In this document: one piece after another, positions 1-32,000 of the stretch
Layout of the letters: the number at the start of each line of letters is the position of its first letter
How positions within the stretch are numbered: the first letter of the stretch is position 1
NCBI GenBank assembly: GCA_001029695.1
Contig: CP011211.1
Location: 780,001-812,000 of the forward strand
Source: Candidatus Saccharimonadota bacterium
GTDB lineage: Bacteria > Patescibacteriota > Saccharimonadia > Saccharimonadales > Saccharimonadaceae
Direction of reading: 5' to 3'
DNA: 32,000 nt
Notes under the pieces: generated by a model
What the model was told of the DNA's origin: nothing
Databases searched by the model: none
What the model saw: the letters and a program-made list of their open reading frames with translations, nothing else
Made by a program: the position numbers and the translations under genes

Positions 1-417
1 TACCGACTTGGCTCTAAGATTGATACACAGGTAAAGTATGGTCTCAGCGGAGTAGAACAGGAAAGCGGCAGTATCGAAGCGCCACTCGAGAGAGAACGTC
101 GGATTCGCCTGGGGAGAGCCGTCCTTATTTGTTCTGAGCTTATTTTTACGTACGGTGAAGATGAGGCTATTGCGCAAGGTATAGAGACTATATTGACGCC
201 TGCTGCGTGGGGAGTGCAGACTCCGGGATTTGCCGAGTTTAATAAGCCTCGAATTGAAGCGGCGGGAGGAATCGATAACTTTAACAGGAATAATATGGAA
301 AAAGTTGTCAATGGCCATACGTTTCGCGACATACCTAGCCTCAAAAGGGTTATTGTTGCAGATCGAGGGATGTCGGGTAATAAGCCGGTAAACTCAGTAC
401 ATACAAGAGTTGAGTAA
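1..417 (+). CDS. hypothetical protein, 5'-truncated by the window edge
   Basis: Frame 1 is open from base 1 to the TAA at 415-417; the ORF track shows only the part after an internal TTG at 193. No motif recognised. Confidence 0.45.
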   Translation, partial: YRLGSKIDTQVKYGLSGVEQESGSIEAPLERERRIRLGRAVLICSELIFTYGEDEAIAQGIETILTPAAWGVQTPGFAEFNKPRIEAAGGIDNFNRNNMEKVVNGHTFRDIPSLKRVIVADRGMSGNKPVNSVHTRVE

Positions 418-488
418 GGTCTTTCTTCGCTTCAGCATTACTTCAGGTATAATAGAAACATATACATTATAACGGAGGCGCTATCACG

Positions 489-1355
489 ATGGCAGATGAC
501 AATAAAAAAGTAGAGACAAAGACTCCAGAGCCAGCTACGCAGCCGGTCGCACCGACTGCAGGTACGGGAAAATCATCTAAAAAAGGCCTTATCATCGGTA
601 TCGCAGCTGGTGCTGGCGTCCTTCTGCTGATCATTATTGGAGTTGTACTTTTCTTTGCGCTGACAGCAGTAACCAAAGAAGATTACCGAAAGGGGTATGA
701 TGCGACACAAGATACGTATAGCAAACTAAATGCAAGTTACAACGACCTTGCACAGGCGGCATCGGTATCATCAACGACGACCGAGACGCAGATCACTAAC
801 CGATCGGATGATGCAAAAAAGACACTCGAGGCATATAAGTCAGCAACTGCTGAGCTTGCCGACCTAAAAGCGCTTCGTAACGCAGACGTCAAAAAACAAT
901 ACGACACATATAAAAAGCAGAGCGACGACTACATTGCCTACGCAACGGAGTTCATCCCATCTGCAACGGTTGCTTTCAAGGCTGTAGTGGCCTGTGAAAA
1001 AATTGGTTCAACTTCAGTGAGTGATGCCGACGAATTTAACAAGGCAATCGTTCCTTGTGAAGAGGCGCTTGATGGTGCTGACGAAGTAAAAAATAGTGAT
1101 TTCCGTGGATTTGTAGAAGCCTACAAAAAGAACGTCAGCTCAGTCAAGGCAATTGTCGAAAAGTCTCGCTCTATCCCAGCGACAGACTTTACTCAGCGTC
1201 TACAGTTGACTCGAGACCTTCGTGCAACGACCACAGACCTTAATAAGAGTCTCGGTGATACACGTTCAAACATTCAAAAAGCACTTAAAGATAAAAATCC
1301 AAAAGATAGCTTGAGTGAGCTCCGTACACAGCTTCGCGATCTTGCAACTAAGTAA
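489..1355 (+). CDS. membrane-anchored hypothetical protein (single N-terminal TM, helical ectodomain)
   Basis: The ATG is preceded by GGAGG (474-478) and TATAAT (448-453). A Pro/Thr-rich N-terminus is followed by the hydrophobic segment GLIIGIAAGAGVLLLIIIGVVLFFALTAV, then a Lys/Asp/Ala-rich region with two Cys. Confidence 0.7.
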   Translation: MADDNKKVETKTPEPATQPVAPTAGTGKSSKKGLIIGIAAGAGVLLLIIIGVVLFFALTAVTKEDYRKGYDATQDTYSKLNASYNDLAQAASVSSTTTETQITNRSDDAKKTLEAYKSATAELADLKALRNADVKKQYDTYKKQSDDYIAYATEFIPSATVAFKAVVACEKIGSTSVSDADEFNKAIVPCEEALDGADEVKNSDFRGFVEAYKKNVSSVKAIVEKSRSIPATDFTQRLQLTRDLRATTTDLNKSLGDTRSNIQKALKDKNPKDSLSELRTQLRDLATK

Positions 1356-1366
1356 AGATTAGCAAG

Positions 1367-2023
1367 GTGCACTATCAACTCGGCTGCAGAGATTGTAGCC
1401 GAGTTTTTGTATGTCATAATGAAAACATGATACATGCTAAGCAGCAGGCGCTCGACGTGCTAAAACAAAAAATTCTAGAAGACGGGACATGTTTGGAGCT
1501 TGCAGACCAAGCTACGAATCTTGTGATGGGTGATGGAAACCCAGATGCCGATATCGTTTTTATCGGCGAGGCGCCAGGGAAGAGTGAAGATGAGCAGGGA
1601 TTGCCATTTGTGGGCGCGAGTGGGAAGTTTCTCAATGAAATGCTTGCAGAGGCAGGGATGGTGCGGGATGATGTCTATATTACGAATATCGTAAAATACC
1701 GGCCGCCAAACAACCGCGATCCGTTGCCTGAAGAAAAAAAGGAGTTTTGGCCGTACCTTCTCAAGCAACTGCAAGTTATTGAGCCAAAAGTAGTGATTAC
1801 GCTTGGTCGACATAGTATGGAGTATTTCCTGCCAGGTATGAAGATTAGCCAGATTCATGGAGAGCCAAAGCGGATAGCGTTTGGAGATGATCACTTGGTG
1901 ATAGTGCCACTGTATCATCCGGCAGCAGCGCTCTACAATGGTAGTTTAAGACAGACATTGATTGATGATTTTTTGCGAGTTCCAGTGATTATAAAAAATA
2001 GTGCCTATCCAGAAAGAGGGTGA
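1367..2023 (+). CDS. uracil-DNA glycosylase, family 4-like
   Basis: The motifs GEAPGKSEDEQGLPFVGASGKFL and ITNIVKYRPPNNRDP are typical of family 4 (UdgA-type) UDGs. The GTG start at 1367 is doubtful; the in-frame ATG at 1427 (MIHAKQQ) is equally plausible. Confidence 0.85.
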   Translation: MHYQLGCRDCSRVFVCHNENMIHAKQQALDVLKQKILEDGTCLELADQATNLVMGDGNPDADIVFIGEAPGKSEDEQGLPFVGASGKFLNEMLAEAGMVRDDVYITNIVKYRPPNNRDPLPEEKKEFWPYLLKQLQVIEPKVVITLGRHSMEYFLPGMKISQIHGEPKRIAFGDDHLVIVPLYHPAAALYNGSLRQTLIDDFLRVPVIIKNSAYPERG

Positions 2024-2039
2024 CTCTTTCTGGATAGGC
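2003..2039. terminator. perfect 16-bp inverted repeat hairpin between convergent genes
   Basis: GCCTATCCAGAAAGAG (2003-2018) pairs with CTCTTTCTGGATAGGC (2024-2039), and the UDG stop TGA (2021-2023) sits in the 5-nt loop. On the minus strand the hairpin is followed by a T-run (complement of AAAAAATA at 1993-2000), so it most likely terminates the 2067..2615 gene. Confidence 0.6.
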
Positions 2040-2066
2040 GGCTGGTTGAGGGTAGTGGTGTTGATC

Positions 2067-2615
2067 CTATTCTTCTGGTGGCGAGAGTTCTATGCAGAGC
2101 AAATCGCCAAAATTAAAACGTACCTCTCCTTGATCCACCGTGAACGCAATCATGATCCATGCTCCAAGTGCTGTCGATCCGATTGGATCAACTCCTACAA
2201 GGCTGCCTTTGATCCACCCATTCCATTCGTGGAATTGACGGGGTAGACGTAAAGACTTTTCTTCAAGTACTCCGGGTATTGTGTCGGACGGGACTTCTAT
2301 AGTTTCCCATTGTCGTCGGTGTTCTGGTGTACGCCAGCTGATTCGCCAGCCTTCAAGTGCATCGAAGGCTCTGCGCAGTGCAAATACACTAGCAGCTAGC
2401 ATGGGCATCTCGCGACTGATAATCTCCTCTACCTGGACTTCAGTAAGGTCTGGTGTGTCCTCGAAGCATGAACGCGTGATCATGTAGTCGAGCTCTTGGA
2501 TACGAGATCTATTTTGAGTAAACTGTTTGAAAAACTGCTCCCATGCCTCCTCGAGTGTACGCCTGGGGTCTGTTGTGGAAAGGGCTGCTTCACCATTCTC
2601 AAATTTGTTCAGCAT
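2067..2615 (-). CDS. hypothetical protein (acidic, Trp-rich, no TM)
   Basis: This 182-aa ORF is the only long frame here and is convergent with the UDG gene. It contains seven Trp, and no family motif was recognised. Confidence 0.6.
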   Translation of the reverse strand: MLNKFENGEAALSTTDPRRTLEEAWEQFFKQFTQNRSRIQELDYMITRSCFEDTPDLTEVQVEEIISREMPMLAASVFALRRAFDALEGWRISWRTPEHRRQWETIEVPSDTIPGVLEEKSLRLPRQFHEWNGWIKGSLVGVDPIGSTALGAWIMIAFTVDQGEVRFNFGDLLCIELSPPEE

Positions 2616-2659
2616 GGTACATACTATAGTATCTAAGACTATTTATGTCAATATTTATA

Positions 2660-2688
2660 TTGACTCCATCATCCTATTTTGCTATACT
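2660..2688 (+). promoter_or_regulatory. sigma-70-type promoter of the RNase J gene
   Basis: TTGACT (2660-2665), an exact 17-nt spacer ending in TGC (extended -10), then TATACT (2683-2688). It lies about 110 nt upstream of the ATG at 2798. Confidence 0.65.
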
Positions 2689-2797
2689 GGACCTACTTAC
2701 AAAGAGGGCACTCAATTTTATCTACCTGAATCCCTCTCCTCGTATTTTATTTATTTAGCAAAATATTACGTATTTCAAACAAAGGAGAATTACATAT

Positions 2798-4981
2798 ATG
2801 GGTCAACGAAGACTCTCTAATGCAGCACCGGACGATCAGACAAAACGACCACAAGGTCAGCAGCGTCCAAAATCAAACAACACCGTACTTAACAACACGA
2901 GCACTCGCAAGGGTGAAGTGTTTCGCGCGCAGCGCCGTACAAGCGAGAATGTTAATCTTCGTGCATCACAGCATGTTATCAACATTCCGGTAAACAAATC
3001 ACTATATAACGGCTACAAAGGTCGTCAGTTTAGTGTGGCTGATCAAAAGAAAATGCCACGTACGAACGCTCCAAAGCTAAAGATCATGCCAGTTGGCGGT
3101 CTTGGTGAGATGGGTATTGGTAAAAACATGATGGCGATCGAGTATGATAACGACATTATCATCATCGATTGTGGGTTCCTGTTCCCAGGTGCCGACTATC
3201 CAGGCATCAACTACATCACACCTGATATTAGCTATCTTGAAGAAAACAAGCACAAGATTCGTGCTCAAGTATTTACACACGGACACCTTGATCATATCGG
3301 TGCATTCCGTCATATCGCACACCGTCTTCCTGCGCCAGTATATGGGAGTAAGTTTACTCTCGGTATGGTGCAGCGCACGATGGAAGAAGCAACGAGCGGC
3401 TTTGAGCCTGTCTATCACGAAATGGACCCAGAGTCTCATGAACGTGTACAGATCGGTGATAATTTCAGTATCGAACTCGTACGAGTAAACCACTCGATCC
3501 CAGATGCAACTGCGGTTGTTGTTCGTACGCCACTTGGTGTACTTATCGATACTGGCGACTGGCGCTTTGAGGACAATCCAGTTGACGGTAAGAAGTTTGA
3601 CCTTGAACGTTTGACGGAAATCGCTACAACTGAAGGCATTTTGATGCTCATGAATGAGTCAACGAACTGTGAATCAGACGGTACGCATACGCATGGTGAA
3701 TTTGATATTCAGCAAAGTATGGGTCAGGTGATGGAAAAGCATCTTAACAGTCGCTTGATCATCAGCTGTTTCAGTAGCCAGATTCACCGTATGCAAGTGA
3801 TCTTGGAGGAAGCAAAGAAACACGACCGTAAGGTTGCGTTTGCTGGTTATAGCATGATCCAGAACCTCGAAGTTGCACTTCGTGCAGGCACGATCAAAAT
3901 TCCAAAAGACGTTGTCGTCAAAATGGAAGACGTCGTAAAACTCCCTGACGGTAAGGTGACAATTGTTTGTACTGGCTCACAGGGTGAGTTCAACGCTGTT
4001 CTTAACCGTATGGCGAGCGGTGCGCATAAATTTATCAAGATTAAAAACAGCGATGTTGTTGTGTTTAGCTCAAACCCAATTCCAGGCAACGAAAAATACG
4101 TGACACGTACAGTGGATGGCTTGATGCGTGAAGGTAGTGGTGTTATCCAAAACGGTAAAACACACCTTACGGGCATCGGTCCGCTACACCTTTCGGGACA
4201 CGGCTACTATGACGATCACGTAAAACTTATCAATGCGTTAAATCCAAAGTACTACCTCCCAATTCACGGTGAATTCCATATGCTCGTTCACAATGCTGAG
4301 CTTGCAGAAAAAGAAGCGGCAATTCCACGTGACAACATCTTTGTTTGTGACAGTGGTGATGTGATTGAAATCGACGTCGATGGTGCACGCAAGGCAGGCC
4401 GAATTCCTGTTGGCGGTATCATGTACGACGATAGTGGTGCGATTGTATCAGAAGTTGTCTTGAAGGACCGAATCCATATGGCGACAGAAGGTATGTTTGT
4501 AGTAGTGCTCACAGTTGCGCGCGGTAGCGGTCGATTGATGACAAGCCCAGATATTATCTCTCGTGGCTTCATCTACCTCCGTGACAGCGAAGAGTTGATG
4601 GGAACAATCCGACAGTATTTGAAGCAAAAGGTTGCTCGCAGCTTTGCAAGCAAGCGCTACGATCTTGATCAGATCAAGAAAGAGCTCAAGGATGAGATTA
4701 CGCATATTTTGTATGACCAGACGCGTCGTACTCCTATCGTCATCCCAGTGATTAACGAAATCGGTGGCGGTGGTCAAAACCGCGATAATCGTGATCGTGA
4801 GCCACGAGCAAATGGCGAAGGACAGAATCGCCAAAATACTGGCCCTGTACGTCGAAATGGCAGTAATAGCGGTGGCGAGCGTGATTTTGTTCGCCCAGCG
4901 CCAAAGACATTCCCAGCTAAGCAAGTTCCTGATACCGAGGCAACCGAACCTCGCAATCGGACTGATACGCCAGCGTATTAG
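2798..4981 (+). CDS. rnj: ribonuclease J (metallo-beta-lactamase/beta-CASP) with N- and C-terminal low-complexity extensions
   Basis: AAGGAG (2782-2787) precedes the ATG. The metallo-beta-lactamase motif THGHLDHIG is present, and the core is collinear with RNase J. About 90 aa of basic N-terminal tail and about 75 aa of Arg/Asn/Gly-rich C-terminal tail are added. Confidence 0.92.
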   Translation: MGQRRLSNAAPDDQTKRPQGQQRPKSNNTVLNNTSTRKGEVFRAQRRTSENVNLRASQHVINIPVNKSLYNGYKGRQFSVADQKKMPRTNAPKLKIMPVGGLGEMGIGKNMMAIEYDNDIIIIDCGFLFPGADYPGINYITPDISYLEENKHKIRAQVFTHGHLDHIGAFRHIAHRLPAPVYGSKFTLGMVQRTMEEATSGFEPVYHEMDPESHERVQIGDNFSIELVRVNHSIPDATAVVVRTPLGVLIDTGDWRFEDNPVDGKKFDLERLTEIATTEGILMLMNESTNCESDGTHTHGEFDIQQSMGQVMEKHLNSRLIISCFSSQIHRMQVILEEAKKHDRKVAFAGYSMIQNLEVALRAGTIKIPKDVVVKMEDVVKLPDGKVTIVCTGSQGEFNAVLNRMASGAHKFIKIKNSDVVVFSSNPIPGNEKYVTRTVDGLMREGSGVIQNGKTHLTGIGPLHLSGHGYYDDHVKLINALNPKYYLPIHGEFHMLVHNAELAEKEAAIPRDNIFVCDSGDVIEIDVDGARKAGRIPVGGIMYDDSGAIVSEVVLKDRIHMATEGMFVVVLTVARGSGRLMTSPDIISRGFIYLRDSEELMGTIRQYLKQKVARSFASKRYDLDQIKKELKDEITHILYDQTRRTPIVIPVINEIGGGGQNRDNRDREPRANGEGQNRQNTGPVRRNGSNSGGERDFVRPAPKTFPAKQVPDTEATEPRNRTDTPAY

Positions 4982-4992
4982 ATAGTAAAAAT

Positions 4993-5030
4993 AAAAGAGA
5001 CCCAGGCTGCATAGCCGGGGTCTCTTTTAT
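4993..5030. terminator. bidirectional rho-independent terminator
   Basis: AGAGACCC (4996-5003) pairs with GGGTCTCT (5018-5025), with inner GGCT/AGCC pairing. The hairpin is flanked by an A-run upstream and TTTTATTT downstream, between convergent genes. Confidence 0.8.
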
Positions 5031-5040
5031 TTAGAGCTAG

Positions 5041-5490
5041 CTATGCAGCCGAGGGTCGTGATTTTTTGATGAATTCCTCTCCTTCTCTCATAGTAAGCTC
5101 ACGTATGACTTTGATGTTCATCTGTAGTGCATAAGACGGAATCATAAGAAGATCTTCTGTGCGCAGTTGATCTTGACGAATGCCGCAATATGCACGTACG
5201 TGTCTTGGTGCATTTCTCGGTTTCTCGAGCCGAGCAAGAACTACGAATCCCGGCGAGGGAGAGGGGTTCTTGAGCGTTTTCATTGCACCTATGCGCAGAT
5301 CTCGAGTAAGCCGAGATCCGAGCCGCGGCTCAACTTCCCAGTAGCCTTTGATGAGAGCCGTCCTTTTTAGTAGCAACGTGAAGCCTAATTCGTACTCGAT
5401 ACATAGCATATCGCAATGATGAGGACGTAGTGACAGAGAGGAGCAGGTGTTTTTAACAGCCTGCAGCACATCAAGGTACATTACCCTCAA
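5041..5490 (-). CDS. hypothetical protein (basic, Arg-rich)
   Basis: This 149-aa ORF is a lone minus-strand gene between rnj and ftsK. No motif was recognised, and the start could be the second Met (MYLDV). Confidence 0.5.
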   Translation of the reverse strand: MRVMYLDVLQAVKNTCSSLSLRPHHCDMLCIEYELGFTLLLKRTALIKGYWEVEPRLGSRLTRDLRIGAMKTLKNPSPSPGFVVLARLEKPRNAPRHVRAYCGIRQDQLRTEDLLMIPSYALQMNIKVIRELTMREGEEFIKKSRPSAA

Positions 5491-5584
5491 CTCCTTTCAT
5501 GGTGATGGAAAGTGGGGTAGTGAGGTAGAGTATACTCCTAACTATGAGCAAATAAAAGCGTTATTTTGTAAAACCATAAGCCAC

Positions 5585-5613
5585 TTGCAAAACGTAGTAA
5601 ATTTTGCTATAAT
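5585..5613 (+). promoter_or_regulatory. sigma-70-type promoter upstream of ftsK
   Basis: TTGCAA (5585-5590), a 17-nt spacer ending in TGC, then TATAAT (5608-5613). A second TATAAT at 5633-5638 lies 11 nt before the ATG, and no clear SD is visible. Confidence 0.55.
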
Positions 5614-5649
5614 ATAAGTATAGGATTCATCATATAATAGAAAACAGTT

Positions 5650-7908
5650 ATGGCAAAAAAGAAAAAAGCTTCTCGAAAAAAAGTCGTTAAAAATTCTCCG
5701 CAACACAGTCTTCCGGCGGGGTTTTGGCGACAAGTGACAGCAGTTGCGCTGATCGCTATCTCTGTACTGCTTGTCGTGGCGTGGTTTGGGGCTGGAGGGC
5801 CAATTTTAGAATGGATTCAAACCAATGCTATGGCTTTGATCGGATACACGGTCTATGTTATTCCTTTTTTGTTTATCTACGTTGCGGTGGAGATTTTTAG
5901 GGCAGAGCAAAATAAACTGCCATTTGTGATGAAATTTGCGACTGCGCTGCTCATTGTGTGGTTTTCTGGTCTATTTGGACTGAACCAACTAGAAGACAAG
6001 ACGACAGCAGGTGGCTGGCTCGGTGATCTCATTAACAGCGCAATGTTTATGGTTGTAAACGGAGTTGTGGCTGGATTTATCTATGTGCTGCTTATTATTG
6101 TCACGATTTTATTTGTTGTTCGCGTTTCACCGATAGTTATTATTCAGAAATTATGGCAGCTGGCTCAGACAGAACAGTTCGATAATGACGACAACGTCAA
6201 GGTGATGCGTAAAGCTGCAGCTGCAGAAGCAGTGGACAATAAGAAGTCAGTGCCGATCGGAGAGATTAAGCTAAACGCTGGTGTGCCAACTCTTAGCGCC
6301 GAAGAAGTTGCAGCTGGCGAGGAGAAAAAGCCTTCAAAGCTTTCGAGCTTGCGTGGAAGCGTCAAACAAGACAAAGCTGCTGAAGATCAGGCGGCTCTTG
6401 TGGCGGTGAATGATCCTAACTGGAAGGCACCAAGCCTTGAACTACTTGAGAAAAAGCAGAGTCCTGCGGATGCTGGCGACGTGCAGCAGAACGCACAGAC
6501 AATTAAAGACACGCTGAGTGAATTTAATATCGAAGTTGAAATGGAAGGTGCGAATATCGGACCAAAGGTGACGCAGTATACGCTTAAGCCGCCGAGTGGT
6601 GTCAAGCTAACACGAATCACTGCACTCGAGACAAATATTGCGCTCAACCTTGCGGCGCAGACGCTTCGCATCGAGGCGCCAATCCCTGGCCAGCGAGCGG
6701 TTGGTATCGAAGTACCGAACCGTAAAGCAGCCGATGTGCGTCTGTATGGTATTTTGAGCGCAAAGCAGTGGAAAAATAATCGTGAACCACTAAGTTTTGC
6801 GATCGGTAAGGATATTTCCGGTGAAGCGGTCGTCGGTGAGCTTAATAAGATGCCACACCTTTTGATCGCTGGTCAAACTGGGTCGGGTAAGTCAGTTATG
6901 ATTAACACGCTACTCACAAGCTTGCTGTATCGAAATAGTCCAAGTGAGATGAAGCTAATCTTGGTAGACCCTAAACAGGTTGAAATGGCGCCATATGAAG
7001 ATATTCCACATCTTTTGACTCCTGTTATTACTGAACCAGAAAAAACGATTAGCGCACTAAAGTGGGCGGTCAATGAAATGGAGCGACGCTACAAGCTACT
7101 TGCCGATGAGAAGCTTCGTGACATTAAGAGCTACAATCAAAAGCTACAGAACGGTAGCAAGAAAATATCCGTCGAAGATGAAGACGGTAATGCTCAGCAA
7201 CATGAGGATGGAGCGATGCCGTATATCGTGATTGTTATCGATGAGCTTGCAGATCTTATGATGGTAGCGGCGCGAGATGTCGAGGCGCTTATTGTGCGAC
7301 TTGCGCAAAAAGCTCGTGCGGTCGGAATTCACTTGGTGCTTGCGACGCAGCGCCCAAGTGTCGATGTTATTACTGGACTGATCAAGGCAAACGTTCCTGC
7401 GCGTATCGCATTTACCGTAGCAAGTCAGATCGATAGCCGTACAATCCTTGATCAGGTTGGAGCTGAGAAACTGCTCGGACAAGGTGACATGTTGATGCTC
7501 ACGCCAAGCATGAGTAAGCCAAAGCGTATCCAGGGCGCCTGGGTGATGGACGAAGAGGTGATTAAGATAACTGATCATCTACGTATGCAGTCTGCGCCAC
7601 AGTACAACAATGAAATTGTTGCTCAACCAGTGCAGCTTAATGGTAAGGGTGGTGTCGTGATGGACTTTGCGACTGATACGAGTGGCGATCAGACGTACCA
7701 AGAGGCACTGAGAATAGTAATCGATAGCGGTAAGGCAAGCGCAAGCCTGCTACAACGACGACTTGGTATCGGTTATGCAAAAGCAGCCCGCTATATCGAT
7801 ACGATGGAAGAGCAAGGTGTTGTTGGCCAGCCAAGTGGTAACAGTAAGCCGCGTGACGTGCTCGTGCGCAGTATGGATGAGCTAGACGGTTCCGCTGAAG
7901 CTCTTTAG
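5650..7908 (+). CDS. ftsK: DNA translocase FtsK/SpoIIIE
   Basis: It has N-terminal TM helices, an acidic/Ala-rich linker, Walker A GQTGSGKS and Walker B IVIVIDELADL. The C-terminal winged-helix gamma domain reads LLQRRLGIGYAKAARYIDTMEEQGVV. Confidence 0.95.
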   Translation: MAKKKKASRKKVVKNSPQHSLPAGFWRQVTAVALIAISVLLVVAWFGAGGPILEWIQTNAMALIGYTVYVIPFLFIYVAVEIFRAEQNKLPFVMKFATALLIVWFSGLFGLNQLEDKTTAGGWLGDLINSAMFMVVNGVVAGFIYVLLIIVTILFVVRVSPIVIIQKLWQLAQTEQFDNDDNVKVMRKAAAAEAVDNKKSVPIGEIKLNAGVPTLSAEEVAAGEEKKPSKLSSLRGSVKQDKAAEDQAALVAVNDPNWKAPSLELLEKKQSPADAGDVQQNAQTIKDTLSEFNIEVEMEGANIGPKVTQYTLKPPSGVKLTRITALETNIALNLAAQTLRIEAPIPGQRAVGIEVPNRKAADVRLYGILSAKQWKNNREPLSFAIGKDISGEAVVGELNKMPHLLIAGQTGSGKSVMINTLLTSLLYRNSPSEMKLILVDPKQVEMAPYEDIPHLLTPVITEPEKTISALKWAVNEMERRYKLLADEKLRDIKSYNQKLQNGSKKISVEDEDGNAQQHEDGAMPYIVIVIDELADLMMVAARDVEALIVRLAQKARAVGIHLVLATQRPSVDVITGLIKANVPARIAFTVASQIDSRTILDQVGAEKLLGQGDMLMLTPSMSKPKRIQGAWVMDEEVIKITDHLRMQSAPQYNNEIVAQPVQLNGKGGVVMDFATDTSGDQTYQEALRIVIDSGKASASLLQRRLGIGYAKAARYIDTMEEQGVVGQPSGNSKPRDVLVRSMDELDGSAEAL

Positions 7909-7933
7909 ATACAACAAGTAAGAGTGATAGTAA

Positions 7934-7968
7934 AATACCCCGCTACCTGAAGATGGTAGCGGGGTATT
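7934..7968. terminator. bidirectional rho-independent terminator
   Basis: AATACCCCGCTACC (7934-7947) pairs with GGTAGCGGGGTATT (7955-7968) around a 7-nt loop. It is flanked by AAA upstream and GTTT downstream, between convergent genes. Confidence 0.8.
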
Positions 7969-7989
7969 GTTTAACGTTGTGTAGTGCTC

Positions 7990-8358
7990 TTATGGATACT
8001 TCATGACGAGCCACATTGACAGCTCAGCGAGACCCTCGAGAGACCACTGCTCCAGGTCTGTCATTTCAGGATCACCGACTGTATAGGTGCGTGGTACAGG
8101 GCCCCATATTGCACGTCGAGTGTAGATTTTTCCAGCCTGCTCGTCAATTGAAACTACGTAAAAGACTTTCGCCTTTGGAGCTTCAACCCGTTCATGCCGC
8201 ATGATATTACCTGATCCGTAATGACCGTAAGTGGTGAAAAGTTCGTTCATGCACTTTTTATCTTCTTGTCGTCGGATGCGTCCACATAGATTAGTGATGA
8301 GGTCCACGAGATGCTCACGCACGTTTGCGAGATTATCGTCAAAAAATTGATCGATCAT
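7990..8358 (-). CDS. hypothetical protein
   Basis: This 122-aa ORF is a lone minus-strand gene transcribed divergently from the orphan pilin gene. No motif was recognised. Confidence 0.5.
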   Translation of the reverse strand: MIDQFFDDNLANVREHLVDLITNLCGRIRRQEDKKCMNELFTTYGHYGSGNIMRHERVEAPKAKVFYVVSIDEQAGKIYTRRAIWGPVPRTYTVGDPEMTDLEQWSLEGLAELSMWLVMKYP

Positions 8359-8481
8359 AGCTCGGTCCTTTCGCCCTTCTTGTCAAACTTCCTTTTGGAG
8401 TCTGATCAAAGATCTTGCTCAACAAAATTACTATCACTATATGTATATTTGCCTGATGTCGCAAGCATAACCATCACTAAC

Positions 8482-8511
8482 TTGTGAAAGCATAAGCATG
8501 TTTGCTATACT
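8482..8511 (+). promoter_or_regulatory. promoter of the orphan pilin gene (extended -10, probably leaderless transcript)
   Basis: TTGTGA (8482-8487), an 18-nt spacer ending in TGC, then TATACT (8506-8511). Only 6 nt (CGCAAC) separate the -10 box from the ATG at 8518, and there is no SD. Confidence 0.55.
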
Positions 8512-8517
8512 CGCAAC

Positions 8518-9150
8518 ATGAGCAAACAGCGAGCAGTCTTGGGTGTTTCAAAGGGTTTTACTATTGTGGAATTATTGATTGTTATCGTAGTGATCGGTAT
8601 ATTGGCGGCTATTACGATCGTATCGTTTAGTGGGGTGCAGCAGCGTGCTCGCAATGCATCAATTACATCTATGGTAAGTACATACGAACATGCACTCGCC
8701 GCTTATGCTGCCGAAAACAGTAAATATCCCGATTTCTTTGGTGCAGTATGTATAGGTGAGGGGTACGATAACTTTGATAGTACACCTGGCGGTGACTGTG
8801 GTGATGTGAGTAAGCCAGGGGAGATTGTCCATGAGAACGCAGCCTTTAACACTCAAATGAAGACGGTTATCACTACGTTGCCAAAGGTGAGTAGCTTTAC
8901 TGTTCCGACAACTTTCTCTGCTGCGGATCCGTGGGTGGGGGCAACATTGACGAACTGGTCAGGGTTTATCGTTGACGGTACTCCACGACCTTATTTTATA
9001 AAGTATACTTTGTTCGGCGAGAATCAAAATTGTGGCTTGCAGGCGGTAAATGGCGACGGCTTCCCGAATGTCGCTTCAACAAATCCAGCCGGAAACTTTA
9101 CTTGGAGCGCAGGATCGACAACATGTATCATCGCTCTTCCAAATGTATAG
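8518..9150 (+). CDS. type IV pilin (class III signal peptide), orphan locus
   Basis: The N-terminus reads MSKQRAVLGVSKG|FTIVELLIVIVVIGILAAI, with Gly-1, Phe+1 and Glu+5 followed by a hydrophobic helix. Four Cys form two plausible disulfide pairs (VCIGEG..GDCGD and NQNCG..TTCII). Confidence 0.9.
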   Translation: MSKQRAVLGVSKGFTIVELLIVIVVIGILAAITIVSFSGVQQRARNASITSMVSTYEHALAAYAAENSKYPDFFGAVCIGEGYDNFDSTPGGDCGDVSKPGEIVHENAAFNTQMKTVITTLPKVSSFTVPTTFSAADPWVGATLTNWSGFIVDGTPRPYFIKYTLFGENQNCGLQAVNGDGFPNVASTNPAGNFTWSAGSTTCIIALPNV

Positions 9151-9205
9151 CCTGCCTCTAGTAATATGTACCGTATAATGGTATAATTAAAGGGTTATTA
9201 ACTCT

Positions 9206-9226
9206 GCTTACACGATGAATGTAAGC
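9206..9226 (+). promoter_or_regulatory. hairpin in the rpsF-ssb-rpsR leader (candidate S6:S18 autoregulatory element)
   Basis: GCTTACA (9206-9212) pairs with TGTAAGC (9220-9226) around a 7-nt loop. It lies between the TGGTATAAT box (9179-9187) and the GGAGG SD of rpsF. Confidence 0.35.
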
Positions 9227-9255
9227 ATCCAAACGGATTCCAGAGGAGGAAATCT

Positions 9256-9609
9256 ATGAAAGAATACGAACTAACTGTTCTGATTCACCCTGATCTTGAG
9301 GCAGACATTGAGACGCCACTTGCGAAAATTCGCGATATTATCAAGACGGCAGGTGGTGAGATCACTACTGAAGATAACTGGGGTAAAAAGAAGCTTGCCT
9401 ACAAGATCAATAAAGAAGATTTTGCAGTGTACGTCTACTTTGATGTAAAGCTTCCAGCTGATGCACCACTAAAGATCAGCAACATCTTCAACATTACTGA
9501 AGAAGTGATTCGTTACCTTCTTGTTACTGTCGATGAAAAAGGCCGTAAGGCAATCGAAGAAGACAAAAAGCGTGCTTCATCTCGTGAAGACGACTCACGC
9601 GAAGATTAA
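9256..9609 (+). CDS. rpsF: 30S ribosomal protein bS6
   Basis: The N-terminus MKEYELTVLIHPDLE is typical of S6, and the C-terminal tail is acidic. A GGAGG SD precedes it, and it sits in the conserved rpsF-ssb-rpsR order. Confidence 0.93.
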   Translation: MKEYELTVLIHPDLEADIETPLAKIRDIIKTAGGEITTEDNWGKKKLAYKINKEDFAVYVYFDVKLPADAPLKISNIFNITEEVIRYLLVTVDEKGRKAIEEDKKRASSREDDSRED

Positions 9610-9639
9610 TTAACGAGTTAAACGAGGGGAAATAGGGAT

Positions 9640-10077
9640 ATGGCACGAGGAATTAACCAAGTAATACTAATGGGACGCCTCACTCGCGATCCTGAGACAC
9701 GTACAACTCCAAGCGGTAAGACTGTAACGAGCTTTAGTCTAGCAGTTGATCGCCAAGGTCAAGATGACCAAGCAGACTTCTTTGATGTTACTGCATGGGA
9801 AAAGACAGGCGAGCTTGTAGCTCAGTATCTTACGAAAGGTCGCCGCGCACTCGTGCAGGGTCGTCTTCGTCAGGACAGCTGGGATGACAAAGAGACAGGC
9901 AAAAAGCGTACTCGTGTAGAAGTTGTCGCATTTGACGTTACGTTCCTAGATGGACCAAGCGGTGACAACGGCGGCTCCCAGAGCTCATCAAACGATTCAG
10001 GTAGCAAAAAGTCTGACGATGTCGTTATCCAGGATATCGACGATAAGCCAATCGATTTGAGCGAGATTCCTTTCTAG
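9640..10077 (+). CDS. ssb: single-stranded DNA-binding protein
   Basis: The OB-fold N-terminus reads INQVILMGRLTRDPETRTTPSGKTVTSFSLAV. A Gly/Ser-rich linker follows, ending in the acidic tip DLSEIPF. Confidence 0.93.
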   Translation: MARGINQVILMGRLTRDPETRTTPSGKTVTSFSLAVDRQGQDDQADFFDVTAWEKTGELVAQYLTKGRRALVQGRLRQDSWDDKETGKKRTRVEVVAFDVTFLDGPSGDNGGSQSSSNDSGSKKSDDVVIQDIDDKPIDLSEIPF

Positions 10078-10160
10078 GAATAGAGCTTTTCATTAGTATT
10101 TGAAACACTTTTAATAATATTTGAGTATATGCGGTATGCGACTCAAGAAAGGAACTTTAC

Positions 10161-10370
10161 ATGGCACTAAATAATAAACGATTCAAGAAAGATACGCCTG
10201 CGTATTTTGACTACAAAGACGTTAAGACGCTTCAGCGTTTTATCAATATGTATGGTCAGATCGAACCAATCTCAAAGACTGGTCTTTCAGCTAAGCAGCA
10301 GCGTCAGCTTGCTGTAGCAATCAAGCGTGCACGTCACTTGGCACTTATGCCTTTTGTGACTCAGGGCTAA
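10161..10370 (+). CDS. rpsR: 30S ribosomal protein bS18
   Basis: The sequence [14 protein letters not shown]...[26 protein letters not shown] is typical of S18. Confidence 0.93.
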
Positions 10371-10486
10371 TTGGAGCATGGAAGGTGGTCATTGGCCGAA
10401 TGTGTCGAAAGGCTCGTTTGGCCAGTAGCCATACTCCAAGTTCTAATCATATTACTTTATAACAACAAACTCGGAGATGTTTAACA

Positions 10487-11047
10487 ATGTACCAACCAAC
10501 TGATCTTAAAAAAGGTATTGTATGTCAGATTGACGGCAAGCCATATCGTGTGACCGACTATAACCAAAAGGTGATGGGTCGCGGTGGTAGTATCGTGAAT
10601 GTAAAGCTTAAAAATCTCATTGACGGTAGTGTTATCCCAAAGACATTTAAGGGGCAGGAAAAGATTGAACGTGCGGAAGTGAATAACAAAACAGTTCAGT
10701 ATCTTTATGCCGATGGTGATGATTTCCACTTTATGGACCCACAGACATTTGAGCAGTTTCAGCTATCTTCTGAGGTGGTTGATAGTGCGGCGAACTTCTT
10801 AAAGGAAGGTGATGAGCTAAATCTACAGCTGTTTGACGAGCGAGTGATCAATGTCGAGCTCCCAAAAAATGTCTACCTTGAGGTGACGTATTCGGAAGAT
10901 GTTGTAAAGGGTGATACGACAAGTAGTGTTCTAAAAGACGCAACACTTGAAACGGGATATGTCACTAAAGTTCCTGCATTTATCAAAACTGGTGATGTTG
11001 TTTCTGTTGATACAACAACTGGTGAATATCGCGAACGCAAAAAATAG
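10487..11047 (+). CDS. efp: elongation factor P (Arg at the beta3-beta4 loop tip)
   Basis: KKGIVCQIDGKPYRVTDYNQKVMGRGGSIVNVKLKNL is followed by the three-domain EF-P layout. The tip residue is Arg32 (CGC, 10580-10582). Confidence 0.93.
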   Translation: MYQPTDLKKGIVCQIDGKPYRVTDYNQKVMGRGGSIVNVKLKNLIDGSVIPKTFKGQEKIERAEVNNKTVQYLYADGDDFHFMDPQTFEQFQLSSEVVDSAANFLKEGDELNLQLFDERVINVELPKNVYLEVTYSEDVVKGDTTSSVLKDATLETGYVTKVPAFIKTGDVVSVDTTTGEYRERKK

Positions 11048-11174
11048 CAGAGACTATCTGACTTTACTAATACTGTATATAATGATATTATATACAAACG
11101 TTTAATGGGATTTATCCCTTAAGCATGCACATCGTATACGGATGTTTCCGCATACGAACAATTCGAACTGAAAG

Positions 11175-12353
11175 GTGCTTGATGTGTCACTTCGCTGTCG
11201 TATCTATGTGATCTTTGCATCAGTGCTGCTGTTGGTCTTCGGCTCACTCGGCTTTGGGTCTGTTGCTAACGCAACGCCATCACTTGCGCCATCTCCGACC
11301 GGAGATAGCTACTTGGACCTATGGCCTCGGGCGAATACTTCAATGCAAAACGGTGAGATACTTTCGTCTCGCTCGGTCGCTTTGACTGGTCCGTTGGTCG
11401 TAACGATCAATCCGAAGGTCTGGCAGTTATGGTTCAAGACCACTACTGCAGATGGTCGGCCGACTACAGCTCTGACGACGGTTCTCAAACCAGCAAACTG
11501 GAATGGGAGTGTTGTCAGTAATAACTACGCTATTGATGGGCTAGGGTTGAAGTGCAACCCGTCGTATCAGCTGACTCGTGGATTTGCTGTCGAAGTGCCT
11601 GATATTACAAGACAATTGCTTGCTCGTGGGTACGCGGTCGTGATGACCGACTACCAAGGAGGCTCTATGGCTTATGGGCATGGACCAACGCAGGCACCAA
11701 TTGTTCTTGATGGTATTCGAGCAGCACTTGGATTTTCAGCAGCCGGATTGCAGGGCAGTACTGTTGCAATGACTGGGTATAGCGGTGGCGCAATTGCTAC
11801 CGGATGGGCAGCTCAGTTGCAGCCAGCTTACGCACCGGAGCTTGCATTAGCAGGTGTCGTCATGGGCGGAACGCCTGCAGATTTGAGTTTGTTAGATGAA
11901 TACATGGATGGCAAGGTGCCTGCATCTGGCCTGTATCTATTGGCGGCGCTTGGTGTTGCTCGTGTAACAGCTGGAGCACCTGATCTGTTGAATCCAATTG
12001 GTGTTCAGTTGGCGCAAGGATTTAAGGATTCATGTGTCGAGATGGGGTTTATTGCTGGTGTTTTGCCGCTACCACTCTCGACATTTACAAGCCAGGGTCT
12101 CTATGACAATGATGTAGTACGGCAAGTACTGCATGATACAAGGATGGGAGGTATTGCCCCGACGGTTCCTGTACTGCTATTCCATGGACAGTATGATCTC
12201 TGGGTCCCAATAGCGGGAGCAGAGACGCTGTACGATGATTGGACTAACCTGGGAGCGGATGTTTCATTTCTCGTCGTGCCAGGTGAGCATATAACTGGTG
12301 CATTTGATCCGCGCCCACTTGATCAGCTTGATGAGTGGCTGCAGATGAAGTGA
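11175..12353 (+). CDS. secreted lipase, LIP (secretory lipase) family, alpha/beta hydrolase
   Basis: An N-terminal signal-like segment (VIFASVLLLVFGSLGFGSVANA) is present. The nucleophile elbow GYSGGAIATGWAAQLQPAYAPEL and the upstream DYQGG...YGHGPTQAPIVLDGIRAA block are characteristic of the LIP family. The GTG start at 11175 is tentative. Confidence 0.8.
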   Translation: MLDVSLRCRIYVIFASVLLLVFGSLGFGSVANATPSLAPSPTGDSYLDLWPRANTSMQNGEILSSRSVALTGPLVVTINPKVWQLWFKTTTADGRPTTALTTVLKPANWNGSVVSNNYAIDGLGLKCNPSYQLTRGFAVEVPDITRQLLARGYAVVMTDYQGGSMAYGHGPTQAPIVLDGIRAALGFSAAGLQGSTVAMTGYSGGAIATGWAAQLQPAYAPELALAGVVMGGTPADLSLLDEYMDGKVPASGLYLLAALGVARVTAGAPDLLNPIGVQLAQGFKDSCVEMGFIAGVLPLPLSTFTSQGLYDNDVVRQVLHDTRMGGIAPTVPVLLFHGQYDLWVPIAGAETLYDDWTNLGADVSFLVVPGEHITGAFDPRPLDQLDEWLQMK

Positions 12354-12377
12354 TGCTCGGCTAACAGTTCGAATGTG

Positions 12378-12436
12378 CCCCCCCGCGGTGCGATATGGTA
12401 GAGAAATCTATGATATCGCACCGCCGGGGCTTTTTC
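12378..12436 (+). terminator. strong rho-independent terminator after the lipase gene
   Basis: CCCCGCGGTGCGATAT (12381-12396) pairs with ATATCGCACCGCCGGGG (12413-12429) with one bulge. It is followed by CTTTTTCTTT. Confidence 0.85.
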
Positions 12437-12452
12437 TTTGTTACACTAAAAG

Positions 12453-13181
12453 GTGATTATGACTAAACTAAGACTCGATACATATCTTGCGTATAAAAAA
12501 CTTGTTCCTACGCGTTCGCAAGCTGAGGGTGCTATTAAATTGGGCTCAGTGACAATAAACGGTAAAGTAGTGACAAAACCTGGGACATTTGTCCCTGAAA
12601 ATGCTGTAGTTCGTCTTAATGAAGCGGAGCGTTACGTCTCGCGTGCAGGCCTGAAGCTAGCAAGTGTCGCGCAGATACTAAAACTTGATTTTAGAGACAA
12701 GACAGTACTTGATGTCGGTAGTAGTACGGGCGGGTTTACTGACTACGCGTTGCAGCATGGTGCGAAAAAAGTGTACGCAATTGATGTCGGTACTGATCAG
12801 TTGCATCCATCATTGCGTCGAAATAGCGCGATTGAGTTGCACGAAAAAACTGATATTCGTGACTTCTATTTAGAAGATAAGCCAGATATTGTCGTAATCG
12901 ACGTATCATTCATTAGTCTTCGTGAAATTTTACCGCACCTAGCGCGTGAACTTACGAGTAATTCAACACACATTGCTGCGATGCTAAAACCACAGTTTGA
13001 GGCAGGGAAGGATCAGACCAATAAAGGGATTATCAAAAATGATGCAGTGCGACGCCAGATACTTAGAGATTTTGAACAATGGGCAAAGCAATATTTTGTG
13101 ATCGTAGACAAGCGCGATAGTGATGTTGCTGGTGCTAAAGGCAACCAGGAACGATTTTACCTGCTAAAAACTATACGTTAA
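12453..13181 (+). CDS. tlyA: TlyA-family rRNA 2'-O-methyltransferase (S4 domain + FtsJ-like MTase)
   Basis: The S4-like N-terminus reads LDTYLAYKKLVPTRSQAEGAIKLGSVTINGK, and the SAM motif is VLDVGSSTGGFTDYAL. The ATG at 12459 after AAAGGTGA is the more likely start. Confidence 0.88.
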   Translation: MIMTKLRLDTYLAYKKLVPTRSQAEGAIKLGSVTINGKVVTKPGTFVPENAVVRLNEAERYVSRAGLKLASVAQILKLDFRDKTVLDVGSSTGGFTDYALQHGAKKVYAIDVGTDQLHPSLRRNSAIELHEKTDIRDFYLEDKPDIVVIDVSFISLREILPHLARELTSNSTHIAAMLKPQFEAGKDQTNKGIIKNDAVRRQILRDFEQWAKQYFVIVDKRDSDVAGAKGNQERFYLLKTIR

Positions 13182-14250
13182 AGCGAAACTCGACAACATC
13201 GCCTGGTTGCATGACGTATGTCTTGCCTTCGGTCCGCATTTTACCAGCTGCTTTGGCAGCTGTTTCGCTCCCTGCTGTTATGAGGTCATCAAAATCAACG
13301 ACTTGTGCGGCGATAAATCCGCGCTCGAAGTCTGTATGTATGACGCCCGCTGCTTGCGGCGCAGTGTTGCCTTTGTGGATTGTCCAGGCGCGCACTTCTT
13401 TTGGCCCTGCGGTAAGATAACTTTGTAAGCCAAGGGTGTCGTAGGCGGCATGGATCATTTGCTGCAAGCCTGTCTCTTGAACTCCGTAGCTTTCAAGTAA
13501 TTCAGTGGCGTCTTCTTGAGTGAGTCCTTTTATTTCGTCTTCAAGCTTTGCGCATACAAAAAGTGTTCGGGCTGGCTGGACGAGTGCAGATAGTTCGCTT
13601 TTACGCGCTTCGTCTGTGAGCGTAGCTTCGTCAACGTTAAATGCGTATATAACTGGCTTGGCTGTTAGAAGGTGGAGGTCACCGATATGATCCTGATCGA
13701 GGTCGTCGAGTTGAGAGAGTGGCGTGCCCGCTTGAAGATGGGCGAGAAGTGACTGGAGGTATTCGAGTGCTGTTTTGGCGGCAGGTTTTGCTTTTGACTC
13801 TTTTTGGAGTTTTGGAAGTCGATTTTCGATTGTTTGGATATCGGCAAGGATCAATTCGGTATTGATAATCTCGATATCGTCGCGAGGGTCTACCTTGTCT
13901 GATACATGCACGACATCATCGTCGTGAAAGGCTCGAACGATATGAACAATTGCGTCGCACTGACGAATGTTTGCGAGGAACTTATTTCCAAGACCTTCAC
14001 CTTTGCTGGCGCCCGCAACGAGTCCGGCAATATCAACAAAAGTAACAGTCGCTGGAAGCAGCTTGGTTGAACCGTACAAATCGGCGAGCTTCTGGAGTCG
14101 ATCGTCAGGGACGGGGACGATACCAGTATTTGGTTCGATAGTTGCAAAAGGGTAATTTGCAGCCAATATGTCCGCATTCGTAAGTGCGTTGAACAGTGTT
14201 GATTTGCCGACGTTTGGTAGGCCGACAATACCTATTTGAAGTGAACTCAT
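13171..14250 (-). CDS. ychF: ribosome-binding ATPase YchF (Obg-family P-loop protein)
   Basis: The P-loop GIVGLPNVGKSTLFNALT, a helical insertion and a TGS-like C-terminus ending VVEFRFNV are present. The 3' end overlaps tlyA by 11 nt in convergent orientation. Confidence 0.93.
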   Translation of the reverse strand: MSSLQIGIVGLPNVGKSTLFNALTNADILAANYPFATIEPNTGIVPVPDDRLQKLADLYGSTKLLPATVTFVDIAGLVAGASKGEGLGNKFLANIRQCDAIVHIVRAFHDDDVVHVSDKVDPRDDIEIINTELILADIQTIENRLPKLQKESKAKPAAKTALEYLQSLLAHLQAGTPLSQLDDLDQDHIGDLHLLTAKPVIYAFNVDEATLTDEARKSELSALVQPARTLFVCAKLEDEIKGLTQEDATELLESYGVQETGLQQMIHAAYDTLGLQSYLTAGPKEVRAWTIHKGNTAPQAAGVIHTDFERGFIAAQVVDFDDLITAGSETAAKAAGKMRTEGKTYVMQPGDVVEFRFNV

Positions 14251-14354
14251 AAAGCTAGTTTAACAGATGGAGCGTATTAACTCTAGGGGTGGCTTGTGCT
14301 GATGTAAGAGATACATTATACTGACAATTAACAATAAGCATATTAGGGTAGGCT

Positions 14355-14954
14355 ATGAATAAAAAAACAAAACAGTTCAATCTATGGCTGAAAGAGTACA
14401 AAAAAGCGATTATTATATGTGTATCTCTAGTTGTTGTGCTTGGCGCCGGTGTTTTTGGTGCACTATACTATTTTAATATCATCGGCGGTACATCCGAGGG
14501 TGGTCAGCCAGAGAGTCAAGAAGTAGTGCAAGCACGAGTTGAGCAGTCTAAAAAAGACGGTAAGCTTCGCGATGAGGCGGCATCAGCAGCTAAAGCTGGC
14601 GATACTGCCAAGTCAGCAGAGGTTTACAAGCAGGCTGTTGAGGCAGAACCGAACGTTGAAAGGAAAGTACAACTTCAGTTGGATCAATCGGGTGTTCTAT
14701 ATGCAGCCGGTAAATATGACGAGGCAATTGCTGCGGCAAAAGTGGCAGATGCGTTTAGTGAAGACAAGTTCTTGCTTGCTGATTGGCTTTCACGCTTGTA
14801 TGAAGCTCGACAAAATTATCCTGAGGCAATTAAATACTATAAGCTGGCTGGCGACTGGGCGAAAAGTGGCAGTAATAAAACGGGTATATCAAAAGAGCAA
14901 TTTTATGCTGAGGCTGTACGTGTTCAAACCTTAGTAAAGACAGGGAAAGAGTAG
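14355..14954 (+). CDS. membrane-anchored TPR-like repeat protein
   Basis: The N-terminal TM is AIIICVSLVVVLGAGVFGALYYF. TPR-like helical pairs follow (AGKYDEAIAAAKVA and RQNYPEAIKYYKLAGDW). The stop lies 9 nt before the VWA gene. Confidence 0.7.
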   Translation: MNKKTKQFNLWLKEYKKAIIICVSLVVVLGAGVFGALYYFNIIGGTSEGGQPESQEVVQARVEQSKKDGKLRDEAASAAKAGDTAKSAEVYKQAVEAEPNVERKVQLQLDQSGVLYAAGKYDEAIAAAKVADAFSEDKFLLADWLSRLYEARQNYPEAIKYYKLAGDWAKSGSNKTGISKEQFYAEAVRVQTLVKTGKE

Positions 14955-14963
14955 GGCTATTTT

Positions 14964-17264
14964 ATGAGTGTACGATCAGTAATTACAAAGAGCCTACTGC
15001 TTCTCGGTGGTAGTGCATTATCGGTGCTTGCATACTGTGCGATAACTACTGATGTCGCTCAAGCTCAATCGGTAAGCCAGCGAGAGTGTAATACTGTGAT
15101 CGTTTTCGATAGGTCTGGATCGGTTGGTGGCCCAAATCTTGAAGTGCTGCGAGAGCAGACGCGTCGACTCTTTCAGCCTGGCGGTCTTGACAGTAGCAAG
15201 ATTAATGTAGCATTTTGGTCTTTCTCTGATGAGTACGCAATAGACTGGACTGGAGCGATAAATAAGAACTTTAATGCGCCATTTCACGACTTTGTTTCGT
15301 CAAAGGGTGTAAATTCTAGCTTTAATAACGCTATGAATGCCATGACATCTGTAGGTGGTACGAATTACCAGCAAGGATTTGGCTATCAAGGGAATATAGC
15401 AAACCCTTACACCCAGGCGATTGTAGACAGAGCGGATATAATTACGTTCCTTACGGATGGCGACCCAAACTGGAATGCTGGCGGAGGGTTGGAGGGTGGT
15501 CGGATAGCTGCTCAGAAGCATCGTGACGCGGGTAGGGTAACTATCGGTGGAATTATTGGTTCAAATGCTGATATGCTGCGTAACCTCAACTATGTGTTAA
15601 CTAACGACCTAAATAATGGCAATGATTCTTTCCAAGTTAGTGGTAATTATTCGGATCTTTCTAAGGTGCTAACCAGTCGAATTGAAAAAAAGTGTAAAGA
15701 ACTAAACCCGCCATGCCAGTATGATCCATCAATCCTTGCCGATGACCCAAGCTGTGTGCCTCGTTGCCAGTTCAACCCGAACATCCCAAATAATAGCCCA
15801 CAGTGCTTCCCGCCATGCCCATACAATACAACCATTCCGCAAAATGACCCTCGTTGCGTGAAGCCTCCATATGAGTTAAAACCGTCTACGTCTTCTAGTA
15901 GTTCATCGATGTCGAGCAATGACAGTGTTGGCCTTACGTATACTGTAGATAATAAAACAGCAGTACGTAGTGACCCGACAGGCTGGTCAATTACTCAGGT
16001 GGTTGTCGAGAAGGGTCAGAGTGTTGATCGTCTCAAGAAGATTAATGATAGTAACCCAGATCTTACGTATGCGGATGGATTAAACTGTACGGAGCTACTA
16101 CAGAAAGTCAATCGAGCGGGAACATGCAAGCCAAACATAGCCTCGGGTACAAAAGTTTTCGATCAAAATAAAACAACAACACTAGCTCCTTCTGATGGTA
16201 TTGGTGGCGCGGCGAGCACTTTGGTTATCGATGATGCTTGGCCAGTGGGCACTAAAGTATGCTACTTGCTGTCGATCGACCGCCCTACGGAGAATGACAC
16301 TCCGCGAAATCGCTATGGAAACGCCTCATGTATCACGATCGGCAAGCGTCCGACAGTCCAGGTGTGGGGTGGTGACGTGCGAGTAGGTAGCGGTGCGGCG
16401 AATACGGGTGATCAACCGGGTATCAAGACAGCACTCACGATACGTAATAGTGGTATCTTTGGTAGCTGGTCTGAGTACGGTGCATTTGCGCCGGGCAAGA
16501 TTGTCGGCTTTTCTACAGCATCGGGCTTAGCAAATGAGGGACCAACAGGCTTTCCGTATAGTGGAGGTGATCCATTCGCAACGCGCGCTGCGTGGAGCAA
16601 GTTGACCTTTGCCAACAAGACTGTTAATCCGGATGACGAGTATGGGAATTTTTCATCGACTGGTATCGATTCATCAACTACCGCAAGTAACATCGTAAAG
16701 ACGACTAAAAAAATTGCGGATACCGGGGGTGTGTTCAACGTCTCAAGTCTTCAATCGGGCCTATATGAGAACCCAGCAGGTGATGTTGTGGTTGAGGCTG
16801 GAGATGTACCGGCAGGTAAATCTATAGTCCTGTACGTACCAAAAGGTAAAGTCACAATAGCGGGCGACATAAAATATGCAAATGGACCATTCCGATCTGC
16901 CGCTGAGATTCCTCAATTTATCATTATTGCAAAAAATATCGACATCAACAGCAATGTTGGCCGCGTGGATTCATGGCTTCTTGCGCAATCGAGCGACGAT
17001 GACAGTGGGGTTATCTCAACCTGTGAGACAAAGTCGGGACTGACAATCGATACGTGCAGTAAACAGCTTCGTATTAATGGACCTATCGTAGCGAAGAGAA
17101 TACACCTTCTTCGTACTGCAGGTGGCGACAGCAAGGACGATCAAGGTACGCCAGCAGAGATCATTAACTTTCGGGCTGACGCGCTTCTATGGGCATATGG
17201 GTCGGGTCGTAGTGAACAACGTGTCATGACGACGCACACAACTGAACTTCCGGTGCGATATTAA
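14964..17264 (+). CDS. secreted VWA (MIDAS) domain protein with Cys/Pro repeat stalk and large C-terminal domain; candidate pilus-associated adhesin
   Basis: - A Sec-type signal is present (LLLLGGSALSVLAYCAITTDVAQA).
- The MIDAS set is complete: VFDRSGSV (DxSxS), GGTNY (Thr) and FLTDGDPN (Asp).
- Three 17-aa Cys/Pro repeats and a poly-Ser linker follow.
- A Gly/Thr-rich C-terminal region of about 445 aa matches no family I recognise. Confidence 0.8.
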   Translation: MSVRSVITKSLLLLGGSALSVLAYCAITTDVAQAQSVSQRECNTVIVFDRSGSVGGPNLEVLREQTRRLFQPGGLDSSKINVAFWSFSDEYAIDWTGAINKNFNAPFHDFVSSKGVNSSFNNAMNAMTSVGGTNYQQGFGYQGNIANPYTQAIVDRADIITFLTDGDPNWNAGGGLEGGRIAAQKHRDAGRVTIGGIIGSNADMLRNLNYVLTNDLNNGNDSFQVSGNYSDLSKVLTSRIEKKCKELNPPCQYDPSILADDPSCVPRCQFNPNIPNNSPQCFPPCPYNTTIPQNDPRCVKPPYELKPSTSSSSSSMSSNDSVGLTYTVDNKTAVRSDPTGWSITQVVVEKGQSVDRLKKINDSNPDLTYADGLNCTELLQKVNRAGTCKPNIASGTKVFDQNKTTTLAPSDGIGGAASTLVIDDAWPVGTKVCYLLSIDRPTENDTPRNRYGNASCITIGKRPTVQVWGGDVRVGSGAANTGDQPGIKTALTIRNSGIFGSWSEYGAFAPGKIVGFSTASGLANEGPTGFPYSGGDPFATRAAWSKLTFANKTVNPDDEYGNFSSTGIDSSTTASNIVKTTKKIADTGGVFNVSSLQSGLYENPAGDVVVEAGDVPAGKSIVLYVPKGKVTIAGDIKYANGPFRSAAEIPQFIIIAKNIDINSNVGRVDSWLLAQSSDDDSGVISTCETKSGLTIDTCSKQLRINGPIVAKRIHLLRTAGGDSKDDQGTPAEIINFRADALLWAYGSGRSEQRVMTTHTTELPVRY
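15708..15860 (+). repeat. three tandem 51-nt (17-aa) Cys/Pro-rich repeats inside the VWA protein gene
   Basis: The repeats are PPCQYDPSILADDPSCV, PRCQFNPNIPNNSPQCF and PPCPYNTTIPQNDPRCV. They are conserved at the protein level and diverged at the DNA level. Confidence 0.85.
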
Positions 17265-17302
17265 CAATAAAACACTTTAAATAAGCATAATAGTTATGTA
17301 TA

Positions 17303-18361
17303 ATGAGAAACAATATGGCAATTATAAAAGGCGTGGGTGATTTTTTTGGTCTAGATATAGGGACGACTGCTGTTCGTGCGGTCCAACTATCAAATAATGG
17401 CAACGGACGCTGGACGTTGAAGCACTACGGGTATGCACCGCTCGATGCGAAGACAGCAGAGGCAAGTTCAGTAGAGGCACGACACCGCCTAGGTGAAGTG
17501 ATTATGACTGTCGTAGGACAGAGTGGTATTAAGACGAAGAATGTCGCAGTCAGCCTTGCCGCTAACAAGACTTTTGTAACCGTTGTTGATCTTCCTAAGG
17601 TCTCTGATGCAGAACTAAAAAGCACTATCAAATATCAGATCGATGAATATATTCCTATGTCTATCGATGAAGCAAAGGTTGATTGGTCACTGCTTGGTCA
17701 GTCGCTCCATGATCCTTCAAAGCAAGAGGTGTTGCTAGCAAGTGTGACAGAGCAGTACGCTGAAGAAACACTCGATTTTGTTGAGGGATTAGGATTCGAT
17801 GTTGTTGCGAGTGAGCCTGAATCACTTGCCATGATCCGTTCAGTTCGAGATCCTGCAGCCAAGAATGCTCAGGTGATCGTTGATATCGGGGAATCATCGA
17901 CGAATGTTGCGGTAGTATACGGTGATCAGCCGCGATTAGTTCGTACAATTCCGAATGGACTCTCAACGCTTGTTCGTGCGGCGGTGCAGAACCTCAGTAT
18001 CCAAGATGATCAAGCGCGACAATTTATCTTAAAGTTTGGACTTTCTCGAGACAAGCTAGAGGGCCAAGTTGTTATAGCGCTCGATAGCACTCTTGAAGGT
18101 TTTGTGTCCGAGATCAATAAATCGATTAAGTTCTTCCAAACTCGTTGCCCATCAATACCTGTAGGTGACATTCTCGTATCTGGTTACGCAAGCACTATCC
18201 CAGGTTTACCTGAGTATGTTGGTCAAAAGACAAGTATCCCAACGGCTCTAGCTGATCCGTGGCGACATGTAAATGTACCAGCAGGTGATCAGAAGCTTGC
18301 AGCGATTCGTTCAGAATTTACGACAGCGGTCGGGCTTGCGCAAAGGAGTGGAAAAGCATGA
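17303..18361 (+). CDS. pilM: type IV pilus assembly protein PilM (actin-like ATPase fold)
   Basis: The N-terminus FGLDIGTTAVRAVQL and the overall length fit PilM. It has a 4-nt ATGA overlap with pilN. The start is either 17303 or the ATG at 17315 (MAIIKG). Confidence 0.88.
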   Translation: MRNNMAIIKGVGDFFGLDIGTTAVRAVQLSNNGNGRWTLKHYGYAPLDAKTAEASSVEARHRLGEVIMTVVGQSGIKTKNVAVSLAANKTFVTVVDLPKVSDAELKSTIKYQIDEYIPMSIDEAKVDWSLLGQSLHDPSKQEVLLASVTEQYAEETLDFVEGLGFDVVASEPESLAMIRSVRDPAAKNAQVIVDIGESSTNVAVVYGDQPRLVRTIPNGLSTLVRAAVQNLSIQDDQARQFILKFGLSRDKLEGQVVIALDSTLEGFVSEINKSIKFFQTRCPSIPVGDILVSGYASTIPGLPEYVGQKTSIPTALADPWRHVNVPAGDQKLAAIRSEFTTAVGLAQRSGKA

Positions 18362-19074
18362 TTGAAGTCAATCTTATTCCAGATGTAAAACAGGAGCTGT
18401 TGAAAGCTCGAGTTGTTCGTCGATACGTTATTTCTAGCACTGTTATCGTAGGCATGGCGGCGGTTGGCGTTGTTGTGCTGCTTGGACTTCTATGGATATC
18501 TCTTGGTGTGCGTGGTGCTCTTCTTGATGATTCGATCACTAAAAAGGGGACAGAATACCGCTCGGTGAGTGACCTCGAAAAAACACTGACAATCCAGAAT
18601 CAATTAAGTGCACTATCTGCAATGCACGATAAGAAAAATATCGACTCACGTATATTTCCACTACTAGACGTGATTAATCCGGCAAGTCCAAATAACATCA
18701 GTATCTCGTCAACGAAGATTGATGCTGAAAACAAGACTATAACGATTGGTGGACAGGCATCAAACGGCTATGAGGCTGCTGAAATATTTAAAAAGACTAT
18801 CCTTGGCACGAGAGTTTCTTATATTGATGGTAACGGAGCTTCACAGTCAAAACTACTCACGGATAGTGTCAGTAGTTCTGATATGAGTACTGGTGAAGAT
18901 GCGACAGGAAAGAAGGTTCTTCGCTTTAGCTTCTCATTCGTGTATCCTGCTGAGTTATTTGAACAGTCATCTAGCCAAGCAATTATAGAACGACCAGGAC
19001 GTAAGAACGTAACAGATTCATACCTTCGTGTTCCTCAAAGTCTATTTAGCGACCGAGAAGGAGGCCAACAGTAA
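18358..19074 (+). CDS. pilN: type IV pilus assembly protein PilN-like
   Basis: The N-terminal IEVNLIP corresponds to the PilN INLLP-type motif that binds PilM. It has a single TM (VISSTVIVGMAAVGVVVLLGLLWI) and is translationally coupled on both sides. Confidence 0.8.
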   Translation: MIEVNLIPDVKQELLKARVVRRYVISSTVIVGMAAVGVVVLLGLLWISLGVRGALLDDSITKKGTEYRSVSDLEKTLTIQNQLSALSAMHDKKNIDSRIFPLLDVINPASPNNISISSTKIDAENKTITIGGQASNGYEAAEIFKKTILGTRVSYIDGNGASQSKLLTDSVSSSDMSTGEDATGKKVLRFSFSFVYPAELFEQSSSQAIIERPGRKNVTDSYLRVPQSLFSDREGGQQ

Positions 19075-19736
19075 TGGACAAAATGAGCAACGGACTAAGA
19101 AAGCGACAGCAGATTACTCGAGCCAATCAGACGATGTTCTTGTGGGTCGCAGGTGTGTCGGTGATTATCGGATTTTCTGTAGTGATTGCACTTTTCATTG
19201 GTCAGAAGATTATCTATAGCCAAAAGGTCATTCAAAAGAAAGAGCAGACAGAGAAGCATCTTGTCGCAAACCTCAAAAATATCGATGATCTCAAGGGTAA
19301 GATTCGCGTTCTTGATACCGATGAGGGGCTGAAGTCTACACGCTTGAGTGAAAACGATAGCGCTATTCAATCAATTCTTGATGCACTACCGGCTGATGCA
19401 AATGTGACAGCGCTAGGTTCGTCGCTTGAAAAGAAGATCCTGAATGTTCCTGGAGTTACGGTTGAGTCTATTACTCCGGGCCAGCTTTCAGAAGGTGATT
19501 CTAGTGGCGATGCAACGCCACAGACTCTTCCAGTAAGTTTCTCAGTCTCAGTTGCAAGTAGCAATACCGATGCGCTGCGTGAAGTCTTACTGCGTCTCGA
19601 AAAATCGATTCGTGCTATAAATGTCACTAATCTCTCACTTGAGACGCAAGGGACAAAGCGATTCTTGACCGTAACGGCTGAAGTGTATTATCAATCACCA
19701 GTATCAGTTGAGCAGAAAAAAGAGGTGGTAAAGTAA
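19074..19736 (+). CDS. PilO-like bitopic pilus alignment protein
   Basis: A basic N-terminus is followed by a single TM (MFLWVAGVSVIIGFSVVIALFIG) and a coiled-coil-like segment. It sits after pilN with 1-nt TAATG overlaps on both sides. Confidence 0.6.
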   Translation: MDKMSNGLRKRQQITRANQTMFLWVAGVSVIIGFSVVIALFIGQKIIYSQKVIQKKEQTEKHLVANLKNIDDLKGKIRVLDTDEGLKSTRLSENDSAIQSILDALPADANVTALGSSLEKKILNVPGVTVESITPGQLSEGDSSGDATPQTLPVSFSVSVASSNTDALREVLLRLEKSIRAINVTNLSLETQGTKRFLTVTAEVYYQSPVSVEQKKEVVK

Positions 19737-19972
19737 TGAAAAAACAAGATATTGCTACGCTAGTATTTATTGCTTCACTAAGTGTGTTTGTTGCCTATTT
19801 TATCGCAAATGCTGCATTTGGCGGCTCAAGTCAGGGATCGACGAAAGTTGAAACTGTCAAAGAAATTTCGCCTGATGTTGAAGAACCTGATAAATCGGTT
19901 TTTAATAAAGATGCAATCAATCCAACGGTCGAAGTGATCATTGGTGATCAACAACAAACAACAAGTCAATAA
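19736..19972 (+). CDS. small single-pass membrane protein (78 aa) within the pilus operon
   Basis: The TM is IATLVFIASLSVFVAYFIANAAF, followed by an acidic/polar tail. It is translationally coupled to the PilO-like gene. Confidence 0.5.
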   Translation: MKKQDIATLVFIASLSVFVAYFIANAAFGGSSQGSTKVETVKEISPDVEEPDKSVFNKDAINPTVEVIIGDQQQTTSQ

Positions 19973-19992
19973 GAACGAGAGGTGGGTGACTG

Positions 19993-21756
19993 ATGGCGTT
20001 CTTGACGACAGAGATACAAGATAAGCTAACCGCTCTCTTTATAGATGAGGGGCTTGTTGCGAGTGAAGTGCTCGAAGCTGCTAGAGCAGAGTCTGCATCT
20101 TCGAAAGAGCCATTATTTGCATTGCTGACACAGAAGCATATCATCGACGATGAAATGCTTGCACATGCGATTGCGCAGGTATCAGGTGTGCCGTATGTAA
20201 ACCTGACAAACAGTGTTATTAGTCAGCAGGTGCTTGATCTGCTTCCAGAAGATGTGGCTGAGCGGTTCATGGCCGTGCCACTTGCTGAGATGCAAAACCG
20301 GCTTGCCGTTGCAATGGTTGACGCTAGTAACGTGCAAGCGGTCGACTATCTTGCGAGTCGTATTGATAAGCCACTCAAGGTCTTTATGGCATCCGAAGAG
20401 GGTGTACGACATATTCTCGATCAGTATCGCACCGATCTTTCGACGATTGATGCTGCCGCTGAAGTGTCGCAGCAGGAAGCTGCCGTTGAAGAGAATAATA
20501 ATATCAAGACAATCGTACAAGATTCGCCGATTAGTCGGGCGCTCAGTACAATTTTGGAGTATGCCGTAAAGAGTCGTGCAAGCGATATTCATATCGAACC
20601 ACTCGAGGGTGCGTTGAAGATTCGTTGTCGTGTCGACGGTGTGCTACGTGAAATTATGCAGTTACCAAAGACAATTGAGCCTGCTCTAGTGAGCCGTATA
20701 AAAATTTTATCCAATCTAAAGATCGATGAACACCGGGTGCCTCAGGATGGTCAGTTTGCTGTAAAGATCGCCAACAAAGAAGTGGATCTTCGTATCGCTA
20801 TTAGCCCAGTTGTTTGGGGTGAGCAAGTAGTTATCCGACTACTCGACAAGTCAGGCGCAAGCTTCGACCTTGAAGACATGGGATATGCTGGTCGTGCTCT
20901 TCGGGCAATTCGAAAAGGTGTGAAGCGACCAAATGGTATGGTGCTTACTTCTGGTCCAACTGGATCCGGTAAGTCCACGAGCCTTTATGCGCTTATAAAA
21001 GAAATCAAGGATGATAGCGTGAATATCGTAACGCTAGAAGATCCAGTTGAGTATAAGATGAGTGGAGTGAATCAAATTCAGGTTAATGGAGAGGTTGGTC
21101 TTACATTTGCCAACGGACTTCGCTCAATTCTTCGTCAGGACCCTGATGTCGTGATGGTGGGTGAGATACGTGATGACGAAACTGCAAGTCTTGCGGTGCA
21201 GGCTGCGCTCACGGGGCACCTTGTGTTTAGTACCCTGCACACCAACAGTGCGGCGGGGGTGTTACCTCGACTACTTGATATGCATATCGAACCATTTCTG
21301 ATTGCAAGTACTGTCAACACTATTATTGGTCAGCGTCTCGTCCGACGGGTCTCTCAGAAGCGTGATTCATACCAGTCCTCTCCGCTAGAAACGCAAAATA
21401 TACTTGCGACGGTTGGGCACCTCCTTCCCAAGACGCCAGCAGAGGTAGTTCAGGTATCTCAGGATCTTGGCTATAAAGACTTGCCACTTGCAGGCCAAAA
21501 CGCTTATACTCTAGTCAAGGGTAAAGATACGCCCGCTACCCCAAGGGGTTATAACGGTCGCGCTGGGCTCTATGAAGTGATGGATGTCACCGAAGAGATT
21601 CAGCAGCTTATTGTTACGAGATCTACGACAACAGCAATACAGAAGGTTGCGGTTGCTCAGGGGATGATAACAATGCGACAAGACGGGTATCTAAAAGCAC
21701 TGCAGGGTATTACGACGCTCGAAGAAGTTAATCGCGTTACAGCGGATACACTATAA
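19993..21756 (+). CDS. pilB: type IV pilus extension ATPase PilB (GspE family)
   Basis: A GAGGTGG SD precedes it. It has an N-terminal GspE-N-like domain, Walker A GPTGSGKST and the His box LVFSTLHTNSAAG. No tetracysteine motif is present. Confidence 0.93.
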   Translation: MAFLTTEIQDKLTALFIDEGLVASEVLEAARAESASSKEPLFALLTQKHIIDDEMLAHAIAQVSGVPYVNLTNSVISQQVLDLLPEDVAERFMAVPLAEMQNRLAVAMVDASNVQAVDYLASRIDKPLKVFMASEEGVRHILDQYRTDLSTIDAAAEVSQQEAAVEENNNIKTIVQDSPISRALSTILEYAVKSRASDIHIEPLEGALKIRCRVDGVLREIMQLPKTIEPALVSRIKILSNLKIDEHRVPQDGQFAVKIANKEVDLRIAISPVVWGEQVVIRLLDKSGASFDLEDMGYAGRALRAIRKGVKRPNGMVLTSGPTGSGKSTSLYALIKEIKDDSVNIVTLEDPVEYKMSGVNQIQVNGEVGLTFANGLRSILRQDPDVVMVGEIRDDETASLAVQAALTGHLVFSTLHTNSAAGVLPRLLDMHIEPFLIASTVNTIIGQRLVRRVSQKRDSYQSSPLETQNILATVGHLLPKTPAEVVQVSQDLGYKDLPLAGQNAYTLVKGKDTPATPRGYNGRAGLYEVMDVTEEIQQLIVTRSTTTAIQKVAVAQGMITMRQDGYLKALQGITTLEEVNRVTADTL

Positions 21757-21779
21757 AAGAAAGATAAGGTGGAAATAAC

Positions 21780-22850
21780 ATGGCTAACCAAGAACTAAGA
21801 ATTGAAATCCTTCTCGAAGAAGTGGTACGGCGTCGTGCATCCGATCTGCATCTTCAAGTGAGTCTACCTCCGATGTTACGTATTGATGGTTCTCTCGTGC
21901 CAGTAGCTGGTATGAGCGCACTCGATGAAGCCGCAGTTGAAGCACTTATTTTTGCAATCCTCGACCCTGATCAACAGCAGATTCTGGAAAAAGACAAAGA
22001 ATTTGACTTTAGCTTCGCCTTTGGCGCTCTTGGTCGTTTCCGTGTCAATGCGTATCATGAACGCGGTAATCTCGCAGCGGCACTACGTTTGATCCCAAAT
22101 GAGATCAAGACTATTAAAGAGCTGGGTGTTCCAGCAACGGTTATGAATTTTGCCAACTATCCTCGAGGATTGGTACTTATCACGGGTCCAACTGGCTCTG
22201 GTAAGTCGACGACGCTCGCTTCGCTTATTGATAAGATCAACGAAGAGACCTCGCAGCATATTATCACTATTGAAGATCCAATCGAGTTTACGCACAAGTC
22301 AAAGAAATCTGTTGTTGTACAGCGTGAAGTTCACTATGACACATATAGTTTCTCGGCTGCGCTTCGCTCAAGCCTTCGTCAAGATCCTGACGTTGTATTG
22401 ATCGGTGAGATGCGTGACCTCGAGACGATTAGTGCTGCGATTACAATCGCCGAAACCGGACACCTGGTCCTGGGCTCACTTCATACAAACAGTGCGGCAC
22501 AGTCAATTGACCGTATGATTGATGTATTTCCTCCGCATCAGCAGCCGCAAATTCGCGCGCAACTTGCAAATATCTTGATGGCGATCTGTTCACAGCGACT
22601 AGTACCAGCAATTGGCGGTGGCCGCGTTGTGGCGGCAGAAGTTCTGATAGCAAACCCAGCAGTACGAAATATTATCCGTGAAGGTAAGAGTCATCAGCTT
22701 GATGCGGTAATTCAGACGGGTGCAGATAGTGGCATGCAGACAATGGACCGTACTCTTGTGGGGCTTGTCCAGAGTGGTGCAGTTACGTATGACGATGCGC
22801 GTAGTTTCGCAGTTGATCTAACAGAGTTTGAAAGGTTAATGCGAGGATAG
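21780..22850 (+). CDS. pilT: type IV pilus retraction ATPase PilT
   Basis: At 356 aa it carries Walker A GPTGSGKSTT, the His box GSLHTNSAAQSIDR and the PilT signature AVRNIIREGK. Confidence 0.93.
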   Translation: MANQELRIEILLEEVVRRRASDLHLQVSLPPMLRIDGSLVPVAGMSALDEAAVEALIFAILDPDQQQILEKDKEFDFSFAFGALGRFRVNAYHERGNLAAALRLIPNEIKTIKELGVPATVMNFANYPRGLVLITGPTGSGKSTTLASLIDKINEETSQHIITIEDPIEFTHKSKKSVVVQREVHYDTYSFSAALRSSLRQDPDVVLIGEMRDLETISAAITIAETGHLVLGSLHTNSAAQSIDRMIDVFPPHQQPQIRAQLANILMAICSQRLVPAIGGGRVVAAEVLIANPAVRNIIREGKSHQLDAVIQTGADSGMQTMDRTLVGLVQSGAVTYDDARSFAVDLTEFERLMRG

Positions 22851-22856
22851 CCAGTA

Positions 22857-24065
22857 ATGCGTAAGTTTATCTACGAAGCAAAGGACGGATCAACAGGCAA
22901 GGTAGTAAAGGCTGCTATTTCTGCTGAGACGGAGCGTGCGGCAGCAAAAATCCTCCTAAAGCAAGGGTTCACGCCACTCTCAATAAAAGAGCAGGAGTCG
23001 ACGAGTAGTACGTTTAGTCGTCTACGGAATCGCGTATCGGTAAAAGATAAAGTTGTCTTCACGAGGCAACTATCGACGCTTATCGCAGCGGGACTGCCTC
23101 TTTCGCAGAGTTTGCGAACTGTTGTCGAGCAGACGCCAAACGTGCGGCTCAAATCAGTGCTTCAGGATGTTATTGAGTCAATCGAGGGTGGTCGTTCACT
23201 GCATGATTCATTTGCTAAACATCCGGGTGTTTTTGACAAGCTATTTCTTGCGCTTGTAGCAGTAGGTGAGTCATCGGGTACTCTTGATGAGGCGCTGCAA
23301 AGAGTTGCTGCCCAGCAAGAGAAGGATGCAGCTATCTTGGGCAAAATCCGTGGAGCGATGACGTATCCAGTTATTGTGCTCTTTGTTATCTTTGGAGTGC
23401 TTGGCTTTATGCTTCTAACAGTAGTTCCACAAGTTGAGAAGCTCTATAAAGATCTCGATAAGGAGCTTCCGCTGCTGACACAGTTGATGGTCTCGGCATC
23501 AAACTTCTTGATCAACTTCTGGTGGCTTGTACTGATTGTGATTGCGACGGCGGTGTATTTTGCGGTTCGCTATATCAAAACTCCAGCAGGTATTCGTACG
23601 TATGATAGCTTCAAGCTTAATGTTCCAATCTTTGGTGGAATGTTCCAGAAGCTCTACATGGCGCGCTTTAATCGAACAGGGCAGACGCTCCTTGAGTCAG
23701 GTGTGGCGATGCTCGACATGCTCAAGATTACGAGTGAGGCGGTTAGTAATACGCTGATTAGTGAAAGTATTCTTCGTGCATCTGAAAAGGTCCGAGGAGG
23801 TAAGGCTCTATCGGTAACGCTAAAGTCAGAAGACCATTTCCCTGTACTGGTATCTCAAATGATCAAGATCGGTGAACAATCGGGTCGTATCGACGAAATG
23901 ATGGGTAAAACGGCGACGATCTACGAGGATGAGCTTGATGAGCAAATTCGAACTATTTCAACTGCTATTGAGCCGGTACTGATGGTTGTTCTCGCTATTG
24001 CAGCCGGTGGTATGGTTGCAGCAATCTTGCTGCCAATCTATGGACTCGTAGGCAATATGGGCTAG
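22857..24065 (+). CDS. pilC: type IV pilus platform protein PilC (GspF family)
   Basis: At 402 aa it has two GspF-type repeats (LSTLIAAGLPLSQSL and RTGQTLLESGVAMLDML) and three hydrophobic segments. Confidence 0.92.
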   Translation: MRKFIYEAKDGSTGKVVKAAISAETERAAAKILLKQGFTPLSIKEQESTSSTFSRLRNRVSVKDKVVFTRQLSTLIAAGLPLSQSLRTVVEQTPNVRLKSVLQDVIESIEGGRSLHDSFAKHPGVFDKLFLALVAVGESSGTLDEALQRVAAQQEKDAAILGKIRGAMTYPVIVLFVIFGVLGFMLLTVVPQVEKLYKDLDKELPLLTQLMVSASNFLINFWWLVLIVIATAVYFAVRYIKTPAGIRTYDSFKLNVPIFGGMFQKLYMARFNRTGQTLLESGVAMLDMLKITSEAVSNTLISESILRASEKVRGGKALSVTLKSEDHFPVLVSQMIKIGEQSGRIDEMMGKTATIYEDELDEQIRTISTAIEPVLMVVLAIAAGGMVAAILLPIYGLVGNMG

Positions 24066-24163
24066 GAGTGCAAGCTATAGACATTTGTCTATGATTCGTT
24101 TAGTATAAACATAAGTATCATGTAGATATAATAAAGTGCTCATAGAAAGGGTGGAAAAATTTC

Positions 24164-24643
24164 ATGAACGCCGTATCAAAAAACAAACAATCCGGATTTA
24201 CTATTATCGAGGTTGTACTCGTACTTGCGATCGCAGGGCTTATCTTCTTGATGGTCTTTGTCGCACTGCCAACACTTCAGCGTAATCAGCGAGACACTCA
24301 GCGAAAGCAGGATATGAGTCGTATTACTACCGCGGTAGCGAGCTATACGCAAAATAATAAAGGTGCACTCCCTGATGATCAGGCGAAGTGGACTAACTTT
24401 ATGGAAAAGTACTTAAAGGTTGATGGGGATGCGTTTGCAGATCCAACATTCGGTAGCTACTCTTTGTCGTATAAGGCCCTATCAGATACTGCAACTCCAT
24501 CAACTCCCGTATCTGAGACTGGTATAATTAATGTGTATCCGCAAAGAAAATGTAATGGAGAGAGTCTAGAGACTGGCCAGAAGCGTAATGTGGCTTTTGC
24601 TATGAAACTAGAAGGTGGTGGTGTAGCTTGTCAAAGCTACTAG
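24164..24643 (+). CDS. pilA: type IV pilin, in-cluster major pilin candidate
   Basis: MNAVSKNKQSG|FTIIEVVLVLAIAGLIFLMVF has Gly-1, Phe+1 and Glu+5. A C-terminal Cys pair (RKCNG...VACQSY) is consistent with a disulfide-bonded D-region. AAAGGGTGG SD and TATAAT (24127-24132) lie upstream. Confidence 0.9.
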   Translation: MNAVSKNKQSGFTIIEVVLVLAIAGLIFLMVFVALPTLQRNQRDTQRKQDMSRITTAVASYTQNNKGALPDDQAKWTNFMEKYLKVDGDAFADPTFGSYSLSYKALSDTATPSTPVSETGIINVYPQRKCNGESLETGQKRNVAFAMKLEGGGVACQSY

Positions 24644-24677
24644 ATATAGCTAAGACTACAGTAATTTACTTTTTACT

Positions 24678-24710
24678 AAACAGACCTGAAGAAGTTTCAG
24701 GTCTGTTTTT
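24678..24710 (+). terminator. rho-independent terminator between pilin and pilD
   Basis: AAACAGACCTGAA (24678-24690) pairs with TTCAGGTCTGTTT (24696-24708), followed by TT. Confidence 0.8.
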
Positions 24711-24727
24711 AGCTTAAAGAGTAAGGT

Positions 24728-25627
24728 ATGATAGTGCTTATGGAATTTATACTTATTTGTGTTGCACTTGCGTGGATAGGCACGATCCTTGGAAGTTTTG
24801 GTGCTGCTTCTGTTTGGCGTCTGCGCGCTTATCAGCTAAAGGCTGATAAGAAAGCGGGTGAGAAGATCGATAAAAAGGAGTATGCTCAACTACGTCCATT
24901 AACTGAAGTGAGTACAAAAACTGATCGCTCACGCTGCTTGCACTGTGGCCATAACCTTGCGTGGTTTGACCTGTTACCGATTATTAGCTGGCTGCAGCTT
25001 CGCGGTAAGTGCCGATACTGCCACAAAAAAATAGGTAGCTTTGAATTGTTGATGGAGCTAGGTGTGGCGGCTTTCTTCGTCGTGTCGTTTGTCTACTGGC
25101 CGCACGCACTCTCATCTTGGATTGAGATAGCGCAGTTTCTATTATGGCTTATCGGAGGCTTCGGACTGAGTGTATTGCTGGCGTATGACGCAAAGTGGTT
25201 CTTGCTGCCGAATAAAGTAGTATTCCCGCTTATAGGTATCGCGGCTGCTTCAGCAGTACTGACATTACTTAACTCTAGTGATGTTGTAGTCACTCTCTAT
25301 GGTATAGCTACTTCATGCCTCATCCTTTCTGGGGTCTACTATCTTTTATATGTCGTCTCAAAGGGAGAATGGATTGGGTTTGGGGATATTAAGCTGGGTC
25401 TCGTGCTCGCACTACTTCTTGCAGATTGGCGTTTGGCGTTTTTGACGCTGTTCTTGGCAAATGTGATCGGGTGTCTTGTTGTTATCCCTGGTATGCTTAG
25501 CAAAAAACTTACCCGAAAGTCACATGTACCGTTTGGGCCGATGCTTATCGTTGCCTGGGCTGTCGCTGGATTATTTGGCGAGAGATTGATTGACTGGTAT
25601 ATGCAGGCGGTGCTTCAGTTTATTTAG
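24728..25627 (+). CDS. pilD: prepilin peptidase PilD (A24 aspartyl peptidase/N-methylase)
   Basis: It is a polytopic membrane protein with the cytoplasmic Zn motif CLHCGHNL...CRYCHKKI. Aspartate motifs AYDAKWF and GFGDIKL are present. Confidence 0.92.
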   Translation: MIVLMEFILICVALAWIGTILGSFGAASVWRLRAYQLKADKKAGEKIDKKEYAQLRPLTEVSTKTDRSRCLHCGHNLAWFDLLPIISWLQLRGKCRYCHKKIGSFELLMELGVAAFFVVSFVYWPHALSSWIEIAQFLLWLIGGFGLSVLLAYDAKWFLLPNKVVFPLIGIAAASAVLTLLNSSDVVVTLYGIATSCLILSGVYYLLYVVSKGEWIGFGDIKLGLVLALLLADWRLAFLTLFLANVIGCLVVIPGMLSKKLTRKSHVPFGPMLIVAWAVAGLFGERLIDWYMQAVLQFI

Positions 25628-25638
25628 TAACGTGTTGA

Positions 25639-26427
25639 TTGCGGTTATGGTATAATGAAACGCAAATGGGTGCGCAAAAACAACACGGATTTACCATTAT
25701 CGAAGTACTCCTCTTTATCGCAATTAGCGGAGGTTTACTCGCTGCGCTGCTGGTTGGCGTAAACGGGAGTATAGAGCAGCAGCGCTACCGGGATAGTGTG
25801 ACATCTCTCGCAAGCTTTATGCAGTCTCAGTACGACAAGGCATTAAATACTTCAAACAGTCGCTCGAGCTCATTGAATTGTGACGCAGCGGGTATTGTGT
25901 CTGCAGCAGGTACCCAGCCAGGAACTACTGACTGTTTGATAATAGGACGACTCATTACGGGGGATCAGAATGGTGTATCGCTCCGCAGTACTGACATTAT
26001 CGCATACGTAGTAGATAGCAATGCCTTTGAGGAGAAGAGCGATGTAGACTCGCTTAGGACATCAGGTGTCGTAAAGCTAATGCTTGCTGGCGGTGCGGAT
26101 GCATCGCTTTGGGATGAATACACTCCAGAGTGGGGTGCAAAGAGTATGCCGCTGGATGCTACAGGTGCTGCATTTGGTTCAGGCGGTAAATTTGCGATGG
26201 CGATTATTCGTTCTCCAAAAAATGGCTCTATGATGACGTTTATAGGGAATGGAGCAACAGAAAATATACAAGATGAGCTCATTAGCACCGAAGGGCTGAA
26301 GAATCCATTAACACTATGTGTGGAGCCGGATGGCTTTGCTGCGCCTCAAAAACGCGCTATTGTAATTGCTCCTAATACAATTAGCCCTGCGGGTGTTTCA
26401 ACGAAGGCTGGGGTCGCGGGATGTTAG
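25639..26427 (+). CDS. pilin-like minor pilin 1 (GspH/FimU position)
   Basis: The prepilin motif is MGAQKQHG|FTIIEVLLFIAISGGLLA. The likely true start is the ATG at 25666, preceded by TGGTATAAT (25648-25656). Confidence 0.8.
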   Translation: MRLWYNETQMGAQKQHGFTIIEVLLFIAISGGLLAALLVGVNGSIEQQRYRDSVTSLASFMQSQYDKALNTSNSRSSSLNCDAAGIVSAAGTQPGTTDCLIIGRLITGDQNGVSLRSTDIIAYVVDSNAFEEKSDVDSLRTSGVVKLMLAGGADASLWDEYTPEWGAKSMPLDATGAAFGSGGKFAMAIIRSPKNGSMMTFIGNGATENIQDELISTEGLKNPLTLCVEPDGFAAPQKRAIVIAPNTISPAGVSTKAGVAGC

Positions 26428-27059
26428 TTTCTTTGAAAAGAAACGATAGAGGTGACACTATTGTCGAAGTCCTATTTGCAGTAACGATTTTTGCTATGTT
26501 GGCAGTGGGTGCATTGTCTATTATGAACCAGGGACTTGGTATCGCGCAGCGTGCACTTGAAATAAATCTTGTACGTCAGCAGATTGACGCGCAAACTGAT
26601 GCACTACGGTACCTTAATCAGGCGTATGTGGCTGATTATGGGAAAGAGATTACGTCAGGCTCACCAACCGACCTATGGAATAAGCTTATTGTGAAAAATA
26701 CTGTACGGTCTGCAGTATCGTACGACACTATGGTTACTGGGACTCAGTGTCGTGAGATGAAAAATAACCTATCCGGTGATGTGTCCGCTGATGACACAAA
26801 TGCCTTTGCACTTGATGTGACAAAACTTGATAATCCTGCCGGAGATGCACTGCTTGCGCTGTCGCCTGCAACAACCTACGCAAAGGTTCGCTACGGCGCG
26901 CCTCAGTCGACGGCAGAAGGGATTTCGATCCAGGCAGTAAAGTCAAATGCCGATAATGATTTTTATGATTTTCATATTCGTGCATGTTGGGCGAGTCCAG
27001 GCCAAGCCCAACCTGTACTTATAGGGACGATTGTGAGGTTATATGAACCACGTGGGTAA
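26421..27059 (+). CDS. pilin-like minor pilin 2 (GspI/PilV position), Asp at +1
   Basis: MLVSLKRNDRG|DTIVEVLFAVTIFAMLAVGAL has Glu+5 conserved. It overlaps the upstream gene by 7 nt. Confidence 0.75.
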   Translation: MLVSLKRNDRGDTIVEVLFAVTIFAMLAVGALSIMNQGLGIAQRALEINLVRQQIDAQTDALRYLNQAYVADYGKEITSGSPTDLWNKLIVKNTVRSAVSYDTMVTGTQCREMKNNLSGDVSADDTNAFALDVTKLDNPAGDALLALSPATTYAKVRYGAPQSTAEGISIQAVKSNADNDFYDFHIRACWASPGQAQPVLIGTIVRLYEPRG

Positions 27060-27789
27060 TAGCAAGGGATTTACTTTAGTGGAGCTACTACTTGCGATGT
27101 CGTTCGTGTCACTGCTACTGATGGCGATCGCGCTGACTGTCCTCAAGATGGGCGACATGTACACCCAGGGACTCACGCTGAAAGAAGTGAATCTTGCGGG
27201 AAAGTCGGTGAGTGATGATATTAGCCGTTCGATAGCAGCTGCGACTGAGTTTTCGGTTGACGGTAGTACCGCAACAGGCTTTCAAGAGCAGAAAGTGGGT
27301 GCGACGGTTGTCGGAGGCCGCTTGTGTACTGGTACTGTAACGTATGTATGGAATCTTGGTCGTGAGATTCGCGAGGACAATCTTACGACTCTGGTGAATA
27401 AATATGCCGGTGGAGATACTAGGGTTATACGAATGATCAAAGTAGTTGATGTGGGTGGTGTGTACTGCGGCGTAGACCTGCCGGATATCGAGCCAACAAA
27501 GGCAACTGATATGCTTCCGGAAGGTGATTTGCAGCTTGCTGTACAGAGCTTTGCTATTAAACAAGTTGCTCATAACGACGTATCACAGCAAAGCATGTTC
27601 CAGGTGATTCTTGAGCTTGGGACGAACGACCAGGATGCGCTCCAGTCTATCACAGATACAGAAAGCAGCATCCCAACAATTACAACCTCTTGTAAGCCGC
27701 CCAATGACGAGGGCTCTCGTCAAGAGTACTGTGCGATTAATAAATTTGAGTTCACCGCAAGGGTCGGAAGTAGAGGAGCAGAGCTATAA
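27043..27789 (+). CDS. pilin-like minor pilin 3 (GspJ/PilW position)
   Basis: The motif is MNHVGNSKG|FTLVELLLAMSFVSLLLMAI. It overlaps the upstream gene by 17 nt. Confidence 0.8.
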   Translation: MNHVGNSKGFTLVELLLAMSFVSLLLMAIALTVLKMGDMYTQGLTLKEVNLAGKSVSDDISRSIAAATEFSVDGSTATGFQEQKVGATVVGGRLCTGTVTYVWNLGREIREDNLTTLVNKYAGGDTRVIRMIKVVDVGGVYCGVDLPDIEPTKATDMLPEGDLQLAVQSFAIKQVAHNDVSQQSMFQVILELGTNDQDALQSITDTESSIPTITTSCKPPNDEGSRQEYCAINKFEFTARVGSRGAEL

Positions 27790-29012
27790 TGAAGAGGCAA
27801 CTAACAGGTGAAAGTGAGCGAGGGGCTGTTTCGCTTTTCGTAGTTATTTTTACGGCGCTTATAGTGACAGTCATGACGGTAAGTTTTATCCGTCTTATGA
27901 TTGACGGTCAAAGAAGCGCCTCTGATGCCGATCTTTCACGCAGTGCGCTCGACTCTGCGCAAGCGGGTGTTGAAGATGCTAAGCGTGCACTGGTAAAATA
28001 TCGATCATGTCTTTCTGGGAGCTCTGATCCAACTACGTGTGCTCGTCTTGTGGCGACTCTACCGACTGATAAGTCCTGTCAGGTACTCCAAAATAGTGGA
28101 ATTGTAGGTGCACCTGCAGACAAAGAGGTGATTATTAAGCAGAGTGATGGTGACGAGAAGTTGCAGCAAGCGTACACTTGCGTGAAAGTTGAGATAAATA
28201 GCGACGACTATATTGGAACAATCGACCAGGACAAGTCGCGTATTATACCACTCCGAGGTGTCAGCGAGTTTAATCAGATCAGAATAAAGTGGTTTACGAT
28301 CGACGACTTGGCAAATCCAGAAGATCGAATCGATCTACCTGCGCTCCCGTCTGATCCATCTGCAGGCTTTGAGCTACCAAAGCAGGCGGACTGGCCATCT
28401 AATCAGCCTGCACTTATGCGTGCACAGCTTATTCAGTACGGAGACAACTTCACTCTTGATCAATTCGATAAACCAGAAGGGGGGGATTCAAATTCGAATA
28501 CACTTTTCCTATATCCGGATCAAGTTGGAGCAAAGAGTTATAGCTTCTTGAGTGATGGTCGTCGATCTGCTTCCTCTGGGCTTCTTAGGAGTGTTACTTG
28601 TGATCCAAACTTTAGTAAGGAGACAAGTGCAACCACCGGAAGGCAGTACGCTTGCGAGACGATCATTACGCTACCGAAAGCAATTGGAGCATCTAGTGAA
28701 AAGCAGCGCACTGCCTACCTCAACCTTATGGGACTCTACCGGTCGAGCAATAATTTCAAAATTGAGCTTCTAAATAGTTCAGGTGGTGTTGCGAGTACTC
28801 CGGATGTTGTTAAGTTTGGCGGTGTGCAGGCGGTTGTTGATTCGACTGGTCGTGCGAATGACAAGTTTCGACGAGTTGAGAGTCGTGTTGAACTTGATGC
28901 GAACACCTTCCAGTACCCAACTTCGACAAGCAACACGAGCGCAGGATTCTGTAAGAATTTCTTCGTAACGGATGCTGCTGCGGAATATGTCAAAGGGGAT
29001 GATGATTGCTAG
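27789..29012 (+). CDS. PilX/GspK-like large minor pilin lacking Glu+5
   Basis: The N-terminus is ERG|AVSLFVVIFTALIVTVMTVSFIRLMIDGQRSASD, which is PilX_N-like with no Glu at +5. At 407 aa, it has a C-terminal VVDSTGRANDKFRRVESRVEL motif typical of PilX-like proteins. It has a 1-nt overlap with the upstream gene. Confidence 0.75.
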   Translation: MKRQLTGESERGAVSLFVVIFTALIVTVMTVSFIRLMIDGQRSASDADLSRSALDSAQAGVEDAKRALVKYRSCLSGSSDPTTCARLVATLPTDKSCQVLQNSGIVGAPADKEVIIKQSDGDEKLQQAYTCVKVEINSDDYIGTIDQDKSRIIPLRGVSEFNQIRIKWFTIDDLANPEDRIDLPALPSDPSAGFELPKQADWPSNQPALMRAQLIQYGDNFTLDQFDKPEGGDSNSNTLFLYPDQVGAKSYSFLSDGRRSASSGLLRSVTCDPNFSKETSATTGRQYACETIITLPKAIGASSEKQRTAYLNLMGLYRSSNNFKIELLNSSGGVASTPDVVKFGGVQAVVDSTGRANDKFRRVESRVELDANTFQYPTSTSNTSAGFCKNFFVTDAAAEYVKGDDDC

Positions 29013-29032
29013 ACCAGTAGGAGTTGATGCCT

Positions 29033-29068
29033 AAATAAATTACCGCCATAAGTGGCGGTAATTTATTT
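29033..29068. terminator. bidirectional terminator closing the pilus locus
   Basis: This is a perfect 16-bp stem, AAATAAATTACCGCCA (29033-29048) pairing with TGGCGGTAATTTATTT (29053-29068), around the loop TAAG. A/T runs flank both sides, and it overlaps the stop of the recombinase gene. Confidence 0.85.
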
Positions 29069-29987
29069 ATGCATCCGTATCACTATGAAATTTCTCGTAT
29101 ACTTCACGGAGATGTTCATCGGTTACGTGGGTGTATACCTGAGTGGTGCTAATACTACTATGACCTAACATGCTTTGGACGCTTCGTATGTCGGCACCGT
29201 TCATAAGCAGGTCGGTTGCGTAGCTATGGCGCATCGTATGCGGACTAACGTGTTTAGTGATGCCTGCGAGTTTTGCATAGTGGGTGACGATTCTTTGGAT
29301 GCTCCGCGCGGTGAGGCGTCTATAGTCTCCGGTTGTCGATACAGTGCCGCTATTTCGACTATAGCTAATAAACAGAGGTATGAGGCTGTCATCTCGAGCC
29401 TCTAAGTAGTCGTTTACTCGTTGTGCTGCTGCTTCGCCGATGAAAACTGGACGATCTTTTTGTCCTTTTCCACGTACCATAAACTCTCGTCGAGTGGTAT
29501 TGACGTGATCGCGGTTGAGATTGACGAGTTCGGAGACGCGAAGTCCGCTTGAAAAGAGGAGGTCAATAATTGCGCGGTCTCTTAGTCCTGTTTCGGTTGA
29601 GAGTGGAATCTGCGCGAGCAGTCGCTCTACTTCATCGTAGTGGAGAAAGGTGACTTGTTTGCGACTAACTTTAGGGAGAATGATCTTTTCAGGGCTAAGA
29701 CTTGGTATATCTCGGTTTGATAGGTAAGTGAGAAACCCGCGTAGTGCGATAAGATGGTAGCTCTGTGTGATTGTTGCGAGTTCATCTTCATTGTTATTTT
29801 TATAACGGTTTAACCATAATCGATATTTTCTAATGATCTCTGTTGTTATATTTTCAACTTTTATGTCATCGGTAAATTCAACGAACCGCTCAAGGTAGAG
29901 GCGATAGTTTTCGGCAGTCTTTACAGAGCGGCCACCCTCAACCTCGAGGTGCTCTATATAGTCCATGATAAGTTCTGAGATATACAT
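29067..29987 (-). CDS. xerC: tyrosine recombinase, XerC/XerD family
   Basis: It has an N-terminal core-binding domain. The catalytic motifs are GLRVSEL (Arg), RHSYATDLL (His-x-x-Arg) and LGHSSISTTQVYTHV (His and Tyr). Confidence 0.88.
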   Translation of the reverse strand: MYISELIMDYIEHLEVEGGRSVKTAENYRLYLERFVEFTDDIKVENITTEIIRKYRLWLNRYKNNNEDELATITQSYHLIALRGFLTYLSNRDIPSLSPEKIILPKVSRKQVTFLHYDEVERLLAQIPLSTETGLRDRAIIDLLFSSGLRVSELVNLNRDHVNTTRREFMVRGKGQKDRPVFIGEAAAQRVNDYLEARDDSLIPLFISYSRNSGTVSTTGDYRRLTARSIQRIVTHYAKLAGITKHVSPHTMRHSYATDLLMNGADIRSVQSMLGHSSISTTQVYTHVTDEHLREVYEKFHSDTDA

Positions 29988-30035
29988 CTTCTATAAGCAT
30001 AGCGTAATTTTGTATATCTAGGTAGAATAGGGAGA

Positions 30036-30824
30036 ATGAATATTGTAGAAATAATTGTACTTGGCCTCATACAGGGGTTGACGGAGTTCATACCAATTAG
30101 TAGTTCGGGTCATTTGGTTATTGCGCAAAACTTTTTTTCGGGCTCTGCGGACCATCTCTTTCTCGAATTTATCAATATTGGAACAATGCTTGCTTTGTTT
30201 GTTTACTTCCGCAACCGTATCTGGTCGATTATCGTAGATGTATTTGTAAAACGTAATATACGACTAGCATTGAATATAGTGATTACGGCCGTACCGGCTG
30301 GAATAGTAGGGTTACTTTTAGCTGATTTTATTGGTTCTTCAGCCTTTTTTGGCAGTATGTACGTAGTAGTTGTAACCCTTTTTGTGGTTGGAGTACTTAT
30401 GGTGGTGCTCGAACGGTTGCCGAAGGCTTCGAAGGTGCGTTCGATGGAAGAGCTACCTAAACGACGTGCTTTTGTAATCGGCCTTGCTCAAATGGTTGCG
30501 CTTATACCTGGCGTATCGCGATCCGGCTCAACGATCATCGCGGGACGCCTGGCAGGGTTTAGCGCTGCTGAGGCCGCTGAATACAGCTTTCTTGCGTCCC
30601 TACCGATTATGATGGGAGTAACGCTAAAAGTATTTGTGAGTGATTATGCATATCTTTCCGATCATCTCGGCATGTTGATAGTTGGAAATATCGTTGCGTT
30701 TGCATCTGGGTTGCTTGCAGTGGGATTTTTGATGAAATATCTTTCTCGTCATGGCCTAGCTGTGTTTGGCTGGTATAGGATTGCACTTGCGTTTGTGCTT
30801 GGGCTTATCCTTTTGCTACAATAA
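30036..30824 (+). CDS. uppP: undecaprenyl-diphosphate phosphatase
   Basis: The motifs GLTEFIPISSSGHL and PGVSRSGSTI are present in a polytopic membrane protein. Confidence 0.93.
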   Translation: MNIVEIIVLGLIQGLTEFIPISSSGHLVIAQNFFSGSADHLFLEFINIGTMLALFVYFRNRIWSIIVDVFVKRNIRLALNIVITAVPAGIVGLLLADFIGSSAFFGSMYVVVVTLFVVGVLMVVLERLPKASKVRSMEELPKRRAFVIGLAQMVALIPGVSRSGSTIIAGRLAGFSAAEAAEYSFLASLPIMMGVTLKVFVSDYAYLSDHLGMLIVGNIVAFASGLLAVGFLMKYLSRHGLAVFGWYRIALAFVLGLILLLQ

Positions 30825-30849
30825 GAAGCAACAGAACTAAAGGAGAAAT

Positions 30850-31362
30850 ATGAGCTCAGAAAATAACGTCCAAAAAACACTCGTTGTGTTTAAGCCAGAT
30901 ACAGTACAGCGCGGCCTTGTCGGTGAGATCCTTACTCGTTTTGAGCGAGTTGGCCTAAAAATTGTTGCAACAAAGATGATTGCCCCAAACAAAGAACACT
31001 ACTATAAACACTACGAAGAGATCGGTAAGATGGTAACTCGTCGTGGCGAACATGCGTTTGGTGTAACACTTGAAATGATGGTACAGGGTCCCGTTATTGC
31101 AATGGTGTTTGAGGGTGTCGAGGCGGTTGCGTTGACGCGTAAGCTGGTTGGTCCGACTGAGCCGAAGTCAGCACTTCCTGGTACAATTCGTGGAGATTAT
31201 TCACATATGAGTTTCGGTTATGCTGATGACGAGAACAAGGGTATTCCAAACCTTATTCACGCAAGTGGTGATCCTGAAGAGGCTGAAAAAGAGATTGACC
31301 ATTGGTTTGCGGACTCTGAACTCTACGAGTATCAGGCGCTTCACGAGAAATTTACTCGCTAA
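30850..31362 (+). CDS. ndk: nucleoside diphosphate kinase
   Basis: An AAGGAG SD precedes it. The N-terminus reads TLVVFKPDTVQRGLVGEILTRFERVGLKIVATKM, the catalytic His lies in NLIHASGD, and the 170-aa form is slightly extended. Confidence 0.9.
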   Translation: MSSENNVQKTLVVFKPDTVQRGLVGEILTRFERVGLKIVATKMIAPNKEHYYKHYEEIGKMVTRRGEHAFGVTLEMMVQGPVIAMVFEGVEAVALTRKLVGPTEPKSALPGTIRGDYSHMSFGYADDENKGIPNLIHASGDPEEAEKEIDHWFADSELYEYQALHEKFTR

Positions 31363-31425
31363 AGCGGCTACATCATGGCGGCAGCCTGCGTATTGGTAGC
31401 TGTCGCTATGATACAATGAGCACAC

Positions 31426-31502
31426 GCCTCGGTAGCTCAACTGGATAGAGCAGATCCGTCCTAAGGATAAGGTTGCAGGTTCGACTCCTGCCCGGGGTAC
31501 CA
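31426..31502 (+). tRNA. tRNA-Arg (anticodon CCU), CCA encoded
   Basis: Hand-folded cloverleaf:
- acceptor GCCTCGG/CCGGGGT, with two G-U pairs;
- D arm GCTC-AACTGGATA-GAGC;
- anticodon loop GTCCTAA, with CCT at 31460-31462;
- T arm GCAGG-TTCGACT-CCTGC;
- discriminator A, then CCA. Confidence 0.85.
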
Positions 31503-31671
31503 CGAAAAGCAGATCAGCTGAACAGATTTTTTTCTTGGATAAAATAGATCGCGAATTCAGGAAGTCACCCCTCGCCGTACTGACCGCACTTGACTATGCA
31601 GGCATTGATTTATATTAATTATTATGCTAAAATATATAAACGGCTGATAGCTAAAGCAGACACCATAATTA

Positions 31672-32000
31672 ATGAATCACAATAAAACAAACACTAACCT
31701 ATCAAAGCAGGACAGAAATAGTCTTGACTACGTGCGTAACTCCTTAATTCATACGCGCGAGGTCCTGGCGATACCCGAGGTACGCAAAAAGCTCGGTGAC
31801 TACGCAGCTCATCTCTCAGGAGTTATGTACGATGCTACGCCTGTGGATGTATATGACGGTACCGTGGAAATGGGACATATAGGCAGTGAGCGTCTTGCGG
31901 TCGCTGCTCTCGGGTTAGGTGAACAGGCTATGCGTGCAACAGGCAGCTATATCATAGATGACCGTCAGGTACAGTCGCTTGAACGCGAGTACGGCACTGA
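31672..32000 (+). CDS. hypothetical protein, 3'-truncated by the window edge
   Basis: The ATG at 31672 opens a frame with no stop through base 32000 (109 codons, MNHNKTNTNLSKQDRNSLDYVRNSL...). It is absent from the ORF track because it is not closed. No SD or family motif was recognised. Confidence 0.4.
   Translation, partial: MNHNKTNTNLSKQDRNSLDYVRNSLIHTREVLAIPEVRKKLGDYAAHLSGVMYDATPVDVYDGTVEMGHIGSERLAVAALGLGEQAMRATGSYIIDDRQVQSLEREYGT

Follow-up and report, generated by a model that had tools for sequence, protein, structure and literature searches.

A two-gene module upstream of pilM as a candidate host-recognition adhesin of a Saccharibacteria type IV pilus

PilY1 carries a type I signal peptide and joins a poorly conserved N-terminus, sometimes with a vWA domain, to a well-conserved C-terminus (PMC7541494). 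In M. xanthus, where several PilY1/minor-pilin clusters are present, the conserved C-terminal domain contacts the minor pilins and PilO, and the variable vWA N-terminus points outward (PMC7541494). The C-terminus of the PilY1/PilC proteins of Pseudomonas, Neisseria and Myxococcus is a modified beta-propeller (PF05567; 3HX6), and the PilY1 gene lies inside the minor-pilin operon (fimU-pilVWX-pilY1). A vWA module with a MIDAS for adhesion is also present in S. sanguinis PilB, a true pilin that is made with a class III signal peptide and becomes a polymerised subunit of the fibre in a monoderm type IV pilus system (7b7p; PMC8179133). Pilus-borne adhesins with a vWA/MIDAS head further include SpaC (6m3y), the RrgA-type sortase-pilus adhesins and P. 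gingivalis Mfa5 (6tnj), which are assembled by sortase through LPXTG or into type V pili. For TM7x, two large minor pilins with accessory domains, PilX1 and PilX2, have been proposed as host-binding tip adhesins (PMC11623550).

We analysed a 32,000-nt stretch of DNA (the window) from a Candidatus Saccharimonadota bacterium (GCA_001029695.1, CP011211.1:780001-812000), which shares its phylum and its pilus loci with TM7x. At the 5' end of the pilus locus, two genes on the plus strand precede pilM, the first for a predicted membrane protein (the partner) and the second for a modular protein of 766 aa (Table 1). They are separated by 9 nt, and a further 38 nt lead to pilM if its longest ORF (start 17303) is counted; translation may in fact begin at the ATG at 17315, because homologous PilM proteins start with MALLKGVGDFF. 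No plus-strand terminator was found between 17264 and 17303, and a promoter-like site lies between the 766-aa gene and pilM. The machinery block is ordered pilM-pilN-pilO-small ORF-pilB-pilT-pilC-pilA-pilD-minor pilins and runs to 29012, placing the 766-aa gene about 8 kb upstream of the minor pilins with the whole block in between. Both frames are evidently genes and not chance ORFs, because about 46 close homologues of the 766-aa protein keep the synteny down to 29% identity.

Table 1. Coordinates of the two-gene module, its protein segments and pilM in the window.
Feature	Position	Strand	Basis
Partner gene, 199 aa, predicted single-pass membrane protein with putative TPR-like ectodomain	14355..14954	+	ORF and Pfam TPR_2
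Gene of the Sec-type modular protein, 766 aa, stop codon included	14964..17264	+	ORF; 46 homologues; AlphaFold2 mean pLDDT 76
Putative signal peptide, residues 1-34, AQA/QS site	14964..15065	+	read from sequence; modelled lone helix, residues 4-28
VWA domain, ~residues 40-248, complete MIDAS; flanked by Cys42 and Cys244	15081..15707	+	Foldseek, PDB profile search
Cys/Pro stalk, residues 244-299, three 14-aa repeats	15693..15860	+	regular expression and column counts
Middle beta-rich domain, ~residues 300-426, contains the Ser run	15861..16241	+	all-strand model, pLDDT 72-94
Conserved C-terminal domain, ~residues 427-766 (~340 aa), predicted beta-solenoid-like	16242..17261	+	phmmer family, domain model
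Invariant C-terminal tail T-x-T-x-E-L-P-P-R-F/Y-COOH (TTHTTELPVRY here)	17229..17261	+	column counts
pilM, first gene of the machinery block	17303..18361	+	Pfam PilM_2 3.5e-40

The 766-aa protein opens with a putative Sec-type signal peptide, in which a hydrophobic core precedes a predicted cleavage site after A34. It has no prepilin leader, having neither a GFxxxE motif nor an N_methyl match, and throughout the family a hydrophobic N-terminal segment leads into an AxA-like site. The AlphaFold2 model, with a pLDDT of about 85–94 over residues 41–250, assigns a true VWA fold to the N-terminus. Foldseek matches this part to integrin I-domains, ANTXR, VWF A1, SpaC (2.4e-6) and S. sanguinis PilB (1.5e-5), with E values from 1e-7 to 1e-5 overall, and a profile search of PDB sequences returns Mfa5 (E 0.003) and calcium-channel alpha2delta subunits. 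The score against PF00092 is 22.6 bits for a threshold of 23.8, and many homologues carry a precomputed PF00092 assignment. The MIDAS is formed by D49, S51 and S53 (DRSGS, 49–53), T133 and D165, and is conserved in 42–43 of 43 homologues. In the stalk, repeats of the form C-x-[YF]-[DN]-...-P-x-C start at residues 251, 268 and 285; a single repeat is present in 39 of the 43 homologues, and residues 251–270 are modelled with pLDDT < 50. Cysteine pairs of the protein are conserved.

The middle domain, predicted to be beta-sandwich-like, has no Pfam match at E<=10 and is common to part of the wider family, BLAST finding the region in 36 relatives that have no VWA domain. The two ORFs with their gaps, the Sec-type signal, the complete MIDAS and the Cys/Pro repeats had all been described in a first-pass annotation of this DNA, and each is found as described there. 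The annotation had also taken the Ser run (residues 309–319) for a linker; in homologues the run lines up with one strand of a folded domain, its modelled pLDDT is 72–92, and a linker is improbable here. The annotation had proposed as well a ~445-aa C-terminal domain that matched no family it recognised; no known family is indeed detected, but the region consists of two units, residues ~300–426 and ~427–766.

The C-terminal unit carries the motifs FGSWxEYG, LTFAN, IPQLVIIAxNI, VDAWL, LRRT and PAExxNL. A phmmer search with this domain at E<=1e-3 retrieves 2999 cluster representatives, 868 of which also pass E<=1e-30, and in all but one of the best 150 of the 2999 representatives it lies at or near the C-terminus. 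It has no Pfam or NCBIfam match (in Pfam, none for residues 425–766 even at E<=10) and defines a large, previously unannotated family. The window protein has all the features of this family: the ~340-aa domain with FGSWxEYG, LTFAN and VDAWL, the tail, the Sec-type N-terminus and the upstream single-pass partner. The domain is modelled with a pTM of 0.74 and a core pLDDT of >=90, and its predicted fold is beta-solenoid-like. No match at E<=1e-3 was found among PDB and BFVD structures; the weak structural neighbours are beta-helix proteins, led by an ice-binding protein (E 0.02). Essentially all listed family members have the tail, with E761 in 43 of 43 sequences, L762 in 42, P763 in 41, P764 in 40 and an F or Y at 766 in all 43, and has a pLDDT below 50 in the monomer model.

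The first-pass annotation had likened the protein to PilY1. The general layout bears this out, since it is a Sec-type non-pilin VWA/MIDAS protein with a variable N-terminus and a conserved C-terminus, but the C-terminal domain is unrelated. Foldseek, the comparison that the annotation had proposed, gives no match to the PilY1 beta-propeller for this domain, and PF05567 is not detected either in the whole protein (E<=0.1) or in residues 425–766 (E<=10). A profile of the family run against PDB sequences matched VWA proteins alone, and no PilY1. Because the C-terminal domain is not a beta-propeller and is predicted to be beta-solenoid-like, the 766-aa protein is at most a functional analogue of PilY1 and not a member of its family. 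As with PilY1/PilC, several paralogues occur in several of the genomes that carry the family, and the window locus also has a PilX/GspK-like minor pilin without Glu5, of 407 aa (27789–29012). The window gene shares the pilus locus with the minor pilins but lies upstream of pilM and not inside their operon (in L005 the pair adjoins the minor-pilin block); it also has a dedicated, translationally coupled membrane TPR partner, and the organism is a monoderm without a secretin. The annotation's remark that the operon contains no PilY1 gene is true by Pfam, but the counterpart of the 407-aa protein in TM7x, PilX1, has already been proposed as the tip protein (PMC11623550).

The window protein resembles S. 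sanguinis PilB in its MIDAS-containing vWA module and its monoderm setting, but its signal is of the Sec type and it lacks a pilin helix; in view of the missing N_methyl match and GFxxxE motif, it is not a modular pilin of this kind. With SpaC, the RrgA-type adhesins and Mfa5 it shares the head and not the assembly, and a sortase-anchored pilus adhesin was likewise set aside, as the protein ends ...TTELPVRY-COOH with no LPXTG and nothing after it. PilX1 and PilX2 are pilin-like and encoded at the 3' end of their locus, whereas the window protein is a non-pilin encoded at the 5' end. In L005, an RCC1 protein like PilX2 adjoins the gene pair. A secretin with a TPR pilotin (PilQ with PilF, PilW or TadD) does not fit either, as the large protein has no Secretin match (PF00263) and the TPR partner no lipobox.

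The annotation had named a gene pair absent from, or unlinked to, the pilus loci of relatives as a refutation; the pair stays linked in relatives, and the annotation is not refuted on this count. In a metagenome sample anchored on pilM, and therefore unbiased, 51 of the 56 informative loci have a gene with the C-terminal domain immediately before pilM. A genome scan places such a gene directly upstream of pilM in about 60 of 79 loci, with gaps of 14–100 nt. In one lineage, L005 and L006, the pair instead abuts homologues of the minor-pilin block of the window (mp1-mp2-mp3-PilX), standing directly upstream of it in L005. Published maps of Saccharibacteria pili start at pilM and omit the conserved-domain gene; locus one in PMC11623550 begins at pilM1, with no mention of a protein of the 766-aa type. 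In the cultured Southlakia epibionticum, ychF abuts pilM and the pair is absent there, an arrangement that four of the 56 metagenome loci resemble. Tn-seq places most genes of the T4P1 locus of this organism in essentiality class I (PMC10633639 Table S1). It follows that not every pilus includes the pair.

The family proteins range from 570 to 1445 aa, and no Pfam family is common to their N-termini. The C-terminal domain is conserved and the head at the N-terminus hypervariable. A VWA head is present in just three of the 56 pilM-anchored loci; what is conserved is the C-terminal domain together with the partner, a feature that the first-pass annotation had not singled out, and the VWA head is a minority variant. 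More than one copy is found in six loci (L012, L019, L036, L037, L064 and L085), and in the four of these where the partner was recognised (L012, L019, L036 and L037) the duplicated unit consists of partner and protein. Such repertoires recall the multiple PilY1/minor-pilin clusters of M. xanthus (PMC7541494). Family members also occur away from any pilus gene (L019, L022, L082, L085 and L086). The module is 38–40% identical between the window and its relatives, similar to the pilins (31–55%) and far below PilB (86%), PilT (91%) and PilM (70%); it evolves as fast as the pilins and faster than PilN and PilO.

The partner matches Pfam TPR_2 with 32.7 bits for a cutoff of 27. Its Lys-rich N-terminus precedes a hydrophobic helix of about 23 residues (~18–40), which by the positive-inside rule suggests an N-in, TPR-out topology. 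In the family collected by jackhmmer, a member stands directly upstream of a conserved-domain gene in about 61 gene pairs, and in 43 of 61 the distance is −4, −1 or 0 nt, with overlapping or abutting start and stop codons; the partner is thus usually translationally coupled to the conserved-domain gene. Partner homologues have a median identity of 40% to the window protein and evolve fast. Strongly conserved residues are almost absent from the family, so that a specific groove for the invariant tail finds no support in it.

Our best reading is that the gene pair belongs, as an accessory module, to the main type IV pilus (T4P-1) locus of Saccharibacteria. The 766-aa protein would be a pilus-associated adhesin with an exchangeable head, analogous and not homologous to PilY1, a proposal to which we give a probability of roughly 0.45. 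The protein would be exported by Sec, and its ~340-aa C-terminal domain and ELPPRF/Y-COOH tail would act as a docking module that attaches it to the pilus apparatus, most likely at the priming/tip complex, which would comprise the minor pilins together with the PilX/GspK-like protein, in the vicinity of PilN and PilO. A monoderm cell has no periplasm to retain an exported protein, and for this reason the co-translated TPR-like partner may hold the protein at the outer face of the membrane until it is captured. The N-terminus would be the exchangeable head; in the window protein, the metal ion of the MIDAS would bind an acidic residue on a host-surface ligand, and the Cys/Pro stalk and beta-sandwich spacer would hold the VWA head out. 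Because the C-terminal domain adjoins pilM in about nine of ten related pilus loci, the module is a strong candidate for host recognition by these epibionts.

Several observations bear on the adhesin reading from either side. The linkage to pilM and, in L005/L006, to the minor-pilin block, the conserved dock with its variable head, the sets of paralogues, the Sec-like N-terminus, the conserved Cys pairs, a sequence identity in the range of the pilins, the coupled partner and a VWA domain of the pilus-adhesin type speak for it, as do the PilY1 precedent in M. xanthus and the Glu5-less PilX-like minor pilin of the window locus. On the other side, the C-terminus is not the PilY1 propeller, so that PilY1 data are not transferable by homology. 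The distance to the minor pilins, the promoter-like site before pilM, the loci without the pair (Southlakia and four of 56), the family members away from pilus genes, the poor conservation of the partner and the prior proposal of PilX1 and PilX2 as tip adhesins in TM7x also count against it.

A bolder form of the proposal, which we consider somewhat doubtful, is that the C-terminal domain and the partner constitute an unrecognised, phylum-wide docking system that loads interchangeable host-recognition heads onto Saccharibacteria pili. If so, the VWA domain would be one of many, mostly unknown, head folds, and the bacteria open to attachment by an epibiont would be determined by the type of head and the set of paralogues that it carries. 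The system would also be the PilY1 principle invented a second time, without homology, in cells that lack a periplasm.

Alternatively, the protein might never enter the fibre. As a surface adhesin of the cell body, only co-regulated with the pilus and anchored to the envelope by its C-terminal domain and tail (through the partner or the wall), it would bind the host with its variable head once the pili have drawn the cells close. Monoderm surface proteins as a rule combine a conserved anchor with a variable head. This reading also accommodates a membrane-embedded, translationally coupled partner, the members far from pilus genes, a pair that is dispensable beside pilM in Southlakia and a possible separate promoter before pilM. 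We nonetheless hold it to be unlikely, as the adjacency to pilM persists across a deep divergence and exceeds what co-regulation usually preserves, and the rearrangement in L005 keeps the pair with the minor pilins and not with another surface-protein locus. No known wall-anchoring motif was found either: the ELPVRY tail is followed by no hydrophobic anchor, there is no LPXTG plus TM segment, and SLH and CWB have no Pfam match.

The linkage and modularity that suit a pilus adhesin would serve equally well if the pilus machine worked as a type II-like secretion piston and the protein were its substrate. The C-terminal domain would be the recognition module loaded onto the pseudopilus tip, and the N-terminal cargo, here VWA, would be driven across the wall, to be set free or left on the host. 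PilY1 has been likened to a T2SS substrate sitting on PilX/GspK (PMC7541494), and pilus-associated secretion is reported for the monoderm Clostridium perfringens (PMC11580942). However, secreted effectors rarely need a dedicated, co-duplicating membrane partner, and VWA/MIDAS heads are typical of adhesins that stay attached; we regard this reading as quite improbable.

Little probability also attaches to a structural role, in which the conserved beta-rich domain would build a collar or conduit in the wall or S-layer, and the partner would resemble a pilotin (PilF, PilW, TadD). The location at the start of the pilMNO operon, the invariant C-terminal aromatic residue, the combination of a large beta-rich protein and a TPR protein, which recalls secretin and pilotin, and a weak BamD-like match of the partner (NCBIfam E 0.004, far below cutoff) would fit such a component. 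Against this, the partner N-terminus is a transmembrane helix and not a lipobox, the 766-aa protein has no Secretin domain and no significant structural match, and its proline-rich tail is not a beta-signal. Hypervariable heads, an adhesin-type VWA, tandem paralogues and off-locus copies are equally unfit for a machine part, as are its fast evolution relative to PilN and PilO and the missing pair in Southlakia, where the pilus genes are mostly essential. An enzyme whose conserved beta-helix-like domain degrades glycans or walls, either to let the pilus through the wall of its own cell or to attack the envelope of the host, with the variable N-terminus as targeting module, could draw on weak neighbours such as pectin methylesterase and alginate lyase (E>1), on invariant polar residues (D471, E504, N551, E732 and R717) that would suit an active site, and on the common pairing of a conserved catalytic with a variable binding domain in wall hydrolases, but is very unlikely, as no significant structural or sequence match and no glycoside hydrolase or lyase family was detected, and the invariant disordered tail and dedicated membrane partner would be left unexplained.

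The weak neighbours of the C-terminal domain include a single pilus-related structure, Thermus thermophilus ComZ (6qvi), with a probability of 0.89 over 167 columns, a match that is not significant (E 0.6, TM 0.28). The profile search of PDB sequences found no sequence similarity between the two, and ComZ is pilin-like, unlike the window protein. The resemblance is one of domain type, as ComZ is a tip-located competence pilin with a beta-solenoid insert.

The plus strand of the window carries a complete type IV pilus locus, and the two genes upstream of pilM encode a 199-aa membrane protein (the partner) and a 766-aa protein with an N-terminal VWA head. The coordinates of this pair, the gaps of 9 nt between its genes and 38 nt to pilM, and the motifs reported in the first-pass annotation are all correct. 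On the 5′ side of the pair lie efp, the secretory lipase gene and tlyA, with ychF on the minus strand. No terminator was found between the 766-aa gene and pilM.

Features of the pilus locus and its surroundings (window coordinates)
Feature	Coordinates	Strand	Remark
Orphan prepilin, 210 aa	8518-9150	+	N_methyl E 1e-5; between ftsK and rpsF, ~5 kb upstream of the pilus locus
Secretory lipase family protein	11175-12353	+	Pfam LIP E 3.4e-41; signal-like N-terminus; between efp and tlyA
Membrane/TPR protein (partner), 199 aa	14355-14954	+	
766-aa protein	14964-17264	+	
Promoter-like match	17276-17320		TTTAAA, 17 nt, TATAAT (10 of 12); overlaps the annotated pilM start, 17303
pilM	17303-18361	+	
pilN-like	18358-19074	+	
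pilO-like	19074-19736	+	
Conserved 78-aa ORF	19736-19972	+	between pilO and pilB
pilB	19993-21756	+	
pilT	21780-22850	+	
pilC	22857-24065	+	
Pilin (PilA)	24164-24643	+	
pilD	24728-25627	+	
Three minor pilins (25639-26427, 26421-27059, 27043-27789)	25639-27789	+	
GspK/PilX-like protein, 407 aa	27789-29012	+	last gene of the minor-pilin block
XerC/D-like tyrosine recombinase	29067-29987	-	Phage_integrase E 2.4e-41; SAM-like N-domains; directly past the last pilus gene

The N-terminus of the 766-aa protein is predicted to be of the Sec type, as proposed, with the site AQA↓QS following residue 34; it lacks a prepilin motif. On this protein alone PF00092 scores 22.6 bits, just under the Pfam threshold of 23.8, and the domain is present in many homologues. 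The AlphaFold2 model has a mean pLDDT of 76, rising to ~85-94 over the VWA part, which resembles integrin I-domains, ANTXR, VWF A1, Lactobacillus SpaC and S. sanguinis PilB (E 1e-7 to 1e-5); the family profile also matches P. gingivalis Mfa5. The complete MIDAS described earlier is borne out by retention of D49, S51, S53, T133 and D165 in 42-43 of 43 homologues. Eight cysteines are kept to the same extent, which fits an exported protein. The Cys/Pro stalk is also present, with three 14-aa repeats here and one in most homologues. Two other features of the first-pass annotation need revision. The serine run described as a poly-Ser linker falls on a modelled strand and is thus probably not a free linker, and the C-terminal domain of about 445 aa consists of two units, a middle domain (residues ~300-426) and a terminal domain (residues ~427-766, window 16242-17261). 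The VWA head itself is ordinary.

The conserved unit of the 766-aa protein is its last 340 residues and not the VWA head. A scan of one genome per species gave 79 loci, in which ORFs were called and compared by BLAST with the proteins of the window. In about 60 of them a gene encoding the terminal domain lies 14-100 nt upstream of pilM. The domain occupies the extreme C-terminus every time and ends in ...T.T.ELPPRF/Y, while the remainder of the protein varies from ~230 to 1100 residues and includes a VWA head in only ~20 of the 79 loci. A second scan of metagenomes was anchored on PilM as query, which avoids the bias of searching with the 766-aa protein itself. Of the 56 loci that include 2.5 kb or more of sequence before pilM, a terminal-domain gene stands directly upstream of pilM in 51, a recognisable TPR-type partner is found in 35 and a VWA head in 3; in 4, ychF abuts pilM without the pair. 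The relatives of the window are nearly all Saccharibacteria MAGs, so that the earlier framing as a monoderm epibiont is reasonable.

The family is large. A word-index search with the terminal domain alone returned only 8 proteins, and an exhaustive phmmer search with residues 425-766 was needed to reveal it: 2999 cluster representatives at E<=1e-3, of which 868 at E<=1e-30. Among the best 150 of the 2999, the match extends to the C-terminal end, or close to it, with a single exception. No Pfam or NCBIfam model matches it, even at E<=10. For 55 N-termini other than VWA, Pfam yielded one weak Flg_new match and nothing further; the family proteins of TM7i and L085 likewise show no Pfam domain.

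A dedicated model of residues 425-766 (pTM 0.74; pLDDT >=90 in the core, residues ~574-714) is composed of short stacked strands and a flanking helix, and has the invariant tail as disordered. Foldseek found no match in the PDB at E<=1e-3. The nearest neighbours, none significant, are an ice-binding beta-helix (E 0.02), a two-partner-secretion haemolysin fragment and the beta-solenoid pilin ComZ (E 0.6); BFVD likewise gave no match. The comparison with the PilY1 beta-propeller proposed in the first-pass annotation was negative, and homology to PilY1 is rejected: neither Pfam at lenient E-values, nor the family profile against all PDB sequences, nor Foldseek with the domain model gave a PilY1 or propeller signal.

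The TPR assignment of the partner is confirmed by Pfam, in which TPR_2 scores 32.7 bits and the cutoff is 27. Its Lys-rich N-terminus is followed by a single hydrophobic helix, which by the positive-inside rule would place the TPR part (residues 41-199) outside the cell. An iterative profile built from the 199-aa protein identifies a single-pass TPR-like protein directly 5′ of the terminal-domain gene in ~61 gene pairs; at most other loci this position is taken by an unrelated-looking protein, usually one for which a single transmembrane helix is predicted. In 43 of the 61 pairs the genes either abut or share 4 nt or 1 nt, which points to translational coupling. The invariant tail and the TPR partner might fit each other as a TPR-peptide pair, a notion that remains speculation; very few partner residues are conserved at >=80%. 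The terminal-domain gene is duplicated, in tandem or dispersed, in six of the relatives' loci (L012, L019, L036, L037, L064 and L085), and the MAG MCT-ROC-43, the source of L012 and L019, holds at least four copies. Where the partner is recognised (L012, L019, L036, L037), the duplicated unit comprises both genes. The heads of the duplicates differ more than their C-terminal domains, and the partner copies are more diverged than the protein copies.

Within the VWA clade, the median identity to the window is 91% for PilT, 86% for PilB, 70% for PilM, 52% for PilN and 47% for PilO. It falls to 40% for both the partner and the VWA head and to 38% for the middle and terminal domains, within the range of the pilins and minor pilins (31-55%). 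The pair thus evolves like exposed fibre proteins and unlike the motor.

Any interpretation has to account for a C-terminal module that is strictly conserved although the head is hypervariable, and for a Sec signal, paralogue repertoires and a near-constant placement in the pilus locus, together with one rearrangement that retains the pair beside the minor pilins. This rearrangement is seen in L005 and L006 (31% identity), where homologues of the mp1-mp2-mp3-PilX block of the window come directly after the pair, with no pilM between, and an RCC1 propeller protein similar to TM7x PilX2 comes next. A close parallel is PilY1 of M. xanthus, whose conserved C-terminus touches the minor pilins and PilO while its variable, vWA-bearing N-terminus faces outward (PMC7541494). 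We tentatively favour, with a probability of roughly 45%, a pilus-associated adhesin that would be an analogue, and not a homologue, of PilY1. The membrane partner may retain the exported protein until it is captured by the priming complex, a need that would be specific to a cell without a periplasm.

The closest alternative is an adhesin of the cell body that the same module would anchor and that would share only its regulation with the pilus. Family copies do occur away from any pilus gene (L019, L022, L082, L085 and L086; L082 is from an oral MAG), and L005 and L006 keep the pair next to the minor pilins; we consider this alternative unlikely. Even off the pilus, the family would represent a major class of surface proteins in Saccharibacteria that has so far escaped study.

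A component of the pilus machine is less probable still. A place at the head of the pilMNO operon would suit a machine gene, and the pair is missing from several loci. In Southlakia epibionticum the flanking gene order is kept (efp, serine hydrolase, tlyA, ychF; PMC10633639), but ychF (SEML1_0103) ends at 103880 and abuts pilM (SEML1_0104), which begins at 103892 (PMC10633639 Table S1), so the pair is absent there. Most genes of this pilus locus belong to the class I essential set (PMC10633639, main text and Table S1). In the Southlakia tables none of the three pilus loci has a family member, and neither a VWA protein nor a matching beta-helix protein is listed. A protein search for members in cultured oral strains, with L082 as query, gave only unnamed sequences. 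Besides SEML1_0103/0104, the same junction is seen in L135, L141, L146 and L153, a minority of Saccharibacteria T4P-1 loci. It suggests lineage-specific loss or relocation within an otherwise conserved syntenic block. Absence from Southlakia and from 4 of the 56 PilM-anchored loci shows that the pair is not a core pilus part. We regard an enzyme and a secreted substrate as no more probable than a machine component.

The way in which ultrasmall epibionts locate and select their bacterial hosts is a central unsolved problem, both for Saccharibacteria and for Patescibacteria at large; a part in it has been ascribed to type IV pili, and the components that confer specificity are unsettled. The two-gene module heads ~90% of the sampled main pilus loci; its base is strictly conserved, and its head is hypervariable and in some cases duplicated. 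The pair is unmentioned in the TM7x, Southlakia and TM7i pilus studies (PMC11623550, PMC10633639, PMC9894109). The TM7x map (TM7x_00415-00475; PMC11623550) and the Southlakia map (SEML1_0104-0116; PMC10633639) both start at pilM, and Southlakia, the genetically tractable oral model, lacks the module at this site, so published maps omit it; the TM7i study lists pilus genes only where KEGG and NCBI annotate identically (PMC9894109). The cultured strain TM7i (CP075337.1) has a member (L077), with an 84-aa partner and a 1142-aa family protein (L077 5302-8730) upstream of pilM. As a type of system, an adhesin from a pilus locus that joins a conserved dock to a variable head has clear precedent. Neither the terminal domain and its invariant tail nor the partner and the near-universal site 5′ of pilM appear in Pfam, in NCBIfam or in the papers on Saccharibacteria pili examined. 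The module is a concrete, testable candidate for host recognition and host-range determination, and the 2999 cluster representatives currently lack annotation.

Several further features of the locus were observed. The 407-aa GspK/PilX-like protein has the leader ERG↓AVSLFVVIF, thus without Glu5, and matches no Pfam family. It seems to correspond to TM7x PilX1, a tip-protein candidate (PMC11623550), and in L005 a homologue follows the minor pilins. L005 (GCA_023262335.1) also encodes, at 15751-17463, a 570-aa RCC1/WD40-like propeller protein after the pair and the minor-pilin block. This protein resembles TM7x PilX2, an RCC1 heptabladed propeller (PMC11623550), so L005 combines both candidate adhesin types in one locus. 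Orphan pilins also occur near ychF in L007, L010, L013, L058 and L059. The lipase position is occupied by a LIP gene in L001 and L016, and Southlakia and L003 have a beta-lactamase-like serine hydrolase in its place.

Promoter-like matches across the region are as numerous as expected by chance. PilM homologues start with MALLKGVGDFF, which suggests the second ATG (17315) as the pilM start; if the match at this gene is real, the transcript leader would be very short or absent. The 78-aa ORF is kept in nearly all related loci (median identity 51-58%) and belongs to no Pfam family. Its positional equivalent in Southlakia, SEML1_0107 (228 nt), is scored as essential at every time point (PMC10633639 Table S1), and the ORF may encode a small, as yet unnamed part of the pilus machine.

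Follow-up and report, generated by a model that had tools for sequence, protein, structure and literature searches.

A probably complete, retractile type IV pilus locus of the T4P-1 kind in an environmental lineage of Saccharibacteria

Introduction

The closest described systems are those of cultivated Saccharibacteria. In Nanosynbacter lyticus TM7x, type IV pilus locus one (T4P-1, TM7x_00415-00475) consists of 13 genes designated pilM1, N1, O1, 00430, pilB1, T, C1, A1, D, V1, Z1, W1 and X1, where locus tag 00430 fills a small-gene slot between pilO and pilB and has no name in the pil gene table (PMC12206443). The pilins of this locus are essential, it carries the sole PilT and it is tied to twitching; its link to the thick pilus was given as a hypothesis, and its last pilin, 'PilX', lacks a PilD signal and has an extra beta domain (PMC12206443). 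In Southlakia epibionticum ML1, all 13 genes of T4P1 (SEML1_0104-0116) were found to be essential by Tn-seq (PMC10633639). In TM7i, a PilB inhibitor stops both twitching and infection. Here, a type IV pilus locus of an uncultured bacterium from an environmental lineage was analysed within a 32 000-nucleotide stretch of Saccharibacteria DNA, hereafter the window, and was compared with these systems.

Results

Gene content and junctions

An ORF check returned the same 13 ORFs, at the same coordinates (17303-29012) and all on the + strand, as a first-pass annotation of this DNA. They are, in order:

17303-18361, + strand: pilM, actin/FtsA-like cytoplasmic alignment protein (PF11104, TIGR01175, PDB)
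18358-19074, + strand: pilN-like gene, bitopic protein of 238 aa (TM segment, N-terminal motif, position)
19074-19736, + strand: pilO-like gene, bitopic protein of 220 aa (orthologue matches, TM segment, published structure class)
19736-19972, + strand: s78, single-TM protein of 78 aa, conserved locus member
19993-21756, + strand: pilB, extension ATPase (T2SSE, MshEN, TIGR02538)
21780-22850, + strand: pilT, retraction ATPase (TIGR01420, PDB, motif)
22857-24065, + strand: pilC, platform protein (two T2SSF domains)
24164-24643, + strand: pilA, major pilin of 159 aa (N_methyl; leader MNAVSKNKQSG↓FTIIE)
24728-25627, + strand: pilD, prepilin peptidase (A24_N_bact, Peptidase_A24)
25639-26427, + strand: minor pilin 1, GspH/FimU-like, in the position of TM7x pilV1 (alternative start ATG 25666)
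26421-27059, + strand: minor pilin 2, GspI/J-like, in the position of TM7x pilZ1 (signal G↓DTIVE)
27043-27789, + strand: minor pilin 3, in the position of TM7x pilW1 (signal G↓FTLVE)
27789-29012, + strand: non-canonical fourth minor pilin of 407 aa, orthologue of TM7x pilX1, PilX/GspK-like by position

The tight coupling claimed for the cluster was found exactly as described: pilM and pilN overlap by 4 nt (ATGA), pilN/pilO, pilO/s78 and minor pilins 3/4 by 1 nt (TAATG), minor pilins 1/2 by 7 nt and minor pilins 2/3 by 17 nt. The remaining intergenic gaps measure 6-98 nt. Catalytic and signature motifs of the locus proteins are intact, and the gene identities first proposed are upheld by HMM families, motifs and synteny. 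On sequence grounds, HMM matches securely identify PilM, PilB, PilT, PilC, PilA and PilD. The identities of minor pilin 4, PilN and PilO are weaker and draw on position, motifs and topology together with weak similarity. Among the families sought, those of PilM, T2SSE, T2SSF, A24 and N_methyl (pilin) were matched, but the window PilN and PilO were not. Neither these two proteins nor the 78-aa and 407-aa proteins have a significant Pfam/NCBIfam match of their own.

Motors, platform and alignment proteins

Both motors were present, as had been claimed. PilB matched T2SSE (E=9e-124) and an N-terminal MshEN/GSPII domain, and scored 527 bits with TIGR02538, under the equivalog cutoff of 676. Its Walker A, Walker B, Asp box and His box are present. 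A Cys-rich motif is typical of PilB/GspE; the window PilB lacks it and has one Cys in total. PilT exceeded the cutoff of TIGR01420 (476 bits, cutoff 319), matched PilT structures of the PDB at E about 1e-110, against 1e-35 for PilB, and carries AVRNIIRE, an AIRNLIRE-type motif. PilC contains two T2SSF domains (E=6e-56) and three hydrophobic segments and, like PilB, scored under its NCBIfam equivalog cutoff.

PilM was recognized by PF11104 (E=3.5e-40) and TIGR01175 (163 bits, cutoff 133), and by PilM structures 5eox, 3jc8 and 2ych of the PDB (E=5e-22 to 1e-15). The PilN-like protein has a single TM segment (residues 22-57), and its invariant N-terminus, M-I-E-x-N-L-x-P, resembles that of E. coli HofN (MNPPINFLP). 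Of 43 orthologues, 5 gave a weak match to PF05137 (PilN; best E=5.8e-4), and the TM7x orthologue is named pilN1 (PMC12206443). The PilO-like protein also has a single TM segment (residues 19-49); 20/41 of its orthologues match PF10741 (T2SSM_b, best E=3.5e-5), and the Southlakia orthologue SEML1_0106 was classed from structure as an EpsM/PilO-like domain (3jc9 chain O) (PMC10633639). Neither protein found a match in profile searches of PDB entries or with hhalign, and the hhalign comparisons with E. coli HofN, HofO and HofP were all negative.

The 78-aa membrane protein

The s78 gene was found between pilO and pilB in 73/73 loci covering this position, with a length of 72-94 aa. The protein has no Pfam match, and a profile built from it collected 672 representatives at E<=1e-3, of which 0 were annotated. 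A motif, PD..FN..AINPTVEV.IG, is conserved; for the gene, dN is 0.27-0.36 and dS above 1. The Southlakia orthologue, SEML1_0107 (76 aa), is essential by Tn-seq and is entered as 'hypothetical protein' (PMC10633639). The product is probably a member of the membrane alignment complex with PilN and PilO. Tentatively, it could be an undescribed essential basal-body subunit of the pilus in outer-membrane-less CPR bacteria, a minimal stand-in for PilP that would bind the PilN-PilO pair via the short conserved motif given above, placed outside the cell.

Pilins and prepilin peptidase

PilA scored 28.6 bits with N_methyl (cutoff 21.2). Its signal, G↓F(T/S)IIE, was found in 75/75 orthologues, with a short leader, Gly-1, Phe+1 and Glu+5. 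PilD matched A24_N_bact (E=8e-21) and Peptidase_A24; it contains two CxxC pairs and the catalytic Asp residues D154 and GFGD220. Class III signal peptides are kept across orthologues in PilA and in three minor pilins, whose N_methyl scores of 17-20 bits are just under the cutoff of 21.2. Minor pilin 1 (19.7 bits; GspH E=9e-4; signal G↓FTIIE) keeps G↓FT..E in 62/62 orthologues with a usable ORF. Minor pilin 2 (19.9 bits) matches GspJ and GspI at E about 1e-4 and has Asp at +1 in 66/66 orthologues. Minor pilin 3 (17.4 bits) gave weak pseudopilin matches, and its motif was present in 63 of 65 orthologues.

The 407-aa protein gave no significant family match (PilX_N E=0.34), and its N-terminus, ERG↓AVSLF, lacks Glu5. 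Its AF2 model (pLDDT 82, pTM 0.78) shows a 64-residue N-terminal helix and a beta domain, and nothing in the PDB matched its fold at E<=0.001. It would be pilin-like by this predicted lollipop shape and by position only. Some orthologues are named PilX by JGI, and that of Southlakia was described as GspK-like plus galactose-binding-like (PMC10633639).

Conservation and relatives

The nearest relatives are Saccharibacteria MAGs, the best being soil and groundwater MAGs with a PilC identity of 72-74%. Decay in close relatives was not seen: in 80 related Saccharibacteria loci the ORFs are intact, lengths are conserved, and the order of the genes is kept, as are the flanks on either side (YchF upstream; XerC/D, NDK and tRNA-Arg downstream). 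Synonymous sites are saturated and dN is low. The T4P-1 order pilM-N-O-small gene-B-T-C-A-D plus four minor pilins, between ychF and xerC/ndk, is present in the window and agrees with SEML1_0103-0119 and TM7x_00415-00475. TM7x locus one has the same 13 genes in the same order, likewise with a single PilT, a small gene between pilO and pilB and a last pilin of the kind described above (PMC12206443); the window comes from a different, environmental lineage. A gene-for-gene alignment with a Nanosynbacter genome gave 31-87% identity, the pilins reaching only 31-39%. Southlakia T4P1 also has these 13 genes, flanked as in the window by TlyA and YchF upstream and by XerC, NDK and tRNA-Arg downstream (PMC10633639). 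In Southlakia ychF adjoins pilM, whereas in the window the two are separated by a TPR gene and the gene of a 766-aa VWA protein.

Predicted promoters and terminator

Three regulatory features were predicted:

17276-17304, + strand: pilM promoter, -35-like TTTAAA, 17-nt spacer, -10 TATAAT (17299-17304) (promoter scan)
24078-24106, + strand: promoter-like site of pilA, TAGACA-17-TAGTAT, with a conserved leader and SD (GTTCATAGAAAGGTGG) 3' of it
24679-24715, + strand: terminator-like hairpin and T-run 3' of pilA (fold energy)

The pilM site was the top promoter-like site in 13000-30200, with 10/12 matches. Across 67 orthologous loci an exact TATAAT occurs in 61, is placed 10 nt ahead of the ATG in 58 and is preceded by TG in 47. 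The pilM ORF originally proposed was confirmed, but its start was moved from 17303 to 17315 because ATG 17303 falls within the conserved -10 box; ATG 17315 is the likely true start. With the conserved TATAAT-N10-ATG geometry, the leader of pilM would be very short. Upstream of pilA, orthologous loci share the TAGACA and TA.TATAA boxes as well as the leader. The hairpin 3' of pilA (-26.7 kcal/mol, z = -3.8) is missing from the terminator scan's own list; a hairpin and T-run of varying sequence were found there in 56/71 loci. The units appear to start at these predicted sites: transcription would run from the conserved pilM promoter through pilMNO, s78 and pilBTC, and pilA would have its own promoter, with a leaky terminator followed by pilD and the minor pilins.

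The upstream VWA protein

14964-17264, + strand: secreted VWA-domain protein of 766 aa, conserved upstream neighbour

The VWA match (22.6 bits) is just under cutoff. Residues 40-250 of the AF2 model form the VWA domain, for which a fold search gave E about 1e-7 to 1e-6 with the SpaC pilus adhesin and with integrin I domains. The protein has an ordinary Sec-type signal peptide and no pilin N-terminus. The first-pass annotation had grouped it with the pilus as one system. It is indeed a conserved neighbour, a homologue lying immediately 5' of pilM in 54/60 loci, but membership of the same system is unproven: a conserved promoter divides the two genes, so that the VWA gene would belong to a separate transcription unit, and in Southlakia there is no VWA gene at this position and nothing between ychF and pilM (PMC10633639). 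A PilY1-type tip adhesin was considered and rejected: the fold search matched the VWA domain only, with no PilY1 among the 50 matches listed, the C-terminal part has no PilY1-like match, and the gene is upstream of pilM behind a promoter, outside the minor-pilin operon.

Comparison with other pilus systems

The window shares with the canonical diderm T4aP of Pseudomonas and Myxococcus (PilMNOPQ, PilBTCD, FimU-PilVWXY1E) PilM with a putative PilN-PilO pair as alignment module, the antagonistic ATPases PilB and PilT, PilC as platform, PilD and a pilin with a short leader and G↓F...E5, and probably also a minor-pilin set of four. It differs in lacking PilP, PilQ, TsaP, FimV and a PilY1-type propeller, in a PilB without the Cys-rich motif and in having all genes in one cluster, and the pili of its relatives are much thinner (3.2 nm). 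The absence of PilQ, PilP, TsaP and FimV from the window was confirmed by family scans, which were negative for every window ORF scanned; genome-wide absence of a secretin rests on the literature, where PilQ was described in 2019 as missing throughout CPR bacteria (PMC6744442). A diderm PilMNOPQ-type T4aP was rejected on the lack of a secretin or PilP match in the window ORFs scanned. A ComG competence pseudopilus, whose operon (ComGA/ComGB/ComGC-G) has no PilT or PilMNO, was rejected on the presence of PilT and PilM; the scores of ComGA (260 bits) and ComGB (146 bits) fell far short of those for PilB and PilC/GspF.

Gram-positive type IV pili (Clostridium, Streptococcus sanguinis) resemble the window in having no secretin, in combining PilM and probable PilN/O with PilB/C/D/T and in crossing the wall only. 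The S. sanguinis VWA is fused to a pilin, whereas the window VWA protein is not; adhesion of S. sanguinis uses a VWA module (PMC8179133).

Discussion

The region 17303-29012 is very probably the gene set of a complete type IVa-like pilus machine, retractile and of the kind found in bacteria lacking an outer membrane, orthologous to T4P-1 of cultivated Saccharibacteria. From established type IV pilus biology, we infer that PilD would cleave PilA and three minor pilins after Gly, taking off their short leader. Priming of the fibre would fall to the four minor pilins, among which the 407-aa protein without Glu5 would occupy the tip, and PilC, powered by the PilB hexamer, would add PilA subunits from the membrane; PilT would take the place of PilB for retraction. 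Cytoplasmic PilM would grip the conserved PilN N-terminus, and PilN and PilO, probably with s78, would form the membrane alignment complex. A secretin would be unnecessary, since the fibre has only the wall to cross. By analogy, the likely role is twitching motility required for epibiotic growth. A host-association function had been proposed earlier; the retractile PilT pilus it invoked is present, but in TM7x host binding is assigned to a separate system, T4P-2, and the T4P-1 orthologue to essentiality and twitching (PMC12206443).

That assignment is also an argument against regarding the pilus as the primary host-attachment organelle, which would tether and pull the epibiont onto its host with the adjacent VWA protein as adhesin. 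We consider this doubtful. Infection by TM7i is blocked by PilB inhibition before contact, and Saccharibacteria outside clade G1 are reported with only a T4P-1 locus (PMC12206443), which would therefore have to cover adhesion there. The frequent position of the VWA gene directly 5' of pilM and the likeness of its domain to integrin I and the SpaC pilus-tip adhesin point the same way; the Sec-type signal, the intervening promoter, the vacant position in Southlakia and the C-terminal part without a PilY1-like match speak against it. A pilus mainly for DNA uptake (competence), feeding ComEC and supplying nucleotides to an organism unable to make them, is less probable still. For CPR bacteria, joint action of type IV pili and the Com system in DNA/nucleotide acquisition has been proposed (PMC6744442, PMC10633639), Saccharibacteria are naturally competent (PMC10633639) and a retraction ATPase is present. 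However, Southlakia cells without comEC are viable and T4P genes are essential (PMC10633639); competence therefore fails to explain essentiality, and the low ComGA/ComGB scores also weigh against it. Competence and a twitching pilus of the T4P-1 kind are not mutually exclusive.

A type II secretion-like pseudopilus, exporting proteins with no surface pilus, is highly improbable. GspE, GspF, GspH, GspI and GspJ models were second-best matches and the order of the four minor pilins resembles a GspH-I-J-K set, but the window has a bona fide PilT, PilM instead of GspL and no GspC or GspD, and relatives show surface filaments and twitching.

The T4P-1-type pilus locus of the window is real and intact, and is already known in kind, having been described and genetically tested in cultivated relatives; to these the window adds a further intact orthologue, that of an environmental lineage, without raising a new question. 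Its additions are modest: the s78 family, the conserved pilM promoter geometry, the predicted pilA promoter and terminator, and the frequent VWA neighbour. Type IV pili are central to movement, host finding and epibiont survival in CPR bacteria and Saccharibacteria, and a T4P-1-type locus is essential in the two genetically tractable species.

Gene layout and identification of the pilus proteins

Thirteen co-oriented ORFs were located on the + strand of the window from 17303 to 29012, in the order pilM, pilN, pilO-like, a 78-aa gene, pilB, pilT, pilC, pilA, pilD and four minor pilin-like genes. The first-pass annotation had described this cluster as a complete, translationally coupled, secretin-less type IV pilus locus; its gene set was recovered with identical overlaps, and its interpretation was upheld with minor corrections only. 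An ATGA overlap joins pilM to pilN, and TAATG overlaps are found at pilN/pilO, pilO/78-aa gene and minor pilins 3/4. Minor pilins 1 and 2 overlap by 7 nt, and 2 and 3 by 17 nt. The non-overlapping junctions have gaps of 6–98 nt, and GGAGG/GGTGG-type ribosome-binding sequences precede most starts. The features referred to below within the locus are:

17299–17304, TATAAT, −10 box of pilM
19736–19972 (+), 78-aa gene between pilO and pilB
25639–26427, minor pilin 1
26421–27059, minor pilin 2
27043–27789, minor pilin 3
27789–29012 (+), 407-aa minor pilin-like protein

Six products (PilM, PilB, PilT, PilC, PilA and PilD) could be securely assigned by sequence. PilM matched PF11104 (E = 3.5e-40) and TIGR01175 (163 bits, cutoff 133), as well as PilM structures in the PDB (E about 1e-22). 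PilB contained a T2SSE domain (E = 9e-124) and an MshEN domain. PilT scored 476 bits with TIGR01420 (cutoff 319) and matched PilT crystal structures more strongly (E about 1e-110) than those of PilB (about 1e-35). The presence of both motors, as first annotated, was confirmed. Two T2SSF domains were found in PilC and both peptidase A24 domains in PilD, and the N_methyl score of PilA was above the cutoff. These HMM identities agreed with the motif checks: PilB and PilT each carry Walker A, Walker B and His boxes, with AVRNIIRE in PilT; PilD has two CxxC pairs and the aspartates of DxxxxxLP and GxGD; the PilA leader is MNAVSKNKQSG|FTIIE.

A tetracysteine zinc motif is typical of PilB/GspE ATPases. 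The window PilB has a single Cys, and its C-terminal part is Cys-free in all 72 full-length orthologues; the PilB of this lineage is, as judged from these sequences, without that motif.

None of the secretin, PilP, TsaP and FimV families was found in the ORFs scanned across the window, in agreement with the reported absence of PilQ, PilP, TsaP and FimV-type genes from the window. According to Méheust et al. (2019; PMC6744442), PilB, T, C, M, N and O are encoded together in CPR genomes and PilQ is missing from them, which is consistent with the absence of an outer membrane.

PilN-like, PilO-like and 78-aa proteins

No significant family match of their own was obtained for the 238-aa 'PilN', 220-aa 'PilO-like', 78-aa and 407-aa window proteins. 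The PilN-like protein has one TM segment and an invariant N-terminus, M-I-E-x-N-L-x-P, similar to MNPPINFLP of E. coli HofN; the conserved N-terminus of PilN is bound by PilM (PMC5805733). Weak PF05137 matches were found in five of 43 PilN orthologues. PF10741 (GspM/PilO-related) was matched by 20 of 41 PilO orthologues, with a top E-value of 3.5e-5. Profiles built from the PilN and PilO orthologue alignments gave no relevant match in the PDB. With hhalign, the PilN, PilO and 78-aa profiles gave nothing significant against E. coli HofN, HofO and HofP, and PilN against PilO reached a probability of only 10.9%. A literature search for the 'INLLP' motif of PilN returned no paper.

The 78-aa gene is a genuine conserved member of the locus. 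It was found in 73/73 loci covering the position, usually overlapping pilO by 4 or 1 nt, and its product has an N-terminal TM helix and the conserved motif PD..FN..AINPTVEV.IG. An exhaustive profile search of the family gave 672 representative proteins, each of them short and unannotated, and a Pfam scan of 50 members gave no match. The gene fills the unnamed TM7x_00430 slot of T4P locus one (T4P-1) of N. lyticus TM7x; genes 00430 and 00410 go unmentioned in the TM7x supplements. The Southlakia orthologue was scored essential, though with only 5–6 insertion sites (PMC10633639). Because PilP binds the PilN–PilO pair, a PilP-like contact of the 78-aa protein with PilN–PilO might be guessed at.

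Pilin-like genes

The three proteins following PilD carry the signals G|FTIIE, G|DTIVE and G|FTLVE, with N_methyl scores slightly under the cutoff. In minor pilin 2, Asp occupies position +1 after the predicted cleavage Gly (G|DT..E) in 66/66 orthologues; such a strictly conserved +1 Asp, in place of the usual Phe, is unusual for a prepilin. The 407-aa protein begins with ERG|AVSLF and lacks Glu5. Its predicted model is confident (pLDDT 82, pTM 0.78) and consists of an N-terminal helix of 64 residues and a beta domain. No PDB fold matched this model at E ≤ 0.001, the low-probability matches being jelly-roll-like capsid and adhesin folds, and a Pfam scan of 49 orthologues gave only PilX_N at E = 0.34.

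At 8 kb upstream of the locus, ahead of rpsF-ssb, there is an orphan type IV pilin gene (8518–9150, +; 210 aa; signal MSKQRAVLGVSKG|FTIVE; N_methyl 25.3 bits; GspG-like E = 1.4e-11). Its size and isolated location are similar to those of pilK (208 aa), an orphan pilin of TM7x.

Predicted promoters, terminator-like hairpin and likely pilM start

A conserved promoter directly precedes pilM. Among 67 loci (the window and 66 related ones), 61 have an exact TATAAT there, most often within TGTATAAT, and across Saccharibacteria it sits 10 nt before the pilM ATG in 58 of the 67. The ATG chosen by the ORF finder (17303) falls inside this −10 box, and the start was therefore placed at 17315 (MAIIKG...), which is likely to be the true one. 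The TATAAT-N10-ATG spacing implies that the pilM mRNA would be near-leaderless, with a leader of a few nucleotides.

The pilA gene has its own conserved promoter-like boxes, a leader and a strong ribosome-binding site. A hairpin with a T-run 3′ of pilA was missed by a consensus terminator scan and then detected by folding (z = −3.8); equivalent hairpins of differing sequence follow pilA in 56/71 loci. This arrangement would fit strong expression of the pilin, with transcription continuing in part into pilD and the minor pilin genes.

Conservation and flanking genes

PilC relatives in a collection of species-representative genomes were nearly all from Saccharibacteria (top identity 74%; 63% to a complete Nanosynbacter genome). 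A near-identical public relative (98%; locus tag I8H84_03910) lies on contigs of up to 778 kb. Eighty related loci were fetched, and one gene order recurred in all whose contig was long enough. The order is (ychF)(TPR) VWA-pilM-N-O-small gene-B-T-C-A-D, followed after pilD by four minor pilins, xerC/D, (bacA) and ndk. Decay of core genes in relatives, which would have spoken against the earlier claim, was looked for in the 80 loci and not seen, since the ORFs were intact, with narrow length ranges, and dN was low (0.05 for PilT, 0.27–0.36 for the small gene). Synonymous sites were saturated, so that dN/dS could not be quantified.

The tyrosine recombinase gene immediately downstream of the locus (29067–29987, −) is XerC/D-like (TIGR02225, 255 bits, under the cutoff). 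Its conserved position in 61 loci, with 71–87% identity, marks it as a housekeeping gene rather than a sign of a mobile element. A tRNA-Arg follows ndk, as in Southlakia; this tRNA-Arg(CCT) (31426–31502) was the sole RNA gene found in the window. A 288-aa ORF at 489–1355 (+) matched no Pfam family, and its NCBIfam matches were weak and under threshold. All 2-kb windows of 1–32000 show positive GC skew, and almost every long gene is encoded on the + strand, as would fit a single replication arm.

A Sec-type signal and a DRSGS metal-site motif were recognized in the VWA protein encoded upstream of pilM (766 aa, 14964–17264, +), and structural matches to its VWA domain include integrin I domains and the SpaC pilus adhesin. 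In 54 of 60 loci, a homologue precedes pilM at a distance of 36–90 nt. The gene is separated from pilM by the pilM promoter, and its product is without a pilin N-terminus. Unlike the window, Southlakia has no VWA gene at this position (PMC10633639). A functional link between this protein and the pilus is possible but unsupported. It was considered as a PilY1 analogue and rejected; among the matches listed, known structures cover the VWA domain only. The extreme C-terminus of the family is conserved (T..T.ELPPRF/Y; E761 invariant, L762 and P763 almost so), and the model has low confidence for a Cys/Pro-rich linker at about residues 250–290. The next gene upstream, 9 nt before the VWA gene, encodes a TPR protein with a membrane anchor (199 aa, 14355–14954, +). 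A recognizable homologue occurs in only 13/80 loci, so the TPR gene is not a core member of the locus.

Relation to published loci

In N. lyticus TM7x, T4P-1 (TM7x_00415–00475) comprises pilM1, N1, O1, B1, T, C1, A1, D and the pilins V1, Z1, W1 and X1; its pilins are essential (Grossman et al., 2025; PMC12206443). The first-pass annotation had proposed a retractile pilus supporting twitching, DNA uptake or pulling onto a host. In TM7x, T4P-1 holds the sole retraction ATPase and is tied to twitching, whereas host binding is mediated there by the thin pilus of T4P-2, a second, separate system; that T4P-1 makes the 3.2-nm thick pilus is put forward as a hypothesis (PMC12206443). The Southlakia T4P1 locus (SEML1_0104–0116) shares with the window its 13 genes and its flanks (TlyA, YchF; XerC, NDK, tRNA-Arg); all 13 genes were scored essential, and the PilO-like and GspK-like members were placed in structure-based classes (Wang et al., 2023; PMC10633639). 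A PilB inhibitor halts twitching and infection (Xie et al., 2022; PMC9894109).

Standard type IV pilus assembly, applied to the parts found, would be expected to proceed in this organism. Given the TM7x, Southlakia, PilB-inhibitor and CPR PilQ-absence publications, the pilus-locus finding is correct but already known, and the window provides one further orthologue. What is added here is the 78-aa family member, the pilM promoter and likely start, the putative pilA promoter and hairpin, and the upstream VWA neighbour.
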